Both the position numbers and the translations under genes were made by a program. Source: Candidatus Latescibacterota bacterium (GTDB lineage Bacteria > Latescibacterota > UBA2968 > GCA-2709665). Taken from it: a stretch of 64,000 nucleotides of DNA. The DNA lies in assembly GCA_965248435.1 (NCBI GenBank), contig OZ252100.1, positions 5,369,044 to 5,433,043 of the forward strand. The letters are read 5' to 3'. How positions within the stretch are numbered: position 1 is the first letter of the stretch; every line of letters begins with the position of its first letter. Positions 1 through 64,000 of the stretch are shown here, piece after piece. Under the pieces are notes generated by a model. It was not told the origin of the DNA. It made no database searches and was given only the letters and a program-made list of their open reading frames with translations.

Positions 1-156
1 CAGTCGCTTCGCTTCTTCGGCATGGCGGAAACCCCGGCTCCACACAACAATCCTAACCCCACTCACGCCGGAGTCACAAACTGCCCAGACGCGTTACACG
101 CAAGCACCCCACGGAACCACAGAACCAAGAAGCTGCCATTTCTGGGAGGTACTGAA

Positions 157-975
157 ATGAAGCGCGGGCAATTGGCGAAGGTCCACAGAATCAGATCCGA
201 ATCCGGGTACGAGGTCATCCGTAAGGAAATGACTTCGATCGATTTCCTGAAGAGGCACCTGAAGGTGATGGACCAACTCAAGGAGACTGGCATAGTCCCA
301 GTACTGGTCAGCGTCGATGAGGCGAAGATTGCCCTTGAATACGAATTTGTAGATGGCAGGCATATCGATGAAATAGAAGAAGCCGAGCATGATCAAGTCT
401 TCCGCATGGCAGGAGTCGTTCTGGCTCAGATGCACACCCATCATCTAGACGGCTTTGGAGTAGTTGACAACCTTAAGAAGGCAGAATCAGACTGGTGGTC
501 TATCCAAGATGAGCGAATTGATCGGAAGCTATCGGTTTGCCTGGAATTCAAGACCCTGGAACAGCGGGAAGCAGACCGACTACGCGACATCTACTTCGAG
601 CTTAGATCGTCTCTATCCGAGGAACACGAGTCTTGTCTAAGTCATTGCGACTACCGATCGGACAATCTTCTTTTCATGAAGATGAAAGGCAATTGGAAGT
701 GCATCGTCATAGATTTCGATCACGCTCAAGGAGCTCCTGCGCACTTCGACTTCGGTAGAATACAACTTGACCTGTTCGACCGTTGGCCAACACACAGAGA
801 CTCTTTCTGCCTAGGATACGAGAGCGTAAGACCATTGCCCAATCTGGCTGGAACACTACCCGTCTACAGGATCCTATGGCCGCTCGACCTGTTGGCGTGG
901 GGTTCCATCAATAAGGCTGAAGGTCTCACAAGTCGCATGAAACGACTGCTGGAAACAGAAAACGATCTGATTTAA
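157..975 (+). CDS. APH/choline-kinase-fold phosphotransferase
   Basis: Brenner-type catalytic loop HCDYRSDNLLF and Mg-binding IDFDHA. GGGAGG Shine-Dalgarno (SD) at 144-150, 6 nt before ATG 157. The ORF is open back to 22, but that extension is Pro/His-rich and unlikely to be coding. Confidence 0.6.
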   Translation: MKRGQLAKVHRIRSESGYEVIRKEMTSIDFLKRHLKVMDQLKETGIVPVLVSVDEAKIALEYEFVDGRHIDEIEEAEHDQVFRMAGVVLAQMHTHHLDGFGVVDNLKKAESDWWSIQDERIDRKLSVCLEFKTLEQREADRLRDIYFELRSSLSEEHESCLSHCDYRSDNLLFMKMKGNWKCIVIDFDHAQGAPAHFDFGRIQLDLFDRWPTHRDSFCLGYESVRPLPNLAGTLPVYRILWPLDLLAWGSINKAEGLTSRMKRLLETENDLI

Positions 976-1208
976 GGCGTGGGCAACCGGCGAATAAAAC
1001 AAGAGGGCGCGCACAACCATCGCCTGCATTCAGGACGAGAGGTTGGTGCGCAATCGAGTCCCTTACCTAGCTTACAAGGCCTTTCAGTTCAATACTTGGA
1101 AGTCGGGAGTCCGGTGTTGGGAAGAAATGTCGCGCATCTTGGTAAAGAACGGTTTGTTCCTGCTCGTGATACTGTCAACAAGCCGAGACATCCCTCAGGG
1201 GAGCAAAG

Positions 1209-1469
1209 ATGATCCCAGACATTGGCACAACTTTCCTCTCGCCAATTGAACATAAGAGAGGTATCACCTACCACCACTACTCGAAAGGAGAAGTTGAAGA
1301 GCTAAGAGTCAGGAACGTGTTGAGGATAATCGACGCACACGAGTCTACGGCGATTAGGACGGATGAACTAGATGGTCACAGGGTATGTGGAATTGAAGTT
1401 ACTTTTATGCCACCTATGATTCTCGAAATGCCCAAGGAGGTGCCATACACTTATGAAACTGATTACTGA
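1209..1469 (+). CDS. small hypothetical protein (86 aa)
   Basis: ORF only, with no recognisable motif. Its end overlaps the start of the PhyH gene by 17 nt. Confidence 0.25.
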   Translation: MIPDIGTTFLSPIEHKRGITYHHYSKGEVEELRVRNVLRIIDAHESTAIRTDELDGHRVCGIEVTFMPPMILEMPKEVPYTYETDY

Positions 1470-2418
1470 ACGTGTACCCGAAGAACTAACTCCCAAACAT
1501 GGCATGAAGTTAACCCCTGAACAAAGCGAGTTACTACCATCTGAGGAGGAGATAGCCCACTATAATGAGCATGGCTGGTACATATCGAAAGAGATTCTAT
1601 CTGACGCTGAGATTGAAGATGCTTTTGCTGGTAGCGAACGTCATTACTCAGGTGAGCGTGACTATAGTCTTCCTATTCAAATTAGGAGTTTCTTAGATTG
1701 GACACCTGAGAAAGGAGAGGGACTACGGCTTAATGATTACATTGTAATACAGAATTTGCAAATACAAAAATTGGCATTTAATGCGCTAATAGGGGCGATT
1801 GCGTCACGCCTTTCCGGCAGTGATCGAATAAGGCTTTGGAATAGCCAGCTTATTTATAAACCCTCCCAAGTTCAAGATGACAGGGTGAAGATTGGATGGC
1901 ATGTCGATCGCGCTTACTGGAGGACTTGCACATCCGATCGAATGCTAACTGCCTGGATTCCCTTACATGATTGTGATGAGACCACGGGAACCATGATAAT
2001 GCTTGACGGTAGCCATCGGTGGCCTAGTAATGCGTCAGTGGATGAATTGAGAAGGGGGAAGACTTTCCTTATTCACGCGATTCCCGAGAGCTCTATATGT
2101 TCAGATGCATCCGAATTAGAAGCCAGGATTAGTTCATGTGGAATGCCGATCAACAAAGTGCCCATGAATCTTCATGCTGGACAAGTATGTTTTCATAATT
2201 GTCTTACATTTCATGGTAGTGGCCTGAATCGGAGTACAACAGACCGTCGTGTGGTTGTTATTCATCTGCAAGATGGAGAGAACAGATATAGAGTCTCTAA
2301 AGATGAGTCTGGCGAAGTCCATAGATATAACAACGATCTGATGTGTAGAAAATTGTCGGACGGCAGTCCGGATTATTCAGATCCTATCATATGTCCACTG
2401 TTGTGGGAGAATAAATGA
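1453..2418 (+). CDS. phytanoyl-CoA dioxygenase (PhyH) family Fe(II)/2-oxoglutarate oxygenase
   Basis: HxD iron motif in GWHVDRAYW and distal His in CLTFHGSGLNRS. AAGGAGG at 1434-1440. Markedly AT-richer than the rest of the window. Confidence 0.7.
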   Translation: MKLITERVPEELTPKHGMKLTPEQSELLPSEEEIAHYNEHGWYISKEILSDAEIEDAFAGSERHYSGERDYSLPIQIRSFLDWTPEKGEGLRLNDYIVIQNLQIQKLAFNALIGAIASRLSGSDRIRLWNSQLIYKPSQVQDDRVKIGWHVDRAYWRTCTSDRMLTAWIPLHDCDETTGTMIMLDGSHRWPSNASVDELRRGKTFLIHAIPESSICSDASELEARISSCGMPINKVPMNLHAGQVCFHNCLTFHGSGLNRSTTDRRVVVIHLQDGENRYRVSKDESGEVHRYNNDLMCRKLSDGSPDYSDPIICPLLWENK

Positions 2419-2859
2419 CGCCGGGCAATTTTGGTGCCTTGGCAAAGTCTGGGGTTTGATTGGACACTCAGCGAGCAGTAAGAATGTTAGATATTTCTTT
2501 TCTAAAGGGCTGTCTAATTTCCATATTTGGACCAACTCCTAACGAGTCCGTTTTCGAAGTGGATGTAGAATAGGGTTCGCCGCTTCATTGCGCCTGTATA
2601 CCCACTGTTCAGTCGTGGCCCAGGCGCCCGTCGTCTCGTTTATGGTTGTAGGAGTACCCCAGCAAGCTCTTGCCTCCCTCTTTTGACATGCCCCCTCTAG
2701 CTGGCCGATCGCGAGCACGCGCCGTCGACACTCCAGATTTGTCGGAGGGTTTCCCGTTCGGTTTGTCGGGTTGATTGACGGACGTGACGATCTGGTTGGT
2801 ACGAAAGATTGCAACTCCATGCCCCGAACTTAGAGGAATTGAGAAGTACTGACGCCCGG

Positions 2860-3097
2860 ATGATTTTGGAGCATGTCGTTCCTGAAGAAGAAGAGAAGAG
2901 AGCGATCCTTCGAGGTATGAGCCAAGCTGAGGTCCACCTGACAAATCCGAAAGTCTTCTGTAATTGATTTCACGCGGTTACCCGCTCTGGACTCACCTGA
3001 ATGGGCCAAATTTCCGGAAGCTTATGAGGTCAGGCAATTTACCATAAGAGATCTCAATGGTCATAGGTTTCATTTTCACAACAGTGTTGAACTGTGA
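2860..3097 (+). pseudogene. possible remnant of a VOC/glyoxalase-type gene, broken by frameshift
   Basis: Frame ending at 3097 reads ...PEAYEVRQFTIRDLNGHRFHFHNSVEL*, which resembles VOC-family C-termini (G.R.F.v.DpdG..i.F). An upstream piece, MILEHVVPEEEEKRAILRGMSQAEVHLT, lies in another frame. There is no intact ORF. Confidence 0.3.
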
Positions 3098-3738
3098 GGG
3101 AAGTCATTTATAGAATCAGTGAGCCAGGTGACATGATCGACAAACTAGATAAGAGAGAGGGAGCCCTGCTCCCACACGTCTCTCTAAGCCGTCCTGTGAC
3201 GGTCACGATGTGTTTGGTGGCCCTCATGGTAGTCGGGGTGTTGGCGCTTAAACGAATTCCGATTCAGGATTTTCCTTTTGGACTTGAGGCCAGGACAATT
3301 TCGGTATGGGTTCCTGTGCAGAGGAATACGCCAACGATAGAAAAGGATCAGTACATCGCACAGCCTATGATAGAGTACCTGAAGGCCGTAAAAGGGTTGC
3401 GGAGGCTGTGGACGAGCAGTGAAACCTGGGGCGTCCATACTCGCCTCGAGTTTCGGAACGACATGGACATGGCCCTAGCATATGGCAAGGTAACGGAGGC
3501 AGTTGAGCTGATGAGGCCTTTGCTGCCTGAGGAGGTTCGCCAAGACATCAGAATTTGGAAATACGACAAGGATGCAGATGAGGAGATTCTCTGGATCGGC
3601 ATCTCCATGCCGGATCACGTTGAAAATTACCACGATTACATACATACTACGGTGCAGCGGCCCTTGGAGCGAATTGATGGGGCTTGCTGCTGCAGAATCG
3701 GAAGTCGTTCCCGATACAGAGCAGAAGGAAGAAGCTGA
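3094..3738 (+). pseudogene. N-terminal fragment (~200 aa) of an RND (AcrB/HAE-type) efflux pump
   Basis: SLSRPVTVTMCLVALMVVGVLALKRIPIQDFP is the typical RND TM1, followed by the start of the first periplasmic loop (..VQRPLERIDG). The ORF then runs into nonsense and stops. RND pumps are ~1000 aa. Confidence 0.6.
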
Positions 3739-4945
3739 TGCTGACACCAGTGGGATCCAGGACCAACTCCAGCCATCCTTGAAAGATTGGAACAAGGAAT
3801 TCCAGGTCCACAAATACAAAGTTCAGTTCAAGCCCGAGATTTTTTCTGCGAACGCGGGGTTCGACACATTCTACGGTGTTAGCAGTCTGGTCTCGCTCTC
3901 TTTGAGTGATGTGCTGGGCGACCACCGTTTGATCATACAGACCGGCCTGAGCTTTTCGCTCAAAGACAGCGACTTATTCGTAACGTATGCGAATCTGAAG
4001 CGGCAGACGAATTACTATGCGCAGGTCTTTCATACGAGACTCTTCTTCTTCAGCAACAACGTCCTGAATGCGGACCGATACTATGGCCTGGTGTTGGGGA
4101 TTGAAAAACCCTTTAACCGGTTTAGCCGTTTCGAGGGGGGTGCACGATTCATCACCATCTCAAGAGAGCGGCTGGACACCTTTAACAACCAATTCGTGCG
4201 CGGTGGTTTCGTGGGCGGGACGACTCGAGGCCTTGATGGGACGCCAATCGCGACGGAGCGGGCCTTCATCTCGGAGGTGGCATTGGTGGACGACAGTACG
4301 ATGTGGGGACTCTACGGTCCGGTCGACGGACGCAGGGCTCGGATCTCTTTCGAGGGGAGTGCTGCCGGGATGAAGTTCGGCACGGCTCGCATGGATGTGC
4401 GTAAATATTTCCGGGTGCTCAAGGAGTATACGTTCGCACTACGACTCGCAGGCGGGACGAGTTTCGGACGAAACAAAGAGGTCTTCTACGTCGGAGGGGT
4501 GAACAACCCGGTCAATCCGAGGTTCTCCACCGCGAGTACTAATGTGGATCCCAACAGGGTCGGTTTCTCCAGTTTCGTTTGGCCGCTGAGGGGCGTAGAG
4601 CTGTTTGACCTGGCCGGAGATAGCTTTGTCCTGGCGAATGTCGCGTTTCGATTTCCTTTGCTCCACCAGTTGGCGATGGGATGGCCGTTGCCCTTCTTTT
4701 TCCAGAACGTCCAGGGCGAGCTCTTCCTCGACGTCGGGAGCGCCTTCAATCGGGATGGCTTTAATCCCTGGGAATATCGGGACGGAGGTTTCGAACTTCG
4801 GGACCTCAAGGCGGGCTACGGACTGGGTGCACGGGTGAATCTGGGCATTTTCCTCTTCCGATACGATCTGGCCTGGCCGACCGATTTCGCTCAGACCTTC
4901 AGTCCCTTGCAGTACTTCTCTGTCGATGTGACCGGTCTGTTTTAA
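3572..4945 (+). CDS. Omp85/BamA-type (bacterial surface antigen) beta-barrel domain, apparently 5'-truncated
   Basis: Barrel motifs FYVGGVNN, VWPLRGVELFDLAG..ANVAFRFPL and GELFLDVGSAF, plus a C-terminal ...VTGLF. The N-terminus from ATG 3572 has no signal peptide and overlaps the RND fragment. Confidence 0.5.
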   Translation: MQMRRFSGSASPCRITLKITTITYILRCSGPWSELMGLAAAESEVVPDTEQKEEADADTSGIQDQLQPSLKDWNKEFQVHKYKVQFKPEIFSANAGFDTFYGVSSLVSLSLSDVLGDHRLIIQTGLSFSLKDSDLFVTYANLKRQTNYYAQVFHTRLFFFSNNVLNADRYYGLVLGIEKPFNRFSRFEGGARFITISRERLDTFNNQFVRGGFVGGTTRGLDGTPIATERAFISEVALVDDSTMWGLYGPVDGRRARISFEGSAAGMKFGTARMDVRKYFRVLKEYTFALRLAGGTSFGRNKEVFYVGGVNNPVNPRFSTASTNVDPNRVGFSSFVWPLRGVELFDLAGDSFVLANVAFRFPLLHQLAMGWPLPFFFQNVQGELFLDVGSAFNRDGFNPWEYRDGGFELRDLKAGYGLGARVNLGIFLFRYDLAWPTDFAQTFSPLQYFSVDVTGLF

Positions 4946-4970
4946 CGTGTAACCTCAACACGGTGGCGGC

Positions 4971-5201
4971 GTGGTAGCAGCATCTGGTCTTCAGCCGGGA
5001 CAGAAATCCAGAATTTGTTCTCATTGCGGGTGTGAGATTCCCGCAAAGGTATCAACCTGCGACTTCTGTGGTGGGAGTCTGGATCCAGTTACGTCGAAAG
5101 GTGAGGGAGTATGCTGGAGTTGTCGTATCGTGGCGGGAATCTCTGGTCTGATTCTCCTGGTCGGGCTGGCGATATTTCTGTTTCAGGCCAGCCAGCCCTG
5201 A
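4971..5201 (+). CDS. zinc-ribbon protein with C-terminal TM helix
   Basis: CSHCGCEIPAKVSTCDFCGG (CxxC...CxxC) followed by the hydrophobic stretch IVAGISGLILLVGLAIFLF. GTG start. Confidence 0.45.
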   Translation: MVAASGLQPGQKSRICSHCGCEIPAKVSTCDFCGGSLDPVTSKGEGVCWSCRIVAGISGLILLVGLAIFLFQASQP

Positions 5202-5247
5202 GGGTGAGGATGCTTGAAAGATTGGGTTGGCCTGTGGGATTCAGTAA

Positions 5248-5562
5248 ATGGGAGTAAAAGAGTTCTATATTGATGGCGTGATGTTGATCGCTGCTGGAGA
5301 CTTCAACGGGGCGATCGGGTCGTTTCACAAGGCCCTTGAAGCGGATTCGCGGTTCTACATGGCGCACCTGGGCTTGTCCCAGGCCCTGGACAAGCAGGGC
5401 AAGGTAGACGAGGCGATAACTCAAGCTAGAAGAGCGATAGAAATTGCGCCTGAAGAGCCGCTGGCCCACGCAAGTCTCTCCCGGTTACTGCAACAGAAGG
5501 GGCTGATCCCCGAGGCAGAAGAGGAGATGGCCGAATCTATGCGACTTCAGGGCGAGATCTAA
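5248..5562 (+). CDS. TPR-repeat protein
   Basis: Three TPR-like units (GAIGSFHKALEADSRFYMAHLGLSQALDKQGKVDEAITQARRAIEIAPEEPLAH...). Confidence 0.6.
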   Translation: MGVKEFYIDGVMLIAAGDFNGAIGSFHKALEADSRFYMAHLGLSQALDKQGKVDEAITQARRAIEIAPEEPLAHASLSRLLQQKGLIPEAEEEMAESMRLQGEI

Positions 5563-5587
5563 AAGCTAAGATCGGTTGGTTAGAAAA

Positions 5588-5616
5588 GGGGGACGTGAAA
5601 ACGTCCCCCTTTTTTT
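5588..5616 (+). terminator. intrinsic terminator
   Basis: GGGGGACGT-GAAA-ACGTCCCCC perfect 9-bp stem followed by a T7 run. Confidence 0.8.
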
Positions 5617-5652
5617 GTTTTCTTGGATTTAAAAAGGGTTTAGTTTCAGAAA

Positions 5653-6594
5653 ATGGGAGAAGATATGACGGATGATTTCGAGGGCGTTTTTCCGATCCTG
5701 GCCACCCCCTTTGACGAGGGGGGAAACATCGATCTGGAATCATTGGAACGAACTGTCCGGTTCATGGTAGACATCGAAGTGGATGGACTCACGGTTCTGG
5801 GCGTGGCGGGTGAGGCCAACCGGATGGTGGATGGGGAACGGGAACGAGTCATTCGGACGGTCATCGAGGTCGCCGCTGGGCGAATACCCATCATCGTCGG
5901 AACGAGCTACAGCGGGACCGCGCCCACGCGGGCGCTGAGCCAAATGGCGGAATCGCTGGGTGCGGATGGGGTAATGGTCGCCCCCTCGCGCGAGCCTGTA
6001 CCGAACGAGGGGCGTATCTTTGAGTTCTTTCAGCAGGTCGCTGAGGGAATTTCGATCTCGATCGTGGTTCAGGACCATCCGGCTTCGACTCAGGTACATA
6101 TGTCGGTCCCCCTCATGCTCAAATTGATCAAGGAGATTCCCCAGGTCGCATGCATCAAGGAAGAGGATGTTCCGACAGCGCCGAAGATTTCCGCGCTCTT
6201 GGCAGGTATGTCGGAGCGGAAGATCCCCATTTTGACCGGGTTGGGCGCGCTCTATGGGTACTTTGATCTGTCAAGGGGGTCGAAAGGATTCATGACGGGG
6301 TTTGGGTTCCCCGAGGTGATGCAGGCCATAGTCCACGCTGCACGCCAAGAACGGTTTGACAAGGTGCGGGAGGTCTATCATCGGTTCCTGCCCCTGATCG
6401 TATACGAGCAGCAGCCTGGCGTCGCGATTCGAAAGGAAGTGCTGAGGCTGCGTGGGCTGATCGCCCACAACAAGGTTCGGCACCCCGGAGCCTCGATCGA
6501 TGAAGCAACGTCCCTCCAACTGAGGGGCCTGTTGGATGACGTACTTGGGGATGTCGACATTACGAAACCTGTCGAAGTAGACGGCGAAACCTAA
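5653..6594 (+). CDS. dihydrodipicolinate synthase/N-acetylneuraminate lyase family (DapA-like) aldolase
   Basis: N-terminal FPILATPFDEGGNIDLESLERTVRFMVDIEVDGLTVLGVAGEANRM is typical of the DHDPS family, and the length of 313 aa fits. Confidence 0.8.
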   Translation: MGEDMTDDFEGVFPILATPFDEGGNIDLESLERTVRFMVDIEVDGLTVLGVAGEANRMVDGERERVIRTVIEVAAGRIPIIVGTSYSGTAPTRALSQMAESLGADGVMVAPSREPVPNEGRIFEFFQQVAEGISISIVVQDHPASTQVHMSVPLMLKLIKEIPQVACIKEEDVPTAPKISALLAGMSERKIPILTGLGALYGYFDLSRGSKGFMTGFGFPEVMQAIVHAARQERFDKVREVYHRFLPLIVYEQQPGVAIRKEVLRLRGLIAHNKVRHPGASIDEATSLQLRGLLDDVLGDVDITKPVEVDGET

Positions 6595-6595
6595 A

Positions 6596-8686
6596 ATGCC
6601 ATGCCTCCTCGCTACAGCGCGTAGGCCCGACCTGACAAGAGGGGGTCTCGCCTTCAAGCTGGCTTTCTGGGCGGCGCTTTGCCTTCCATCCCTGGACGCA
6701 TCCGGATCGGTGACGGCGGACTCCTTGTTCGTGGAGGCAACCTCTCGTTCCACACGTCGTCTGGAGGACCGAATTTCCCTCTTGAAGCGGGCGGCGAAGC
6801 TGGACAGGGGACAATCAAAGGTCTATCACGCGCTGGGTCGCCTATCCATGGAGCAGAACACGATCTCCTCTCGGGCGGCGGCACGCAAATGGTTGAAGAA
6901 AGCGATGGTGCTGGACCCTGAAAATATTACTTATCACGAATCTTATGCCGCCCTATTACGCCGCCAGGGATTCGGATACAATTCGATGAGACACTTCAGA
7001 AAGATTCTGGCGATGGATCCAGAGAGGCCGGAGGCGGCTTGCGAGGTGGGAGAGTACTTTCTTCAGGATATGCTCAAGTATATCGATCACCGAAGATTCG
7101 ACGGCGGTGGGAGTCTCCGCTCTTTCGGAATGGAAAGCCTGGACCAGGCTATCTCCTACTTCAAGTATGCGCTCAGGCGGGATTCTTACTGCAGGCGCGC
7201 CTATTATCGGCTCGGGTTCCTCAACCTTGAAGCGGGACATCTTGATGGGTTGGTTGAGGTCTCGAATGAGCTGACAAAACGGTTTCCGAACGATCCGAAC
7301 GGGTTCTTTTTCCTGGGTCTGGGCTACCAGGTTATGGGAGACTTGGAGCGTGCAGCCGGGTCCTACAGCAAGGCTGTGGAGCGAATGAGCCAATCGCAAC
7401 GTGAAATGATCGAGTCTCCTGAGTTGATCGGATTGGTCTCCACTCGTGGAGAAACAGCCGCCCTCGCGTCTCTCAAGGGCAAGTTTGAAGAACAGGATTT
7501 GGTCCGTTTTTGGACCCGTCGAGATCCGCTCTATTTGACCCCGTATAACGAGAGGCGAATGGAGCATTTTGGCCGCGTCGCCTACGTCAATCTGAGATTC
7601 TCCAGGCCAGATAGAGGAGTGGAAGGCTGGGAGACGGATATGGGCAAGACGTTCATCCGCTTCGGCCGATACGTGACACGGGAACGCAGGATCGAACCCT
7701 TTCGAGAGACCTGGCGTTACGAGGACTTTCAGGTCTCTTTCATCTCCTACGATTCCTTCCACTGGAGGATGGAACTGCTGAGGGATGAAAACTGGAGAGT
7801 CGGGGGATATGGCCGGTCTGATTTTTATGGGCGTGGGTTTAAGCTCAACGAGCGCTATTTAGATCCCTACCGAACTCAGAAATATCCCTTGGCGTGCCAG
7901 GTGGCAATCTTCAAAGCCCCCGAGGACCGCCTTCAGGTACGGTTGTCGTGGGCGCTTCCAAAGAATCGGCTGGAGTACTTGAAGCTTTATGATGCCTACC
8001 ACGTGGACTTGCAGCAAGGCGTCTTTCTGTTCGATGATGATGGAGACCTCGCGGTCGAGGAATCACGACGCACTAGCGTGCTGACCGATTCCTGGCAGGA
8101 TACACTCAGGTCGAACTATATTCTCGAGCAGGCGGAGATATTCGTGGATCCAGGATCCTACCGTCTGGTTCTCGAGTCCAGGGATAGCGGCAGTGAAACG
8201 ATCGGGACGTTTAGTGATTCCGTAGATCTGAGGCCTTTCGGGTCAACGAATCTGGGAATGAGCAGCGTTCTCCTGGCAACGGACATTGTTCGCGGAGAGA
8301 ATGATTCGCTTGTCGTTACACCCAATCCGATCCTAGTTTATAAGCGATCAGAGATCATGTATGTCTACTTCGAAGCCTACAACCTGGCGAAGGACAGTTA
8401 TGGACGGACGCGGTATCAGGTCGAGTACAGAATCGGGCGCCCGGAACCGGACCGGTTGCCGATAAAGCTGGGAAAGCAGGCCCTGAAATGGCTTGGCCTG
8501 CAAGAGGAGAGTTGGAGCGTCTCGGTTGCAGCAGAGTATGCCGGAGAGAAGTCTGACGAACCTGTCTATTTGGGTGTAGACCTGGAGGAGCTAAAACCCG
8601 GGCTTCAACTCTTGACCCTGGTGTTGAGAGATCAGGTGACGAGTCGGATGGCCTGGCGAGAAACCCTTTTCCGAATCGCGGAATGA
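6596..8686 (+). CDS. TPR + GWxTD domain protein
   Basis: N-terminal signal and TPR repeats. Diagnostic GWETDMGKTFIRFGRY (GWxTD motif) mid-protein. Starts 1 nt after the DapA-like stop. Confidence 0.7.
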   Translation: MPCLLATARRPDLTRGGLAFKLAFWAALCLPSLDASGSVTADSLFVEATSRSTRRLEDRISLLKRAAKLDRGQSKVYHALGRLSMEQNTISSRAAARKWLKKAMVLDPENITYHESYAALLRRQGFGYNSMRHFRKILAMDPERPEAACEVGEYFLQDMLKYIDHRRFDGGGSLRSFGMESLDQAISYFKYALRRDSYCRRAYYRLGFLNLEAGHLDGLVEVSNELTKRFPNDPNGFFFLGLGYQVMGDLERAAGSYSKAVERMSQSQREMIESPELIGLVSTRGETAALASLKGKFEEQDLVRFWTRRDPLYLTPYNERRMEHFGRVAYVNLRFSRPDRGVEGWETDMGKTFIRFGRYVTRERRIEPFRETWRYEDFQVSFISYDSFHWRMELLRDENWRVGGYGRSDFYGRGFKLNERYLDPYRTQKYPLACQVAIFKAPEDRLQVRLSWALPKNRLEYLKLYDAYHVDLQQGVFLFDDDGDLAVEESRRTSVLTDSWQDTLRSNYILEQAEIFVDPGSYRLVLESRDSGSETIGTFSDSVDLRPFGSTNLGMSSVLLATDIVRGENDSLVVTPNPILVYKRSEIMYVYFEAYNLAKDSYGRTRYQVEYRIGRPEPDRLPIKLGKQALKWLGLQEESWSVSVAAEYAGEKSDEPVYLGVDLEELKPGLQLLTLVLRDQVTSRMAWRETLFRIAE

Positions 8687-8776
8687 ACCAGAACATCTCC
8701 CCGCGTACGAGGCGTCTCGATGGCGTCTTCTGGCCTCGGGGTGGGCGATCAGAACCTTAAAAAAGCCGGAAAGATG

Positions 8777-8805
8777 TTGACAATAGACGAATGAGATATT
8801 ATAAT
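8777..8805 (+). promoter_or_regulatory. sigma70 consensus promoter for csp
   Basis: TTGACA (8777-8782), 17-nt spacer, TATAAT (8800-8805): exact consensus hexamers and spacing. Confidence 0.55.
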
Positions 8806-8867
8806 CGGGCGTTGTGATAGGATGTGGTTTCTGTTTCCTGTGCATACTGAAGTCTAGAGAAGACCAC

Positions 8868-8904
8868 GGGGCAAGGATCAGAAGGTACGATCTTGCCCCT
8901 TTTC
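8868..8904 (+). promoter_or_regulatory. terminator-like hairpin inside the long csp 5' leader
   Basis: GGGGCAAGGATC...GATCTTGCCCC stem followed by TTTTC, located ~60 nt after the predicted -10 element and ~45 nt before the csp start. Confidence 0.4.
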
Positions 8905-8948
8905 TTAACGATCGATTCAGTACTAGAGTTGAAAGGTGGTGAATACAG

Positions 8949-9161
8949 TTGGCAGCAGGCAGGATAAAGTGGTTTAATGACGCTAAAGGCTACGGCTTTA
9001 TAGAGCAGGAAGGAGGCGAGGACGTGTTCGTCCACTTTTCTGTGATCCAGGGTGAAGGCTTCAAGTCGTTGGCCGAAGGCGAGGAAGTTGAGTTTGACAT
9101 CACGCAAGGGCCCAAAGGGCTCCAGGCGGCCAATGTCATCAAGGTATCGGGAGGCCAATGA
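8949..9161 (+). CDS. cspA: cold-shock protein (CspA family)
   Basis: [30 protein letters not shown] contains the RNP1 (KGYGFI) and RNP2 (VFVHF) motifs. TTG start with AAGGTGG SD. Confidence 0.9.
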
Positions 9162-9189
9162 TCGAAGGTCTTCGTAAGCATTCAATTAC

Positions 9190-9223
9190 ATGCCGACCTC
9201 AAAAAGGGGTCGGCATTTTTTTT
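9190..9223. terminator. bidirectional intrinsic terminator
   Basis: ATGCCGACC...GGTCGGCAT stem followed by a T8 run, between convergent cspA and the UPF0104-like gene. Confidence 0.7.
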
Positions 9224-10253
9224 ACGAGTTTGTGTCAGCTTCGGCTTCGGCGGGAGGGCGATTCGGGGCGATGAGGAGGGCCAGGAGACCCGGGCCCCCA
9301 ATCAGGATGAAGGTGAAATAGGCGATTCCGTGGACGACGGTTGCAAATGCCAGTGCTTCAGGAAGTGAGACGCCGTAGAGATGGTGTAGCGTCTGGCTGC
9401 AGAAATAGTGATAGGTGCCCGCGCCGCCTGGCGTGGGGAGGATGATGCCGATCGTCGCCATAACGGTTACAACCAGAGCTGCGGAAAAGCCCAATCCGTA
9501 TCTGCTGTCAAAATCGAAACTTAAGAACGGAAGATAGACAATCAGGACATAACCTGCGTATAAGATGACGGTCGTAACGGTGATTTCAACGTAACCCGTC
9601 CTGGTCTTGACGGCGCCCATCCCCCGGAAAAAGGCCCTCAAGGTCCCGACCACTCTGGTGGCCAGGGATCGGGAGATCACCCCCAACCCTCGGTCAAGTC
9701 TGGCGAGGGCGCGGTCTCCGTGGACCGACAGGACGGCAAAGATGACTAGTAGGAGCAATGATGCAAAAAACACTAACAGACCAGCGTCCTCGATCCAGGG
9801 GAAGAGGACGGATATCTCTTCCTGAAACGCGACAAGAACTCCGGCCAGCAAGATCATCAAGGCGAGCATGTCGACGATGCGTTCCACGACAACCGTCGCC
9901 AGCAAGGCGCTCACCGACAGGTCTTTCCCCCGCTTCAAGGCCAGAACCCGAAGGAATTCGCCCGCCCTCGGAAGAAGATTGTTGCCCGCGTAGCCGATCA
10001 TGATGGCCATCCATCCGCGCCAGATTGAGATCTCCTTTGAAACCGGTACGATAAGGACCTGCCAGCGTCTGGCGCGGACCAGGTTGAGAAGAACGAGGAT
10101 GACTGTGGAAACGATCAGCCAAAACGGCTTCACCTGCTCGACGGAGCTCTGGAGCTCGCTGAGGCTGACCTGGCGGAACGATGCCCACAGGAACACGCCG
10201 GCCAGGGCCAGGCCGATGAACAGTTTCAGAAGGATCTTCGCGTAGTGCGCCAA
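9222..10253 (-). CDS. flippase-like / lysyl-phosphatidylglycerol-synthase TM-region (UPF0104) membrane protein
   Basis: About 8 TM helices. The N-terminal pattern KILLKLFIGLALAGVFLW...LLNLVRARRWQVLI is typical of this family. Confidence 0.6.
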   Translation of the reverse strand: MAHYAKILLKLFIGLALAGVFLWASFRQVSLSELQSSVEQVKPFWLIVSTVILVLLNLVRARRWQVLIVPVSKEISIWRGWMAIMIGYAGNNLLPRAGEFLRVLALKRGKDLSVSALLATVVVERIVDMLALMILLAGVLVAFQEEISVLFPWIEDAGLLVFFASLLLLVIFAVLSVHGDRALARLDRGLGVISRSLATRVVGTLRAFFRGMGAVKTRTGYVEITVTTVILYAGYVLIVYLPFLSFDFDSRYGLGFSAALVVTVMATIGIILPTPGGAGTYHYFCSQTLHHLYGVSLPEALAFATVVHGIAYFTFILIGGPGLLALLIAPNRPPAEAEADTNS

Positions 10254-10295
10254 TGCCGCGTTCTCAAGAGTTAGAGTGATGACAAGATGGGGTCA

Positions 10296-11207
10296 TCAGG
10301 AAAGATAGCCAAAGCCACGAAGCGCATAGTCCTTCTTTCGCCAGTTCTCGAGCACTTTGACGTGAAGATCGAGATAGACGGGACGGTTCAAAAACGCTTC
10401 AATCTTTTTCCTCGCGTTCTGGCCGATCGACTTCAGCGTCTTACCACGTGATCCGATGACGATTCCCTTTTGCGAGGAGCGCTCTACGATGATCTCCGAT
10501 TGAATGTAGACCTTTTCTCTATCTTCCTTGAACTGTTCAACCGTAACGGCAATCGCATAGGGAACCTCCTGACGGAGCTGACAGAAAATTTCTTCCCGAA
10601 CGAGCTCGGCTACGAAAAATCGCTCGGGCTGTTCTGTCATCATATCCTCAGGATAGAACTTCGGACCCACGGGTAGATTTGCCTCGATGAGAGACCGAAG
10701 CTCCAGCAGGTTGCTTCCCAAAAGGCCCGATATTGGTAGGATTTTGTGGTCAGGGAGTTCTGCCCGGATGCCATTCAGGTGCTGTTCGACCTGATCAGCG
10801 TTTACGAGGTCGGTCTTGTTGAGGGCAACAATAGTGGGGCCCTTGGCATTCTTGAAGACCTTCTTAACCTCATCATCAAAACTGGATTCGAACTCCTTGG
10901 CGTCCAGGATTCCAAGGAGAACATCTGCATCGTCTAAAGCCTCTTCAATATGCCTTCGCATGATCTCTTGAAGTCTATAGCGGGGGTCCAAAAGCCCTGG
11001 CGTGTCCAGAAATAACATCTGTGACTTGTCCGTGGTGACGATACCGAGGACATTCTGACGCGTCGTTTGGGGCTTTTCCGTGACGATTGAAATTCGTTCT
11101 CCCACAAGCGCATTGAAAAGGGTGGACTTGCCAACGTTGGGTCTGCCCAGTAGGACGATATGGCCTGACCGAAATTTCTGCGATTCTTGTGAATTCGGAG
11201 TTTGCAT
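10296..11207 (-). CDS. era: GTPase Era
   Basis: G1 GRPNVGKST, G2 TTR, G3 DTPG, G4 NKTD, and a C-terminal KH domain (..VIGSRGKTLKSIG..). ATG at 11207 is preferred over the longer ORF. Confidence 0.9.
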   Translation of the reverse strand: MQTPNSQESQKFRSGHIVLLGRPNVGKSTLFNALVGERISIVTEKPQTTRQNVLGIVTTDKSQMLFLDTPGLLDPRYRLQEIMRRHIEEALDDADVLLGILDAKEFESSFDDEVKKVFKNAKGPTIVALNKTDLVNADQVEQHLNGIRAELPDHKILPISGLLGSNLLELRSLIEANLPVGPKFYPEDMMTEQPERFFVAELVREEIFCQLRQEVPYAIAVTVEQFKEDREKVYIQSEIIVERSSQKGIVIGSRGKTLKSIGQNARKKIEAFLNRPVYLDLHVKVLENWRKKDYALRGFGYLS

Positions 11208-11214
11208 TACCACG

Positions 11215-12213
11215 CTAAAAGAAGAAAGAGGCTGAAATCTGGTAGGTGTTGTCGAGTTGGCTGTTTTCCACGAAGGCCAGGTCAAATGCGAGGCGGCCGT
11301 ACAGGTAGATTCCCGTTCCCGCGGTGAAGTGATTTCCCTTTGCCCCTATTCGGAATGCAAGTCTCTCCCTGTAGAAATATTCTGCCCCCAACTGTACGCT
11401 TTCGAGGTCTTCCAGTCCGGATTCCTCCTCGAAGATGTGGACACTCCCGGCAAAGATAAGCCGACCGCGCAAGGCCCTGGATCCCCTGGTGTAGGCTCCG
11501 CCGATGATGATGCTCGGCTGAATTCGATCCGTCGTCGCAGAATCGAATGTTATCCGTGTACGCGTGAGGTTCCTGACGCTGGCGCCCAGGGTCAAGGCCG
11601 GAACCGGAACATAGAGAACGCCGACGTCTAGTCCGTAACCGGAGCCGTTTCCAGCCGCCAGGTTGCGCCAGATCAGCTTTAGGGCGGCGCCTAGATAGAG
11701 GTTGGGCCGAGCCGCTCTTCCGTAGGCGAGGTGGAGGTTGTAGTCGGATGTTGCCACTTCTCGAGACACGATAGGTCGGTTTTCCGGGCCCAGTGGCTGA
11801 GAAGGGTCTTCAAGGGTCGTCAACCTTACACCGTCTACTCCGAGGCGCAGAAGGCCGATCCCAAATCCTCCAATCCTCGACGGGCGTGCGAGCGTGATGA
11901 CGTCGTGGTTGACGGTTCCTCCGAACCGCTCGGCGTGCTGAACTTGCGCCTCGCTTCTGCTCAGTCCGGCAAGTCCAGCCGGGTTCCAGTATACAGCAGT
12001 CGCATCGTCACTGACTGGCACGAAGGCGTTTCCCATGCCCAGCGCACGTGCTCCAGCGCCCAACAGCAGGGGATCACCCGCAAAGCGCGGCTCCGATTGA
12101 GCGGATCCTGGTGAATGACTCAGATGCGCAAGGACGAACGGACCCACAATGACAATCAGGATCTTGAGTCTGGGTTGAGTTATTGGGAGAGATTTGAGGC
12201 GCGCGATGCTCAC
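11215..12213 (-). CDS. PorV/PorQ-family (UPF0164-like) outer-membrane beta-barrel
   Basis: GARALGMGNAFVPVSDDATAVYWNPAGLAGL is the family signature. C-terminal ...SASFFF. GTG 12213 gives a signal peptide and forms a GTGA overlap with the upstream stop. Confidence 0.6.
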   Translation of the reverse strand: MSIARLKSLPITQPRLKILIVIVGPFVLAHLSHSPGSAQSEPRFAGDPLLLGAGARALGMGNAFVPVSDDATAVYWNPAGLAGLSRSEAQVQHAERFGGTVNHDVITLARPSRIGGFGIGLLRLGVDGVRLTTLEDPSQPLGPENRPIVSREVATSDYNLHLAYGRAARPNLYLGAALKLIWRNLAAGNGSGYGLDVGVLYVPVPALTLGASVRNLTRTRITFDSATTDRIQPSIIIGGAYTRGSRALRGRLIFAGSVHIFEEESGLEDLESVQLGAEYFYRERLAFRIGAKGNHFTAGTGIYLYGRLAFDLAFVENSQLDNTYQISASFFF

Positions 12214-12587
12214 CGAGGGGATCCCGCGGGAGGGATGAGGATCGCCACGTCTCCTGGTCGCATCGCAGAACCCAGGGCCTTCAGGTCCCATCCTTCGAGT
12301 TCTACGATGTTGAAGTGAGAGGGCGCAGGGAGACCGTCGGGTTGGAGGAGCGTCGCAGGGGCAAAGTAGAGCATCGACATTTCTCGGGGCCCTTCGATCA
12401 GTCGTCCGACGAAGTCAAGCGGCAACGATCTACCGCGTAGCCGGAGGCCCTTATTTCCAAATTCGGGGGTAACCGGATCGATTCTGGTCCTCAGCCGGCA
12501 GAGTTGTGTCTGCAAAGAAGGCTGAACGTGGAAGTCGCGTATTTGGGAGGTTCTTAAAAGGCGCCCTCCGGATTTTAGGTGGACCAC
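12210..12587 (-). CDS. hypothetical protein; true start probably upstream of 12587
   Basis: ORF in the operon between the L,D-transpeptidase and PorV-like genes. The in-frame upstream sequence (to 12809) encodes a signal-peptide-like segment but has no ATG, GTG or TTG. Confidence 0.4.
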   Translation of the reverse strand: MVHLKSGGRLLRTSQIRDFHVQPSLQTQLCRLRTRIDPVTPEFGNKGLRLRGRSLPLDFVGRLIEGPREMSMLYFAPATLLQPDGLPAPSHFNIVELEGWDLKALGSAMRPGDVAILIPPAGSPR

Positions 12588-12772
12588 CCCTGAGGCAAGG
12601 TCGATGACCAGGTAGAAGGTGTCTGAATCTGTATCGATCTGGCGAAGTTCCAGGTCCAGAGCGGATTTCTTATGCTTGAGCTCGTGGCCCTCGAACGATT
12701 CAGCCGATCTCGCGGGCCCGTTGAGGGCCAGCAGACTCAGGATGACAAATAGCGCGGGGATCTGTTTTCCAG

Positions 12773-13387
12773 TTAGTAGATGTATATCGGACTTCCCGTT
12801 TTCACCGTGTTAAAGGTCTTCTCAAGGTCTTCGTCGTTCAAGCGGATGCAGCCGTGTGTAATATGGCGCCCGAGCAGGTGCGGATAGAGGGTCCCGTGGA
12901 TTTCATAACCATCTCCAAGCTCAAGTGCAAATTCCCCGAGCGCTACCGCATCCAACCGCTTAAAGTCCCAGGGCAATACAGGAACTGCCTGACCCCGTTC
13001 TACGAAGGCCCATTCAGGCTTTGCCCACACAGGATCTCGCACCTTTCGTAACACGCGAAACTTCCCCTTGGGGGTCGCAAAGCGCCAGTCTCCCTTCTTA
13101 TGACTCAGCAGCACCTTCCCGCTTCCAGTTGCACAGATGGCTTTTCTGAGGATCCGATTTCGCCGCCGTAATTGAAGCGAATTATGAATGGTATCGATTA
13201 CGATATAAGGTTCATCGTCTGTGTGTTGGTCGAGCGCATCCTCAAGTGCGCGGATCTCTCGTTCCAATTGGGTTACGTCTGGTGTTTCGATGTGCTCAGC
13301 TTTGGAAGGGTCGCGGGCAGAGATTGTATTGGGGATGCATACAATTGCGATTGCAAACAGGAGGGATAGGAGAAGGGATCGGGCCAT
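12773..13387 (-). CDS. L,D-transpeptidase (YkuD domain)
   Basis: Catalytic HGTLYPHLLGRHITHGCIRL (H...S/T-x-GC-I/V-R) and an N-terminal signal peptide. Confidence 0.85.
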   Translation of the reverse strand: MARSLLLSLLFAIAIVCIPNTISARDPSKAEHIETPDVTQLEREIRALEDALDQHTDDEPYIVIDTIHNSLQLRRRNRILRKAICATGSGKVLLSHKKGDWRFATPKGKFRVLRKVRDPVWAKPEWAFVERGQAVPVLPWDFKRLDAVALGEFALELGDGYEIHGTLYPHLLGRHITHGCIRLNDEDLEKTFNTVKTGSPIYIY

Positions 13388-13410
13388 CGCGAGTCTCGGC
13401 CTAAAATCGG

Positions 13411-13442
13411 AAAACCGAGAAGTTCGGCAACTTCTCGGTTTT
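13411..13442 (-). terminator. intrinsic terminator (symmetrical A/T arms)
   Basis: AAAACCGAGAAGTT-CGGC-AACTTCTCGGTTTT perfect stem, 38 nt downstream of the lipoprotein gene that ends at 13480. Confidence 0.65.
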
Positions 13443-13479
13443 CGGAGGAATTCAGCTATGCGTCAGGATGAGAGCCTGT

Positions 13480-14082
13480 TCAAAGCTCGTACCAGGGACG
13501 ATTTTTCTCTTTCCATGTTTCGATTTTCTGCATGGCCGTCTGCATCGCGCCTTGAACCTGACCCAACCTTGACTCGGCGTTTCGTGCCTGGTCCACAGCG
13601 TCTTTGAACCTGCCTGAATTCAGATTTCCCCTGGCATCGCTCAAGCCTGTTTCGACCTGGCCTAAATCGGAACGAAGCTGATCTATATCATCATCGGCTC
13701 CTTTTCCGCGCGGCGCACCGTTGATGGCCGTTCTGGCATCCGTTAGCCCTGTAGAAGTACGGTTAACGATCGCTTGAGCTTCGTCTCTAGACCTTTGTTT
13801 GTTCGCTTCTCCCTCGGACCTTGCTTGATCGGCGAGATCCTTTGCCCTTATGGCAGATGCCTTTGCAGTTTCATAATCCTTCTCCCCTACCTTTGCATTG
13901 GCCTCATCCAGGGCAGTCCTTGCGGATCGGTAGGTATCGGAAGCATAGATGTCAGCTTCCGCATTCTTCGCCTCATTCAGAGACGCTTGAGCCGCGTCCA
14001 GTTCTTGCTGAGGCGGCTGCGCACAACTCATCAAAGTGATAGCCAAACTGAGAACTAGACCCACACTAAGGACAGATCTCAT
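13480..14082 (-). CDS. DUF4398-like coiled-coil lipoprotein
   Basis: Lipobox LMSC. Repeated A..YA...Y..A...L..A pattern (ADIYASDTYRSARTALDEANAKVGEKDYETAKASAIRAKDLADQA). GGAGGGGAGG SD before ATG 14082. Confidence 0.6.
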   Translation of the reverse strand: MRSVLSVGLVLSLAITLMSCAQPPQQELDAAQASLNEAKNAEADIYASDTYRSARTALDEANAKVGEKDYETAKASAIRAKDLADQARSEGEANKQRSRDEAQAIVNRTSTGLTDARTAINGAPRGKGADDDIDQLRSDLGQVETGLSDARGNLNSGRFKDAVDQARNAESRLGQVQGAMQTAMQKIETWKEKNRPWYEL

Positions 14083-14218
14083 CCTCCCCTCCTTTAGTGG
14101 GAAACATGAAGGCGGTAGCACGATCAGGGATAGACCCGAAAAAGCGCGTATCTACAAGCATTGGCAAGAAGATAAAACTAATACGGGGGATTGTCAATAC
14201 AAAAAATGGAGGCAATTG

Positions 14219-14866
14219 TCACTGGACAATATCGCCGTCATCCAGGGTAATAAAGGCGGTCTTTTCTCCGTAGTCTTTTATCCTCCCCCGGTAGCGAATT
14301 TCATCTCCGACCCGCAGATCTTGAAGGACATCCTGCTTTCTCTTATTGAACCGGACGAGGACATCAGATGTCTGGGTAGATGCCAGGTGGCGAATGCTGA
14401 CGTAGGGTTCGACCCCTCCGCCACGATTGATGTAAACGACCGTTCCCTGCCAGATCACCCACTTTCCATTGTAGTTGGCGAATTCGGTCGCCTTCTCCTC
14501 CCGAGAGAGTGTGCTCTCTGGCCCAAATATGGCATTAAACGCATCGAACGTGATTTCTGACCGCGTGGGTGACTGGGCAGTCCTCGCCCTGTGCAGTCTA
14601 TTCCAATTGTAGCTGTAAAAGAGGATCGCGCCGATAATGACCAGATACAAGATCCCCTTCGCCTTTCGGGTCGTGTCCGCTCGTGTGGGCTGACCGCTGG
14701 CGATGCGCTGGAGTCTGTGAATCTCTGCGAGTTTCGCCTGTTCAGTTGGGGTGGGCTCCACCTGGCCTTGCATAACCCCCAACTGACGGTCCAAAAACTC
14801 ACCGCAGAAACGGCACTTCACGGCGTCGTCCTGAATGAGTTCTGCGCAGAAAGGGCACTTTTTCAT
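14219..14866 (-). CDS. zinc-ribbon, single-TM protein with C-terminal beta-rich domain
   Basis: MKKCPFCAELIQDDAVKCRFCGEFL (double CxxC), then TM LYLVIIGAILFYSY. Confidence 0.55.
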   Translation of the reverse strand: MKKCPFCAELIQDDAVKCRFCGEFLDRQLGVMQGQVEPTPTEQAKLAEIHRLQRIASGQPTRADTTRKAKGILYLVIIGAILFYSYNWNRLHRARTAQSPTRSEITFDAFNAIFGPESTLSREEKATEFANYNGKWVIWQGTVVYINRGGGVEPYVSIRHLASTQTSDVLVRFNKRKQDVLQDLRVGDEIRYRGRIKDYGEKTAFITLDDGDIVQ

Positions 14867-15190
14867 GCTGCTCCAATGAGGTGATGGGAGGTCGGCTCAA
14901 AACAAAATATAGGACACCTGCTTTCCCTTGTGCAACACGAATTGGTTTCAACCCCAAGAAGATCCGCCATCGATTTAACAGTTGACTCAAATAAAGGCGC
15001 CCCTCTCCCTTTGTTCGGTCGCCCGCCAGCACGGCTCCTACTCGGGAGAAGGGCGTGTGCCCCGGCTCACCCCGAACCGAGGCTCCTGAGTAAAATTGTA
15101 GGAAAGATCGGGGGCCTAAAATGTGTCAGCGATCACACTTTCGTCGGTTGGGATGCACACCCTCCGGCAGTCGCCCTAGAAACCTCGGGC

Positions 15191-15230
15191 AAACGAAAAG
15201 TGGGCGGCAGGTTTTGACCTGTCGCCCACT
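15191..15230 (-). terminator. intrinsic terminator of the LamG-lipoprotein gene
   Basis: 13-bp stem AGTGGGCGGCAGG/CCTGTCGCCCACT (one G-U pair) followed on the minus strand by TTTTCGTTT. Confidence 0.6.
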
Positions 15231-15253
15231 CTTTGAATGGAATGTTTAGCTGT

Positions 15254-16078
15254 TTAGTCCTTTTCGAGGAGCTTGTTAAGCGGCCGTCGTGGATTCTTCA
15301 GATATATGACATCTTTGTGGGTCAGCATCTTGTCAAAAATTGCGATTTCGTCCAGCTTGCCCGCATAACGGTGGTGGTTAAACCTGACAGTGCGAGCGGA
15401 AATATTCCAAGAGATATTCTGCTGCAGGTTCGTCTTCCGATCTATTTCTGCCCCGTCCACGAAGAGGGCCCATTGCCCGTCGGCCTTGCCGCTGTTAAAA
15501 TTGGACCAGGTAATGACGATGTGATGCCATTCATCCGAATTCCAGTTGATGTCCTCCAAGCGAATGACACGTTCCCGAAGGATCTGGTCAGTTATCTCCT
15601 GGGTCTTATCGGGGTAACAGCCGAAACGAAGGGCATACGGGGTTCTCTTTTTGTCGAAGTCCACGAAAATGACCGCGTCGTCCCATCTCTTTCCAACGTG
15701 AAAAGGTTCGGGGAAATCCGTCTCTAACCCGGCAGGATCGACTGCCAGCCAAAAAGAAACACCCCCGGACCAGGACTGGCTTTCGTCGTAGGGGAAGTTT
15801 CCCATTGCGGTGTAACTCAGTGCCCCAGCCTCACTTTGGAAGGCGACATAGCCATCCACCCGTCCACCGGTTTGAAGATGTTGCGTATGCGCGCCATCGA
15901 GCTCGGCGAGCTCCGAGCCCGTCGCGGTAAGCGCATCAACGCCCTTTTCGAAGTTCGAGAAGAACAGGACGTGCGCGCCGAGGCCTTTTTCTATTTCTCT
16001 CTCTGGCCCACCGCACGCCCAAATCAGGGCCAATGAGGCTACGATAAGGCATCCTGTGTCTACTCTACGTCCCAGCAT
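15254..16078 (-). CDS. LamG/concanavalin-A-like lectin domain lipoprotein
   Basis: Lipobox LIWAC. WHHIVITW...LFVDG...YAGKLDEIAIFDKMLTHKDV is typical of LamG_3 domains. Confidence 0.6.
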   Translation of the reverse strand: MLGRRVDTGCLIVASLALIWACGGPEREIEKGLGAHVLFFSNFEKGVDALTATGSELAELDGAHTQHLQTGGRVDGYVAFQSEAGALSYTAMGNFPYDESQSWSGGVSFWLAVDPAGLETDFPEPFHVGKRWDDAVIFVDFDKKRTPYALRFGCYPDKTQEITDQILRERVIRLEDINWNSDEWHHIVITWSNFNSGKADGQWALFVDGAEIDRKTNLQQNISWNISARTVRFNHHRYAGKLDEIAIFDKMLTHKDVIYLKNPRRPLNKLLEKD

Positions 16079-16171
16079 TTCGAATCTCCTCGTTTGCTGG
16101 CCGGGTCTCAAATGTCGAAGATCATCAATATGTATATATACAAATCAGACAAACCATCCCGCAAGGAGTTT

Positions 16172-17956
16172 CTAGAAGAAATTGAAATCGGTACGGATCG
16201 CCCACGTGTGTTCTCTGGTGTTCCCTCTCTCCCCGCTCGGGAGGGCGAGGTTGTCTCCCAACATGGATTCGTAGGAGACCCGCAGAAGAAGATCTCGGAT
16301 CGGTTCATAAGTAAGCGAAAATCCCAGTCGAGTGCGCTTTTCCAGTATGCCATCCAGGAAGCGTTTACTCGGAGGATCCGAGGGCCTTCTTCCTGCCTCG
16401 GCATCGCCCCCCACATTCTCCAACAAAACCCCCTCCGAACCGATGACATTTTCGCCCTGCCTCTCCCTGTCCAAGGAGAACGCGAACAAGAGTGAAGGCG
16501 AAAAGTGATGGATAACGCGTCCGAATATGCGGTCGGCGTTGGGGCCGACAGGGTAACCCAGCAGAGCATCGAAATGTTCATAGGTGTTGATGGCGAACTT
16601 GTGGGAGTATACAAAGGGCTCCAATCGGACGTATTCCAGGGACAATTCTGTGTCGTGGAGACCGAACGGGTCAACCCATTGGAGTCCGAACTGCAGAGCG
16701 TATTTATTTGCGAATGCCCCGGGGGTGAACTTTTTCAGATCATCGAACAGCACAGCAAAGTAGAGCCAAAGATTTTGTCTTGGATTGCCGCTGAGGTCGA
16801 GGCCAACGAGCATATTGTCATTGTCGCCCAAGTAGGTCTGCGCGGCGGTTAACACGGTCGCTGGGTTGGCGTATAAAAATTCGAGTGACCTGTCGCCGTA
16901 AACGACGGATTCCTGAAGTCCCAGGAGCACTCCTCTGGGGAACGAGACCTCGAACCGATGCGCTGCCAGGTGCTTGGAGCGGCGAAAGGTGCGCAAGTGG
17001 CCGTTGTCGAGTCTGGTTCGAGAGGTATCGATCAGCCCTTCACGCGCACGGGGGAACCCCACGACGTGGATAAACCGAAATCGACCGTGTTCGGCTCTCA
17101 TGCGAACGATCGCGTAGGACGAAGCCTTGTCCGAGAGCAAAAGGTTTCCTGTCCTTCCCGGGCCCCAATCCAGGCTTGTTTTGCCTATGTCAATGTCGAA
17201 CCAGGGCGTTGCCAGGATGAATTGAAACTCGGCCTGGCGGAAGTCGACGGATTTCCCTTTCAACTGGATGTCCTCAATGGGTTTGGCGATCACGTCTCCA
17301 CGGGATAGGCGGACTCGCGTACTCTGTTCCCTGGCTTCGTAATGCCGAACTCGAAACCCAAAGCGATTATGGTAGGTGCCGCGAACGATCGCGCCGAGAT
17401 AGGTTTGAGAAACGATTTCCCGGGCGCGTGCGCCGCCCCGTATCACGAGTACTTGCTCGCGAATCAGCGGGTCCAAAACAAACGCTGCTGAGGAATCCTG
17501 CCAGGCAAAAAGGTTGTTTCCAGACGATATGCGTTCGATAAGGCCGCTCTGATGCGAATCATGAGCCCCCGCCTTACCGAGCGTGGTCAGTTCCCACCTG
17601 AATTCGGCGCGGTGCCTCTCGAGGATACCCCGTTCGGTTTTCGAGAGGCGGCCCCCTGATTCTGCCGTTTGAAGGATATCCAGAAGAAGAAGGGCCGCAC
17701 GATTTCTTGTGAACGGTCGGTGGCCGGGAACGGACTGCTTGAGCCAGCCACGGGCCTGAAATCGGTCGACCGTTCGATAGATGCGATGTGAGAGGGGAAC
17801 GTCCGGGCTTGGATCTTCACCAAAGGCGGGAACTGTGGACAGCGCCAAGCAGGTAAGAACGGTGAAGAGCGATTTCACGGAAAAGTGGACCGTTCGATTC
17901 GGGGAAAGGGGAGAAATTGACCGGATCGAACGAAAATATGAGCACACAACGTACAA
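16172..17956 (-). CDS. Wzi-like capsule-assembly outer-membrane protein
   Basis: N-terminal LSHRIYRTVDRFQARGWL...RPFTRNRAALLL matches the Wzi-family opening. Long beta-rich body ending ...RTDFNFF. The true start is probably internal (VKSLFTVLTCLALS...). Confidence 0.5.
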   Translation of the reverse strand: MYVVCSYFRSIRSISPLSPNRTVHFSVKSLFTVLTCLALSTVPAFGEDPSPDVPLSHRIYRTVDRFQARGWLKQSVPGHRPFTRNRAALLLLDILQTAESGGRLSKTERGILERHRAEFRWELTTLGKAGAHDSHQSGLIERISSGNNLFAWQDSSAAFVLDPLIREQVLVIRGGARAREIVSQTYLGAIVRGTYHNRFGFRVRHYEAREQSTRVRLSRGDVIAKPIEDIQLKGKSVDFRQAEFQFILATPWFDIDIGKTSLDWGPGRTGNLLLSDKASSYAIVRMRAEHGRFRFIHVVGFPRAREGLIDTSRTRLDNGHLRTFRRSKHLAAHRFEVSFPRGVLLGLQESVVYGDRSLEFLYANPATVLTAAQTYLGDNDNMLVGLDLSGNPRQNLWLYFAVLFDDLKKFTPGAFANKYALQFGLQWVDPFGLHDTELSLEYVRLEPFVYSHKFAINTYEHFDALLGYPVGPNADRIFGRVIHHFSPSLLFAFSLDRERQGENVIGSEGVLLENVGGDAEAGRRPSDPPSKRFLDGILEKRTRLGFSLTYEPIRDLLLRVSYESMLGDNLALPSGERGNTREHTWAIRTDFNFF

Positions 17957-18051
17957 GTCAAGAAAAACCCGGGGTCTGAGACAGCGGCCTAGAACGTCGA
18001 AGCCTAAGTTTTATTAACACTTAGTGCATTCAGCCCGCCGCTTGAATTGTC

Positions 18052-18080
18052 TTGACAGCTTTGGGGCATTTTGTTATTTA
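18052..18080 (+). promoter_or_regulatory. sigma70-like promoter for the 1583-aa gene
   Basis: TTGACA (18052-18057), 17 nt, TATTTA (18075-18080), ~55 nt upstream of ATG 18136. Confidence 0.4.
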
Positions 18081-18135
18081 CTAGCACCGTATTGCGCTTT
18101 CGAAGGCGCCTAGATCCCAAAGTTGGAGTCCAACG

Positions 18136-21100
18136 ATGATGCGAAGAATTGGAAGCGCTGTTCTGTGGATCATCGCGCTTTTCATGCTTTCATCGGTGAC
18201 CGTTTTCAATCCTGGACAGGTCACCGATTGGTTTATCAAGCTGTTCGGCATTCAGCCGAGCAAGCCAGAACTGAGGCCAGTGATCGTCTCGGAGAGAGAT
18301 CGGGAGATCAAAGAGATCGCCGAATCGATCACTGCATCACACCTGCGCGAGACCGTCGGAGCCCTATCCAGTCTTGGGTCAAGGGTCCCTGGGTATCCCG
18401 GACATCGACAGGCCTTTGAGCACATAAAACGTGAGTTTGAGCAAATCGGGCTTCAGGGGATTACTGTAGAGAACGCCGAGGTAACCGTGCCCGTGGATAA
18501 AGGTGCCTCCCTTGTCTTGGCCCTGACCGGCGAAGAGATCCGTCTTTTCGGTCTCTGGCCGAATCATGTCCGGACCCCTTCGCTGCCCGAAGAAGGCGCA
18601 AGCGGGACGCTGATCTATGGCGGACGGGGCAGCTTTAAAGAATTGAACGGAAAACCCGTGAAGGGCGGCATTGTCCTCATGGAGTTCGATTCCGATCAGA
18701 GCTACCTGAACCCACGGATGCTTGGGGCGGCGGCTGTTGTCTTTTACGACAATGGGCGAGTAACCCAGGGGCAGGCGACGCAGAAATTTTTGCAGGTCCC
18801 GGTGGACGTCCCGCGATTCTGGGTAGAAGGGAAAGATGCAGACCGTTTACTGGCTCTGGCTAAAACGAGCGAGCACCAGGTCATCATCAGGTCCAGGATG
18901 GACTGGGAAAGGGTGCCGGCCCCGAACATTTATGGAATCATACCTGGCACGGATGAATACATTTCCGACCGTCGGGAGCGGAAGTGGAAGGACGAGATGA
19001 TTCTCGTCAGCGCCTTCTACGACGCGATCTCCGTCGTGCCGGGGGTCGCGCCTGGCGCCGAAAGCGCTGCCAATGTCGCTGCCCTGTTGGAGACGGCAAA
19101 GGCCTTGAAGAGGAATCCACCGAAATATTCCGTGATGTTCTTGGCCAATGGCTCACACTTCCAGGGTCTTGCGGGCATCAACGACTTTCTCTACAAACAC
19201 TCGCGAGAGAGCGAGCACTTTCGCGAGCTCATTCCTGAACACGAGAAGATCGATTTTCGGCTCTTTATCGGATTCGACCTGTCGAGCGAGATCGACAAGG
19301 TCGCGACATTTTCGCACGCGACCTTCTACAATCCGACCTGGAGGACGAACAACTATGAGAACAACCTCCTGGCCCCTTACGCCAAGAAGTTCGATCAGTA
19401 TGATGCCAGGATTTTTCCAGGGGAAGCGCGCCACATCGATGCGGTCACACCCCCCAAGCGGACCTGGAAGAACTTCATGCCGATTCGTCTGGCTTTCGAC
19501 AGCGAAGCGGTGAAGTTCGTCGGGAAGGAGGGCATCACCTTAGCAACTCCGTCCACGATCCGGGAGCGCGTGGATACCCCTGTAGACAGGGTTGAATTCG
19601 TCAATTTTTCGAACCTGACGCGCCAAGTGCAGGCCTCGGTTGGTCTGCTGCTCAAGGCCGTCGAGGATCCAGAATTTTTCAGAGTATCAAAGTTGAAACT
19701 TGAAGACCTTGGTCACAGCCTAGAGGGCCGAATCCTGTGGTTCGAGCGCGACGTAGATTTCGCCATTCCCAGAGTGCCGGTGCCGGGTGCGATCGTGACC
19801 TACGAACAAATCGGACCCGTGGCGAGCTGCGGAGGCGTGAGAACACTTGTCGTAGAGAAGACTGCGGAAGGGCCGATTTACCAGGGTGATCCTTCGAAGG
19901 GGCCGTCCTACGGGTCGAAGGATGAGGTCGAGGGGACGGGCCGTTTCAGATTTGATATCATGCGCAATCGATTCGACAACAAGATCCTGGCTTATCAGAT
20001 GGACGAAGATGGCCGGATTGTTTCAGCGCCCGACATGGGAACGGAAGGCGACAAAAAGTTCCCCATTCTCCAACGGTACGGCTGGTGGGAAAACGAAATG
20101 ATGGAGGTACTGTTCAAGTGTCGCGCCATCAGTGTGTTCGAGATCATCGATTCGAGCTATCTCTCGGCTCTGGACTATATGACCGTGTTAAACGAAGGGG
20201 ACACCAGACCTATCGAGTATGGTTACCACTACATTGAAAACCAGAGCATGAAAGAGGGAAATGTAACACGCGCGGCCGTGGCGTTTGCCGGTGTGGACTT
20301 CATGACCGGCGAGATAGAGCCTTTGAAGATTCTGATGAGCACGGGTCTATTCGGCGTAAAGTATCTGCTGATCAATGCGCCCCAGGAGTTCCTGGATTCT
20401 CCGGTATCCAAGTGGGATGTGAACCCGGAGATGTTGGAAACGTCTCGAGGCGTCGGATATCCACCGGGCGTCATATTCAACCCTTCCTACCACGCGGCGA
20501 AGGACATGTGGGTCATCGACGATATCCGCATGAAACAGTTAGCTCAGTACGGAATAGAGAACGCCCGGCTTTCTCTTCTGCACGACGCGGCACGTGAGGC
20601 CCTCCTGGAAGCAAATGACCACCTGGAAGCTCAGGAGTACGAGGCATTCATGGCCGCTTCTCGACGGGCATGGGGGCTCGAAGCGAGGGGATATCCGGAA
20701 GTGATGTCCACGGCGAACGACACGGTTCGGGGAATCATCTTTTACTTTATGCTGTTGCTCCCGTTCTCATACTTCTGTGAACGCCTCGTCTTCGGCTTTT
20801 CGGACATCACGCGGCGATTGTTGGGATTCTCGGGTATCTTCCTTGCTTTCTTTATCGTCCTCCGGATGGTGCATCCTGCATTCCAATTGAGCAGCTCACC
20901 CTATATCATCTTTCTTGCGTTTGTGATCATGGCCCTTGGCGGGGTGGCCATGATCATCGTGGTCTCCAAGTTCGGAGAAGAGGTCCGGAAGATGAAGCAG
21001 GCCGCGGCCGGCACCTACGAGGCCGATGTGGGTCGGCTGAGCGCGACAAGTGCAGCGATTGTTCTGGGCATCTCCAATCTTAGAAAGCGCCCGCTAAGGA

Positions 21101-22887
21101 CGGGTCTCACCGCCGCCACACTGACCCTTCTCACATTTACCGCGCTTTCCTTCACATCCGTTCAGACGTCGATCAAGTTTTACCGTTTGCCCAGAGATAA
21201 CAAGCCTGATTACCAGGGGGGACTGGTTCGAGACCGGGCGTGGAAGGGCCTGCAGGAGTCAACGCTGCATTACCTTGAGAGTGCGTTTGGAGAACGTGCG
21301 TTGATCCAGCCACGCGCCTGGTACCTATCCCAGGTCAAAGGGGAAAGGGCCTACCTGGGCTTCGAGCGTATCACTGAGAAATCAGCGGATATGGGGTCGC
21401 GCGACACCTATATCGATTTCGATGTGGGCATCACTACAGGTAAAGACAGCTTCGTTAATGGGCTTTTAGGGCTCACCGATCGGGAGCCCGAAATCACCGG
21501 TGTTGACCGATTCCTGCTGAGTGGGCGGTGGTTCCTCCCGGGCGAGCGGTATGTCTGTATACTGCCAAACGACCTGGCAGAGCTGGTCGGGATCTTTCCT
21601 GAAGACGCCGGGAAGGCGGAGGTCGAGTTGCTGGGGAACGTGTTCACGGTGATCGGGATCGTTGATTCGGAGGCTTTCAACAAATACAAAGACCTGGATG
21701 ACGAACGCCTGACACCCGTGGACATGGTCGCAGAGAGAGACGACCTGGACGATGCGCAGGACCAGGATCCCCGGATCGTGGCATCGGCGCCCATCGAATC
21801 TTTCAATCATTTGGAGTCCACGAATGTCATGATTTTGCCGTATCAGTACGTTCGGGACATGGGCGGTCCACTGAGTTCGATCGCGATCGCCCATTTCGTG
21901 GACGAGCGTGGGCAGTCGAAGGACAATTTCATCCCCGATATCGAGGAGTTCATGACCCGCGTCTCGCTCACGATGTTTGTCGGGCACGCTGAAGGGGTCA
22001 CGGTCTATAGTTCCATCGGGAGCACCTCGCTGGGAGGATTAGCGGGACTGTTTGTTCCGATCCTCATCGCCGCTCTTATCGTGCTGAACACCATGATGGG
22101 GGCCGTCTACGAGCGGTTCCGGGAGATCGGGATCTACTCTGCAGTGGGCCTGGCGCCCAACCACATCGCGGCGCTCTTCCTGGCAGAAGCTGCCGTTTTC
22201 GCGACGATTGGTGCCGTGTTCGGCTATCTCATCGGTCAAGTCATGGTGATGCTGCTTTACGAACGGGGTGCACTCGGAGGATTGGAGCTGAACTACTCGT
22301 CGCTTTCCGCGATTTCAGCCACCCTGATCGTGATGGCCACCGTGTTTCTCTCTACGCTCTATCCGGCGAAGAAGGCTGCCGATATGGCCGTCCCGGACGT
22401 AACGCGAAAATGGGAGTTCCCGGAGCCGGATGGTGACAGGTGGGTCTTCGACTTTCCGTTTACGGTCGGTGGCGGAGAGATCCTGGGTATGTACACCTAT
22501 CTCACGAGGGTATTCGAGTCCTACGGCGAGGGTTCTGTCGGGGATTTCGTGGCTGACAAGGTCCGGTTTACATCCAGAGACCTGCACGGAGAACCACAGT
22601 ATGAGATTCACCTTACAGCCTGGCTTGCCCCCTACGACCTGGGGATCAGCCAGCAGGTCGAACTCCAAGCGATTCCGACGGGCGAATACAACATCTACAA
22701 AATCGAGGTTGTTATTCATCGTCTGAGCGGGGATGTGGCTTCCTGGAAGCGGATCAATCGGGGATTCTTGAACGTGCTTCGCAAAAGATTCCTCGTTTGG
22801 CGAACCATTCCACTTGATGTCAAGCATCAGTATGCCCAGGAAGGGGATCAGGTACTCCGGGGTGAAGCCCAAGAAACAAGCACCTGA
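18136..22887 (+). CDS. giant membrane protein: M28-like/PA ectodomain + extra TMs + MacB/FtsX-type permease module + C-terminal tail
   Basis: M28/PA: HLRETVGALSSLGSRVPGYPGH, GKPVKGGIVLMEF..AAAVVFYDN, ILVSAFYDA..GAESAANVAALLE. FtsX: LRKRPLRTGLTAATLTLLTF ... YERFREIGIYSAVGLAPNHIAALFLAEAAVFATIGAVFGYLIG. Confidence 0.75.
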   Translation: MMRRIGSAVLWIIALFMLSSVTVFNPGQVTDWFIKLFGIQPSKPELRPVIVSERDREIKEIAESITASHLRETVGALSSLGSRVPGYPGHRQAFEHIKREFEQIGLQGITVENAEVTVPVDKGASLVLALTGEEIRLFGLWPNHVRTPSLPEEGASGTLIYGGRGSFKELNGKPVKGGIVLMEFDSDQSYLNPRMLGAAAVVFYDNGRVTQGQATQKFLQVPVDVPRFWVEGKDADRLLALAKTSEHQVIIRSRMDWERVPAPNIYGIIPGTDEYISDRRERKWKDEMILVSAFYDAISVVPGVAPGAESAANVAALLETAKALKRNPPKYSVMFLANGSHFQGLAGINDFLYKHSRESEHFRELIPEHEKIDFRLFIGFDLSSEIDKVATFSHATFYNPTWRTNNYENNLLAPYAKKFDQYDARIFPGEARHIDAVTPPKRTWKNFMPIRLAFDSEAVKFVGKEGITLATPSTIRERVDTPVDRVEFVNFSNLTRQVQASVGLLLKAVEDPEFFRVSKLKLEDLGHSLEGRILWFERDVDFAIPRVPVPGAIVTYEQIGPVASCGGVRTLVVEKTAEGPIYQGDPSKGPSYGSKDEVEGTGRFRFDIMRNRFDNKILAYQMDEDGRIVSAPDMGTEGDKKFPILQRYGWWENEMMEVLFKCRAISVFEIIDSSYLSALDYMTVLNEGDTRPIEYGYHYIENQSMKEGNVTRAAVAFAGVDFMTGEIEPLKILMSTGLFGVKYLLINAPQEFLDSPVSKWDVNPEMLETSRGVGYPPGVIFNPSYHAAKDMWVIDDIRMKQLAQYGIENARLSLLHDAAREALLEANDHLEAQEYEAFMAASRRAWGLEARGYPEVMSTANDTVRGIIFYFMLLLPFSYFCERLVFGFSDITRRLLGFSGIFLAFFIVLRMVHPAFQLSSSPYIIFLAFVIMALGGVAMIIVVSKFGEEVRKMKQAAAGTYEADVGRLSATSAAIVLGISNLRKRPLRTGLTAATLTLLTFTALSFTSVQTSIKFYRLPRDNKPDYQGGLVRDRAWKGLQESTLHYLESAFGERALIQPRAWYLSQVKGERAYLGFERITEKSADMGSRDTYIDFDVGITTGKDSFVNGLLGLTDREPEITGVDRFLLSGRWFLPGERYVCILPNDLAELVGIFPEDAGKAEVELLGNVFTVIGIVDSEAFNKYKDLDDERLTPVDMVAERDDLDDAQDQDPRIVASAPIESFNHLESTNVMILPYQYVRDMGGPLSSIAIAHFVDERGQSKDNFIPDIEEFMTRVSLTMFVGHAEGVTVYSSIGSTSLGGLAGLFVPILIAALIVLNTMMGAVYERFREIGIYSAVGLAPNHIAALFLAEAAVFATIGAVFGYLIGQVMVMLLYERGALGGLELNYSSLSAISATLIVMATVFLSTLYPAKKAADMAVPDVTRKWEFPEPDGDRWVFDFPFTVGGGEILGMYTYLTRVFESYGEGSVGDFVADKVRFTSRDLHGEPQYEIHLTAWLAPYDLGISQQVELQAIPTGEYNIYKIEVVIHRLSGDVASWKRINRGFLNVLRKRFLVWRTIPLDVKHQYAQEGDQVLRGEAQETST

Positions 22888-22916
22888 GTTTTAGCTACTA
22901 ACGTTAAGGGGAAAAG

Positions 22917-24956
22917 TTGGCGACAGAACCGAGGTCAGGGCGTGAGGATGTAAGTCAGTACGAATCGATCATGCCGGATGAGGCGCCCTTCGAAGAGGGG
23001 TTCAACCTGAAGACCGTCTGGGCTATGCTGTTCGTCGGGTTGATCATGCTTCCCGGGGCGATCTATCTGGGTCTCGTCACGGGCCAGAGCATGGCCGGCG
23101 CTTCGGAATGGGTGACGATCATCCTCTTCCTGGAGATCGCGAAGCGATCGTTCGTGAGGCTCAAGACCCAGGAGCTGATCATAATCTACTGGGTGGCCGC
23201 CGGTCTGGTTGGAATCGGCGTCAGATTAGGGATCTCCGGGCACCTCTACGGAGGCCCTTTTGGCAACCTGGTCTGGGACCAGTACCTAATTCAAGCTCCG
23301 GCCGCCAAGGGGTTGGCAGAGTACATTCCCGACTGGGTCGTACCTCCGCTGGAATCGTCGGTCTACGCAGACCGCACGTTCCTGCACACTGTCTGGATCA
23401 AGCCGGTCCTCGTTCTTTTTCTCGTGATGCTCGTCACCAACACCGCTCAGCTTTCGTTCGCCTACGTGATGTTCCGCGTGACCAACGACGTGGAGCGGCT
23501 GCCCTTTCCGATGGAGGCCGTGCACGCCCGCGGCGCCACAGCCCTGGCAGAAACTTCCGCAAAGCAGGAGGGGTGGCGATGGCGCGTGTTCAGCACAGGG
23601 ACGTGTATCGGTCTGATCTGGGGGCTTATCTATGTCGTCGTCCCGACACTGTCGAGCATCTTTCTGACAGATACGGTCCAGATTCTGCCCATTCCTTTCA
23701 TTGACTTCACTGCAGAGATAAAGACGATCCTGCCCGCGGCCATTTTCGGGATCGGGACCGACCTGGGCCACCTGTTCATCGGGATGGTGCTTCCGTTCTA
23801 TGTCGTCGTAGGACAGTTCTTCGGCTCCGTTCTGGCAAATCTTGTGATTAATCCCATGCTCTACGATTACGGCATCTTGCAGCGCTGGTCTCCCGGAATG
23901 ACCTCGGTCCCGGCCCGGATCTCCAACACCTTCGACTTCTGGCTGAGCTTCTCGATCGGGACCTCCCTGGTGGTCGCGTTCACCGGGTTCTACATGGTGG
24001 GCAAGATGCTCCTGGAACAACGACGGACCCGGGGTGCAGGCCCTCGGGCGAAAGGCGTTCCCCAGAGCGATGTTCCGAAAGGGAGAGGGGATGTGAAGTT
24101 GATTTATCCGATCGTGCTATGGGTCATGGCAACGTTTGGGTTCGTCGCAATGTGTCAGATCCTGGTGCCGGAATTCCACTGGGGATGGGTCGTCTTCTTC
24201 GGATTCATTTACTCTCCGATTTCATCTTACATTGGGGCCAGGATGATCGGGCTGACCGGCAGTCCCTATGGGTCCAGCGTCCCTTTTCTCAGGGAGGCCG
24301 CGATCTTCCTTTCCGGCTATCAGGGGGCCGCGGTCTGGTTCGCCCCGCTCCCGCTGCACGATTACGGAAAGATGGTGCGCCCCTTCAAGCAGATGGAGCT
24401 GACCAAGACCAAATTCGGGAGCTACATCAAGATGGTGGCCGCCACGATGGTTGTGATCTTCATTTGCAGCTTCGTTTTCTACGAATTCATCTGGAGGCTG
24501 GGTCCGATCCCCTCATCGACCTATCCCTATGCGGAAACGATCTGGCCCTTCGACGCAACCCTGCAGACGATGTGGATCAAGTCGACGCTTCCTGCTGGAG
24601 AGTTCGGGGGTGCAGCGGGCATGCAGCTGCTGCGCGAGATCATCAAGCCTGAATATATCGGCGCCGGCCTGATCGGCGGTGGCGCTACTTACATTCTCAT
24701 GACTGTCCTCAAACTCCCGACGCTGGCCTTCTTCGGGTTTGTAGGCGGATTGGCCGAGTGGCCGCATTTTGTCCTGTTGATGTTTGTAGGTGCACTGCTG
24801 GGCCGTTTTCACTTCGCGAAACGGTTTGGTGAGGCGAAGTGGAAGGCGTACGCACCGATCCTTCTGGCAGGCTATTCCTGCGGGATGGGGTTAATCGCCA
24901 TGACGTCGATCGCGATCGCCCTGATTTCGAAGGCCGTATCGCAAGTCATATTTTGA
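22917..24956 (+). CDS. OPT-family (oligopeptide transporter superfamily) membrane protein
   Basis: About 16 hydrophobic segments in 679 aa. AIYLGLVTGQS..LKTQELIIIYW and ERLPFPMEAVHARGATALAE resemble the OPT YLGLK.G / E / LPFP.G.A.AE motifs. TTG start, AAGGGG SD. Confidence 0.55.
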   Translation: MATEPRSGREDVSQYESIMPDEAPFEEGFNLKTVWAMLFVGLIMLPGAIYLGLVTGQSMAGASEWVTIILFLEIAKRSFVRLKTQELIIIYWVAAGLVGIGVRLGISGHLYGGPFGNLVWDQYLIQAPAAKGLAEYIPDWVVPPLESSVYADRTFLHTVWIKPVLVLFLVMLVTNTAQLSFAYVMFRVTNDVERLPFPMEAVHARGATALAETSAKQEGWRWRVFSTGTCIGLIWGLIYVVVPTLSSIFLTDTVQILPIPFIDFTAEIKTILPAAIFGIGTDLGHLFIGMVLPFYVVVGQFFGSVLANLVINPMLYDYGILQRWSPGMTSVPARISNTFDFWLSFSIGTSLVVAFTGFYMVGKMLLEQRRTRGAGPRAKGVPQSDVPKGRGDVKLIYPIVLWVMATFGFVAMCQILVPEFHWGWVVFFGFIYSPISSYIGARMIGLTGSPYGSSVPFLREAAIFLSGYQGAAVWFAPLPLHDYGKMVRPFKQMELTKTKFGSYIKMVAATMVVIFICSFVFYEFIWRLGPIPSSTYPYAETIWPFDATLQTMWIKSTLPAGEFGGAAGMQLLREIIKPEYIGAGLIGGGATYILMTVLKLPTLAFFGFVGGLAEWPHFVLLMFVGALLGRFHFAKRFGEAKWKAYAPILLAGYSCGMGLIAMTSIAIALISKAVSQVIF

Positions 24957-25062
24957 AATTCGAGAACATCGTAATCTGATCAATCCATCGCCCGGGTGAA
25001 TCGTTTGCCCGGGCAATTGCATATTGTGGCTTTTGCCCTTAAGGGGTTCGACAGGAGCTTGG

Positions 25063-26448
25063 ATGAACTTCGGCACGGCCCTGAGCAGGATAGAGCGCCC
25101 CTTTACGTTCGCAGTTGTTGGGGATACGCACTTCACAAAAGCAGAGTTTCGCACGAATGCGGGCGACCCGGCACATCACAGCTACGACCTGACCCCTGAA
25201 GGTTACATTGAGAATGTGAGTCTGGTGCTCGCGCCGATGAGGGAGACGCTCAAATCGCTGTCCCCTGAATTCATTGTGATGACGGGAGATCTCGTAGAGG
25301 GGGGGCTCGCGGGCGGGTTTGCCCGGGCAGAGATGTCGGCGTGCCTCAGATTCCTCGATGGCTTTGAAATCCCACTGCTTTTGGCAAGAGGTGACCACGA
25401 TGAATCGGATGTCTTCGGCGACGTCGTGCTTCCTTATTTGTCGAAGCGAATGGGTTGGGAGTTCGCGACTCCCTACTATTTCACGGATGTTGCGGGCTGC
25501 CGTCTTGTCGTCTTCGATACCGGCTCCTGGACGAGCGGATGCGGCCAGTTGGGATGGTTCCAGAAGTTGATGAGAGAGTGTAAGGAGGCCCAGATAGATC
25601 GTGTTTTCGTATTTGGTCACCATCCGATCTGGCCTGTCGCACGTGCCTTTTACACGAAGTATGACTTTCATCGCGAGATTTCTGATGTGTTGGAGAAACG
25701 CTCTGTGGACGCCTATTTCTGCGGTCATACACACAACCAGAGTCTCATCGTTCGGCGTAGCGGCAGCCGGATGACACCTCAAATGATGGCTGCGCCGATC
25801 GGTTTGCCCGAAGAGGTGCCGACGCCGCTGGATCGCGTCCAGGCGCTCCTCGAGGAGCGGGGAGACAAGCCGATCTACTGGCCAGGATACCTTGCCCATA
25901 CCGTGGCAGGTTGGTTTCTGGTTCACGTAAACACAGATTCCGTCCAGGTCGAATGGCATCACGTGAATCGGGGACCCGAGGCCTCGGTTGAATGGCGACG
26001 GGCAGGCGAGATCACCTCATTCTGGCACATGAGTCATCCCCCCGACGCACGAATGATTTCTGCCGACCTGACACGTATTCGTCGAGGGTTCCTTAGATTC
26101 TGTGCTTGGGACGCGACACAGTCTGGAAAGCGCGTTACTCTGAATGGCAGAGAAATCGGGGATTTACCTGAGTCCAACAACTTTACACCCACGAAAATGG
26201 AGCTCCCGTCCTGGGCGCTTGATGAGCTTCGCTTGGAGAATCGATTAGAGATTCATTCACCGGGTTACGAAGCGAGTACCGTAGGCAACCTCGTGCTGGA
26301 GGTCATACTCAGAGGAGGACGAGTGTTACGTACTGGACCTACAGGGGAACTCTTCACCTGGTCGAACAGGTGGGACGAATGGCGGAACCCCAAACTCCAG
26401 AAGCTACGATCAGGCCGTCCCATCATCACTTCGCTTTCATTCCGTTGA
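25063..26448 (+). CDS. calcineurin-like metallophosphoesterase with C-terminal extension
   Basis: AVVGDTHF, MTGDLVEGG, RGDHDE, VFGHHP and CGHTHNQ give the full set of MPE motifs. Confidence 0.8.
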   Translation: MNFGTALSRIERPFTFAVVGDTHFTKAEFRTNAGDPAHHSYDLTPEGYIENVSLVLAPMRETLKSLSPEFIVMTGDLVEGGLAGGFARAEMSACLRFLDGFEIPLLLARGDHDESDVFGDVVLPYLSKRMGWEFATPYYFTDVAGCRLVVFDTGSWTSGCGQLGWFQKLMRECKEAQIDRVFVFGHHPIWPVARAFYTKYDFHREISDVLEKRSVDAYFCGHTHNQSLIVRRSGSRMTPQMMAAPIGLPEEVPTPLDRVQALLEERGDKPIYWPGYLAHTVAGWFLVHVNTDSVQVEWHHVNRGPEASVEWRRAGEITSFWHMSHPPDARMISADLTRIRRGFLRFCAWDATQSGKRVTLNGREIGDLPESNNFTPTKMELPSWALDELRLENRLEIHSPGYEASTVGNLVLEVILRGGRVLRTGPTGELFTWSNRWDEWRNPKLQKLRSGRPIITSLSFR

Positions 26449-26478
26449 GCTTTCTACAATAGGGAGTTACTCCGACGC

Positions 26479-28551
26479 ATGGCCGACCATCGATTCACGA
26501 ACCGCTTGGTCCACGAGACAAGCCCATACCTTCTACAGCACGCGCACAACCCGGTGGACTGGTTTCCTTGGGGTGAAGAAGCCCTCGCGAAGGCACGTGA
26601 GGAAGACAAACCGATTTTTCTGAGCATCGGATACTCGGCCTGCCACTGGTGTCACGTGATGGAACACGAATCTTTCGAGGATGAAGAGATCGCGCGCGTG
26701 CTGAACGAACATTTTGTTAGCATCAAACTTGATCGCGAAGAACGCCCAGACCTGGATGAGATCTACATGAACGCCGTGCAGATGATGACGGGATCAGGGG
26801 GCTGGCCGATGAGCATGTTTCTTCGTCCTGACTGCCTTCCGTTTTACGGAGGCACCTACTTTCCTCCGGAGAGCCGATACGGCCGTCCTGGGTTTCGCGA
26901 AATCATTGAGGCCGTCGCGCGGCAGTACAAAGAAAACCCAGAGAAGATCGAAGAGGCTTCCTCGAACCTGGTTGCGGGGCTGAAGCGGCTCACCCACTTG
27001 AAGTCGGCAGAAGGGGATTTGAACCCCGATATGCTGGAGGAGGCCTTCTCGAAGATCGCTGGAAATTTCGATCCGAAAAATGGGGGGTTTGGCACACAGC
27101 CCAAGTTCCCGAATACGATGAACCTGTCAGTGTTTTTGAGGGAATACGCAAGAACAGGGAACAAACGTGCAATTGAAATGGTCAGGCTGACGCTTGAAAA
27201 GATGTTCCAGGGTGGGATCTACGATCAACTTGGAGGTGGGTTTCATCGTTATTCCGTGGACGATCACTGGCTGGTGCCCCATTTCGAAAAGATGCTTTAT
27301 GACAACGCACTCCTTGCGAGGCTGTTTCTGGAAGCCTATCAGGCAACCGGAGAGGCCGATATGGCGCGCGTCGTGCGGGAGACACTCGCGTATGTGATGC
27401 GTGAGATGACACATCCTGAAGGGGGATTCTATTCTACACAGGATGCCGACAGCGAAGGTGAAGAAGGCAGGTTCTTCGTTTGGGATCGGGAGGAGGTGAT
27501 CCGACTTCTGGGTGAGGAGGATGGAACGCTTTTCTGTCGGGTTTTCGACGTTCAGGAGGGAGGGAACTTTGAGCAAGGGAAGAGCATTCTTAACATTCCT
27601 GTGGACTTGGAGACCCTGGCCCGGTTTCTCAACGAGGACGTTGGTAGATTAGAGGAGGTTGCGAATCGCGGAAGGAGAGTCTTGTTCGACGCACGAAAGA
27701 AGCGCTTCGCACCGTTCAGAGACGAAAAAGTTCAGACCAACTGGAACGGGCTGATGATATCTGCCTTTGCACTGGCGCATCAGGTCTTTCACGAGCAGCC
27801 GTATTTGGATGCAGCCGAAAAGGCAGCGAACTTCATCCTGGACCGGATGCGAGACGAGGATGGGACCCTGCTCCACACATTCAAGGACGGGCAGGCAAAG
27901 CTGAGGGCGTACCAGGACGACTACGCCAGTTTTATATGCGCACTTATCGATCTTTATGAGACGACGTTTGAAGCACGATGGCTGGAGGTCGCCCTCGAGC
28001 TGACGGAGAACATGCTCGATTCATATTGGGACGATGCTGAAGGGGGGTTTTTCTTCGTTGGAGAGGATCACGAGGCCCTGATCGTGCGGTCCAAAAATCC
28101 TTATGACAACGCACTCCCGTCTGGAAACGCATTGGGGGTCATGGCCCTTCTCCGACTAGGTAGCCTTTTGGGCCGCGAGGATTTCTGGGATAGGGCGGAG
28201 CGGAATCTGAAGCTTTTCGAGCGCAATCTCCAGGAAGTACCATCCGGGTTCGGACATATGCTGTGCGCGCTCTACTACTTCCTGGAGCGTCCCGTAGAGA
28301 TCGCCGTGATCGGGGCGCCGGAACGGAAAGAAACGAAGGCGCTTCTTGAAATTGCATTCAAACGGTGGATCCCCAACCGGGTGATTGCCCTGCTCAACCC
28401 AGGGGATGGGATGCAGGACCTCATTCCATCGGTGCTCGACAAGGCCCAAGTCGATGGGCGACCCACGGTCTATGTCTGCAAAGATTTTGCCTGTTCCGCG
28501 CCCGTCACCCAGCCTGACGATCTGGATGGTCTGCTCGGGGGCAGTCCCTGA
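26479..28551 (+). CDS. thioredoxin-domain protein, YyaL/DUF255 (SSP411-like) family
   Basis: [52 protein letters not shown] is the family hallmark, followed by a six-hairpin glycosidase-like C-terminal part. Confidence 0.9.
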
Positions 28552-28623
28552 GCGCACGCGCCCCAAAACAGGTCAATGGAAGGGAGGCTCTGCTGAGAAA
28601 AAGGCAGGGCCTTTTGAATTTGA

Positions 28624-29208
28624 CTACAGTGCCTTGTACTTCAGCTTTCGAGGCTCGATGGAAACGGACTCGATGACGACCCTGGAGACCGGATTGTCGT
28701 TTTCGTCTCGGGCTACCTTTGAGATTTCTTCTGCGACATCCATGCCCTCGATCACGTAGCCAAAAACCGTGTAGCTGTGGTCGAGGGCCGGCTGAGGTTC
28801 GAGGCATATGTAGAACTGGCTGCCGCTGGATTCCCACTTTGGGTTTACCTCATCCGGTAGCCTTGCAGCAGCTACCGCCCCGCGAGTGTGCTGATGTCGG
28901 ACCTCCGCCGGAAGCGTATATCCCGGGCCCCCAAGCCCATCATTGGAGCGCTCGGTGTCTTTCGTGTTGGGGTCCCCCCCCTGGACGACGAAGCCCGGTA
29001 TCACACGGTGAAAGGCAAGATTGTTGTAGAAGCCATCGCTCGCCAGTTTCTTGAAGTTCGTTGTCGTCCTTGGCGCATCCTTATGGAACGCGATGACGAT
29101 ACGACCCATACCGGTTTTGATCACGCCAACTTCGTCGACGACGTCTGCCTCACAGGCCGCCAGGGCAAGACATGGCAACACACACGAAAAGAATCTCGAT
29201 CTCGTCAT
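28624..29208 (-). CDS. cyclophilin-type peptidyl-prolyl isomerase lipoprotein
   Basis: FHRVIPGFVVQGGDP and GSQFYI motifs. Lipobox LALAAC. Confidence 0.9.
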   Translation of the reverse strand: MTRSRFFSCVLPCLALAACEADVVDEVGVIKTGMGRIVIAFHKDAPRTTTNFKKLASDGFYNNLAFHRVIPGFVVQGGDPNTKDTERSNDGLGGPGYTLPAEVRHQHTRGAVAAARLPDEVNPKWESSGSQFYICLEPQPALDHSYTVFGYVIEGMDVAEEISKVARDENDNPVSRVVIESVSIEPRKLKYKAL

Positions 29209-29246
29209 TCTCTCTCCTTAGGTCCGTGTAGTGAATGAAGTCCAGA

Positions 29247-29858
29247 TCAATAGAAGGATTTAGGTCCCTTCCTTGGACGCTTGACCGGCGCGGGTTCCTC
29301 TCCATCGGAGATGGCATTCTCATCCAGGATCTTTCTGGACACATAAATAGGGATATCCATTCGCACGGCGAGGGCCATCGCGTCGCTCGGCCTGGAATCG
29401 ACCTGTAGGCGCAGATCATCGTCCCGCTGCAAGTTTAGGACGGCAAAGAATGTAGCGCCCTCTCTTTGCGGATCCGTGGGCCGCAATTCGTCTACCAGGA
29501 TAGAGGTGATTCGAATGTCGGTGGCCTCCAAAACCGTATGAAAGAGGTCGTGCGTCAGCGGACGCGGGAATTCCTTGTTGTAGAACCTTCGCCAGATTGC
29601 CTGACCCTCACAAGGCCCGATCCAGATACGGAGAAACCGCTTCCCGAGCGGATCGTGGAGCCTCACGATGTACTGGTTCTGATGGTCCCGTTTGACGTCG
29701 TAAACCTCTGTCCTTACCGCTTCCGAAGGGGTCTCCTGGACCTGGTTTGGAGCCGACCGCGCCCGGCCAGCGAAGCAGGTCGCAAGAGTGATAAGCGGTA
29801 GATATAACCTCACGAACCGAAAGCCAAAATTCATACCAAGTCTCCCGTAGAAGGCCAA
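29247..29858 (-). CDS. bifunctional nuclease (DUF151/BFN) family protein
   Basis: FLRIWIGPCEGQAI...RPLTHDLF...VDSRPSDAMALAVRMDIPIYV matches the BFN core. It also carries an unusual hydrophobic N-terminus. Confidence 0.75.
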   Translation of the reverse strand: MAFYGRLGMNFGFRFVRLYLPLITLATCFAGRARSAPNQVQETPSEAVRTEVYDVKRDHQNQYIVRLHDPLGKRFLRIWIGPCEGQAIWRRFYNKEFPRPLTHDLFHTVLEATDIRITSILVDELRPTDPQREGATFFAVLNLQRDDDLRLQVDSRPSDAMALAVRMDIPIYVSRKILDENAISDGEEPAPVKRPRKGPKSFY

Positions 29859-30034
29859 TCGTCCAGCAAAATATAAGGGGGGGCCTTTTACGAAGCAACT
29901 TGAAATCCAGGAAATTTGCGTTCGGTTTGTTTATTGACAAGCAGTTATGAATATCCTATGTTTAGAGGCTTTGGAAATTTCCTTGTGCTCTGGCGGTTTT
30001 TTTGCGATTTCACGTGCGGTTTGTGGGTGAGACG

Positions 30035-30913
30035 ATGGTAACAAGCATGACCGGATTCGGGAGGGGGGATGCGGAGTCTGATGGCCTTTGGGCATCCGTC
30101 GAAATCCGAGCAGTCAACGGCCGATATGGCGACGTCTCGGTGCGCCTTCCAAGGAGTCTTGCAGAACTGGAGCCCAGGATCAAGGAGATCGTCCTCTCAA
30201 CGATTTCTCGGGGCCACGTAGAGGTTTCGGTGTTCTTGAAGGGGGGTGAGGTGGAGCACGGCATGCCAGTATTAAACGTCGACATCCTCCAGGCGTATCG
30301 AGAAGGCATCGAGCAGATCAAGGCCAGAATGGGCTCCTCCTCAGAAGTCGACCCGCTGAAGATGGCTCTCCTACCCAACATCTTTGATTATGAACCTGCT
30401 TCACCCGATCTAGAGGTCGTTTGGACCCTGGTCGAGCCGGCCTGCAAGAAGGCTTTGGCAGGATGTCAGCTTATGCGAGTCGAGGAAGGCCAAAAACTCA
30501 GGTTGGAGTTTCTTGGTAGAGTTGAGATCCTGGAGTCGCTCCTTACTCGAGCTGAGGAACTTGCTCCCGCACGCATCGGATCGATCCGCCAGAAGATTGA
30601 GGAAAAACTCAGAGAGTATTTGGCACCAGAGGAGTTTGATAAGAATCGCGTCCTGATGGAGGTCGCCATACTCGCAGAGCGAAGTGATATGACAGAGGAG
30701 TTCGTCCGCTTTCACAGTCACAATACACAGTTTCTCGAGACGCTGGAGCGAGATGAGGCCGTGGGGCGACGTCTGAACTTTCTGCTTCAGGAGATTCTCC
30801 GGGAGGCGAACACGATTGGGTCCAAAGCCGGGGATGCGGACATCGCTCACCTGGTCGTTGAGATGAAAGAGGAGATCGAGAAACTCAAGGAGCAGGTACA
30901 GAACGTCGAATGA
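30035..30913 (+). CDS. yicC: YicC/YloC family stress-induced protein
   Basis: SMTGFGRG opening, and LNFLLQEILREANTIGSKA near the C-terminus. Confidence 0.85.
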   Translation: MVTSMTGFGRGDAESDGLWASVEIRAVNGRYGDVSVRLPRSLAELEPRIKEIVLSTISRGHVEVSVFLKGGEVEHGMPVLNVDILQAYREGIEQIKARMGSSSEVDPLKMALLPNIFDYEPASPDLEVVWTLVEPACKKALAGCQLMRVEEGQKLRLEFLGRVEILESLLTRAEELAPARIGSIRQKIEEKLREYLAPEEFDKNRVLMEVAILAERSDMTEEFVRFHSHNTQFLETLERDEAVGRRLNFLLQEILREANTIGSKAGDADIAHLVVEMKEEIEKLKEQVQNVE

Positions 30914-31590
30914 GTGCTCGGATTGAAGAGAACAGATTTGTTATGACAAAGTCCTTCGATCAGGCTCCACCCGTCGCTTTGGATACACGTTCATTTGCCC
31001 TCATCGTGGCAGGACCCTCTGGTGTCGGAAAGACTTCGATCTGTCAAGGGATCATTGACAAAGACCGTTTGGTACAAGCCTGTGTGACCACGACGACACG
31101 CCCCAAAAGGTCTGCTGAAGTCGATGGTGTAGATTATCAGTTCGTGTCTGAGGATGCTTTCAATCGTATCGTAGAAGCAGGAGAATTTGTCGAGTGGGCG
31201 GAAGTGCACGGCTACCTTTATGGGGCCACTTCCGAAGCTGTGGCCAAAGCACTTTCCGGCGGCCAGGTGATGCTCCTGGATGTGGATGTCCAGGGAATGA
31301 AAACGTGGAAAGCGGCGCTGGAGGATAGATGTGTAACCGCCTTCGTTGTTCCTCCTTCTATCGAAGTGCTCAAGAAACAGTTGGAGGAAAGAAAAACCGA
31401 AGACGAGGCCTCGTTCAAGACGCGCATGGAGGGTGCTCAAAGGGAATTGAGTGAAGCAGATGGATTCGACTATTTGATCGTTAATCATGACCTTCAACAG
31501 GCCATTTCTGATTTGGAGGCGATCATCAGCGCTGAGCGATGTCGCCCCCGCAGAATGCGCAACGCCCTCTCAAGGCTATTGGATCATTGA
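30910..31590 (+). CDS. gmk: guanylate kinase
   Basis: GPSGVGKTS P-loop and TTTRPKRSAEVDGVDYQFVS. 4-nt overlap with yicC. Confidence 0.9.
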   Translation: MSARIEENRFVMTKSFDQAPPVALDTRSFALIVAGPSGVGKTSICQGIIDKDRLVQACVTTTTRPKRSAEVDGVDYQFVSEDAFNRIVEAGEFVEWAEVHGYLYGATSEAVAKALSGGQVMLLDVDVQGMKTWKAALEDRCVTAFVVPPSIEVLKKQLEERKTEDEASFKTRMEGAQRELSEADGFDYLIVNHDLQQAISDLEAIISAERCRPRRMRNALSRLLDH

Positions 31591-31653
31591 AGATTGATGG
31601 AGGTTTCTTCAGGTGCAAGCTCAAGGATCCTAGATCCAGGAGGTGTGTGGTTC

Positions 31654-31926
31654 ATGGCAGACATTTTTTTCATAGAGGATATCAGCGGTGATGACATGAA
31701 TCCTTATGAGGCGGTGACGCTCGCCTCTCGAGAAGCCAGGCGTGTCAACCAACTACGCTTGATCGGGGACCTGCCGGAAGAGACTGAAAAACCGACGACC
31801 TTTGGATTGAGTCGCCTGGCAAATAAGGAGATTGGCCTTAGCTATGTTGAAGAGGCCTCCGACCAGGAAATAGGAGAGCAGGAGGATGCCACTTCTCAGG
31901 AAAAGCCGGATACTTCTGGGGATTAG
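31654..31926 (+). CDS. rpoZ: RNA polymerase omega subunit
   Basis: NPYEAVTLASREARRVN core. AGGAGG SD before ATG 31654. Conserved gmk-rpoZ order. Confidence 0.75.
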   Translation: MADIFFIEDISGDDMNPYEAVTLASREARRVNQLRLIGDLPEETEKPTTFGLSRLANKEIGLSYVEEASDQEIGEQEDATSQEKPDTSGD

Positions 31927-33085
31927 CGGGGGAATTGCGGCATATAAGAGTGTAGAGGTCTTGCGCCGCCTTCTGCGAATCGGTGCAGAGGTGCGGGTGG
32001 TGATGACCCCATCTGCACGCCAGTTTATTCAACCGCTGACCTTTGAAGTCCTCTCCCGTCACCGGGTCTACACGGAACTCTTTCCCGAACGAGAAAATAC
32101 CGAAGTTGCGCACGTCACCCTGGCAAACTGGCCGGACCTGATCCTTGTGGCTCCGGCGACGGCTCATCTGATCGGCAGGATGGCCAACGGGTTGGCAGAC
32201 GATCTGTTGACGTGTATTCTTCTGGCCACGCGTGCCCCGGTGGTGCTGGCGCCCTCGATGGAGAGCGCAATGTACGAGCACGCCGCGGTGCAGAATAACA
32301 TTCAAAGGCTGCACCGAGCGGGTTACCAACTCTTGGAACCGGAAAGCGGTGAGCTCGCCTCCGGGGAGGTGGGTGTGGGCAGGCTGCCGCACCCCGATCG
32401 GATCGTTTCCGCCGTCGAGGAGAGATTGGAGAAGAGCGATGCATTCGCGGGCAGGAAGATCGTGGTGACTGCATCGCGCACTGAGGAAGATATCGACCCG
32501 GTTCGATTTATCACGAATAGATCTTCTGGAAAGATGGGATATGCAGTTGCAAGTCAGGCCCACCGGAGAGGGGCGGAGGTGGTCCTTGTCAGCGGACCGA
32601 CGGCCCTGGATGCACCGTCCGGAGTCGAAGTGGTCCCGGTGCGGACCGTCTCAGAGATGCGCAACGCCACAACGGCCGCGTTTCAAGATGCCGACGTGCT
32701 GATCATGGCCGCTGCCGTGCTGGATTTTAGACCTAAGCGCGTTGCGCATTCAAAGATCAAGAAGGGAGGCAACGGCTTACGCCTGGATCTCGAACCCACT
32801 GAAGACATCCTTTTGGATCTGGGACCGGAAAAAGGGAGCCGGATGCTCGTCGGATTCGCAATGGAAACTGAAAATGGCCTGGCCAACGCCAGGAAGAAGC
32901 TGAAAGCCAAAAATCTTGATCTGATCGTATTGAATGACATTACCGTGGAGGGGTCGGGTTTTGGTGGCGACACAAACCAGGTGACCCTGGTTGATCGGTC
33001 AGAGTCCGTCGAAAAATTGCCCAAGATGACGAAGGCCGAAGCGGCTGAACGAATTCTAAACTGGATCGGCGCGCGATGGCAATAG
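31886..33085 (+). CDS. coaBC: bifunctional phosphopantothenoylcysteine decarboxylase/synthetase
   Basis: ILLGISGGIAAYKSVEVLRRL flavoprotein N-terminus, PAT/ANGLADDLL motif, and C-terminal DFP domain (ITNRSSGKMG). Confidence 0.9.
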   Translation: MPLLRKSRILLGISGGIAAYKSVEVLRRLLRIGAEVRVVMTPSARQFIQPLTFEVLSRHRVYTELFPERENTEVAHVTLANWPDLILVAPATAHLIGRMANGLADDLLTCILLATRAPVVLAPSMESAMYEHAAVQNNIQRLHRAGYQLLEPESGELASGEVGVGRLPHPDRIVSAVEERLEKSDAFAGRKIVVTASRTEEDIDPVRFITNRSSGKMGYAVASQAHRRGAEVVLVSGPTALDAPSGVEVVPVRTVSEMRNATTAAFQDADVLIMAAAVLDFRPKRVAHSKIKKGGNGLRLDLEPTEDILLDLGPEKGSRMLVGFAMETENGLANARKKLKAKNLDLIVLNDITVEGSGFGGDTNQVTLVDRSESVEKLPKMTKAEAAERILNWIGARWQ

Positions 33086-33768
33086 ATGTGGGAGAAACCC
33101 CGGCGAGCGTCGAAGGCCTGGATGCCTTTCGCCTCGCCAGGGAGTATCTAAAGCAGCAAACCGAACTCGGGCTCACCCATCTGCCCGCGGCCAGTGCCAA
33201 TGCATCCGCCGAGCATCGGCTTGCCACATTCCACGATTCCATCCGGAATTGCCAGGCTTGCCGGCTTTCCAAGGGACGCCGCGTGGTGGTGTTCGGAAGC
33301 GGGTGTCCAACCGCAGACGTCCTCTTCGTCGGGGAAGCACCCGGAAAGGACGAAGACCTGCAGGGACTGCCTTTTGTGGGCGCGGCGGGGGCGCTGTTGA
33401 CTCGGATGATCGAATCGATTGGGCTTAGACGAGATGATGTCTATATTGCCAACGTCATCAAATGCCGTCCCCCGAATAACCGGGATCCTGAACCCGATGA
33501 AATCTCAAAGTGTGAGCCCTACCTTCATCGACAGGTCGAAATCATAAGCCCGATCGTGATCTGTTCACTCGGCCGGTTCGCCGCCCAGGTACTCCTGCAG
33601 ACGAACGAGTCCATGGGGAAGCTTCGGGGTCGCCTGTTTGCTTACAGGGGCATTAAGTTGATTCCGACATACCACCCCGCCGCCCTCCTCCGAAATGCAC
33701 ATTGGAAGCGGCCAGCATGGAATGATCTCAATCTGCTTCGGAGTGAATATGATAGGTTGCGGCAGTAG
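33076..33768 (+). CDS. uracil-DNA glycosylase, family 4
   Basis: CQACRL..., VLFVGEAPGKDEDLQGLPFVGAAG, and HPAALLRN near the C-terminus. Confidence 0.85.
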   Translation: MAIDVGETPASVEGLDAFRLAREYLKQQTELGLTHLPAASANASAEHRLATFHDSIRNCQACRLSKGRRVVVFGSGCPTADVLFVGEAPGKDEDLQGLPFVGAAGALLTRMIESIGLRRDDVYIANVIKCRPPNNRDPEPDEISKCEPYLHRQVEIISPIVICSLGRFAAQVLLQTNESMGKLRGRLFAYRGIKLIPTYHPAALLRNAHWKRPAWNDLNLLRSEYDRLRQ

Positions 33769-33795
33769 CCGTTTTGATTGACAACACCCTTTTGA

Positions 33796-35214
33796 ATGCC
33801 TGGCACACACACAATGACGACCGAGCAACTCAAAGCGCCATCACAATCGCAATCTGCGGACCGGATTCAGCCTAGAGCGGTAGAGGTGGAAAGAGCCGTA
33901 CTGGGTGCAATGTTGATTGATAAAGGCTCTATCGGACGCGTCCTGGAGGTCGTCGGGGACGAAACCGCATTCTACCACTCCGCACATCGAAAGATCTACT
34001 CAGCGATCGTTGGCCTCTACGACAGGGGCGAACCGGCGGATCAGATTACCGTAACGGAGGAACTCAACCGAAGGGGAGAGCTCGAGAGGGCAGGAGGTGC
34101 CGTCGAGATCGCCGGATTGGCAGGGGAAATGGCGACGGCGGTCAACGCGGAATATCACGCGAAGATCATTCTGGATCGGGCGCTCCGAAGGCGGCTGATC
34201 GAAGCCGCGACTCAGACGGCAGCCGAATGTTATGAGGAAAGCGAGGAAATTCGCGAGGTCATCGACCGAGCGGAGCAGCGCGTGTTCGGGATCGCCGAGC
34301 GTGAGTTTGGTAAGGGTATCGTAGCTCTTCAGCCTGTGCTGCACGAGGCCGTGGCGATCATTCAGAAAGCACAGGAACGTTCTGGGGCGCTCTCTGGTGT
34401 CACGACCGGGTATAAAGATCTTGATGAGATTACGGCGGGCCTCCAATCCTCAGACCTTATCATCATTGCGGGCAGACCGTCCATGGGAAAGACGGCGCTT
34501 TCCCTTTGTGTTGCCAGGAATGCGGCCGTTAAAGAGAACACTCCGGTGCTTATTTTCTCTTTGGAAATGTCTCTACAGCAACTGGCGCAGAGGCTGCTTT
34601 GTTCCGAAGCACGCGTGAATTCTCATCGCCTGAGGACCGGGAGGCTGTCGGAAGAGGAGTGGCAGCGTCTGGCTCACTGGATCGGGAAGCTTGAAAAGGC
34701 CCCGATCTTTATCGATGACACACCCGGTCTCACCGTGCTGGAGATAAGGGCCAAGGCCCGAAGGGCAAAGGCCGAGCACAACATCGGCATGGTCATCGTG
34801 GACTACCTGCAGCTCGTGAGTGTCAATGAGCGTTCGGACAATCGTGAGCAGGAGATCGCCCGGGTTTCCCGTTCCCTGAAATCGCTCGCGAAGGAACTCG
34901 ATCTTCCTGTCATCGCCTGCGCACAGCTTTCCCGTGCCGTAGAGGCGAGGGAAAAGAGGCGGCCGCAATTGTCAGATTTGAGGGAAAGTGGGAGCCTTGA
35001 GCAGGACGCCGACGTTGTGATGTTTCTCTATAGACCGGAAGTGTATGACCTTCCTGATGAGGAGGGCAACAGTCAGGAGGGGGTCACGGAGGTGATTATC
35101 GGGAAGCAGCGCAACGGTCCAACCGGGAGTGTTTATCTCACTTGGTTAGGTGAATACGGGCGTTTTGAAGAGCCTGAAATGTATCGGGACCCGATATCTT
35201 CGGGGCAGATTTAA
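33796..35214 (+). CDS. dnaB: replicative DNA helicase
   Basis: PRAVEVERAVLGAML N-terminal domain, Walker A GRPSMGKTA, VDYLQL, and QLSR..E arginine-finger region. Confidence 0.95.
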   Translation: MPGTHTMTTEQLKAPSQSQSADRIQPRAVEVERAVLGAMLIDKGSIGRVLEVVGDETAFYHSAHRKIYSAIVGLYDRGEPADQITVTEELNRRGELERAGGAVEIAGLAGEMATAVNAEYHAKIILDRALRRRLIEAATQTAAECYEESEEIREVIDRAEQRVFGIAEREFGKGIVALQPVLHEAVAIIQKAQERSGALSGVTTGYKDLDEITAGLQSSDLIIIAGRPSMGKTALSLCVARNAAVKENTPVLIFSLEMSLQQLAQRLLCSEARVNSHRLRTGRLSEEEWQRLAHWIGKLEKAPIFIDDTPGLTVLEIRAKARRAKAEHNIGMVIVDYLQLVSVNERSDNREQEIARVSRSLKSLAKELDLPVIACAQLSRAVEAREKRRPQLSDLRESGSLEQDADVVMFLYRPEVYDLPDEEGNSQEGVTEVIIGKQRNGPTGSVYLTWLGEYGRFEEPEMYRDPISSGQI

Positions 35215-35238
35215 AACGCCTTCATTAATGAGGTTAAG

Positions 35239-35880
35239 ATGGATTCGGCGAAAAGATCACACGTCTGGCTTTCGAAACTGCTTTCGCTCATGTTGAGACA
35301 CAGACCTGATGAGTTTGGGGTCACGCTGGACGCTAAAGGGTTTGGTGATCTGGAGGAGGTCCTCCAGGCGCTGCAGGACAGGGATCAGGGCGTGGGGATC
35401 GAGGATATCGAATCGGTGGTATACAAGTCTGAGAAGCAACGATTCGAGATCGCGGAAGGACGCATACGCGCTCGTTATGGTCACAGCATTCCCATCGAGC
35501 TGGATGCAGATCCGATAGAGCCTCCAGAATACTTGTATAAAGGGATCGATCTGGAGGATGTAGAACAGGTGCTAAAGGAGGGGCTAAGTCCCACCGACCG
35601 TCGTTACGTGCACCTTTCCTTTGACTCGAACGTTGCCTCACGTCTTGGCGGGAATCGGAGTAGGCCAGGGGCTGTTGTTCGCGTGGATGCACTTCGTGCC
35701 CACCAGGAAGGCATTCCCTTTTACGACTGTGGTCCAACGATCCTCACTCCCGAGGTATCGCCGGAATTTATCACGCTCGAGGAACAGGTCGAAGCGCGGC
35801 ATGTTTCGGGGAGTGAAGAGGCCGAGAAACAGGGGCCGGTCTCCTATGGCCGAAAGCGCAGGTTTGGGGGAAGGAAGTAG
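35239..35880 (+). CDS. kptA: RNA 2'-phosphotransferase (Tpt1/KptA)
   Basis: LSKLLSLMLRHRPDEFGVTLDAKGF, RFEI...IRARYGHS, YVHLS: conserved Tpt1 R-H-R-type motifs. Confidence 0.85.
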   Translation: MDSAKRSHVWLSKLLSLMLRHRPDEFGVTLDAKGFGDLEEVLQALQDRDQGVGIEDIESVVYKSEKQRFEIAEGRIRARYGHSIPIELDADPIEPPEYLYKGIDLEDVEQVLKEGLSPTDRRYVHLSFDSNVASRLGGNRSRPGAVVRVDALRAHQEGIPFYDCGPTILTPEVSPEFITLEEQVEARHVSGSEEAEKQGPVSYGRKRRFGGRK

Positions 35881-35924
35881 CTGCCCACATCGTGTGGGGG
35901 TAGAACGATTTCCAATCCGATGGG

Positions 35925-35951
35925 GACCATTCGATAAGGGATGGTCTTTTT
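35925..35951 (+). terminator. weak intrinsic terminator after kptA
   Basis: GACCAT-(10 nt)-ATGGTC followed by TTTTT. The stem is short, so confidence is low. Confidence 0.35.
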
Positions 35952-35981
35952 AGACTCTCGATCGTCTAAGAGTTATCGTCG

Positions 35982-36875
35982 ATGAGTAGAAAGAAGCCCA
36001 ATTCTGTTGCCATTTTGGAGATGGCCGGGGACCTTGCCCAGCAGACGTCAGCGGATGTGATCGTTCTGATTGCCGACTCCGGAGTGAAACGGGCCTCGCT
36101 GGAAGTCTTGAACGATGTCTGCCAGACGCTTGTCGTGACTCGGAACAAGCGCTTCCTGAGGGGAATCGAAGAGAGCGGCGTGTGGCGCGTGCAGTTCGAA
36201 TTCGAACTCGATGATGTGGCACGGTTTGAACGGGTACGGCAGGGCATTATTCTGGGTGTGGAGGCAGGATACATTCCTAAAGGGAGCCGGCTCGTCTGCC
36301 TGACCGGTGTGATGGGGAGCAGTGGCGTAGATACACTCCTGCTCACAGACGCGAGTTTAGGTTTTGAGGACTTCCATCCAGATAGCGTGGCAGCCCTGGC
36401 AGGTGACCTGCCTGTTGAGGTGGTAAAGGCGGTGCTCGACCTGGCGCTGGACATCGGCCAGGAGGGTCGAGAGGGGGAGCCGGTTGGGACACTCTTTGTC
36501 GTCGGGGATTCTGAGCAGGTCATGGGCCATTCAAAAGAGATGACGTTCGACCCGTTCCGGGGCTATTCCGAGAGAGAAAAGAACATCTGCAGTCCAGACA
36601 TCGGGGAAGGGATCAGGGAGGTCGCCCTGATGGATGGCGCATTTATTGTTCAGGACGATGGTGTTATTCTAGCGGGTGGGCGATACATTACGGCTGATGT
36701 GAAGGGGCTGAGCCTGCCCAAGGGACTCGGGGCGAGACACGTCGCGGCAGCGGCCATTACGAAACACACAAACGCGATTGCCGTGGCCGTTTCGGAGTCC
36801 TCGGGCACGCTGCGTGCCTTTAGAGATGGCGAGATCGTCCTTCGCCGAGTGCCTTCACGGAGAGCGAAGGGTTAG
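35982..36875 (+). CDS. DAC (DisA_N) domain protein with non-CdaA N-terminal domain: DacZ-like diadenylate cyclase
   Basis: The C-terminal half aligns by eye to the DAC fold: GTLFVVG, ALMDGAFIV (DGA motif), GLGARHVAAAAIT (RH[R] motif, second R is V), AVAVSESSGTLRAF. No TM helices. Confidence 0.7.
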   Translation: MSRKKPNSVAILEMAGDLAQQTSADVIVLIADSGVKRASLEVLNDVCQTLVVTRNKRFLRGIEESGVWRVQFEFELDDVARFERVRQGIILGVEAGYIPKGSRLVCLTGVMGSSGVDTLLLTDASLGFEDFHPDSVAALAGDLPVEVVKAVLDLALDIGQEGREGEPVGTLFVVGDSEQVMGHSKEMTFDPFRGYSEREKNICSPDIGEGIREVALMDGAFIVQDDGVILAGGRYITADVKGLSLPKGLGARHVAAAAITKHTNAIAVAVSESSGTLRAFRDGEIVLRRVPSRRAKG

Positions 36876-36886
36876 GATTGTAGAGA

Positions 36887-37414
36887 ATGGTACTCGATCC
36901 TGAAGAGATCAGCCTGATCAAGGACGGCAAAGGTGTCGAGCTCATCCGGCGTGGGGTTCGACAGGGGATTGCGAAGATCGTCAAGGCGTTCCCGAATAGC
37001 AGTCCGCACGGCCACGTTGGACTGTTGGACGAAGATGGGTGCGAGATCGGAATGATCCGGTCTCTCGAAAAGCTGGATGCCGCGTCACGGGACCTTCTGG
37101 ATGAAGCTCTGAGGGCCGCCTACTACGTTCCTCCAATCCTTGAGGTTCTTTCCGTAGAATCTCAAGGCGGCGGTTACGTCTGGCAAGTGTCGATGGAGAG
37201 CGGGGAGCTGTCTTTCCGAACACAGGGGGCCCACACCTTGAATACTTCACAGTTTCCAAAAATTGTCGTCACAGATGAGAACGGGAGGCGATATCGCATC
37301 GAAGATTACCCGGCCCTGGATGCCTACAGCAAGGAGGCCCTGCGGGACCTGCTCCCCGACTACGTCAGGCGGGCCCAGATGGGTCTTTCGAGTCGCGTGA
37401 GACGCAAGCCTTGA
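36887..37414 (+). CDS. DUF1854 family protein
   Basis: AFPNSSPHGHVGLLDEDGCEIGMIRSLEKLDAASRDLLDEAL...YVPPILEVLSV....WQV matches my memory of DUF1854. Starts 11 nt after the DAC gene. Confidence 0.65.
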   Translation: MVLDPEEISLIKDGKGVELIRRGVRQGIAKIVKAFPNSSPHGHVGLLDEDGCEIGMIRSLEKLDAASRDLLDEALRAAYYVPPILEVLSVESQGGGYVWQVSMESGELSFRTQGAHTLNTSQFPKIVVTDENGRRYRIEDYPALDAYSKEALRDLLPDYVRRAQMGLSSRVRRKP

Positions 37415-37452
37415 GTGCGACAGGGACCTGGCGTTGATCCAGTTTTAGGCCT

Positions 37453-38808
37453 GTGATCGGAATGAGCAGAGCGCCGTTGGTAGTGGCGGGGATCCTCATT
37501 GAAATCTGTTTGATCGGCATGCTGATCCTGGGAGATCTTTCCCGGAACGTGCCGATTTTTTTTGTTCTTTTCTTCTCCGCTTTCGGCATCTACCTGGCTG
37601 CCGTATGGAGGGCCAGAGCGGCCCACCTCAAACTTGCCTTCTTGTTCGGATTGATCTTCCGCGCCACCCTCCTTCCTTCCACACCCAGCTTGTCCGACGA
37701 CATCTACCGCTATCTTTGGGATGCCCGAGTACAGTCAGAGACAATCAATCCCTATAAATATGCACCAGGCGCGCCGGAGTTGGCCCACCTCAGGGAAGAC
37801 ACGATCTACCCCCGAGTCAATCACCCGGACGTGCCAACGATCTATCCGCCCCTCGCGCAGATCACCTTTCTGGCCTCTACGCTCCTCTCGCCCACGGTGT
37901 GGGCGTTGAAGCTTTTTCTTGTCGGACTGGATCTACTCACCGCGTGGCTCTTGATCGGGCTGCTCCGAACCTACGATTTGCATACCGGACGCATCCTGAT
38001 CTATCTGTGGAACCCCCTGCTGATCCTCGAGGTCGCAGGCAATGGACACATGGACATCCTTGGCGTGACCTTCCTGATCCTTTCATTCCTCTACGTATCA
38101 GTTGGAGGCACCGGTCGGGCAGCTTGTGCCCTCGGACTTTCCGTGCTTGGGAAGGGGTTCGCGATCTGTCTGTTGCCCATGTTCCTGCGGTGGGCGCACG
38201 CCAGAAGTCATTCGGAAGAACGGCCAGCTCCCAAGGCCTGGCCGTTCGTTCTGTTTGGCGGGACGGTGTCGGCGGGAGTGTTGCCCTACGCTGACGTTGG
38301 ATGGGGCCTGTTTGCAGGTTTGTGGATCTACGCAAAACACTGGGAATTCAACGCCAGCGTATACGGTCTCCTGAATGGGGTATTAGAACTGGGAGACCTT
38401 TCTCGCGTTGCAGTGGGCGTGCTTTTTCTGGGTGCCGTCCTTGCCCTAACATTCAAGAATGTGCATCCCATCCGGTCCGGATACCTTCTTGCAGGGCTTT
38501 TCGTTTTGCTGACCCCGACGCTTCACCCGTGGTACCTGATTTGGATCATCCCCTTCCTGGTGTTCTACGCGAGCCCGGCGTGGTTGGTGTTCACAGGGTT
38601 GGTCGCGCTTTCCTACCACGTTTTGATTCAGTTCCGATCCGCGGGTATTTGGGAGGAGGCGGGTTGGGTCAAGGCGGTAGAGTATGGTGGCTTCATTGCG
38701 GTCTGGATTGCAGAACGAATGTGGCGGGAGTTGAGAAAAGAAAAGGGCCCCCCGGTTGGAGAGGGCCCTTTGCCAAGCCGTGCGTCGGCTGGTGAGAATG
38801 GACTCTAG
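37453..38808 (+). CDS. GT-C fold membrane glycosyl(mannosyl)transferase, DUF2029/GT87-MptB-like
   Basis: About 11 TM helices. First-loop motif SDDIYRYLWDARVQSETINPYKY resembles the D-x-Y...NPY loop of polyprenol-phosphate-sugar transferases. Confidence 0.55.
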   Translation: MIGMSRAPLVVAGILIEICLIGMLILGDLSRNVPIFFVLFFSAFGIYLAAVWRARAAHLKLAFLFGLIFRATLLPSTPSLSDDIYRYLWDARVQSETINPYKYAPGAPELAHLREDTIYPRVNHPDVPTIYPPLAQITFLASTLLSPTVWALKLFLVGLDLLTAWLLIGLLRTYDLHTGRILIYLWNPLLILEVAGNGHMDILGVTFLILSFLYVSVGGTGRAACALGLSVLGKGFAICLLPMFLRWAHARSHSEERPAPKAWPFVLFGGTVSAGVLPYADVGWGLFAGLWIYAKHWEFNASVYGLLNGVLELGDLSRVAVGVLFLGAVLALTFKNVHPIRSGYLLAGLFVLLTPTLHPWYLIWIIPFLVFYASPAWLVFTGLVALSYHVLIQFRSAGIWEEAGWVKAVEYGGFIAVWIAERMWRELRKEKGPPVGEGPLPSRASAGENGL

Positions 38809-40304
38809 CGACTCAGCTTTGCGCCTTCGACCGTCCTGTCCCCTGGCGACGGAAGGGGCTTTTTAGGCCCATCGTTATTGGAAGGTGGCCTAAGCTCCTT
38901 CGAGGTCGGCCCGTTTCCTTCTTCCCTGGACTTAACCAGGTTGCTCAGTTCGTGCACGAAATGCAGGTGCTCCTCTGCGGTTTCAGAGACGTCGATGAAC
39001 AGATCGTGCTTCAGGGCCCGAATCCCCTTCTCGAAGTACTCCCAAACACCGTAGAGAACGACGGACGAAAGGAAGAGGCCCAGGCCGCTGCACGCCGCTG
39101 TAATCGCCGAGAAGGGGGGCTGGAGGTAGCCAAAGATACCGATCCAGCTCGAGGCGAGCAGCAGGACAGAGAGGCCGAACATCACGTTACGTTTTCGATA
39201 CTGGAGGTCCGCGTTCCAATATCGCTCGATCTGCCGACTCCGGACTTTTTCAAGCTGCAGCATACGTTGATAGGCGGCCTCTGTGAACGTCTCGTCCGGA
39301 TTCGTGCTCCACTCTGAAATTCGGCGCCAAAGTCGGTAAAGCTGGTACTCGAATTCCACGTCTTCGATCACATCTGGCACAAGGAAAGACTTTTTTCCGA
39401 AGCTCTTGTGGATCTCGGGGATATATTTGCAGTGGAACGGAGCCCTACGGCTGGTCTTTTCGCCTGGGCGGAGGTTTGGATCCTTATTCAGTGCAATGAA
39501 AGGCTGCTTGATTCGGTGTTCCCCGTTTTTTGCGCTTGAGGATGTGGCGTAAGAAATCGTGTAGCGCAGTGTATCGTCCATCGCCTCGAAGGAGATGTCA
39601 TCGGTTTCGGATACCACGACAACGAAGGGGGATAGGATAGATGCAGCCAGACCTATGTCGTCGAAAGCCGACGCACAATCCACGATGATGTAATCGTAAT
39701 GGTTAAGGGATTTGATAGCGGAGATGAGCAGTGAGAACGCTTCCACGACGAGGCTGAGGTTGTGGCCACTTCTCTCTCGAAGGAAGATGCTGCTGCTGAT
39801 GGAGGACTGCTGTTCCTTCGTGTAGTAGGATGGCAAGATGTCAATTCTCTTGCCGTTCGGTGCCTTGTCTATCGAAAGGAGCTGGCTTCGGTCGTGGATC
39901 CCCTTAAGCCACTCGCCCATTTGTTCACCTTCGATCCCAAGAAGGCAGTTGTAATATGAGCGCAGGTTCTCAGCGATGACCTTCCGCCCTGGAAAGATCA
40001 GGTTCGTGAGGGTCTTTGTCGTAAAATCGGCGTCGAGCAGCAGGACGTTGTAGCCGCAGAGCTGAAGAATTCTGCCCAGGTTGGAGGCCAGGATCGTTTT
40101 GCCAGAGCCGCCTTTCGGGCTCAGGAAGGAGATGAGCTTGCAATCAGTGCCCACAGCGCCCGCTGAGACCTTGAATTTGAGGTCGTGACTCTCTCTGGAG
40201 AGTCTGATTTCTAGCGTGCCCTGGTCCAGGCCGGAAGTCTGGGCGGAGGCTTCCGGTTGCTCGCCGGACGAGGCCCCTTTTGTGCTAAGCATGACTTCCT
40301 CCAC
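38805..40304 (-). CDS. ParA/MinD-superfamily P-loop NTPase with C-terminal 2-TM module
   Basis: Deviant Walker A SPKGGSGKT, LLLDAD, and Walker B YIIVDC. C-terminus: VMFGLSVLLLASSWIGIFGYL and AACSGLGLFLSSVVLYGVW, flanked by helices. Confidence 0.65.
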   Translation of the reverse strand: MEEVMLSTKGASSGEQPEASAQTSGLDQGTLEIRLSRESHDLKFKVSAGAVGTDCKLISFLSPKGGSGKTILASNLGRILQLCGYNVLLLDADFTTKTLTNLIFPGRKVIAENLRSYYNCLLGIEGEQMGEWLKGIHDRSQLLSIDKAPNGKRIDILPSYYTKEQQSSISSSIFLRERSGHNLSLVVEAFSLLISAIKSLNHYDYIIVDCASAFDDIGLAASILSPFVVVVSETDDISFEAMDDTLRYTISYATSSSAKNGEHRIKQPFIALNKDPNLRPGEKTSRRAPFHCKYIPEIHKSFGKKSFLVPDVIEDVEFEYQLYRLWRRISEWSTNPDETFTEAAYQRMLQLEKVRSRQIERYWNADLQYRKRNVMFGLSVLLLASSWIGIFGYLQPPFSAITAACSGLGLFLSSVVLYGVWEYFEKGIRALKHDLFIDVSETAEEHLHFVHELSNLVKSREEGNGPTSKELRPPSNNDGPKKPLPSPGDRTVEGAKLSR

Positions 40305-40345
40305 TTCGGGTGGGGAGTTGGGGAGATAAGCACCTTATTTCGAAC

Positions 40346-40374
40346 AATTTATGAGGTCATCTCGGACCTGTCAA
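40346..40374 (-). promoter_or_regulatory. sigma70-like promoter of the ParA-2TM gene
   Basis: The minus strand reads TTGACA (40374-40369), 17 nt, TAAATT (40351-40346). GGAGG SD lies before the start at 40304. Confidence 0.45.
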
Positions 40375-40460
40375 GCGGAAATTAAGCAAACTATTGGCTT
40401 TCCAAAGCCCAGTTTGGTGCTGATCCGGGCGGGGTTGTGTCGGTTCATCCCTGCGATGCA

Positions 40461-41276
40461 TCAGGTTTCGACCGGAAAAACCTCTGGCAGGAGCCGGTCT
40501 AAGGGAGATTGAAACCTGAAGGTCTCTGTGAGGTTCCGGTATGCCCTTATCGAGTTCCTGGACTTTGCCTGAGTTTGTCGCAGGGCCCGAATCATCACGT
40601 TTTTGGGGGTATAACTGGCCGGGATGAAGGTAATGACCTTGACCTTATACTCTGCCGCTTCAAGGGCCAGGGTTCGGGCCCCTTCGGTTAGCATAGCCGT
40701 AAGGTGATTCCGGAAGACACCGTGTTTGGAGATATCGCTGAATGGGTGCCCCCCGTTCATATGACGTCCGACGTAGCTCTGGCAACAGGGGACCAGAATA
40801 ATGCCTCGAGCATTTAACCGGATCCCGGCGGCAAGGGCCTCGTCTGTCGCCGTATCACAGGCGTGTAACGCATAGATGATGTCAGGTTTTTGGGAGGGAC
40901 ATACCTCCAGAATGCCTCCTGCGTGGAACTCCATGTTTTCGAACTCGAGTTCATCGGCCACGCTCCGACTGGCTTCAACCAGATCTTCACGGTGGTCCAC
41001 CCCAATAAAATGAGCCGGTCTCTCCAGCTTTCGGGTGAGAATGGCGTTCAAGACAAACGACAGGTAACTGCGCCCACAGCCGGCGTCGAGGAGCACCAGG
41101 GGTTTGTTCTTCTTCATGTACCGAGCAAGCGCCAGCAGGTGAGTAAGAAACGCCATGACTTCGTGGTACTTTTTTTCGTGATCTTTGAATAGCTCGCCGC
41201 CGGACGAGAGCAGGCCGATGGCCTTCAGGATCTCCTGGAATTCGGTCTGGCTGAAGAAGGGGTTGTCTTTTAGCAA
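40461..41276 (-). CDS. class I SAM-dependent methyltransferase (Methyltransf_32-like)
   Basis: VLLDAGCGRSYLSFVL (motif I), IGVDH, ALHACDTATDEAL and LVPCC match this family's pattern. TTG start with GGAGG SD. Confidence 0.7.
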   Translation of the reverse strand: MLKDNPFFSQTEFQEILKAIGLLSSGGELFKDHEKKYHEVMAFLTHLLALARYMKKNKPLVLLDAGCGRSYLSFVLNAILTRKLERPAHFIGVDHREDLVEASRSVADELEFENMEFHAGGILEVCPSQKPDIIYALHACDTATDEALAAGIRLNARGIILVPCCQSYVGRHMNGGHPFSDISKHGVFRNHLTAMLTEGARTLALEAAEYKVKVITFIPASYTPKNVMIRALRQTQAKSRNSIRAYRNLTETFRFQSPLDRLLPEVFPVET

Positions 41277-41323
41277 GATCTGATTACCTCCGTCTCTGGA
41301 TTCGGCCTCTCAGGGTTGCCGGC

Positions 41324-41352
41324 AAAGTAGAAAAGGGGGTCTCCCTTGTCAA
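41324..41352 (-). promoter_or_regulatory. sigma70-like promoter of the methyltransferase gene
   Basis: The minus strand reads TTGACA (41352-41347), 17 nt, TACTTT (41329-41324). Confidence 0.4.
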
Positions 41353-41382
41353 GGCGAATGGGTCGATTCTGGCAAAAAGCGC

Positions 41383-41411
41383 TTGACTGGAGGGACACAA
41401 ATCTGTAGATT
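41383..41411 (+). promoter_or_regulatory. rightward sigma70-like promoter now separated from downstream genes by the IS30
   Basis: TTGACT (41383-41388), 17 nt, TAGATT (41406-41411). An AAGGAGG follows at 41443-41449 with no canonical start codon before the IS end. Confidence 0.35.
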
Positions 41412-41517
41412 CATTCGATTTGGTTTTATCCTCAATAAAATAAGGAGGATATATACATTTCAAGAGGCGTAATTCAAGTGTCTTTGCTGAAACTTGGCAA
41501 CCCGGAATCGATGTGCT

Positions 41518-41543
41518 GGATTCAATGACTAAGTGCAACACTT
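41518..41543. repeat. IS30 terminal inverted repeat (transposase 3' side)
   Basis: GGATTCAATGACTAAGTGCAACACTT. The reverse complement of 42541-42566 is GAGTTCAATAAGGAAGTGCAACACTT. The core AAGTGCAACACTT is identical. Confidence 0.6.
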
Positions 41544-42512
41544 GGACTTGAAGACTTCAGCTGGTGTTTTGAAGTTAAGACATTTTCTTGGTCGGTTGTT
41601 GATCCGGTTCTGAATTTTCTTTAACTCGTGTTTGCTGACCTTTGAGAAGTCTGTCTTCTTGGGGAGGTATCTGCGGACCAGACCGATAGCGTTTTCCACA
41701 GCGCCTCGCTCCCAGCTGTGGAACGGTTTGCAGAAATAGGATTTGGTGCCAAGCACCTCGTTGACCCGTTGATGTTGGCCGTTTTCGGATCCGTTGTCAT
41801 ATGTGATGCTCTTCCTCATGTGGGGAGGATGTCGCCCAAGGCGTCGATTAATCGCTTCGGCGACCTCCGAGGGTCCGTTCTTTGCCAGCTTAGCCAGGTG
41901 TAGGTATCTCGACGATCGCTCAAGACAAGCGCCAACGGCCTGTTTGCTCTCACGAGAGATGATGGTGTCGGATTCCCAGTGGCCAGGTTGTTTCCGTTTT
42001 TCGATGTAACGGGGACGTCGATCGATCGAAATACGGCCTGGAATGTGGCTTTCCCGGTGTTTTCGGGTATGCCACCGCGGCTTTCGTTTTTTGTGAGCTC
42101 GGGATAAGCAAGCAACCAGATCCCGCTGCTTGTGCACCTTTGGATCGTAGATATACTGGTAGATGGCTTCGTGGCTGATACCCGCGCTCGGACGCTCCTC
42201 GGGAAGCCTCCCAGCGATCAACTCGGGAGACCATCCTTGCTTGAGTTTGGTCTCGACATATCGCCGGATAACCGGATTCTTCAGCCGTTTCCGCTTGCCG
42301 GCCTCCCGCTTACGTTTCTCAGCCCTTCTGTGAGCCTGGAGGCCCGAGTAACTCTCAGCTATCGGGGACGGATTACGTTTCAACTCTCTTGAAATCGTGC
42401 TGGCGCTCCGGTCAAGGGCCTTGGCAATATCTCTAAGGCTTGCACCAGTGGCTCGACAAAGCGCAATCTGCTCGCGTTCGTCTATCGTAAGATGCTTGTA
42501 ATTGTTTCCCAT
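41529..42512 (-). CDS. IS30-family transposase
   Basis: N-terminal HTH LTIDEREQIALCRATGASLRDIAKALDRSASTISRELKRN, GHWESDT, YDNGSE and F.P..SWERG..EN are typical of IS30 DDE transposases. Full length, 327 aa. Confidence 0.9.
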   Translation of the reverse strand: MGNNYKHLTIDEREQIALCRATGASLRDIAKALDRSASTISRELKRNPSPIAESYSGLQAHRRAEKRKREAGKRKRLKNPVIRRYVETKLKQGWSPELIAGRLPEERPSAGISHEAIYQYIYDPKVHKQRDLVACLSRAHKKRKPRWHTRKHRESHIPGRISIDRRPRYIEKRKQPGHWESDTIISRESKQAVGACLERSSRYLHLAKLAKNGPSEVAEAINRRLGRHPPHMRKSITYDNGSENGQHQRVNEVLGTKSYFCKPFHSWERGAVENAIGLVRRYLPKKTDFSKVSKHELKKIQNRINNRPRKCLNFKTPAEVFKSKCCT

Positions 42513-42540
42513 ACACTTAGGATAGGACAGTTGCTACCCT

Positions 42541-42566
42541 AAGTGTTGCACTTCCTTATTGAACTC
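42541..42566. repeat. IS30 terminal inverted repeat (transposase 5' side)
   Basis: AAGTGTTGCACTTCCTTATTGAACTC, the inverted partner of 41518-41543. Confidence 0.6.
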
Positions 42567-42694
42567 GGGTGTTCGGTTCGGGGCCTCTCTTTTCCGGGAA
42601 CCACACACACTAACTCAGCCGACAAAATTCGGGAACCTGTAATTCCTTTCGGCGTCTTTAAATTCTGACTTGCTTTGGGGAGGGTCAATCGTCG

Positions 42695-43192
42695 ATGATG
42701 CGAAAGTACGCGACTGTATGGATGCTCTGTTTCGGAGCCCTGATTGCGGCGTGCAGTCAGGAATCTCCGGACGAGCTGCTGACCAAGGGGGAGGATGCGA
42801 CACACAGTGTGTCTACCTATCCCCAGGCAGAACGCTATCTCGTCAAATTTTTGGATATTTATCCAGATGATCCCCGGGCAGATGTCGCCCTGCAGGCCCT
42901 CGCACGGGTCCTTCTTGGACAGAAAAAACATCAAGATGCGATTCAGCGGTATGATGAGCTGATCACGCGGTTCCCGAACAGCCGGTACGTGGATCAAGCC
43001 CAGTTCATGGTTGGCTATATCCACGACCAGCAAGGCAGACTTGATCTTGCGAGAGAAGCCTACCTGAAGCTGATAGAGGCGTATCCCGAATCAGATTTGA
43101 TAGATGACGCACGGGCGTCGGTCGAAAATTTGGGTAAGGTCCCGGAGGCTTGGCTGTTTCCGGATTCTGCTCACGCGGAAGCCGGAGAATAG
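42695..43192 (+). CDS. TPR lipoprotein (BamD/YbgF-like)
   Basis: Lipobox LIAAC. YPDDPRADVALQALARVLL..., FPNSRYVDQAQFMVGYI and YPESDLIDDAR are YfiO/YbgF-type repeats. Confidence 0.6.
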   Translation: MMRKYATVWMLCFGALIAACSQESPDELLTKGEDATHSVSTYPQAERYLVKFLDIYPDDPRADVALQALARVLLGQKKHQDAIQRYDELITRFPNSRYVDQAQFMVGYIHDQQGRLDLAREAYLKLIEAYPESDLIDDARASVENLGKVPEAWLFPDSAHAEAGE

Positions 43193-43285
43193 GTCTCCGC
43201 TCGATAGGCTCAGATTCCCACTCCGGAAGGCCTGCATTCCAGGCACTCCGATTTCCGATTTGCTCTCTCGCGGCAGGTATGAACC

Positions 43286-44281
43286 ATGCAGATGGCGGAG
43301 GACATACAGGCAGTCAATGAGAAGGTCTCTCGAGAGAGCGCCTTTGTAGATAGGGTGGTCAAGGGCGTAGGTGAGGTGATTGTTGGTCAGCAAGAGATGA
43401 TCGAGCGTCTTTTGATCGGGCTTCTCTGCAATGGGCACGTATTGCTCGAGGGCGTCCCGGGATTGGCGAAGACGTTAACGATCAACACTCTGGCTCAGAC
43501 CATCGATGCGACCTTCCAGCGCATTCAGTTTACCCCTGATCTGCTGCCAGCCGACCTGATCGGGACGATGATCTACCATCAGCCGAGCGGCGAGTTCGTG
43601 CCCAAGAAGGGGCCGATCTTCGCGCAGCTGGTTCTCGCGGACGAGGTCAACCGAGCGCCTGCGAAGGTTCAAAGTGCGATGCTGGAGGCCATGCAAGAAC
43701 GGCAGGTTACGATTGGGGATCAAACCTTCCTGATGGAAGACCCCTTTCTCGTGCTGGCAACGCAAAATCCGATTGAGCAAGAAGGTACGTATCCTTTGCC
43801 TGAAGCCCAGGTCGATCGATTCATGATTAAGTTCAAGGTCACCTATCCCAGTCGTGAAGAGGAGCGGGCGATCGTAGATCGGATGAGCGGCGGGTCGGTA
43901 CCGTCCGCCAGGCCCCTGGTCAGTACCGAGGACATTCAACGCGCCAGGTCTGTTGTAGAGGAAATCTACATCGACGGGAAACTGAAAGATTACATCGTAG
44001 ACCTGGTTCTTGCGACACGGGATCCTGCGAAGTATGATCTGGAAGACCTCGTCGGGCTCATCGAATACGGGTGTTCTCCGAGGGGCTCCATTTACCTGAC
44101 GAAGGCGGCAAGGGCCCATGCGTTTTTACGAGGCAGGGGTTATACGACGCCCGAGGACGTCAAGGCTGTAGGGATGGACATCTTAAGACACCGGATCATC
44201 GCCACCTACGAGGCAGAGGCCGAAGAGATCACACCGGAAGACGTGATTCAACGCGTTTTTGAAAAGATCGAGGTTCCCTGA
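43286..44281 (+). CDS. moxR: MoxR-family AAA+ ATPase
   Basis: GHVLLEGVPGLAKT Walker A, VLADEVNRA Walker B, LEAMQERQVT, and GCSPRG near the C-terminus. Confidence 0.9.
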   Translation: MQMAEDIQAVNEKVSRESAFVDRVVKGVGEVIVGQQEMIERLLIGLLCNGHVLLEGVPGLAKTLTINTLAQTIDATFQRIQFTPDLLPADLIGTMIYHQPSGEFVPKKGPIFAQLVLADEVNRAPAKVQSAMLEAMQERQVTIGDQTFLMEDPFLVLATQNPIEQEGTYPLPEAQVDRFMIKFKVTYPSREEERAIVDRMSGGSVPSARPLVSTEDIQRARSVVEEIYIDGKLKDYIVDLVLATRDPAKYDLEDLVGLIEYGCSPRGSIYLTKAARAHAFLRGRGYTTPEDVKAVGMDILRHRIIATYEAEAEEITPEDVIQRVFEKIEVP

Positions 44282-44285
44282 GGCC

Positions 44286-45167
44286 ATGCTTCCCGCGGAG
44301 ATTTTGAGGAAGGTAAAGCAGATCGAGATTCGAACGCGTCACCTCGTGAATACAGTTTTCTCTGGAGAATATCACTCTGTGTTCAAGGGAAAGGGAATGG
44401 CTTTTGCCGAGGTCCGCGAATATGAATTAGGAGATGATACGCGGAACATCGACTGGAACGTCACGGCCAGGATCGGACACCCGTTTGTAAAGGTCTACGA
44501 CGAGGAGCGCGAGCTAACGGTCATGTTGATGGTAGACGCGAGCGGTTCCGAGGAATTCGGTACGGTAGAGGGGATGAAGGGGGAGATTGGAGTTGAGATT
44601 TGTGCCCTGCTCGCATTTTCTGCCATTCATAACAACGATCGCGTCGGTTTGATCATCTTCACCGACGAAGTGGAGGCCTTTATTCCTCCTAAGAAAGGGA
44701 GGAAACACGTGCTTCGGGTGATCCGTGAGCTTCTCTATTTTCGACCCAGCCGTAGAGGCACAGACATCGCAGCCGCGCTGAGTTTTCTAAACCAGGTCGC
44801 AAGGCGCAAATGCGTCGTCTTTCTCGTCTCCGATTTTATGGGCAGAGGCTTCGAGATGCCGCTTAAAGTGGCCGGCCGAAGACACGACCTGATCTCGATC
44901 GCAATTCATGATCCGAGAGAGTTTGAGTTGCCTGATGTGGGCATCATCGAACTGGAAGATGCCGAGACTGGCGAAGAGATCCTGGTGGATACATCTGACA
45001 GGCACCTTCGAACGGCATTCTCAAGCAACTTTGAGGAACGGGCGAAAACACGCAATCGACTTTTTGAGTCTGCTGGGGTAGACAAGATTGATATAAGTAC
45101 AGCGTCTTCGTATGTTGATCCTTTGAATCGCTTTTTCAGGATGCGGACTCGTAGGCTGAGGGCTTAA
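44286..45167 (+). CDS. DUF58 (VWA-like) protein
   Basis: GEYHSVFKGKGMAFAEVREYELGDDTRNIDWNVTAR is the DUF58 hallmark, followed by LMVDASGS. Confidence 0.85.
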   Translation: MLPAEILRKVKQIEIRTRHLVNTVFSGEYHSVFKGKGMAFAEVREYELGDDTRNIDWNVTARIGHPFVKVYDEERELTVMLMVDASGSEEFGTVEGMKGEIGVEICALLAFSAIHNNDRVGLIIFTDEVEAFIPPKKGRKHVLRVIRELLYFRPSRRGTDIAAALSFLNQVARRKCVVFLVSDFMGRGFEMPLKVAGRRHDLISIAIHDPREFELPDVGIIELEDAETGEEILVDTSDRHLRTAFSSNFEERAKTRNRLFESAGVDKIDISTASSYVDPLNRFFRMRTRRLRA

Positions 45168-45189
45168 ACCGAATGATGAGGGCTAAAGC

Positions 45190-46137
45190 GTGATTGAAGT
45201 CGAGCATTTGACCAAGCGATACGGGCCTCACACCGCTGTGAACGATATCTCCTTTCGGGTTGAGCGGGGGCAGATCGTCGGATTTTTGGGTCCGAACGGC
45301 GCGGGCAAGACCACGACGATGCGGATTCTGACCTGCTACCAGCCCGCGTCAGAGGGATCTGCCCGCATCGCCGGATATGACATATTTGATCAGCCGCTCG
45401 AAGTCAAGCGGCGAATCGGTTACCTGCCTGAACTTCCCCCGGTCTACGTGGACATGAAGGTAAGGTCCTACCTGGATTTTGCAGCCACGATCAAAGGAGT
45501 TTCCAAGCGGACGCGTAAAGGACGCATCGCAGATGTGATGGACCGATGCGGCATTTCAGACAGGGCGGATCAGCTGATCGGGCAGCTTTCCAAGGGGTAT
45601 CGGCAGCGCGTCGGTCTTGCGCAGGCGATTGTTCACAACCCCGATGTCATCGTTCTCGATGAACCGACGATCGGGCTGGACCCAAACCAGATCCGTGAGG
45701 TGCGAAAGTTGATCCGGAGTCTGAGTCCCGATCACACGGTCATCCTAAGCACGCACATTCTGCCAGAAGTCGAGATGACCTGCGACCGCGTGGTCATCAT
45801 CAATAAGGGGCGAATTTCTGCCGAAGATGCTACCGACAACCTCACGTCAAGGTTTAAGGGAAACGAACGATACTATTTGGAAATTGCAGGCGAGGCGCAG
45901 GATGCCGTTCGCGCCCTTCGAGAAGTTCCCGATGTCGTGGAAGTTACGAGGTCCGGAGATCCCCAGCGTGATGACGTCGTTCGACTGTTTGTTGACGCCT
46001 CGATGCGCCGTGACATCCGAGCAGATCTTGCGGCAAAGGTCGTCGAAGAGGGTCTGGGTCTGCTCGAACTGCGTAGGCTCGAGATGAGCCTCGAAGATAT
46101 CTTCCAGGAGTTGACGACGAGCGAGGAGAAGGCCTAA
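45190..46137 (+). CDS. ABC transporter ATP-binding protein (ABC-2/GldA-like)
   Basis: Walker A GPNGAGKTT, signature LSKGYRQRV, and Walker B VIVLDEPTIGLD. Confidence 0.9.
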   Translation: MIEVEHLTKRYGPHTAVNDISFRVERGQIVGFLGPNGAGKTTTMRILTCYQPASEGSARIAGYDIFDQPLEVKRRIGYLPELPPVYVDMKVRSYLDFAATIKGVSKRTRKGRIADVMDRCGISDRADQLIGQLSKGYRQRVGLAQAIVHNPDVIVLDEPTIGLDPNQIREVRKLIRSLSPDHTVILSTHILPEVEMTCDRVVIINKGRISAEDATDNLTSRFKGNERYYLEIAGEAQDAVRALREVPDVVEVTRSGDPQRDDVVRLFVDASMRRDIRADLAAKVVEEGLGLLELRRLEMSLEDIFQELTTSEEKA

Positions 46138-46905
46138 ATGCGAAACGTGGGTGCCATTTTCTGGAAAGAAATGCGGTCCTATTTCGGATCCCCCATCGCC
46201 TATGTGGTCGCCGGGGTCTATCTGCTCTTTATGGGATTTATGTTTCGGAACCTGGTCCTGGACTTCAACCAGCTCAGCATTACTTTTATGCAGCGTCAGC
46301 AGACGCCTCGAATAAACGTCCATGAATTCGTATTGAACAATTTTTTCGGCGTTCAAAACTTCGTGTGGATGATCATAACGCCGATGCTCACGATGCGGCT
46401 CCTGGCGGAAGAGAAACGGAGTGGAACGATTGAGCTGTTGATGACGTCGCCCCTTACGATCTGGCAGGTCCTGGTGGGGAAATTCACGGCCAGTCTAAGT
46501 CTCTATCTATTGATCGAAGCCTGTGCCTTTACCCTGCTCGGGTTTCTGAGCCTCTACACAGATCTCGACTGGGGTCCCATATTTTCGGCCGCTTTGGCCG
46601 TTTTGCTGATGGGGGCGACATTCATCAGTGTCGGAATTTTTGCCTCTTCGCTGACAGAGAATCAAGTGATCGCGGTTCTCCTTTCGTTTTTCCTGCTGAT
46701 CCTTTTGTGGGTCATCGATTTGGCCGCAAAATTTTCCGGGCCGCTTGTTGCTGGAATTTTGAGGTATCTCTCCTATTTGAAACACATGTCAGACATGACC
46801 CGAGGTGTGATCGATACGAGCGATATTGTCTTCTTTCTGAGCATGACCGGCTTCTTCATGTTTCTCACATACACTGTGCTCGAATCTAGGCGGTGGAGGC
46901 AGTAG
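46138..46905 (+). CDS. ABC-2 type permease (GldF-like)
   Basis: IFWKEMRSYFGSPIAYVVAGVYLLFMGFMF opening and 6 TM helices. Starts at the nucleotide after the ATPase stop. Confidence 0.8.
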   Translation: MRNVGAIFWKEMRSYFGSPIAYVVAGVYLLFMGFMFRNLVLDFNQLSITFMQRQQTPRINVHEFVLNNFFGVQNFVWMIITPMLTMRLLAEEKRSGTIELLMTSPLTIWQVLVGKFTASLSLYLLIEACAFTLLGFLSLYTDLDWGPIFSAALAVLLMGATFISVGIFASSLTENQVIAVLLSFFLLILLWVIDLAAKFSGPLVAGILRYLSYLKHMSDMTRGVIDTSDIVFFLSMTGFFMFLTYTVLESRRWRQ

Positions 46906-46908
46906 GCC

Positions 46909-48285
46909 ATGACGGGTTTTTTCGCAGGCAGAACATTTCGGTATGGATCAAACACGTTCGTCGCCGTGCTGATGGTCCTGGGCATTCTGATTGTCGTCAA
47001 TTTCCTGGCCGCTCGCTATAGTCGCCGCTTTGATTTGACTGAAGAGAACATATACAGCCTTTCAGACCAGACGGTGACCTTGCTGGACTCCCTGGAAGTC
47101 GACGTCCGTGTTACGGCATTCTTCCGAGATCGAGACCGACAGAAATTGGAAAGCCTTCTCAAGGAATATGCCTACTATTCTGAACGTTTTTCATATCGCT
47201 TCGTGGATCCGGATCGAGAGCCTGCAGAAGCCAGAAGGTATGGCATCAAGTCTTACGGGACTTCGGTGATCGAGGCCGGAGAAAAAGAGGAGCGCCTGGT
47301 AACACGAGTGGAAAAGGATCTTACAAACGGGATCGCGAAGGCAATCAGAGAAGGCACAAAAATCATCTATTTCCTGGCTGGACACGGCGAAGTTTCCACG
47401 GGCAATGCAGATCGGGAGGGCTACCAGAAGGTAAGAGAGGCCCTGCTCGACATCAATTACGAGGTCCGGGACTCGCTCATTTTGGCCCAGGCCAGGCAGG
47501 TTCCCGATGACTGCGACCTTCTCGTGGTCGCCGGTCCCAGGAAACCGCTATTCGAATCCGAGGTCGATCTCATACGAACCTATTTAGAGGGTGGAGGGGC
47601 CGGCTTATTCCTGCTCGATCCAGGCGTAGTAACGGGATTGGATCGGATGCTGGAAGGCTGGACCGTTCGTGTTCACGATGATTTCGTTGTGGACGGAAGC
47701 GCCGTGGGGAGGGTTTATGGGCTCGATCTCTCTATGCCGGTTGCAGCCAAATATGGCAAGCATCCCGTTACGGCAAAGCACGCAGGTTTGATGACCTTCT
47801 TCAGGATGGCCCGATCTGTGAGTCGCACAGGGACCGCGGTCGGTGTAGAAGCCGTTGAATTGGTCCACACTTCGAAGCAGAGTTGGGGAGAGACCGAGTT
47901 CGCAGGTGAAAAACCGAAATTCGACCCCGAGTCAGAGCGACGGGGTCCACTTTCCATTGCTGTCGCGGTGAAGGCCGATCCCAAAAGACGCCAGCTGAGA
48001 CTCGGGGATGCAGCCGACCGGAAAACGCGAATGGTCGTCTTCGGCGACTCCGATTTCGCGAACAATCAGTTCTTCAGTGCCCAGGGCAACGGAGACCTGT
48101 TGTTGAATGCGGTGAGCTGGCTCCTGGAGGAGGGGGAACTCATCGCCATTCGGGCAAAGGAGCGCAGCTTCAGGCCGATTCTGCTGACGCTACGAGACGA
48201 GACCTGGATGTTCATCCTGTCGCTGGTGATCCTGCCCGCGCTTCCTGTTGTTGCAGGGATCGTGGTCTGGTGGCGGAGGCGCTGA
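46909..48285 (+). CDS. GldG-like ABC-transport auxiliary protein
   Basis: N- and C-terminal TM anchors. RFDLTEENIYSLSDQT, FGDSDFANNQF and LLLNAVSWL are typical of the GldG / ABC_transp_aux family. Confidence 0.75.
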   Translation: MTGFFAGRTFRYGSNTFVAVLMVLGILIVVNFLAARYSRRFDLTEENIYSLSDQTVTLLDSLEVDVRVTAFFRDRDRQKLESLLKEYAYYSERFSYRFVDPDREPAEARRYGIKSYGTSVIEAGEKEERLVTRVEKDLTNGIAKAIREGTKIIYFLAGHGEVSTGNADREGYQKVREALLDINYEVRDSLILAQARQVPDDCDLLVVAGPRKPLFESEVDLIRTYLEGGGAGLFLLDPGVVTGLDRMLEGWTVRVHDDFVVDGSAVGRVYGLDLSMPVAAKYGKHPVTAKHAGLMTFFRMARSVSRTGTAVGVEAVELVHTSKQSWGETEFAGEKPKFDPESERRGPLSIAVAVKADPKRRQLRLGDAADRKTRMVVFGDSDFANNQFFSAQGNGDLLLNAVSWLLEEGELIAIRAKERSFRPILLTLRDETWMFILSLVILPALPVVAGIVVWWRRR

Positions 48286-48325
48286 ACGGTCTAGGCTGAC
48301 TTGCTATGCCGGCCAGAAAGGTCAT

Positions 48326-49696
48326 ATGGGCTTTCGGACGACGGCAGTTCTAGGGACGCTCTTTATCGCGCTGCTCGCGTTCCTTTACTTCTACGAATCG
48401 GAGCTTTCGAAGGAGCGAAGGCGGGCGAGGGAAGAGGAGAAAAGCGTCCTCAGCATTGACAAGGAAGCCGTAACGCGTATTCAAATCCTGTGGGCAGACA
48501 CGGTTCTCGTTGCTGTGAAGGAAGGCAAGGATTGGCAGATTCTGGAGCCGATCCGTTTCGAGGGGGACAACGGAAACTTTGACGGGCTCGTCACGATCGC
48601 GAGCGAGATCGACAGAGAGCGGGTGATCGCTGAGAGCACGGCCGTGGAAAACGGGGAAGTGAATATTGCGGAGTTTGGACTTGCGGATCCCGGAGTCGTC
48701 GTGGAGCTCCACCAGGAAGGGAAGGATCCGGATACGGTCTATGTCGGCGACCGGACGCCCGTTGAGGGGTATTTCTACCTGAGACGGTCCGGAAACCCCG
48801 AAATCTTGATGAGCAGTGGCTGGCGCAAGGATTTCTTTCAGAAAGGGCTGTTCTACCTGAGGGACAAGCAGATCTTGCCTTTCCGTGTGCTTGAAGATGT
48901 ACAAAGGATCGAGTTTGTCTTGCAAGGTCACGTGATCGAGGCAGTGAAGCAGGGGGAATCCTGGCGCCTGGAACAGCCCCTGGTAGACCGAGCAGACGAT
49001 GGGGCAGTAAAAGGACTACTCAATCGGGTGCGATCCGGGAGGATCCTGGAGTTCGTTGATGAACGGGGTGAGGACCTCGCCTCCTATGGGCTTGAACGAC
49101 CGTGGGCAAGAATCTCCCTTCAGGAGGGAGACGAGAAGAAGACGCTGATTCTGGGGGATTCAACGGCGTCTAACGGCAATACGCGGTTCTATGGAAAGTA
49201 CCTGCCGAGGGCTCCGATCTTTCTGGTCGACAAGAGCCTTGTAGGGCAACTGATTGCGTCTTCCGCAGGTCTGCGACACAAGCAGATTTTTGCTTTCAAC
49301 CCAGAGGGTGTTGATCGGGTATCCCTGGTCTATCCTGACAGCACCGTGAACTGCGAGATTGATGCGACCTCAAATGAATGGGTCGTGCAGTCTCCTCCCT
49401 CGCGGTTGGTTCTTAGGAGCAATGTCGAGTCGCTAATCCGGCGGGCGAGTGCGATGAAAGCGAAAGGCTTCGTGTCTGAAAATCTGGACGATTCGAGAAA
49501 GTACGGTCTGGATCAGCCGACCGTCGTAGCAAAATTTTGGAAGGGCACGGAGTTAAGAAGGAGAATTACAGTTGCAGCAGGCGACGCCGTCATCTACGCC
49601 ACAATGGATTCCAGACCTCAAGTCGTCGTGGTCTACGATAACGCTCTGGATGAATTGAAGCTGGAATTGATTCAGAAGCGAACAGGTTCAGAATAG
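48326..49696 (+). CDS. DUF4340-like protein
   Basis: N-terminal TM, then repeated beta-rich modules. This is the usual position immediately after GldG-like genes. Confidence 0.55.
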   Translation: MGFRTTAVLGTLFIALLAFLYFYESELSKERRRAREEEKSVLSIDKEAVTRIQILWADTVLVAVKEGKDWQILEPIRFEGDNGNFDGLVTIASEIDRERVIAESTAVENGEVNIAEFGLADPGVVVELHQEGKDPDTVYVGDRTPVEGYFYLRRSGNPEILMSSGWRKDFFQKGLFYLRDKQILPFRVLEDVQRIEFVLQGHVIEAVKQGESWRLEQPLVDRADDGAVKGLLNRVRSGRILEFVDERGEDLASYGLERPWARISLQEGDEKKTLILGDSTASNGNTRFYGKYLPRAPIFLVDKSLVGQLIASSAGLRHKQIFAFNPEGVDRVSLVYPDSTVNCEIDATSNEWVVQSPPSRLVLRSNVESLIRRASAMKAKGFVSENLDDSRKYGLDQPTVVAKFWKGTELRRRITVAAGDAVIYATMDSRPQVVVVYDNALDELKLELIQKRTGSE

Positions 49697-49753
49697 GCCG
49701 CTGGATATCGCGATGAGCGTGAAAACGAGCACGGACACGACCTGGGGGACACA

Positions 49754-50443
49754 ATGAAAAAGATTTTCACGCTGCTGGGAATCGTCCTGTCGTTTTCACC
49801 ATGCTTTGCGACTGAGGCGGAGGAGACGAAACCCGCACTGGAAGACAGCATCAAGCTCAGCAATTACGACTGGGACTACGAACCCTACGTTTCGCATTTG
49901 AGGGAACACGTGGAAATCGGAGTCTCGCCTAGACGGGGCTTTAAGCTCGGTTTGGTCGATGGAAGGATGTGGGTGAGCTTCAAGCTTCTTCGGAGTGGAA
50001 AATCGATTGGCCTGAAGCTGCTGGGGCCTGAGGGGCGCCCGCTCAAGAGGAACCGATGGACAAAGGAAATCAGCCTGTATACGAAAGTCAAACCCCTGGC
50101 TGACGACTTTCCCGATCAGTATTTGGAAGTGACCGGGATTTTTAATTTTGTCGTCATTCGTCTGGACGAGGAGAAAAAAGAACCGTCTGCATCCGAGAGT
50201 GAGATCGTCATCATCAACGATGAGGTCGGCGAAGTGATCGACCTGGAGGAAAGAAACCGCTTCGGGTTGTTTGGAGACGTCGAGGGATTCCTGTCGGCTT
50301 CCTACTTCAAGCATCCTGGTGACGCCTACACGATTCAGCTCCTAACGCTCGATCCCTCTGGGGAAGAGGTTACGGACGACAATCCTGTCAGCTATGCCGC
50401 AGTAGAAATGATCAGAGCGAGCATCGAAGAAAAGAGTGAATGA
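49754..50443 (+). CDS. secreted hypothetical protein
   Basis: Signal peptide MKKIFTLLGIVLSFSPCFA. No recognisable family motif. Confidence 0.5.
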   Translation: MKKIFTLLGIVLSFSPCFATEAEETKPALEDSIKLSNYDWDYEPYVSHLREHVEIGVSPRRGFKLGLVDGRMWVSFKLLRSGKSIGLKLLGPEGRPLKRNRWTKEISLYTKVKPLADDFPDQYLEVTGIFNFVVIRLDEEKKEPSASESEIVIINDEVGEVIDLEERNRFGLFGDVEGFLSASYFKHPGDAYTIQLLTLDPSGEEVTDDNPVSYAAVEMIRASIEEKSE

Positions 50444-50484
50444 CGAGCTGGTGAGCACGACAAGAACCCGTCAGATTCAAGCCG

Positions 50485-51432
50485 ATGACTCAACGCTGTA
50501 CCTATCCACTTCTCATCCTCCTCAGCCTGATCTGTACCCACTCCGCTTCCCTCGCTGAATTCTCTGTTCTTAGTGGCGTCGATCGCGATACGGTTTCGGT
50601 TGGCGACCTCATTACGTTTCGGTTGCGCGTTTTGCGAGCACCCGAAGACCGGGTCGAGATTTTGCCAGGCGTTGGATTTCCGGGTGTCTTCGAGATTCGA
50701 GGTCAGCAGGAACCGGTCATTCAAAAGGACAAAGCACAGGTCAAAGAGACCCGTGATTATGTTCTGGCCGTTTACCAAACGGGTAGGTTCGAGATTCCCC
50801 CACTGGTCGTTGAAGCCGTCTCAGGTGCGGGAGATACCACTCGGATCCCGACCGATCCGGTCCCGATCGTAGTTCGCAGCGTAATGCCAGAGGGACTTTC
50901 CGACATTCTGGACATCAAGCCTCCGGTGGAAGTAGAAGCCCGCGTTCCGTGGTGGGTATGGGTTGCGAGTGTCGGGTTTCTCGGGATTGTTGTCGGTATC
51001 GTATGGGTTTTGAGGCGGAAACGCCGGAAACCGGTCACCGTGCTACCGCCCCCTCCCGTTGACTGGAGGGTTGAGGTTGAGAAGATCGCTCGGATGGGGC
51101 TGATGGAGAAGGGCGATTACAAACAGTTCTACACGCTGCTTTCCGAATTGTTTCGTCGTTATCTAGAAGCGGAAGTGGGGATCGAGGCCATGGAGCGCAC
51201 AACACGGGAGATTGCTACAGATATGAACAAAGGTTCGATTTCAGACGCCACCATAACCGCTACTCGCGCGTTTCTGTTGGATGCCGACCTGGTAAAATTC
51301 GCGAAATTCAGACCTCCAGAAAAGGTTGTTCGGGCTGCGTCTGAGCAGGTCCTGGAATTGATTCAAAGATTGGAGTCGACTCCGACACCTGCCGCGCAAG
51401 AAAAGATCTCTACTACGGGGACGTCCGGATGA
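50485..51432 (+). CDS. DUF4381-like membrane protein (Bat-operon associated)
   Basis: Central TM WWVWVASVGFLGIVVGIVWVLRRKRRK, followed by a helical region as in DUF4381. It sits directly before batA. Confidence 0.55.
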   Translation: MTQRCTYPLLILLSLICTHSASLAEFSVLSGVDRDTVSVGDLITFRLRVLRAPEDRVEILPGVGFPGVFEIRGQQEPVIQKDKAQVKETRDYVLAVYQTGRFEIPPLVVEAVSGAGDTTRIPTDPVPIVVRSVMPEGLSDILDIKPPVEVEARVPWWVWVASVGFLGIVVGIVWVLRRKRRKPVTVLPPPPVDWRVEVEKIARMGLMEKGDYKQFYTLLSELFRRYLEAEVGIEAMERTTREIATDMNKGSISDATITATRAFLLDADLVKFAKFRPPEKVVRAASEQVLELIQRLESTPTPAAQEKISTTGTSG

Positions 51433-52430
51433 TTCGGTTTGAGGACCCTGAAGCACTCCTGCTGCTTGCACTTATCCCGGTTTTGCTCTATCGCTATCTG
51501 CACCGGGAACGGCAGAAGCGCGGGAGCATTCGATTCTCGGACACGACGCCATTTAGAGAGATTCCGTCTTCTTTGCTTCTCAAGTTCAGACACAGCTTGA
51601 TCGTGTTTCGCTGCCTTGCGCTAGTGCTATTAGTGCTTGCTTTGGCCAGGCCCCAATCCGGTCGGGAAAGCCGCGAGTTCTTGACTCAGGGGATTGATAT
51701 CGTCCTCGCGCTGGATGTGTCCAGCAGCATGAAGGCCAAAGACCTCGATCATCAGCAAAAGAGTCGGCTGGACGTTTGCAAGGAGGTCGTGACCCAGTTC
51801 GTGGAAGGCCGCACGAATGACCGGCTGGGGCTTGTCGTGTTCGCGGGCGAGAGCTACACGCAGTGCCCCTTGACGCTCGACTATCGAGTCTTCCAGACCT
51901 TCCTGGACCTGGTCGAAATTGCTGGCGATTCTTGGGACGGTACGGCCATTGGCACCGGAATCGCCACGGCTGTGAACCGTCTCCGGAAGTCTGATGCGAA
52001 GAGCAAAGTAGCCATTCTGCTGACGGACGGTGTCAACAACCGGGGAGAGATCGATCCGATCACTGCTGCGAAAGCGGCGAAGGCCGTCGGCGTACGGATC
52101 TATACCATCGGAGCTGGAAGTGATGGAACAGTTAGACGAAAAGTTGACAGCGGAATCTTCGGATCCCGATACGTTACGGACAAAGTGGAGATCGACGAGG
52201 AGGTCCTTAAGGAGGTGGCGGCCATTACCGGAGGACGCTATTATCGGGCGACAAGTGAACAGAAACTGGAGGAGATCTATACCGAAATCGGCGAGATGGA
52301 AAAAGTTGAAATCAAAACCCGAGACTACGTAGATTACGATGAACGCTTCGCAGGCTTCCTCTGGCCGGGGTTGTTCCTTATCGGGTTGGAGGTGTTGTTG
52401 GCGAACACGCGTTTTCGGAGGATCCCATAA
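51429..52430 (+). CDS. batA: VWA-domain protein BatA
   Basis: N-terminal FEDPEALLLLALIPVLL. MIDAS LALDVSSSM. C-terminal TM. Confidence 0.85.
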   Translation: MIRFEDPEALLLLALIPVLLYRYLHRERQKRGSIRFSDTTPFREIPSSLLLKFRHSLIVFRCLALVLLVLALARPQSGRESREFLTQGIDIVLALDVSSSMKAKDLDHQQKSRLDVCKEVVTQFVEGRTNDRLGLVVFAGESYTQCPLTLDYRVFQTFLDLVEIAGDSWDGTAIGTGIATAVNRLRKSDAKSKVAILLTDGVNNRGEIDPITAAKAAKAVGVRIYTIGAGSDGTVRRKVDSGIFGSRYVTDKVEIDEEVLKEVAAITGGRYYRATSEQKLEEIYTEIGEMEKVEIKTRDYVDYDERFAGFLWPGLFLIGLEVLLANTRFRRIP

Positions 52431-52431
52431 C

Positions 52432-53454
52432 ATGCGGTTTGGCAACCTGGATGCCTTCTGGTTTCTGGTCATGGTGCCCCTGGGAATTATTTTCTATGTC
52501 TGGGCGTTTCACAGGAAGCAGCGCAGACTCGGTGAGTTCGGTAACCCGAAGCTGATGGAAAAATTGACGTCGGCAACCAGTTGGGCGCGCCAGGGGAGCA
52601 AGGCCGCTATGATCATCACAGGGATTTTCTTCCTGGTGTTGGCGCTCGGTCAGCCTCAGTTCGGCACAAAACTGGAGCTCCTGCACCGGAGGGGCGTCGA
52701 CATTATGATCGGCCTCGATACCTCCTTGAGCATGTTGGCCGAAGACATCAAGCCGAACCGACTTACGCGCGCGCGGTATGAGATCGAAGGACTGATCGAC
52801 CGATTGGAAGGGGATCGAATCGGACTCGTGGCCTTCGCCGGGAAAAGCTTTGTGTTGTGCCCTCTGACGCTCGATTACGGTGCCGCAAAGATCTTTCTGG
52901 ACACGGTAGACACGGACCTGATCTCCGTAAAGGGAACGGCGATCGGAGATGCCGTTCGGATGGCCACGCGGGCCTTCGGGTCGAGCGAAAAGAAGTACCA
53001 GGTCTTGATCCTGATCACCGACGGAGAGGACCACGCCGGAGATCCGCTCGACGCAGCAGAGGCGGCGGCTGACGCCGGTGTTCGCATCTTCGCCGTTGGC
53101 GTCGGGACGCCCGATGGAGAGCTCGTCCCGATTCGAGACGGGGATGAGGTAAATTACTTGAGGGATTCCGCGGGGCGTATCGTGAAGACACGTCTGGACC
53201 AGGCCACCCTGGAGAAAATGGCTGCGCTGACAGATGGTGCCTATGTGCAGGCCGGCGGGGGAAGGGTCGGTCTTGAAGAGGTGTATACCAGAATCGCAGA
53301 AATGGAGAAGAAAGACCTGGGTTCGCGTGAGTACACTCAATACATAGATCGCTTTCAATGGCCTCTGGCGCTTGCCCTGGTCTGCTTCTTGGGTGAGGCG
53401 CTGCTTTCAGACCGACGAAAGTTGGGCGGGGAATGGAGAGGACGGTTCCAGTGA
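52432..53454 (+). CDS. batB: VWA-domain protein BatB
   Basis: MIDAS IGLDTSLSM, VAFAG, and ILITDGEDH. ATG lies 1 nt after the batA stop. Confidence 0.85.
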   Translation: MRFGNLDAFWFLVMVPLGIIFYVWAFHRKQRRLGEFGNPKLMEKLTSATSWARQGSKAAMIITGIFFLVLALGQPQFGTKLELLHRRGVDIMIGLDTSLSMLAEDIKPNRLTRARYEIEGLIDRLEGDRIGLVAFAGKSFVLCPLTLDYGAAKIFLDTVDTDLISVKGTAIGDAVRMATRAFGSSEKKYQVLILITDGEDHAGDPLDAAEAAADAGVRIFAVGVGTPDGELVPIRDGDEVNYLRDSAGRIVKTRLDQATLEKMAALTDGAYVQAGGGRVGLEEVYTRIAEMEKKDLGSREYTQYIDRFQWPLALALVCFLGEALLSDRRKLGGEWRGRFQ

Positions 53455-53464
53455 GGAGAGTTTT

Positions 53465-54229
53465 TTGAAAAGTTTTGCATCATCTTACGTGGTCGCTGTT
53501 CTGGTCCTTCCGCTACTGGGCTTCACCTTTCTTGATCCGGTGGCAAAGAAGAATCTAGAAGGGAATCGATTGTTCGATGAAGGACGGTTCGAAGCGGCCC
53601 TTGAGCATTATCGAGAAGCTCAGCTTGAGGATGCGGAATCAAAACAGCTTCACTTCAATGCAGGGGATGCCCTTTACAAGCAAGGCAGACACGACGAGGC
53701 CATCCAGGAATTCGAGCACGCCTTGGACGACCCTGACGCATCCTTTTCATCGAAGAGCTTATACAATTTGGGCAATGTCCTCTTCCGGAAGAACCAACTT
53801 CATGAAGCGGTCGGTGCATACAAGAAGGCGTTGGAGCTCGATCCGAACGATACGGCCGCAAAGATCAATCTGGAGTATGTGCGGGACCTTCTAGACCAGC
53901 AGGAAGAGGAACAGCGTCAGGAACAGGATAAGCAAGAAAAGGATAAAGAGGAGGGGGAAGAAGAGGAGTCATCCCCCGAGGATAAAGAGCAAGGCGCCGA
54001 TGGTCAGCAGAAACCTGAAGACACACAAGACGACAATCAGGAAACACAGCAGCCTAACGAGGAAGGGCGCGACGAGACGCGCGAGGATGAGGCAACGCCC
54101 AAGGAGGGCGAGCTGAGCCTCGAGGAGGCCGAACGCCTCCTCGAGGCCCTAAAAGCCCACGAGATAGAAGCTCAGAAGCGGCGCAGGATCCGACTGTCTG
54201 AGGAACGATATACTGGTAATGAATGGTAG
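53465..54229 (+). CDS. batC: TPR protein BatC with acidic tail
   Basis: TM, then TPRs (GNRLFDEGRFEAALEHYREA..., YNLGNVLFRKNQLHEAVGAYKKALELDPND), then an E/D/Q-rich tail. The TTG start at 53465 is inferred. Confidence 0.65.
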   Translation: MKSFASSYVVAVLVLPLLGFTFLDPVAKKNLEGNRLFDEGRFEAALEHYREAQLEDAESKQLHFNAGDALYKQGRHDEAIQEFEHALDDPDASFSSKSLYNLGNVLFRKNQLHEAVGAYKKALELDPNDTAAKINLEYVRDLLDQQEEEQRQEQDKQEKDKEEGEEEESSPEDKEQGADGQQKPEDTQDDNQETQQPNEEGRDETREDEATPKEGELSLEEAERLLEALKAHEIEAQKRRRIRLSEERYTGNEW

Positions 54230-56108
54230 ATCCGGAAATTATTCCGAGGTGAATCAAAAGCCTGCAGGTCGCTTCTGGTTCGTGCTGCTGGCTCTGAGTA
54301 TCGCTGTGCAGATTCCTCAATCCACACTCGCGGGAGAACTTGATTTTCGCGCGAGCGTAGATAAGAATCGGGTCCAGGCTGGACAGCGTTTGACCCTTAC
54401 GGTTACGATGTCCTCAGAGGGTCTGAAATCGGCACCGACGCCCGAGTTGGACGCTCCAGATGGGTTCAGCATTCTGGGTAGGACGTCGTCGAGTTCCACC
54501 TCTATCAGCATCGTGAACGGCGCGATGACTACCACTCGGGAGGTTTCATTCGTCTACACATTAGAAGCGGAGCGGGAGGGTTCCTTCCTGATCGGTCCGG
54601 CCCGCGTGACACACCAGGGAAAATCCTATAAGACTTCTACGCTTCGAGTGGAAGTGGTGAAGGGAACGGGAAGAGGACGTTCCCAGTCTGTCCCACGAAC
54701 AGGAAAGACTCTGAAGGGGACCGACGTTCGCGAAATCGAGGAGAATCTCTTCATCCGGGCAGAGGCGGACAAGGACAGAGTCTATGTGGGAGAACAGCTG
54801 AACCTTTCTTACACGCTCTTTACGAGATACAACCTTCAGAACGTGAGCTACAGTCGAAATCCGACCTTCACCGGATTCTGGGCGGAATCGCTCTACGACG
54901 CCCAGCGGCTCGATCTAAAGCGCGAAAGCGTGCACGGACGGGTATACAACTCGGTGCTCCTGAAGCGTGTTGCCCTCTTTCCCACAACATCAGGCAGACA
55001 AGAGTTGGAACAACTTGAGATTGTTTGCGAGATTCCAGTCCGACGAAACCGAAGGAGTTTGTTCGACTTTGATGATTTCTTGGATTTAAACCCGTTTCAG
55101 GCACAGCAGGTCACCCTACGGTCTGCGCCCACGGAGATCGAAGTGCTTCCCCTGCCCGCGGGTGCCCCTCCAACCTTCGACGGAGCAGTGGGGCAGTTTC
55201 GGATCCTGTCGGAAGTGGATCCAAAGACGATTACTGCGGGGGAACCTGTCTCACTGAGTGTGACCCTGTCTGGACAGGGCAATCTGAACACTTTAACCGA
55301 GCCGGTGCGCCATAAGAGTGATCGGCTTCAGTTCTATGATCCTAAGGTTACCGTTGAAAAAGAGACGAAGGGAAATCGAATCAGGGGTCGAAAACGGTTT
55401 GAATACGTAGTCATTCCAGAAGCATCGGGCCGCATCCAAATCCCGCCGTTTCAGATGTCCTATTTCGACCCCGCTCAACGGGACTACGTCACGATCGAGA
55501 CCGAACCTGTGGATCTCCTCGTAACGCAAGGGTTGGATCCCGCCCATACCGTGAGGGCCCCCCTCCTCAGCCGGGAAGAGATTCGGCTGTTGGGAGAGGA
55601 TGTCCGACACATCAAACCGGACTTGACCGCCCTCGAGGATCACGGCGGCGCGCTTTACAAAGATGGGCGCTTTCTTACCCTTCAGGTTTTACCCGTGATC
55701 GCCCTTCTGGGCGTTGTGGCCTACAAGCGGCACCGGGAACGAATGCACGGAGATGTGGCCTACGCCCGCCGGCGTCGGTCAAAGTCTGAGGCCAAACGCA
55801 GGCTGTCACAGGCTCAGAGACTTATGAGGGAGGGGAAGGACGCTGCGTTCTACGCCGAAGTCTACCGGGCCCTTATCCAGTTTCTGGCCGACCGGTTAAA
55901 CCTGGCGCCATCCGAGATCCTCGGGGATTCGTCCGACAGGATTCTCGTGGAGCAGGGCGTACCGCAAGATCTGACGGCCCAGGTCAAGGCTGTACTCTAC
56001 CAATGCGACATGGCTCGGTTTTCTCCCGCTCAGGCTTCAAATGGTGAAATGAAGAGGCTGTGCGAGCAGACGGGGGAACTGATTGAGGCGCTCGGAAAGG
56101 TGATCTAG
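54219..56108 (+). CDS. batD: BatD (oxygen-tolerance) protein
   Basis: Repeated Ig-like modules opening with DKNRVQAGQRLTLTVTMS and ADKDRVYVGEQLNLSYTLF. TM near residue 480. Size and position fit BatD. Confidence 0.75.
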   Translation: MNGRSGNYSEVNQKPAGRFWFVLLALSIAVQIPQSTLAGELDFRASVDKNRVQAGQRLTLTVTMSSEGLKSAPTPELDAPDGFSILGRTSSSSTSISIVNGAMTTTREVSFVYTLEAEREGSFLIGPARVTHQGKSYKTSTLRVEVVKGTGRGRSQSVPRTGKTLKGTDVREIEENLFIRAEADKDRVYVGEQLNLSYTLFTRYNLQNVSYSRNPTFTGFWAESLYDAQRLDLKRESVHGRVYNSVLLKRVALFPTTSGRQELEQLEIVCEIPVRRNRRSLFDFDDFLDLNPFQAQQVTLRSAPTEIEVLPLPAGAPPTFDGAVGQFRILSEVDPKTITAGEPVSLSVTLSGQGNLNTLTEPVRHKSDRLQFYDPKVTVEKETKGNRIRGRKRFEYVVIPEASGRIQIPPFQMSYFDPAQRDYVTIETEPVDLLVTQGLDPAHTVRAPLLSREEIRLLGEDVRHIKPDLTALEDHGGALYKDGRFLTLQVLPVIALLGVVAYKRHRERMHGDVAYARRRRSKSEAKRRLSQAQRLMREGKDAAFYAEVYRALIQFLADRLNLAPSEILGDSSDRILVEQGVPQDLTAQVKAVLYQCDMARFSPAQASNGEMKRLCEQTGELIEALGKVI

Positions 56109-56881
56109 TGAGGGATCGAAGGTTAGCGAGATCCATATTGATTGGTGCTTTTCTCGTTCTTCTACCGGCGAGCCGTTCCGATGCGCTCAGTGCCAACGCC
56201 TCCATCTACAACGATGCCAACGCGCACTATCGAATCGGTGAGTATGCCGAGGCGGTGGCTCTGTATGAGCAGCTTGTGCCACGAGGCGTCAGAAACGGAT
56301 ATGTATATCACAATCTCGGCAATGCCCATTTCAAATCTGGTCGGATCGGTAGGGCGATCCTGGCCTACGAAAGGGCCTTAGGGTTCCTGCCGGGCGACGA
56401 AGATGTTGCCGCGAACCTGAGGTTTGTGAATGCATCGAAGGTGGACAAAGAGCCTGAGCTCGACGCCAACTTCGCCACCCGCGCGATGAAGACGACTTAC
56501 GACGCGTTCAGTGCGCATGCCCTTACCCTGTTCGCCAGTATCCTGCTCTTATGTGTCTACGTGACGGCTGCGGTAATGGCGCTCCTTCCCGGAAAACGGA
56601 TCCTGTGTGTAGTCCTTTTGGTCGTCCTGGGATTCTCTCTTTCTGGAACCGGGGTTGTGCTGGCGTTCAAGATCTACGATAGGGAAGTAGCTCAGGAGGC
56701 GATCGTCTTGGTGGAAGAGGTCTTAGGCCGTAGCGGACCCGGAGAGGACTATCTGCGGGTCTTCGCGATACACGAGGGTACGAAAGTTGCGATCGAGCGC
56801 GTAGAGAGGGAATGGTTTTTGGTGCGGCTTTCGAATGGGATCGGCGGATGGATAAACGCGGCGGGTATCGAGAAGATTTGA
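56108..56881 (+). CDS. batE: BatE: TPR + TM + SH3-like domain protein
   Basis: TPRs (YAEAVALYEQL.., YHNLGNAHFKSGRIGRAILAYERAL). C-terminal bacterial SH3-like WFLVRLSNGIGGWINAAGIEKI. Confidence 0.7.
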   Translation: MRDRRLARSILIGAFLVLLPASRSDALSANASIYNDANAHYRIGEYAEAVALYEQLVPRGVRNGYVYHNLGNAHFKSGRIGRAILAYERALGFLPGDEDVAANLRFVNASKVDKEPELDANFATRAMKTTYDAFSAHALTLFASILLLCVYVTAAVMALLPGKRILCVVLLVVLGFSLSGTGVVLAFKIYDREVAQEAIVLVEEVLGRSGPGEDYLRVFAIHEGTKVAIERVEREWFLVRLSNGIGGWINAAGIEKI

Positions 56882-56919
56882 CGGAAGCGGTTGGGTCTTT
56901 TTCAGGAAGGAAGCAGGCT

Positions 56920-58266
56920 ATGCCCTACAGCGCGTGGTTTCAGTGCTTCAGGGGCTGTGAGGGGCGCTACCCCCTCACACAGATCATCTACGAATGTCCG
57001 ATCTGCGGCGGACTGTTAGAGGTTAGGCACGACATGGACGCCCTCCGGACCAAATCGCCGGTCTACTGGCGGCAGTTGTTCGACCGTCGATACATGCGCA
57101 CGGAGTGGCCCTACGGGAGTTCGGTGTGGGGCAAGAAGGAGATGGTCTGTCCGGTCGTGCAGGATGACAACGTTGTATCGATGTATGAGGGGGGGAGCAA
57201 TCTCTTCTGGGCCGAGCGCCTCGGAGGTCAGCTCGGCCTGGCAGAACTCTGGGTGAAGCAGTGTGGGAACAGCCATACAGGTTCGTTCAAAGATCTCGGA
57301 ATGACGGTGCTCCTCTCGATGGTGAAGGAGATGATTGTCAACGGACAGAGGATTCCGGCTGTGGCATGTGCCTCAACCGGTGATACCTCGGCGGCGCTTG
57401 CGGCATATTGCGCCGCTGCAGGCTTCCAGGCCATCGTCTTCCTGCCGAAGGACAAGGTCTCTCATGCACAACTGGTGCAGCCGTTGGCAAATGGAGCCCT
57501 CGTCTTGAGTCTGGATACCGATTTCGACGGGTGCATGAAGCTTGTTCAGGACCTGTGCAGCGAAGAGAACATATACCTTGCCAATTCCATGAACTCCCTC
57601 CGCGTGGAGGGACAGAAGACGATCAGTGCGGAACTGCTGCAGCAGTTTGACTGGCAGGTGCCCGATTGGATCATTATCCCAGGGGGGAACCTGGGGAACG
57701 TAAGTGCCATCGGGAAGGGATTTCTCGAGATGCAAGAGATGGGGCTAATCGAGCGTCTTCCTCGGATTGCAGTTGCCCAGAGCGCTCGAGCTAATCCGCT
57801 CTATTTGAGTTATCTCAAGAAGTTCGAACAATTCGAACCGATTCACGCGCAGCCTACACTGGCCAACGCCATCCGGATCGGTGACCCCGTGAGTGTCGAA
57901 AAGGCGATCAAGACTCTGAAGGCCTTCGATGGTGTTGTGGAGCAGGCATCGGAACAGGAGCTTGCCGACGCCGCGGCACGGGCAGACAGAACCGGACTCT
58001 TCACCTGTCCCCATACGGGCGTTGCCTTTGCCGTGCTTTCGAAACTCTTGGAGAACGGCGTGATCCAGGGGGATGAAAAAGTAGTTGTAATTTCAACTGC
58101 GCACGGTTTGAAGTTTACCGATGTCAAGGTGCAGTACCACGGGGATCGACTCCGTGAGGCGGGAATCACTCCCCATTATCACAACACGCCGGTGGAACTC
58201 CCCCCTGACTATGAATCCGTACGCGACCTCGTGTTTCGGGAGCTGGATGGCCGAATGAAAGGTTGA
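56920..58266 (+). CDS. thrC: threonine synthase
   Basis: N-terminal Zn-ribbon YECPICGGLLEV, the PLP lysine motif HTGSFKDLGM, and the GNLGN loop. Confidence 0.9.
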   Translation: MPYSAWFQCFRGCEGRYPLTQIIYECPICGGLLEVRHDMDALRTKSPVYWRQLFDRRYMRTEWPYGSSVWGKKEMVCPVVQDDNVVSMYEGGSNLFWAERLGGQLGLAELWVKQCGNSHTGSFKDLGMTVLLSMVKEMIVNGQRIPAVACASTGDTSAALAAYCAAAGFQAIVFLPKDKVSHAQLVQPLANGALVLSLDTDFDGCMKLVQDLCSEENIYLANSMNSLRVEGQKTISAELLQQFDWQVPDWIIIPGGNLGNVSAIGKGFLEMQEMGLIERLPRIAVAQSARANPLYLSYLKKFEQFEPIHAQPTLANAIRIGDPVSVEKAIKTLKAFDGVVEQASEQELADAAARADRTGLFTCPHTGVAFAVLSKLLENGVIQGDEKVVVISTAHGLKFTDVKVQYHGDRLREAGITPHYHNTPVELPPDYESVRDLVFRELDGRMKG

Positions 58267-58311
58267 CAGAATAGAGAGATTTGCTTAGATTGAGCCGGGC
58301 GTTTAGTCGAA

Positions 58312-58370
58312 TAGCAGTGGTGATTTGAGGCGTATTGCAGCCACTCTAAACAATTCGCTAAAAAGCTGCT
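58312..58370 (+). promoter_or_regulatory. probable SAM-II riboswitch aptamer
   Basis: P1 AGUGGU (58316-21) pairs with GCCACU (58340-45). The loop GAUUUGAGGCGUAUUGCA and the 3' tail GCUAAAAAGC match the GAUUU / GUAUUGCA / GCUAAAAAG blocks of SAM-II as I recall them. Lies upstream of a Met-pathway gene. Confidence 0.55.
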
Positions 58371-58406
58371 CGACAGCCGACGTTCGTTGGCTAGAGCAAC
58401 TCGTTT

Positions 58407-58437
58407 CCCGGGCTTTTTGGCGCCCGGGATTTTTTTA
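58407..58437 (+). terminator. intrinsic terminator/attenuator between the riboswitch and the met gene
   Basis: CCCGGGC-(8 nt)-GCCCGGG stem followed by a T8 run, 22 nt before the ATG at 58460 (AAGGAGG SD). Confidence 0.7.
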
Positions 58438-58459
58438 TGCGTAAGGAGGATAGGCGGCG

Positions 58460-59647
58460 ATGAACCAAGACGGCGAAGGCCTTTGTTCGTCCACAAAGGC
58501 TGTGCACGCAGGTGAAGACTACAGCCGTTGGGGACATTCCCTCACCGTGCCGATTGCCCAGACGTCAACCTATGTATTTGAAGACAGTCAAGCGGTCAAC
58601 GACTTTGTGTCTGGACGAAAGCCCAGGCTGGATTACGGTCGGTACGGAAATCCCACGCAGCACGTTGCAGAGGCAAAGCTGGCAGCGCTGGAGGGGGCTG
58701 AAACTGCCCTGCTCTTCTCTTCTGGAATGAGCGCGATTACCACAACGCTGCTCGCAATGCTCTCGAGCGGTCAGCACGCCGTGATTATGGACGACTGCTA
58801 TCGAAAAACGGCTCAGTTCTGCAAAATAGTACTCCATAAGTTTGGGGTGGACACGACGTTCGTACAGGCCGGGAATTATAAGGAACTGGAGTCCGCCTTT
58901 CAAGAAAACACTCGGGCCGTGGTATCTGAGTCTCCGACGAATCCACACCTGAACGTTTTGGATCTGGAAAGGCTAGTATCCGTTGCCAAGGAGAGACGCG
59001 TCAAGGTCGTGATCGACAGCACCTTCGCAACACCCTTCAATCAGCAACCCCTATCGTTCGGTGTGGACCTGGTGATCCACAGCGCCACAAAGTATCTGGG
59101 GGGGCACAACGATATCATATCAGGGGCGGTGCTCGGGGCGGAGCCGATCGTTTCGGCGATTAAGGATTACCGCGGCATCTTGGGCGGGATCCCAGATCCT
59201 CACTCGGTTTACTTGCTTGTTCGTGGCCTTAAGACATTTCCGTTACGGATGGCTCGCCAAAACGCAACGGCAGATTCGCTTGCGCGTTTCCTTGAATCGC
59301 ATCCTAAAGTTCGCAGGGTCTACTATCCCACCCTCGAAAGTCACCCCCACTTCGAAATCGCGCGGGCACAGATGCGAGGCTGCGGGGGTGTTGTGAGTTT
59401 TGACCTGGACGCAGACCTGGAACAGACCATGGCGTTTCTTGATCACTTGAAGATTCCCTGTATCGGTGCCAGCCTGGGAGGCGTAGAGAGCATCGTCTCT
59501 CATCCCGCTTCCATCTCCTACTATGAACTTTCGCGCGAGGAGCGTCTGGAAATCGGGATCATCGATGAACTCGTCCGATACGCTGTGGGTGTGGAGGAAG
59601 CGGAGGATCTCATTGCGGACGTGGCTGGAGCCTTGGACAAGATCTAG
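58460..59647 (+). CDS. Cys/Met-metabolism PLP enzyme (cystathionine gamma-synthase/beta-lyase/sulfhydrylase family)
   Basis: HSATKYLGGHND carries the PLP-lysine motif. SGMSAI and ESPTNP are typical of the family. 395 aa. Confidence 0.9.
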   Translation: MNQDGEGLCSSTKAVHAGEDYSRWGHSLTVPIAQTSTYVFEDSQAVNDFVSGRKPRLDYGRYGNPTQHVAEAKLAALEGAETALLFSSGMSAITTTLLAMLSSGQHAVIMDDCYRKTAQFCKIVLHKFGVDTTFVQAGNYKELESAFQENTRAVVSESPTNPHLNVLDLERLVSVAKERRVKVVIDSTFATPFNQQPLSFGVDLVIHSATKYLGGHNDIISGAVLGAEPIVSAIKDYRGILGGIPDPHSVYLLVRGLKTFPLRMARQNATADSLARFLESHPKVRRVYYPTLESHPHFEIARAQMRGCGGVVSFDLDADLEQTMAFLDHLKIPCIGASLGGVESIVSHPASISYYELSREERLEIGIIDELVRYAVGVEEAEDLIADVAGALDKI

Positions 59648-59661
59648 TACGTGGGGAGGCT

Positions 59662-60408
59662 ATGTTTCGATCGGTGTTTGAGACGTCTTTCAAGGCTCCT
59701 TTTAAGGATCCGGAATGGCTTAGAAAGGTGTTGTTAGGAGGGCTGCTCGATTTTGGACTGATGCTATGCGTCCTTCTGGGCCTTTCCGTCAACGTACCCA
59801 CGTTCGCCTACGTCGTGCTCATTCCAATCGGGCTATTCCCCAAGCTCGCGGCGTGGGGCTATCTATATCGGATCTTCATCGACGGCCTCAATGCGGCTGA
59901 ATCGAGTGAGCTTCCGCACTGGCGAGATTGGAAACAGTTTTCGATCGCGGGTTTATGGTTATTCCTCATTGTTCTCGGGTATGCGTTTCTAGCGGTAGTT
60001 GGTCTGATAGCCTTCCTGAAACCCTTCGGTGTGGCGCCTACGACCGAAGACCCTGAGAATTTCGCCATACTGGTGTCCTCGTTGTTGGCCACTTTTGCAG
60101 TCTTGTCTGCATTCTTCCCGATCGCATTCGCTCGGTTCGCAGCGGAGGGAAAGGTTTGGGCGGCCTTTGATCCCGGCTCGCTCTTGAAGGACATCCGGGA
60201 GGTGGTGCGTGCGGATTATTTGCAGGCCTGTTTCGCTTTCTTCTTCCTCTGGCTGGTCGGCAACGTGCTGCTGAGTGGGCTGCCTTACATCGGACTACCG
60301 CTGGTTTCGATCTATCTCTTCTACATCATCGCGGTTTTCGCCCGGATTTTCGGCAGGGTGATTGGCGTAGAGGGTCAGCAGGCACGCCGTAGAGCGCAGC
60401 TGCAATAG
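59662..60408 (+). CDS. DUF4013-like membrane protein
   Basis: Opening FETSFKAPFKDPEWLRKVLLGGLL and ~6 TM helices, as in DUF4013. Confidence 0.55.
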   Translation: MFRSVFETSFKAPFKDPEWLRKVLLGGLLDFGLMLCVLLGLSVNVPTFAYVVLIPIGLFPKLAAWGYLYRIFIDGLNAAESSELPHWRDWKQFSIAGLWLFLIVLGYAFLAVVGLIAFLKPFGVAPTTEDPENFAILVSSLLATFAVLSAFFPIAFARFAAEGKVWAAFDPGSLLKDIREVVRADYLQACFAFFFLWLVGNVLLSGLPYIGLPLVSIYLFYIIAVFARIFGRVIGVEGQQARRRAQLQ

Positions 60409-60420
60409 CTACTAAAAAAT

Positions 60421-60452
60421 AAAAACCCCCGCTGAAACAAACGGGGGTTTTT
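60421..60452. terminator. bidirectional intrinsic terminator
   Basis: AAAAACCCCCG-(10 nt)-CGGGGGTTTTT between convergent genes. Confidence 0.8.
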
Positions 60453-60469
60453 ATACTACTATCTTTCTG

Positions 60470-61555
60470 TCAGAATCGGTGACCGAATCCGGCCTGAAAG
60501 TTCATTGCGGACAGCTTGATCGCACGGTCTGCGGTCGATCCGTCCCATCGGGTGGCCTGGAGTCGGAGGGTGCGGTTTCTTCCCAGCGATAGCAGAAAGC
60601 CTCCGCCACCACCCCAGAGTCGAGCGCGCCCGATGTGCAGCGGATGATTTGCCGCGTAGGCATTGGCACTCAGGTGTTTCAAATGACCCTCTCCAACGAC
60701 GGTCAGGAATGAGATGGGGGTCCATAAACCTTCCAGATGGATACGGAAATCGTTGCCGTTGCTGTCGCGAGTTTCATAGAGGAAGAGGCCCCCCGCCAGG
60801 TCCTGGTTCTTTAATCTCACGATTTCGGTGATCTCGGCTTTGAGCTGGATCCGTTCGCCTTGCAGGTGCACGCTGGATTGAACGAGGGCTTGTTTTGCGT
60901 GCTGAAAGATGACTGTGCCGTCGAGGCGGTCCGTTAGATAGACGGTACCCATCACACTGATCCGGTAGACGAACCGCTTCCAGGTATAGTCCATACCGAA
61001 GGTCATCGAGGCTTCGTCGCCCGGCTTGTAGTCAGAAAGGCCTTCGACCGGCTCGTACGCACCTTTTCGAAAGTAGCCCAGCCCCAAACTAAGGCTGAAA
61101 TGTCCGGACTGCAGCGCGCCGCTTATCGTCCCTCCTAAGTCTAGTCCCTGCCCGAGTGTCCTCACCGGAAAATTAAGGTCGTTTCGAGACAGTTGGCGTG
61201 CCAGGGAGGCCTCCGTTTCATCAAGCGCCCGCTTCCCGGTAGGCATCGTCGTGTAGAGGCTTATCAGACCTTTTCCCCACAAATTCCAGACGCCACTCAG
61301 GTGCGTGTCGAGCGTGGTCCAGACCTCCTGTGATGTCGACCCGCTCTGCTGGACGTAGATCACCGCGCTTCGAATGTTCACGCTTCCACCGGCAAAAGGA
61401 ATCCGATAGCGCAGGGGTGAGACCCACTGACGAATTCGGGTTGAAGTCCCACCTTCTTTGAGCGTCACTTGATGGAGATACCCTCCAAAAAGGCTCCCGC
61501 CCAGGGCCGGGCTCGACCAACTCAGGAAAAGGATGAAGAGGCACGTACGTTTCAC
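60470..61555 (-). CDS. outer-membrane beta-barrel protein (family unknown)
   Basis: Signal peptide LFILFLSWSSPALG. Alternating beta-strand pattern throughout. C-terminal ...AGFGHRF. Confidence 0.55.
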   Translation of the reverse strand: MKRTCLFILFLSWSSPALGGSLFGGYLHQVTLKEGGTSTRIRQWVSPLRYRIPFAGGSVNIRSAVIYVQQSGSTSQEVWTTLDTHLSGVWNLWGKGLISLYTTMPTGKRALDETEASLARQLSRNDLNFPVRTLGQGLDLGGTISGALQSGHFSLSLGLGYFRKGAYEPVEGLSDYKPGDEASMTFGMDYTWKRFVYRISVMGTVYLTDRLDGTVIFQHAKQALVQSSVHLQGERIQLKAEITEIVRLKNQDLAGGLFLYETRDSNGNDFRIHLEGLWTPISFLTVVGEGHLKHLSANAYAANHPLHIGRARLWGGGGGFLLSLGRNRTLRLQATRWDGSTADRAIKLSAMNFQAGFGHRF

Positions 61556-62754
61556 GGTCCGACCTCTGTGCTCGGTGGTTTGAATGGATTCAGACTCTCG
61601 GCCCCTGAATACGTACCTGGAATCGCTGCCGTGAGTGTATGCGTTGTCGCCAGCCGACTTTTGACCGCGGCAGCGGGGTCAGGTTTTGTCAAGAGATCGC
61701 GATAAAGTCCCGCGAACTCGGGCCCTTCCTGCTCTCCCTCAAGATCGAGACGCACCCAGCGAAGGGTTCGGGCAACCAGATCAGAATTCTGGTCCAGTGC
61801 CCGAGCGTCTTCCAGATGCTCGTAGGCGTGCAAGGATTTCCCCGAAAGGTAGAGCAGTAGACCCTGGGTGTGGAGGTGGAACGCCAGGGGTGACTCGATT
61901 GAAGTAAGAGGGAGGCGTTCCGATCGTGAGACCTCGAGACCTGCCTCTGCCTCCTTCAGGAGTGCGGTGTGCAACTCGAAGAGGTTCTTTAAACTCCCGG
62001 AAACGGGCGGCGCCTGAAAAACGGTCTGCCCTTCAGAGTCCAGGACTCGGAGGGTGACCTGGATTCCGTCCCGGCCCAGATCGATCAGTGTCCCGGTCAG
62101 CGTTCGCCCAGCCCCAACCCATCTCGCAAAGTCGGCAGGCTCACCATCGGGAAAGGCATCCTGGAACGCGTAACTCAGTGTGTGAAGCCCGAAGGGGTCT
62201 ATCTGAGGCGGACCGGATCGTCTCTCCAGATCGTGGAGGATGAGATCGATGAGGCCGAGTGATAAGGCCGATGGCGAGGCCAAACCCCTCACCCGAAACG
62301 GAAAGGCGGCGATTCGATCTCCTGAAAGAGGAGGTGGAGCGTCCGATTCGAGGACGCGCAGGGCCGCTCGTTTTGCCGCCATCCTGCTCAGGTATTGGAT
62401 CCTTCGGTTGATGCGGTCTGGCAGATCGGTCGCCGGTCGAAGGGGTGTCGCGCGACGGTATTCAGGTATCGCAAGGTCTGGTCTTGACAATCCTGTGTCG
62501 TAGATGAGGCCCAGGAGGAAGGCAAGTCGGGGATCTGTCTTCCTCTTCTCGGTGGCCATGTAGGCATATCGAAGAGCACGGATGTAGTCCCGCTCGCCAT
62601 AGTGTGAGAAGGCAAGGGATTCCAACTTGCCCGCGCTCAGGCCGGATTCTCTCCGGAGCGGACCGCCCTGGACCACGTGGTGGTTTCCGCACCCAAACAA
62701 GACGCACAGCAGTAAGGACTTTTGGAGGTGGCGCGTCGGCATCCTAAATGTCAT
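61552..62754 (-). CDS. lipoprotein: TPR + TolB_N/LpoB-like module + TPR
   Basis: Lipobox LFGC. RIAAFPFRVRG....LSLGLIDLILHDL resembles the (I/V)AVLPF motif of TolB_N-like modules. Its end overlaps the start of the barrel gene by 4 nt. Confidence 0.5.
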   Translation of the reverse strand: MTFRMPTRHLQKSLLLCVLFGCGNHHVVQGGPLRRESGLSAGKLESLAFSHYGERDYIRALRYAYMATEKRKTDPRLAFLLGLIYDTGLSRPDLAIPEYRRATPLRPATDLPDRINRRIQYLSRMAAKRAALRVLESDAPPPLSGDRIAAFPFRVRGLASPSALSLGLIDLILHDLERRSGPPQIDPFGLHTLSYAFQDAFPDGEPADFARWVGAGRTLTGTLIDLGRDGIQVTLRVLDSEGQTVFQAPPVSGSLKNLFELHTALLKEAEAGLEVSRSERLPLTSIESPLAFHLHTQGLLLYLSGKSLHAYEHLEDARALDQNSDLVARTLRWVRLDLEGEQEGPEFAGLYRDLLTKPDPAAAVKSRLATTHTLTAAIPGTYSGAESLNPFKPPSTEVGP

Positions 62755-62889
62755 TGCAGGTGTTCGATCCTATTCTGAAATTTCTTCTAGGTCCTTGCTC
62801 TTACATAACTTATCGACCGGGATGTCAAACACTTAAGCGGGAAGAGAGCGGAATTCGGGAGGCCCTTCGAGGGGCGGACTGACGAGGGG

Positions 62890-64000
62890 TCATTTCGGTT
62901 GAGCTTGAGGATCTCCTTCGGGTAAGCGCAAGGTGAACTTGGAGCCTAAATCCTCGGTGCTCTCGACCTGTATCTCACCCCCGTGGGCCTCCGTGATCCC
63001 CTTGACAATCGCCAGACCGAGGCCGGTTCCCTTTTCTTTCTCCACATCTGGGCGGTCCACGCGGTAGAACTTTTCAAAGATCCTTTTGCGGTCCTGCTCC
63101 GGGATGCCGATCCCGTTGTCTTCAACGTCTATCGTCACCCAGCCCTGGCGCATCTCGCAGGACAGACGGACTTCACCTCCCGGGGGCGTGTACTTGATCG
63201 CGTTGTCCAGAATATTTACGAACACCTGTTGGAGCTGTTCCGGATCAGCAGTGAGATGCACCTCAGGGAAGACATCACTCCAAGTCAGTTTGACGCCTTT
63301 TTTCTCCGAAATGGGCGTCACTTCTTCAAGGGCCCTCTTGAGAATGGGCGCCAAGGCGAGTGACTGCATGCTGGGCATCAGCCGTCCGGCATCGAGTCGA
63401 GAAAAGCTGAGGAGTTGCTCGATCAGGATTGAGAGCCTCTGGTTGTCTTCACGGATGATGCGGAGGAGCTTTTGCACGGTCCCCTCCGCTTTCTCCTTGA
63501 CGAGTTCTGATAAGGACTCGGCAGACCATCTCATAGAAGTGAGCGGTGTGCGGAGTTCGTGAGAGACCGTGTTGAGAAAATCTGTCTTAAGCTTGTCGAG
63601 TTCCTGGAGACTCCGATTCGCTTCAAGGATTTCCTCTTTAGCGCGGCGGCTCTCCGTGATGTCTCGAATCAACAGGTAGATGGCATTCTTACCCGAGTAT
63701 TCGATGGGGCACGCCCGAAGGTCCACAGGTGTGCGTCCCCCATCCACGGTGAGCAGGTCTAGGTCGCTTCGCTCGACTACCTCATTGGACGCTATGCTGT
63801 GGAGCAGACCTTCAAGCAGGTGCCGTTGTTCTGGAACCCAAAGGTCTTCCAGATTTTTTCCAAGGAGGCCTTCCTGTGCCGTTCGGAATAGAACCCCAGC
63901 CTGTGCATTCGCGTCGAGGATGGATCCGTCATGATCTGCGACGATGATGGGCGCAGAGTTCTGAACAAGGACGCGGTTCCTGGCTTCGGACCTGCTGATG
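62890..64000 (-). CDS. PAS-domain sensor histidine kinase (N-terminus beyond the window)
   Basis: H-box FLNTVSHELRTPL, N-box NILDNAIKYTP, G1 DNGIGI and G2 GTGLGLAI. My own translation shows the frame stays open upstream of 63747 to the window end and reads as a PAS domain. Confidence 0.85.
   Translation of the reverse strand, partial: ISRSEARNRVLVQNSAPIIVADHDGSILDANAQAGVLFRTAQEGLLGKNLEDLWVPEQRHLLEGLLHSIASNEVVERSDLDLLTVDGGRTPVDLRACPIEYSGKNAIYLLIRDITESRRAKEEILEANRSLQELDKLKTDFLNTVSHELRTPLTSMRWSAESLSELVKEKAEGTVQKLLRIIREDNQRLSILIEQLLSFSRLDAGRLMPSMQSLALAPILKRALEEVTPISEKKGVKLTWSDVFPEVHLTADPEQLQQVFVNILDNAIKYTPPGGEVRLSCEMRQGWVTIDVEDNGIGIPEQDRKRIFEKFYRVDRPDVEKEKGTGLGLAIVKGITEAHGGEIQVESTEDLGSKFTLRLPEGDPQAQPK

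Follow-up and report, generated by a model that had tools for sequence, protein, structure and literature searches.

This locus raises the question of what a very long MacB/FtsX-type permease with a peptidase-like head does beside an OPT-like gene when its neighbourhood offers no obvious ATPase to drive it. The stretch of DNA analysed here (64 kb, the window) encodes BIG, a 1,583-aa protein with an ATG start (18136..22887, + strand) and PA, M28 and FtsX domains detected by Pfam. It resembles type VII ABC permeases of the MacB/FtsX fold and carries a giant ectodomain. The initial annotation had read a signal anchor, an M28/PA head and an FtsX/MacB module from the ORF, a layout that holds, with Pfam and PDB sequence matches to the M28/PA and FtsX parts. 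More than 245 full-length homologues of ~1,530–1,620 aa were found, the majority in Latescibacterota MAGs, and the mean column identity of the family is 58% (alignment of 25 sequences). The gene had also been credited with its own promoter: the TTGACA-17-TATTTA motif is present upstream (18052..18080, +), but its -10 hexamer agrees with TATAAT at 3/6 positions, it is absent from the promoter scan list, and the 4 promoter-like sites in the region, compared with 4.5 +/- 2.3 expected, are at chance level, leaving a weak promoter candidate that is not established.

The N-terminal signal anchor of BIG (aa 5–23; 18148..18204, +; hydropathy peak 2.18) is preceded by MMRR, which places the N terminus inside. 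It is followed by an M28 aminopeptidase-like domain with an inserted PA domain (aa ~46–480; 18271..19575, +). Searching the whole protein with Pfam yielded Peptidase_M28 at aa 283–419 (E 2.4e-7, 31.1 bits, exceeding the cut-off) and PA at aa 171–238 (E 1.6e-4, 22.2 bits, slightly below the 23.9-bit cut-off), while aa ~46–360 matched the PA-containing aminopeptidases YwaD and 2ek8 in a PDB sequence search; an N-terminal profile recovered 2ek8 (E 1.1e-12), YwaD and nicalin (E 1.7e-3) from the PDB. At the position of the M28 zinc-ligand His BIG has F294 (Y/F in 23/25 sequences), the bridging Asp position is E309, and the catalytic and ligand Glu-Glu pair is replaced by a family-invariant H341-F342. 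Judged from these substitutions of the canonical zinc and catalytic residues, the head is catalytically degenerate, and the loss fits the binding ectodomain initially proposed rather than an enzyme. The replaced positions E309, H341, F342, D381 and E457 are invariant among BIG proteins, perhaps reflecting a remodelled site for metal or ligand binding.

C-terminal to the M28/PA head lies a conserved ectodomain of about 390 aa (aa ~481–866; 19576..20733, +), helical at its C-terminal end and rich in invariant residues, whose profile had zero matches in Pfam and the PDB. Together the two domains form a head of ~840 aa, beyond the usual MacB-type periplasmic domain, and lineage-specific variants of 1,737 and 2,768 aa carry additional sequence inserted at aa ~590–602. 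The 3–4 extra TM helices proposed earlier do exist, but a hydropathy scan gives their number as three (aa ~867–942; 20734..20961, +); the hydropathy peaks and the positive-inside rule suggest that through them the chain regains the cytoplasmic side ahead of the MacB module.

The MacB/FtsX-type module (aa ~970–1408; 21043..22359, +) consists of an amphipathic helix with LRKRPLRTG, TM1, a periplasmic domain, TM2, a coupling helix ERFREIGIYSAVGLAPNH, TM3 and TM4. The TM1–TM2 loop, taken as ~330 aa in the initial annotation, measures about 290 aa by hydropathy-based topology; the strings LRKRPLRTGLTAATLTLLTF and YERFREIGIYSAVGLAPNHIAALFLAEAAVF were both found in BIG. Pfam assigns FtsX to aa 1306–1416 of the whole protein (E 2.7e-14, 53.7 bits), aa ~1285–1420 match YtrF, MacB, LolC and LolF in a PDB sequence search, and MacB_PCD (PF12704) is precomputed on some BIG homologues. 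Partial MacB, LolC, FtsX and ADOP matches were obtained with NCBIfam, every score being far under the family cut-off. The coupling-helix residues are invariant across the BIG alignment, including a member linked to an ATPase gene (P0039). BIG is thus a predicted type VII ABC (MacB/LolC/FtsX-fold) permease subunit.

Beyond this module extends a conserved alpha+beta cytoplasmic tail domain (aa 1409–1583; 22360..22887, +). It had been described as a tail of ~170 aa with no recognisable motif; it indeed has no known relative, though its length is 175 aa. A tail profile found nothing credible among Pfam families and PDB sequences. Designed Kelch-repeat proteins appeared with low E values in the PDB but were rejected as relatives, since these matches represent one 21-residue stretch and no stretch passes alone. 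The AF2 model (pLDDT 84.3, pTM 0.82) runs from a beta strand and an alpha helix through four beta strands to two alpha helices; Foldseek returned no PDB match at E<=1e-3, and the best-matching folds, PsbP and START/Bet v 1-like, stayed at TM<0.41. On this model the tail is not a nucleotide-binding or P-loop fold. With 55 invariant columns (17 sequences), this conserved tail without a known relative is a signature of the BIG family.

The downstream partner, TM679, is a 679-aa multi-pass membrane protein (22917..24956, +) that begins 29 nt past the BIG stop, where an OPT-family gene had been placed at 30 nt. Its TTG start is plausible because homologues align from residue 1. Neither TM679 alone nor a 24-sequence profile matched Pfam, NCBIfam or PDB sequences, so the family assignment holds through fold and transitive homology while the protein itself stays below the Pfam threshold. 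The AF2 model is of moderate confidence (pLDDT 63, pTM 0.62), and its only two significant Foldseek matches in the PDB, both full length, are barley Yellow Stripe 1 structures (7wst and 7wsr; for 7wst, E 2.7e-9, TM 0.54/0.60). Four full-length relatives, which the TM679 profile detects with E values between 4e-84 and 1e-240, score above the 25.8-bit Pfam OPT cut-off (P0436, 54 bits; P0445, 45; P0499, 37; P0365, 29). An OPT match is precomputed for the partner gene of locus L122, and that of L001 gives a weak one (E 1.5e-3). Remote homology also connects TM679 to DUF6785/DUF6784 (hhalign 90.5%, E 1.4e-6, 568 columns), and some partner proteins contain inserts, either Reg_prop beta-propellers or weakly CBM-like sequence. 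Model and intermediate relatives support, only indirectly, TM679 as a divergent member of the OPT superfamily.

TM679 is followed by genes for a metallophosphoesterase (25024-26448, +) and a DUF255 thioredoxin-like/six-hairpin protein (26479-28551, +), both identified by Pfam. The metallophosphoesterase ORF starts 67 nt after TM679; the earlier spacing of 106 nt is recovered when the start is taken from residue 14, where homologues begin to align. Both genes follow TM679 in close relatives (BIG >=68% identical) and are not adjacent to more distant BIG/TM679 pairs; as their linkage is restricted to the close clade, they are probably no core parts. Envelope genes for a YkuD L,D-transpeptidase, a Wzi-like protein and a Laminin_G_3 protein also lie nearby, and glycan-related genes are common neighbours.

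To assess the pairing of BIG with its partner, 98 BIG-related loci were surveyed; these are not phylogenetically independent, many coming from one phylum. A TM679 homologue is encoded downstream of BIG in 79 of the 98 loci and upstream in one, and DUF6785/DUF6784, the remote TM679 relative, is the sole partner in 11. Among the 79 downstream cases, 61 lie within 300 nt and 13 have an intervening DUF6785/6784 gene. Overall, an OPT-like gene adjoins BIG in about 90% of loci, which derive from uncultured Latescibacterota-like bacteria, with the pairing also seen in loci labelled Zixibacteria or just "bacterium". Adjacency is kept at 37–55% BIG identity, in the 1,737-aa and 2,768-aa BIG variants, where gene order is permuted so that the partner lies upstream (L003, L124), and where further genes separate the pair (L017, L019, L048); one genome has two paralogous modules and the pairing occurs in both. 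The DUF6785/6784 protein, a paralogue-like companion in many relatives, joins TM679 at some BIG loci and replaces it at others; none was found in the window or within 10 kb in BIG's close clade. The suggestion that BIG and the OPT-like gene belong to one module is upheld by these counts and by the survival of the pairing through order changes, and the data support a conserved unit. It is a conserved, uncharacterised two- or three-component envelope module of the inner membrane in Latescibacterota and allied uncultured bacteria. As had been suspected, no such system appears to be described: curated families and papers held none with the BIG architecture, and the searchable literature contained no description of a MacB-type permease paired with an OPT-fold protein.

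The same neighbourhoods bear on the ATPase. The only ABC ATPase in the window is encoded at 45190-46137 and belongs to a GldA/F/G-like ABC-2 system, as noted initially, and no LolD/MacB-type ATPase was found there; a Walker-A/LSGGQ regex match at 31012 was rejected, being a guanylate kinase. Adjacent ATPase genes are not the rule among BIG homologues: about 90% of the 98 loci have no ABC ATPase within 10 kb, and the flanks of a close relative's second module have none either. Five clusters (L001, L039, L040, L056 and L057), however, contain an embedded LolD/MacB-type ATPase. These proteins of 245–270 aa share 58–69% mutual identity and form one orthologous group, with LolD, MacB, DarD, YbbA and FtsE as best families and MJ0796, LolD and MacB as best PDB matches. 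In L001 and L056 the ATPase adjoins a minimal FtsX-type permease (227/228 aa) and a PqqD-like gene, and might serve that small permease, with BIG as an occasional neighbour; in L040 and L039 no second FtsX permease was found beside BIG within the fetched locus. The BIG tail also occurs in the ATPase-linked loci, which were retrieved via the tail query. The label "ATPase-less" stands for the neighbourhood and is weakened as a mechanism: 5/98 clusters contain an ATPase, the coupling-helix motif does not vary between members with and without a linked one, and the tail has no P-loop fold. It is probably a statement about gene neighbourhoods, with the motor probably encoded elsewhere in the genome.

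Our best explanation, to which we give an even chance, is that BIG and TM679 form an inner-membrane module in which BIG is driven by a LolD/MacB-type ATPase. BIG would act as a MacB-type mechanotransmitter, with an ATPase dimer, encoded outside the window in this genome, docking on the invariant coupling helix and ATP-driven movements being passed on to the periplasmic head. The head would bind a periplasmic or membrane-surface substrate, maybe peptide-like, and pass it to, or receive it from, the OPT-like permease, which would move it across the inner membrane. The Reg_prop and CBM-like inserts of some partners, together with the frequent glycan-related neighbours, hint at a non-peptide substrate. 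BIG might instead be an orphan in the full sense, the module without an ATPase of the initial annotation, to which no ABC ATPase ever docks; it would serve as a passive receptor or scaffold or be driven by a proton-coupled OPT-like partner or by the tail. The scarcity of ABC ATPases around the loci and around the close relative's second module, a near-constant partner that is OPT-like and not an ATPase, and a highly conserved 175-aa tail facing the cytoplasm, on the side that an NBD would bind, all speak for this; yet five clusters carry the orthologous ATPase, two of them without another FtsX permease, the invariant coupling-helix motif is typical of NBD-docking FtsX domains, and the tail is found together with the ATPase. 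FtsX-type permeases, moreover, commonly have unlinked ATPase genes, the ADOP "orphan permease" family being an example, and we regard a true orphan as rather unlikely.

We judge still less probable an FtsEX-like or nicastrin-like role in regulation and recycling, in which the ectodomain senses or positions material of the envelope, for instance peptidoglycan stem peptides or a glycan, the OPT-like permease imports the fragments set free, and the tail might signal. Nicastrin, nicalin and the transferrin receptor use degenerate M28/PA ectodomains as receptors for their substrates, nicalin is among the PDB matches of the BIG head, and periplasmic hydrolases are regulated by FtsX-type proteins; the YkuD, Wzi-like and Laminin_G_3 genes and the inserts in some partners point the same way. 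Against this, the envelope neighbours are not kept beyond the close clade, a conserved hydrolase partner is absent, and no evidence points to the ligand. That BIG and TM679 are mere syntenic neighbours with inherited order and no functional coupling seems very improbable: shared ancestry inflates counts from many loci of one phylum, but adjacency persists at 37–55% BIG identity, after inversion and insertion, when DUF6785/6784 replaces or joins the partner, and, in the genome with two paralogous modules, at each of them.

The closest known systems for BIG are type VII ABC transporters, or mechanotransmitters (MacB, LolCDE, FtsEX, YtrEF, YbbAP, BceAB). BIG shares with them a basic amphipathic helix before TM1, a large periplasmic domain between TM1 and TM2, an FtsX domain over TM2–TM4 and the coupling-helix motif ERxREIG...G, and differs by the ~840-aa pseudo-M28/PA and second-domain ectodomain, four extra TM helices upstream of the module, the conserved 175-aa cytoplasmic tail and, at most loci, the lack of an adjacent or fused ATPase. 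Its near-constant partner is an OPT-fold protein in place of a membrane-fusion protein, lipoprotein or hydrolase activator. ADOP, the "duplicated orphan permease" (TIGR03434), comprises FtsX-type permeases whose genes have no adjacent ATPase gene; its match to BIG is weak and partial (E 5.6e-4, 18 bits; cut-off 622), and ADOP has two FtsX modules without the M28/PA head, tail or OPT partner. TM679 resembles the OPT/YSL secondary transporters (PF03169; barley Yellow Stripe 1, 7wst) in full-length fold, size (~650 aa) and linking intermediate sequences, although TM679 and close homologues fall below the Pfam OPT threshold and identity to HvYS1 is 13%; to our knowledge, no characterised OPT protein pairs with an ABC-type permease. 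DUF6785/DUF6784 proteins (PF20581/PF20580), a family without described function that no paper in our literature search named, are remote full-length homologues of ~650–660 aa beside BIG homologues, whereas TM679 does not match those Pfam models. The head, finally, recalls nicastrin, nicalin and the transferrin receptor, in which an M28 fold with a PA (apical) insertion has likewise lost its canonical metal and catalytic residues and is attached to a membrane machine; unlike them, BIG is bacterial and combines this head with a MacB-type permease in a single chain.

The pairing of the gene for BIG, a 1,583-aa MacB/FtsX-type permease-like protein, with that for TM679, a 679-aa OPT-like membrane protein, is the strongest result of this analysis. 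Full-length homologues of BIG number more than 245 and come mostly from Latescibacterota MAGs; some of the bins that carry them are labelled Gemmatimonadota, Planctomycetes, Zixibacteria, Poribacteria or Armatimonadetes. Closed Latescibacterota genomes encoding BIG include OZ240239, OZ244937 and OZ252228. Related loci were drawn from genomes (33 loci), from metagenomes (80 loci, found with a profile of the BIG tail) and, in several cases, from assembly look-ups, and the 98 in which the 3′ end of the BIG gene and at least 2.5 kb downstream were present were counted. A same-strand TM679 homologue was located downstream of BIG in 79 of these loci, within 300 nt in 61 cases and behind an intervening DUF6785/DUF6784 gene in 13. 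One locus had the TM679 homologue upstream of BIG, 11 had a DUF6785/DUF6784 gene only, without TM679, and seven had neither; among these seven, L040 is a filter artefact, since it does have a TM679 homologue. Tabulation of the neighbourhoods thus showed the pairing described in the initial annotation to be conserved.

The linkage is kept as the identity of BIG drops to about 37–55%, after inversion of the gene order (L003, L124), despite inserted genes (L017, L019, L048) and with large insertions in either protein. BIG variants of 1,737 and 2,768 aa retain the M28/PA head and carry the extra sequence at aa ~590–602. In L003 the TM679 homologue is located upstream of BIG; a 633-aa gene immediately 3′ of BIG was considered as the homologue and rejected as unrelated to TM679. 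In the genome of a close relative, L124 (8023–16623) represents a second, paralogous module with a permuted order of DUF6785/DUF6784 (654 aa), TM679 paralogue (662 aa) and BIG paralogue (1,541 aa), the last being followed by FG-GAP/β-propeller proteins. Second copies of BIG were also seen in two MAGs (L024, L028). In two loci from long-read metagenome assemblies, L039 (6000–10513) and L040 (3227–10591), the BIG gene is broken into three to four consecutive ORFs, and in L039 TM679 is broken into two; these splits probably reflect frameshift errors rather than a true fission of the genes. Taken as a pair, the BIG and TM679 genes very probably form a functional unit.

BIG is encoded on the forward strand at 18136–22887. 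The TTGACA-17-TATTTA promoter that had been proposed for the gene is present as a motif, but the match is weak and not above chance. A hydropathy scan combined with the positive-inside rule read off the sequence predicted a signal anchor (aa 5–23), an ectodomain of ~840 aa, three TM helices (aa ~867–942), a basic cytoplasmic linker with LRKRPLRTG, TM1 (aa ~989–1008, below threshold in the hydropathy scan), a periplasmic loop of ~290 aa, the TM2–coupling helix–TM3–TM4 segment (aa 1299–1408) and a 175-aa cytoplasmic tail at the C-terminal end. FtsX (PF02687) spans TM2–TM4 at aa 1306–1416 with 53.7 bits against a curated Pfam cut-off of 25.5 bits, and the coupling helix ERFREIGIYSAVGLAPNH is found between TM2 and TM3. 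Within a 25-sequence alignment, E1326, R1327, E1330, I1331, G1338, A1340, P1341 and H1343 are invariant, and the coupling-helix motif is also unchanged in its ATPase-linked member, P0039. TM1 followed by the ~290-aa loop before TM2 fits a MacB_PCD-type layout; MacB_PCD (PF12704) is precomputed on some homologues, and the window’s BIG itself has no PF12704 match in Pfam. PDB sequence matches to the C-terminal module were the type VII ABC permeases YtrF, MacB, LolC and LolF, and the NCBIfam models for MacB, LolC, FtsX and ADOP matched BIG partially, all far under threshold.

The ectodomain begins with an M28/PA head, in which Pfam recognized Peptidase_M28 at aa 283–419 (31.1 bits, above the 21.3-bit cut-off) and a PA domain at aa 171–238 (E 1.6e-4, slightly below the cut-off). 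The PA-containing aminopeptidases YwaD and 2ek8 were PDB sequence matches to aa ~46–360, and a profile of the head matched 2ek8 at E 1.1e-12. Both the M28/PA assignment and the FtsX module of the initial annotation, the latter by virtue of PF02687 and the coupling helix, were thereby upheld. The M28 site was read by aligning BIG with 2ek8, YwaD and the Vibrio aminopeptidase, a comparison that covers the first His, the Asp and the Glu-Glu pair, the last two ligands not being alignable. The first zinc-ligand His is replaced by F294 in BIG (a position with Tyr or Phe in 23 of the 25 sequences of the family), the bridging Asp by E309, and the catalytic and ligand Glu-Glu pair by H341-F342, which is invariant in the family. 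With zinc-ligand and catalytic residues replaced, an active aminopeptidase using the canonical di-zinc mechanism is out. Against the BIG profile, 2anp, the Vibrio enzyme with an E151H mutation, outscores the wild type because BIG has replaced active-site residues, and the inactive M28-like protein nicalin was among the PDB matches of the head. The residues replacing the canonical site are themselves invariant, so the pocket, as read from the alignments, is conserved yet remodelled. The M28-like domains of nicastrin, nicalin and the transferrin receptor have a binding role, and by analogy the remodelled pocket of BIG fits a putative role of this kind.

Two regions of BIG are without a credible relative in Pfam and PDB at the profile level: the middle of the ectodomain (aa ~481–866; profile of aa 470–866) and the cytoplasmic tail (profile of aa 1408–1583). 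SAKe designed Kelch proteins appeared as profile matches and were dismissed as short repeated matches. Apart from the FtsX helices, no part of BIG is as well conserved as the tail. A homologue search with its profile returned chiefly contig-end fragments, which served as entry points to gene contexts. AlphaFold modelled the tail confidently (pLDDT 84, pTM 0.82), and the AF2 model has an α+β fold in the order β-α-β4-α2. A search of the model against PDB gave nothing significant, the best matches being PsbP and START/Bet v 1-like folds (E>2e-3, TM<0.41). A degenerate nucleotide-binding domain was rejected on the basis of this fold order and the merely weak PsbP/START-like similarity; as modelled, the tail is not a P-loop domain.

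TM679 is encoded at 22917–24956 on the forward strand, 29 nt downstream of BIG. By sequence, it had no match in Pfam, NCBIfam or a PDB phmmer search, its 24-sequence profile had no match in PDB, and OPT (PF03169) had no Pfam match at E≤10 on TM679 and 23 homologues; some homologues with 73% identity have a precomputed PF03169 match. The AlphaFold model of TM679, of moderate confidence (pLDDT 63, pTM 0.62), gave two significant Foldseek matches only in PDB, both to barley Yellow Stripe 1 (OPT/YSL). HvYS1 (7wst) aligned over the full length (678 columns; E 2.7e-9, prob 1.00, TM 0.54/0.60), and the next match was at E 0.31. A profile search of 1.84 billion representatives retrieved 1,054 clusters, 392 of them at E≤1e-30. 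Four of ten sampled full-length matches (E 1e-60 to 1e-240) passed the Pfam OPT cut-off, three aligning across the whole Pfam model (54.2, 44.8 and 37.4 bits) and P0365 over the C-terminal part only (28.9 bits); Pfam OPT had no match on the other six. A precomputed OPT match exists for the partner gene of L122, a distant locus, the L001 partner matches OPT weakly, and several TM679 homologues are named “peptide transporter” by NCBI. These four lines, namely the fold match, the intermediates, the L122 and L001 partners and the NCBI names, place TM679 in the OPT superfamily at the level of predicted structure and remote homology. The OPT assignment made at the outset is thus favoured by the match to HvYS1 and by the OPT-passing intermediates, although TM679 itself lies under the Pfam OPT threshold.

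TM679 and DUF6785/DUF6784 are remote full-length homologues (hhalign 90.5%, E 1.4e-6, 568 columns), and PF20581 and PF20580, the corresponding Pfam models, had no match on TM679. Many TM679 homologues (811–1,083 aa), including representatives P0361–P0396, are longer through an insert in one loop, at TM679 position ~556–572. The insert is a Reg_prop β-propeller in the L001 partner (12715–15579; E 9e-17) and weakly agarase-CBM-like in the L037 partner (13304–15769).

Genes around the pair were also assessed. A metallophosphoesterase gene and then a DUF255 thioredoxin-like/six-hairpin gene are located 3′ of TM679; both were rejected as module parts, being linked in a close clade only. Upstream of BIG, a divergent envelope gene block on the reverse strand (12773–17956) encodes a Wzi-like outer-membrane protein, Laminin_G_3, zinc-ribbon/tRNA_anti-like, DUF4398 and YkuD L,D-transpeptidase proteins; its synteny is partial and confined to close relatives. 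Further along the window, a full-model match to the SAM_alpha (SAM-II, RF00521) riboswitch at 58307–58382 on the forward strand (46.2 bits; gathering score 36) immediately precedes a gene for a PLP enzyme of Cys/Met metabolism (58460–59647). The family is named after Alphaproteobacteria; the host genome looks Latescibacterota.

The initial annotation had described BIG as a permease without an ATPase. A Walker-A/LSGGQ regular expression gave a false positive in the window, a guanylate kinase, and overlooked the ATPase at 45190, and tblastn and Pfam were therefore used instead. As had been stated, the window contains no ABC ATPase other than this one, which is a component of a GldA/F/G-like ABC-2 system (ABC_tran, ABC-2 permease, ABC_transp_aux, DUF4340). 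The system follows a MoxR-type AAA ATPase and DUF58/VWA in a forward-strand stretch at 43286–49696. No LolD/MacB-type ATPase was found in the 64-kb window by the Walker-A/LSGGQ scan, tblastn and Pfam, and in about 90% of loci no ABC ATPase was found within 10 kb by the same scan and tblastn with ABC ATPase queries. The ATPase-less description holds to that extent, but five of the 98 loci (L001, L039, L040, L056 and L057) have a LolD/MacB-type ATPase in the cluster. These ATPases, of 245–270 aa, are 58–69% identical among themselves and only 24–30% identical to the window’s GldA-like protein; their closest families are LolD, MacB, DarD, YbbA and FtsE, and their closest PDB entries MJ0796, LolD and MacB. 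The ATPase gene occupies 17757–18524 in L001 and 14753–15565 in L040. Judged by sequence, these proteins are nucleotide-binding domains of the kind that works with FtsX-fold permeases. Downstream of BIG and TM679, L001 and L056 carry, in this order, genes for a ~300-aa protein that belongs to no known family, for a PqqD-like protein, for a minimal FtsX permease (227/228 aa, lacking a periplasmic domain) and for the ATPase. L040 has the same order minus the minimal FtsX, and in L039 the ATPase is upstream; no further FtsX-type permease turned up in the retrieved stretch of either. This accessory gene set (L001 15586–18524; L056 11167–14468; L040 13030–15565) may represent the motor that BIG seems to lack, or else an independent small exporter. 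It recurs downstream of BIG–TM679 in a minority of lineages, and its PqqD-like protein is of the RiPP-recognition type.

BIG most likely uses an ATPase of the in-cluster type encoded elsewhere in the window’s genome, because LolD-type ATPases do occur in the cluster, the coupling helix is unchanged and the tail is also present in the ATPase-linked loci; that an unlinked ATPase drives BIG is, in our estimate, moderately probable. We hypothesize that BIG would act as a MacB-type mechanotransmitter, as a dimer or, where the minimal FtsX is present, as a heterodimer with it. On the periplasmic side, ATP-driven motions would shift the pseudo-aminopeptidase head, a putative receptor, and the substrate would cross the membrane through the OPT-fold protein(s). 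A peptide-like substrate is suggested by the M28 fold, by the OPT family and by the PqqD-like companion, and the propeller and CBM-like inserts and glycan-related neighbours leave a glycan open; import of a peptide is accordingly a tentative proposal only. A more far-reaching reading, in which BIG and the OPT-fold protein(s) are one physical machine, would couple the pseudo-peptidase-headed mechanotransmitter directly to a secondary-transporter fold. A proton-driven OPT-like subunit would then replace the ABC ATPase, or ATP-driven periplasmic capture would be coupled to OPT-mediated translocation in a hybrid primary/secondary transporter, with the tail mediating the coupling. We consider such a machine unlikely. 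If the module did work without an ATPase, BIG would become the first case of a MacB-fold protein with a different energy source.

Each component is of a known superfamily (type VII ABC permease, OPT, M28/PA), and, generic domain models excepted, none scores above the threshold of a curated family. In agreement with the initial annotation, no named family with the BIG architecture was found in NCBIfam and the literature, nor was a description of the BIG–OPT pairing in the literature and curated families searched; literature searches for DUF6785, for FtsX with M28 and Latescibacteria, for OPT with FtsX and for orphan FtsX-like permeases returned nothing relevant. Source annotations are generic (“M28 family peptidase”, “FtsX-like permease family protein”, “peptide transporter”). 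A family-wide tie of BIG to an OPT-fold permease would yield the first functional handle on the BIG family, the TM679 branch of OPT and DUF6785/DUF6784, and would bear on the uptake or export of envelope-proximal substrates in Latescibacterota and their allies, which are abundant, uncultured heterotrophs of sedimentary and marine habitats.

The module differs from FtsEX, as the FtsX NCBIfam models give BIG 17–21 bits against cut-offs of 250–255, and neither an FtsE nor an EnvC/PcsB-like gene was found in the BIG neighbourhood. Type VII (MacB-type) ABC systems are understood to be ATPase-driven mechanotransmitters and are known to pair with membrane-fusion proteins, lipoprotein carriers or hydrolase activators. 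The tie to an OPT-fold permease would mean a new functional class of type VII systems, distinguished further by a pseudo-aminopeptidase head resembling nicastrin and by a new cytoplasmic domain.

Follow-up and report, generated by a model that had tools for sequence, protein, structure and literature searches.

The gene at positions 38805..40292 on the minus strand of the window (the whole 64,000-nucleotide stretch of contig OZ252100.1 analysed here) encodes a 495-aa protein (P0001), referred to here as ParA-2TM. Motifs, profiles and fold agree that it joins a ParA/MinD-class NTPase to a C-terminal two-transmembrane (2-TM) module, as originally predicted. It is a well-supported conclusion that the protein is an inner-membrane, catalytically complete cytoplasmic ATPase carried on a C-terminal two-TM hairpin, with both ends in the cytoplasm. 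ParA/MinD ATPases are the standard positioning switches of bacteria, and to our knowledge all those studied reach the membrane reversibly. The reading we favour, tentatively and at slightly less than an even chance, is that ParA-2TM is an ATP-dimerising, membrane-bound switch or scaffold and serves as a lineage-specific cell-organisation factor.

The gene had been described as a 499-aa open reading frame with a GGAGG Shine-Dalgarno sequence. Both are present, the frame running from a GTG codon (38805..40304, minus strand), but the GGAGG (40302-40298) falls within it and serves the ATG at 40292, lying 5 nt 5′ of that codon, so that the protein is 495 aa long. Orthologues start at the equivalent ATG, preceded by GGAGG-like sites (GGAGG or GGAGA). 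The predicted near-consensus promoter is also found: a sigma-70-type TTGACA-17-TAAATT at 40374-40346 (minus strand) with 10 of 12 consensus matches, of which the −35 box (TTGACAG) and the spacing are kept in two of four aligned orthologous upstream regions (G004 and L064). At the other end, the stop overlaps a convergent frame (37453..38808, plus strand) by 4 nt (38805-38808), as had been noted. An intrinsic-terminator-like hairpin of 12 pairs with a T run (38742..38771, minus strand) lies 34 nt past the stop, within the 3′-terminal part of the convergent gene. With its own promoter and a 12-bp-stem terminator, the gene looks monocistronic, in agreement with the proposal that it is transcribed alone. 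The single Rfam match in a scan of 33000-46000 was an unrelated sub-threshold sRNA. Short contigs, 90-99% alike, fall on the gene in RNA libraries from four studies (11 of 14 pieces; the uncovered parts carry no meaning) and hint weakly at expression, although DNA carry-over could explain them.

The ATPase domain (aa ~50-330; 39303..40145, minus strand) is delimited by AAA_31, CbiA, Foldseek, a ParF profile match and an hhalign alignment to the nearest relatives, the A3 family. Its landmarks are a Walker A motif (S58-T66), a Walker A′ motif (D87-D89), the Walker B aspartate D205 and an NKD triplet (269-271). The deviant Walker A, LLLDAD box and hydrophobic Walker B named in the original prediction are all present, and SPKGGSGKT (aa 58-66), LLLDAD (84-89) and YIIVDC (201-206) are invariant or nearly so among 19 family members. 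The Walker A (S58-P-K60-G-G-S-G-K65-T66) has the signature lysine and is invariant in these sequences, with only G64 nearly so; D87-A-D89 and D205 are invariant. P101-G102, 12 residues past D89, is nearly invariant. A basic stalk helix with eight Lys and Arg residues (aa 338-368; 39189..39281, minus strand) follows, within which RYWNADLQY.KR is invariant or nearly so, and continues into TM helix 1 (aa 369-390; 39123..39188, minus strand; Kyte-Doolittle peak 1.97). A six-residue loop, QPPFSA, leads to TM helix 2 (aa 397-417; 39042..39104, minus strand; peak 1.79). Two conserved C-terminal helices, predicted to be cytoplasmic (aa 418-459; 38916..39041, minus strand), precede a variable tail. The layout of a helix, two close TM helices and further helices is thus confirmed by hydrophobicity and by the structure model, in which both TM segments are helical; the confidence of the model is modest (mean pLDDT 58.6; 60-72 across the TM region). 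Conserved Gly, Ser and Ala are abundant in both TM helices of the family alignment. No tyrosine occurs beyond aa 420, so a C-terminal tyrosine cluster is absent.

The protein belongs to the ParA/MinD (SIMIBI, deviant Walker A) superfamily. It scores 44.5 bits against Pfam AAA_31 (cut-off 27) and 38.2 bits against CbiA (cut-off 25.4). A Foldseek search of the PDB gave 90 matches at E ≤ 0.001, with Soj, ParA2 and MinD at the top, each at probability 1.00. The best sequence match in a profile search of the PDB is ParF (4dzz, E 1.1e-9), whose P-loop stretch is almost identical. ParF, the small type Ib ParA of TP228, is the closest solved structure by sequence, but the match spans only the P-loop region (52 residues) and a weak Walker B stretch, and ParF itself is a partition ATPase of 206 aa, soluble and working with its partner ParG and a centromere. 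The NCBIfam MinD model (TIGR01968) has a cut-off of 212.9 bits, of which the protein reaches 28, and MinD proper was rejected on this score together with the TM hairpin in place of an amphipathic helix and the lack of min genes nearby. Similarly, a BY-kinase of the Wzc/CapB/EpsB type was rejected, with 26.8 bits against a cut-off of 108 for the eps_fam model (TIGR01007) and no tyrosine cluster at the C-terminus. The genome's own FlhG aligns over only 84 columns (hhalign, E 2.5e-10).

A homodimer model of ParA-2TM scored 0.69, against 0.01 for the best control, at a mark reached by 20 of 30 solved homodimers and 1 of 23 solved single chains. At least 66% of contacts are common to the three runs, and the partner pLDDT is at least 69. 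The modelled interface (residues 59-63, 91-102, 207-215, 229-244, 270-273 and 290-300) takes in the P-loop and the invariant motifs of the family. Because ParA/MinD dimers have already been solved, this pass may reflect memory and shows likeness only. The model names no low-error TM-TM contacts, which by the tool's own reading means uncertainty and not absence of contact.

From the behaviour of the superfamily, and in keeping with the dimer model, we infer that ATP binding would close two ATPase domains into a nucleotide-sandwich dimer across the P-loop. Closure would draw two hairpins and their stalks together at the membrane, and hydrolysis would reopen the pair, so that the protein would work as an ATP-driven membrane-bound switch. 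Such a switch may recruit or position a client at the membrane as MinD, FlhG and VirC1 do, but on a fixed anchor. Those proteins share with ParA-2TM the deviant Walker A with its signature lysine, action at the membrane and, as the model predicts for ParA-2TM, the ATP-sandwich dimer; they differ in binding through a reversible C-terminal amphipathic helix, whereas ParA-2TM is integral, with two TM helices. Also shared is the serine two residues ahead of KGG, given as the mark of the MinD-side branch PriB2 in a recent preprint (Li, Burroughs and Aravind, bioRxiv 10.64898/2026.10.19.760177). In contrast to MinD and FlhG, ParA-2TM has no MinC, MinE or FlhF neighbour. The predicted absence of ParB, Min and flagellar context holds near the gene in the window, and no partner-type stimulator (ParB, MinE or McdB) is encoded adjacent to it. 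A search of the literature on membrane-anchored ParA-like proteins, KGGVGR and SLATT with ParA returned nothing specific or relevant.

Of the 168 genomes of the phylum, only eight have the gene. Three of these copies are disrupted (G008, G037 and G084), and two carry substitutions in invariant motifs. Three metagenome copies (L072, L075 and L080) are frameshifted; the surrounding residues are otherwise conserved, so these frameshifts may be assembly errors and were not counted as decay. Such a frequency, with three broken copies, is odd for a cell-organisation gene. Where the gene is kept, it is strongly conserved. Intact copies from three families keep 68-92% identity along their whole length, and no catalytic motif varies among them. 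Identity to the copies in G004 and G038 is 76% and 74%, compared with 76% and 70% for DnaB, 82% and 70% for MoxR, and 58% and 38% for the convergent gene. As its conservation is about equal to that of DnaB and MoxR, inheritance looks vertical. Further, its matrix of pairwise identities has the same pattern as the matrices of MoxR, DUF58 and DacZ, the GC content resembles that of the flanks, and identities, matrix and GC content reveal no diversifying regions or signs of transfer.

The gene also occupies a conserved slot, between the convergent gene, whose product is GT-C-like, and a TPR-MoxR cluster, in seven of the eight genomes (G000, G004, G008, G037, G038, G084 and G086) and in 13 of 17 metagenome loci. 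On the upstream side, relatives carry a divergent FmdB-like Zn-ribbon gene and then TPR-MoxR. The original view of an accessory setting was right about the neighbours, a Methyltransf_32 gene (40461-41276, minus strand; E 5e-33) and an IS30-type transposase frame with HTH_38 and rve domains (41529-42512, minus strand), but both are insertions found only in this genome, in a slot that is otherwise conserved. In G001 the GT-C-like gene is in place and a 307-bp gap with no remnant replaces the ATPase gene; in G002 the slot holds a PIN-domain gene. Across the empty slots of G001, G006, G026 and G002 no credible remnant was found (best tblastn E 0.039). In a G079-type lineage the gene instead abuts DUF123, an SNF2-HTH-NOV_C helicase, an AAA_14 ATPase and a DUF1156 methylase; DUF123 was set aside as a partner, being confined to this lineage, where the two loci are 92% alike. 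ParA-2TM is probably a chromosomal gene inherited from the ancestor of a single order or class in this uncultured, mostly marine phylum, under strong purifying selection where kept, dispensable and often lost.

Seven of the eight gene-bearing genomes encode the flagellar export gate FlhA, compared with 63 among all 168. Within family f1, FlhA and the gene coincide in the same three genomes and occur in no others, and G001, of the same genus, has neither. The related genomes are not independent, so the link counts as no more than a lead; the gene is also missing from many flagellated genomes. G038 rules out a strict dependence on flagella: this genome, complete on a single contig, carries an intact copy but neither FlhA nor a full-length FlhB. 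Canonical MinD was not found in any of 41 related genomes.

The nearest relatives form an unnamed ParA-2TM family, A3 (P0025 and its relatives, whose sources call them only 'ParA family protein' or 'MinD'). Its scattered hosts belong to Proteobacteria and Actinobacteria and include Vibrio, Aeromonas, Sphingomonas and Umezawaea. The ATPase domains are homologous (hhalign 99.4%, E 3.1e-21, 213 columns), sharing VDC..G.D, E.D..SF.A and NK motifs, and in both families two TM helices follow the ParA domain. However, the alignment stops at aa ~310, A3 proteins are only ~355 aa long, and their TM region cannot be aligned to that of ParA-2TM. A conserved ~150-aa 3-TM gene precedes A3 genes at 13 of 15 loci examined and is absent at ParA-2TM loci; no such small membrane frame lies upstream in the window or at five orthologous loci. 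A3 contexts are variable and partly mobile, in contrast to the syntenic, vertical ParA-2TM family: some A3 genes sit beside MobA/MobC, ArdC, a RES-Xre toxin-antitoxin, an IS element or T5orf172, others between housekeeping genes. These contexts suit conflict systems better than housekeeping. The mobile contexts of these relatives, and the lack of an adjacent ParB/MinE/McdB-type gene, speak against a cell-organisation role.

The strongest competitor of that role is a single-gene conflict (abortive-infection) module, a minority possibility that we regard as rather unlikely. By analogy with SLATT/2TM effectors and with the PCTM proteins, the ParA domain would act as an NTP-dependent sensor or switch that dimerises or multimerises, and the 2-TM hairpins would permeabilise the membrane. 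The preprint (Li, Burroughs and Aravind, bioRxiv 10.64898/2026.10.19.760177) describes PCTM, a cytoplasmic ParA with a C-terminal TM domain, within the ConB2 clade of predicted immune systems; it proposes a membrane-linked signalling switch or multimeric assembly, and also predicts immune functions for standalone receptor-like ParA proteins. ParA-2TM shares this plan, and among NCBIfam models that of the KGGVGR-motif variant AAA ATPase aligns over most of its ATPase domain (aa 52-221), at 39 bits against a cut-off of 90. The arginine replacing the Walker A lysine is, however, the hallmark of ConB2 in the same source, and ParA-2TM keeps K65 invariantly, so the hallmark is missing. As far as PCTM features are described there, the two also differ in that PCTM has an upstream effector gene (SLATT, 2TM, caspase or CPPC-4h), where ParA-2TM has its own promoter, and in that ParA-2TM has no periplasmic domain and a conserved, syntenic locus. 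PCTM carries a PG motif downstream of sensor-1, for which P101-G102 is a candidate counterpart in ParA-2TM.

Several features of the family fit a conflict module: its nearest relatives are a scattered two-gene membrane module in partly mobile settings, its occurrence is patchy with broken copies, its slot holds a PIN-domain gene in one relative and gained a methyltransferase and an IS30 in this genome, the G079-type neighbours include a helicase and a methylase, and conserved Gly, Ser and Ala abound in its TM helices. Against it stand strictly vertical descent in one slot at the conservation level of DnaB and MoxR, and the lack of an upstream effector gene or a sensor domain. Signal and sensor genes of conflict systems, such as SMODS, SLOG, TIR and STAND, are absent from the locus, where the gene looks monocistronic and the neighbours are core.

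The specific kinship to SLATT/DUF4231 effectors put forward originally is not supported. Pfam gave no SLATT/DUF4231 match to the whole protein at E ≤ 0.1 or to aa 265-465 and 335-465 at E ≤ 10, the C-terminal pieces returning only Gta3 and Coa3_cc at chance level (E ≤ 10). The DUF4231 model (PF14015) found no member in this genome, compared with 10 of 168 genomes of the phylum. Aligned to eight DUF4231 domains from the same phylum, the protein reached 13% probability locally and 4% globally with hhalign, with a score of 24.5 against 20.8 for the reversed target and 12.2 ± 2.3 (maximum 18.4) for 40 column shuffles. PADLOC reported no defence-family match. A search of 1.84 billion representatives with the C-terminal 200 aa returned six matches, all from the protein's own family and none fused to other immune domains, and an ESM Atlas search with aa 300-465 gave no usable match. 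The generic layout of helix, TM, short loop, TM and helices is shared with these effectors, but these comparisons gave no clear sign of a sequence relationship to the ParA-2TM C-terminus, and judged by sequence a SLATT suicide module is not supported. A broader version is unlikely: a one-polypeptide chromosomal suicide or immune switch, in which an ATP-driven ParA sandwich dimer or higher multimer would gate a pore of its own hairpins. Such a switch would descend from an old branch related to the two-gene modules but standing alone, kept by strong purifying selection in few marine lineages and repeatedly discarded elsewhere.

We consider it very unlikely that ParA-2TM is an envelope-synthesis regulator working with the convergent multi-TM protein, as a BcsQ- or BY-kinase-like organiser of a glycan- or lipid-linked polymerisation machine. 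The two genes lie tail to tail in seven of eight genomes and 12 of 17 metagenome loci, their stops overlap in this genome, and several members are automatically named 'cellulose biosynthesis protein BcsQ' by JGI. Yet the genes are convergent with separate signals, the C-terminal tyrosine cluster is absent, and the models for BcsQ, eps_fam and EpsG fall far short of their cut-offs and match in the P-loop region only. The earlier label of glycosyltransferase for the neighbour is itself unconfirmed, with no Pfam match and a weak one to MptB (E 0.0088, 14.5 bits, cut-off 40). This gene is core (39 of 41 relatives) and persists without the ATPase gene in G001, and its co-occurrence with ParA-2TM was discounted on that ground. 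Least probable of all is a functionless, decaying relic of an A3-like two-gene module that has lost its small membrane partner: the missing 3-TM gene and the disrupted copies would suit it, but the full-length identity of intact copies across three families and their invariant catalytic motifs are incompatible with neutral decay.

As the hosts are uncultured, what can be gained in practice from either the favoured cell-organisation reading or the conflict reading is limited. ParA-2TM offers a clean natural example of a ParA/MinD ATPase anchored permanently in the membrane by a hairpin of its own. Its C-terminal module has no detectable relatives beyond a very small family, and the gene has been lost repeatedly although it equals DnaB in conservation. 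In addition, no curated model of NCBIfam or PADLOC recognises, above its cut-off, the widespread sister module of a ParA-2TM protein with a 3-TM protein. If the effector reading proved right, a ParA-gated membrane effector would be new and would offer a first experimental handle on the ParA-based immune systems predicted in the preprint. If the positioning role proved right, a fixed-anchor positioning ATPase in bacteria without MinD would be new.

On sequence and modelling evidence, the ParA-2TM gene is firmly predicted to be transcribed alone and to encode a catalytically complete ATPase of the ParA/MinD class, which is permanently anchored in the membrane and carries an orphan C-terminal hairpin module. 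The ORF claimed in the original prediction, 38805..40304 on the reverse strand, is real and present in the window. A GGAGG at 40302-40298 lies within this GTG-started ORF, 5 nt 5' of an ATG at 40292, and the product, P0001, is taken to be 495 aa long because the orthologues start at the corresponding ATG, which GGAGG-like sites precede. The promoter-like TTGACA-17-TAAATT described earlier was found on the reverse strand at 40374-40346 (10/12 matches), and its -35 box and spacing recur in two of four aligned relatives, namely 5' of the orthologues in genome G004 and metagenome locus L064. Downstream, a computed terminator hairpin of 12 pairs with a T run (38771-38742, reverse strand) sits in the last codons of the convergent gene 37453-38808, with which the ParA-2TM gene shares the 4-nt stop-stop overlap also reported before. 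The bracketing by promoter and terminator, together with the overlap, therefore indicates a separate transcription unit. Its transcript is predicted to start some nucleotides 3' of 40346 and to end near 38742. Short contigs 90-99% alike to this region are contained in four metatranscriptome runs from four studies. Eleven of the 14 aligned contig pieces, which carry no strand information, fall on the gene, and three contigs terminate at 40299-40321, close to its predicted start. These contigs give a weak hint of expression of close relatives in seawater, with DNA carry-over as a possible source.

In Pfam, solely ParA-type NTPase families matched P0001 (AAA_31, aa 56-247, 44.5 bits against a cut-off of 27; CbiA, 38.2 bits against 25.4). 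Across 19 family members there is no or almost no variation in Walker A (S58-T66, including the signature K60 and K65), the DAD box (87-89) and Walker B D205. The AlphaFold2 model built from the 19-member alignment is modest (mean pLDDT 58.6; ATPase core 70-89, TM region 60-72); Foldseek returned 90 matches to it at E<=0.001, including Soj, ParA2, MinD, McdA, BcsQ and CapB, and the closest solved relative by sequence profile is ParF (1.1e-9). The modelled ATPase fold extends to about aa 330. By model and hydrophobicity, it is followed by a long helix (aa 338-390), in which a basic stalk with eight K+R continues into TM1 (aa 369-390), then by a 6-residue loop, TM2 (aa 397-417) and two further conserved helices up to aa 459. 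Both termini would be cytoplasmic, since two TM helices with a short loop follow the basic stalk and helices lie beyond. A homodimer model with ATP scored above the tool's mark (0.69 versus 0.01 for the best control), a mark reached in calibration by 20/30 solved homodimers and 1/23 single chains. The runs had at least 66% of contacts in common and pLDDT of at least 69, and the modelled interface comprises P-loop residues 59-63 and the family-invariant motifs 91-102, 207-215, 229-244, 270-273 and 290-300. Because ParA/MinD dimers have already been solved, the model is a likeness rather than proof.

The proposed kinship of the C-terminus with SLATT/DUF4231 modules found no support in Pfam, PADLOC, genome scans or hhalign. 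Neither SLATT nor DUF4231 was matched in Pfam by whole P0001 (E<=0.1) or its C-terminal pieces (E<=10), and PADLOC gave just a chance-level Cas10 match. A DUF4231 HMM scan of the phylum found the domain in 10/168 genomes, with nothing in G000, the genome holding the window. When aa 335-462 were compared by hhalign with an alignment of eight of the phylum's DUF4231 domains, the probability was 13% locally and 4% globally and the score 24.5, against 20.8 for the reversed target and 12.2 +/- 2.3 for 40 column shuffles; the alignment is collinear, yet appears hardly better than any helix-TM-TM-helix layout would give. Further, phmmer with aa 265-465 against 1.84 billion representatives retrieved six proteins, every one from the ParA-2TM family itself, and an ESM Atlas search with the C-terminus had no match. 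As these comparisons gave no outside relative, the module is regarded as an orphan.

A word-indexed search of 5.8 billion proteins retrieved 24 ParA-2TM family members (65-90% identity), all from MAGs labelled Latescibacteria- or Handelsmanbacteria-type by their sources, and after them one remote match, P0025 (29% identity). The gene is present in 8/168 species genomes of the phylum, being intact in G000, G004, G038, G086 and G079 and disrupted in G008, G037 and G084; in G037 and G084 invariant motifs are also altered (e.g. GSRKT, NAD, stops at W128 and W322). No copy was found in G001, of the same genus as G000, or in genera g3 (0/15) and g6 (0/16 in one survey, 0/21 in another). Seven of the eight genomes share one gene order at the locus: DnaB, KptA, DacZ-type diadenylate cyclase, (DUF1854), GT-C-like membrane protein, ParA-2TM (convergent), divergent TPR, MoxR and DUF58. 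GT-C-like and/or TPR-MoxR flanks are seen in 13/17 metagenome loci, and the remaining four are G079-type, three of them identical to G079. Genomes without the gene have an empty slot with no ParA-2TM remnant (307 bp in G001), and in G002 a PIN-domain (VapC-like) gene (locus L037, 3366-3821) stands in the slot flanked by the GT-C-like gene and TPR. Identity to G004/G038 is 76%/74% for ParA-2TM, with 76/70 for DnaB, 82/70 for MoxR, 73/63 for DacZ and 58/38 for the GT-C-like protein. The ParA-2TM matrix of pairwise identities matches the flanking genes' matrices in shape, and GC content is unremarkable. The simplest account of these sequences would be vertical descent under strong purifying selection with repeated loss.

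The accessory setting suggested by the original prediction belongs to the insertion next door and not to this syntenic slot. A ~2.1-kb insertion peculiar to G000 (40461-42583) holds a Methyltransf_32 gene (40461-41276, reverse strand), just 5' of the ParA-2TM promoter, and an IS30 element with its transposase (41529-42512, reverse strand) and imperfect 43-nt inverted repeats (41501-41543 and 42541-42583). Both genes are missing from every orthologous locus, and the accessory look is therefore attributed to recent local insertion. Elsewhere in relatives the methyltransferase has just paralogue-level matches (31-35%), with none in G001; its protein matches mad2 weakly in PADLOC (1.3e-9).

The remote match P0025 belongs to a large unnamed family, A3 (218 clusters at E<=0.001), whose ~355-aa members share with the ParA-2TM family the layout of a ParA domain followed by two C-terminal TM helices. 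The profile-profile match between the two families (99.4%, E 3e-21) is restricted to the ATPase domain and beats the ParA-2TM match to G000's own FlhG (E 2.5e-10, 84 columns). In 13/15 genomic loci examined, the A3 gene lies directly 3' of an ORF of ~150-190 aa (230-253 aa in two of them). Eleven of these ORFs can be aligned and represent a single conserved membrane protein (A4), which has three hydrophobic segments and had no Pfam, NCBIfam or PADLOC match, and no curated family scored above cut-off for the two-gene module (loci L081-L096). The module is scattered over Vibrio, Photobacterium, Aeromonas, Sphingomonas, Caulobacterales, Rhizobium, Umezawaea and others, often with mobile or toxin-antitoxin neighbours (mobilisation genes with ArdC, a RES-Xre pair, an IS element, T5orf172) or wedged among housekeeping genes, and from these settings looks accessory or conflict-type. 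It resembles the PCTM system, in which a ParA bears a C-terminal TM domain and an effector lies upstream, as described in a preprint (Li, Burroughs and Aravind, bioRxiv 10.64898/2026.10.19.760177). According to that preprint, the immune clade ConB2 has Arg in place of the Walker A Lys (bioRxiv 10.64898/2026.10.19.760177); the ParA-2TM family and A3 both keep Lys. Since the ParA-2TM family also lacks an upstream gene, it was not filed under PCTM. A single-gene conflict effector would agree with the architecture, with the mobility of the sister family, and with how patchily the gene is distributed and how some copies have decayed; beside the fixed synteny and vertical pattern of the locus, we consider this reading unlikely.

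Functional linkage to the convergent GT-C-like neighbour, a core gene in 39/41 relatives that adjoins the ParA-2TM gene in the conserved order, is improbable. That the gene is a decaying relic, with three copies disrupted and five intact, is more improbable still. The neighbourhood has further features of its own. The GT-C-like product (451 aa, multi-TM) belongs to no Pfam family, its sole match, to MptB (GT-C mannosyltransferase), is weak, and the gene, though core, evolves fast (38-72% identity). Next to it, 35982-37414 encodes the DacZ-type cyclase (DAC + DacZ_P) and then the DUF1854 protein, a pair kept beside KptA/Tpt1 and DnaB across the order. Four relatives carry a small gene for an FmdB-like zinc ribbon (MPTYEYEC...CPxC, Ser/Lys-rich tail) between TPR and ParA-2TM (L020 8497-8838; L021 8610-8930; L052 10823-11122; L065 547-915); it is absent from the window and from L064. 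In the G079-type lineage (L053 = G079:C53 1-9303; L067), four genes come after ParA-2TM, encoding DUF123, a 1192-aa HTH-SNF2/ResIII-helicase-NOV_C protein, an AAA_14/DUF4143 ATPase and a DUF1156 methylase that also matched an IS200-type Y1 transposase domain. This set looks like a defence island.

Canonical MinD scored over the cut-off in none of 41 related genomes (0/41), and the best MinD-like matches are FlhG genes. In G000, FlhG lies in a flagellar cluster (G000:C1:3515000-3534900, L167) with MotB, FliN, FlhB, FlhA, FlhF, FliA, HDOD and a histidine kinase. FlhA occurs in 63/168 genomes of the phylum and in 7/8 of those holding ParA-2TM. Within family f1, FlhA and ParA-2TM are found in the same three genomes and in no others; G001 has neither of the two, nor FlhB. 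G038 is a counter-example, being a complete genome with ParA-2TM intact, no FlhA and no full-length FlhB. Many flagellated genomes are without the gene, and three have broken copies. We treat a link to motile-cell organisation as a lead, one that comes from non-independent genomes and implies no mechanism. Together with slow evolution, fixed synteny, vertical descent and the lack of a defence signature, it is the reason why we tentatively favour the ParA-2TM protein as a membrane-bound ATP switch or scaffold that may serve a client.
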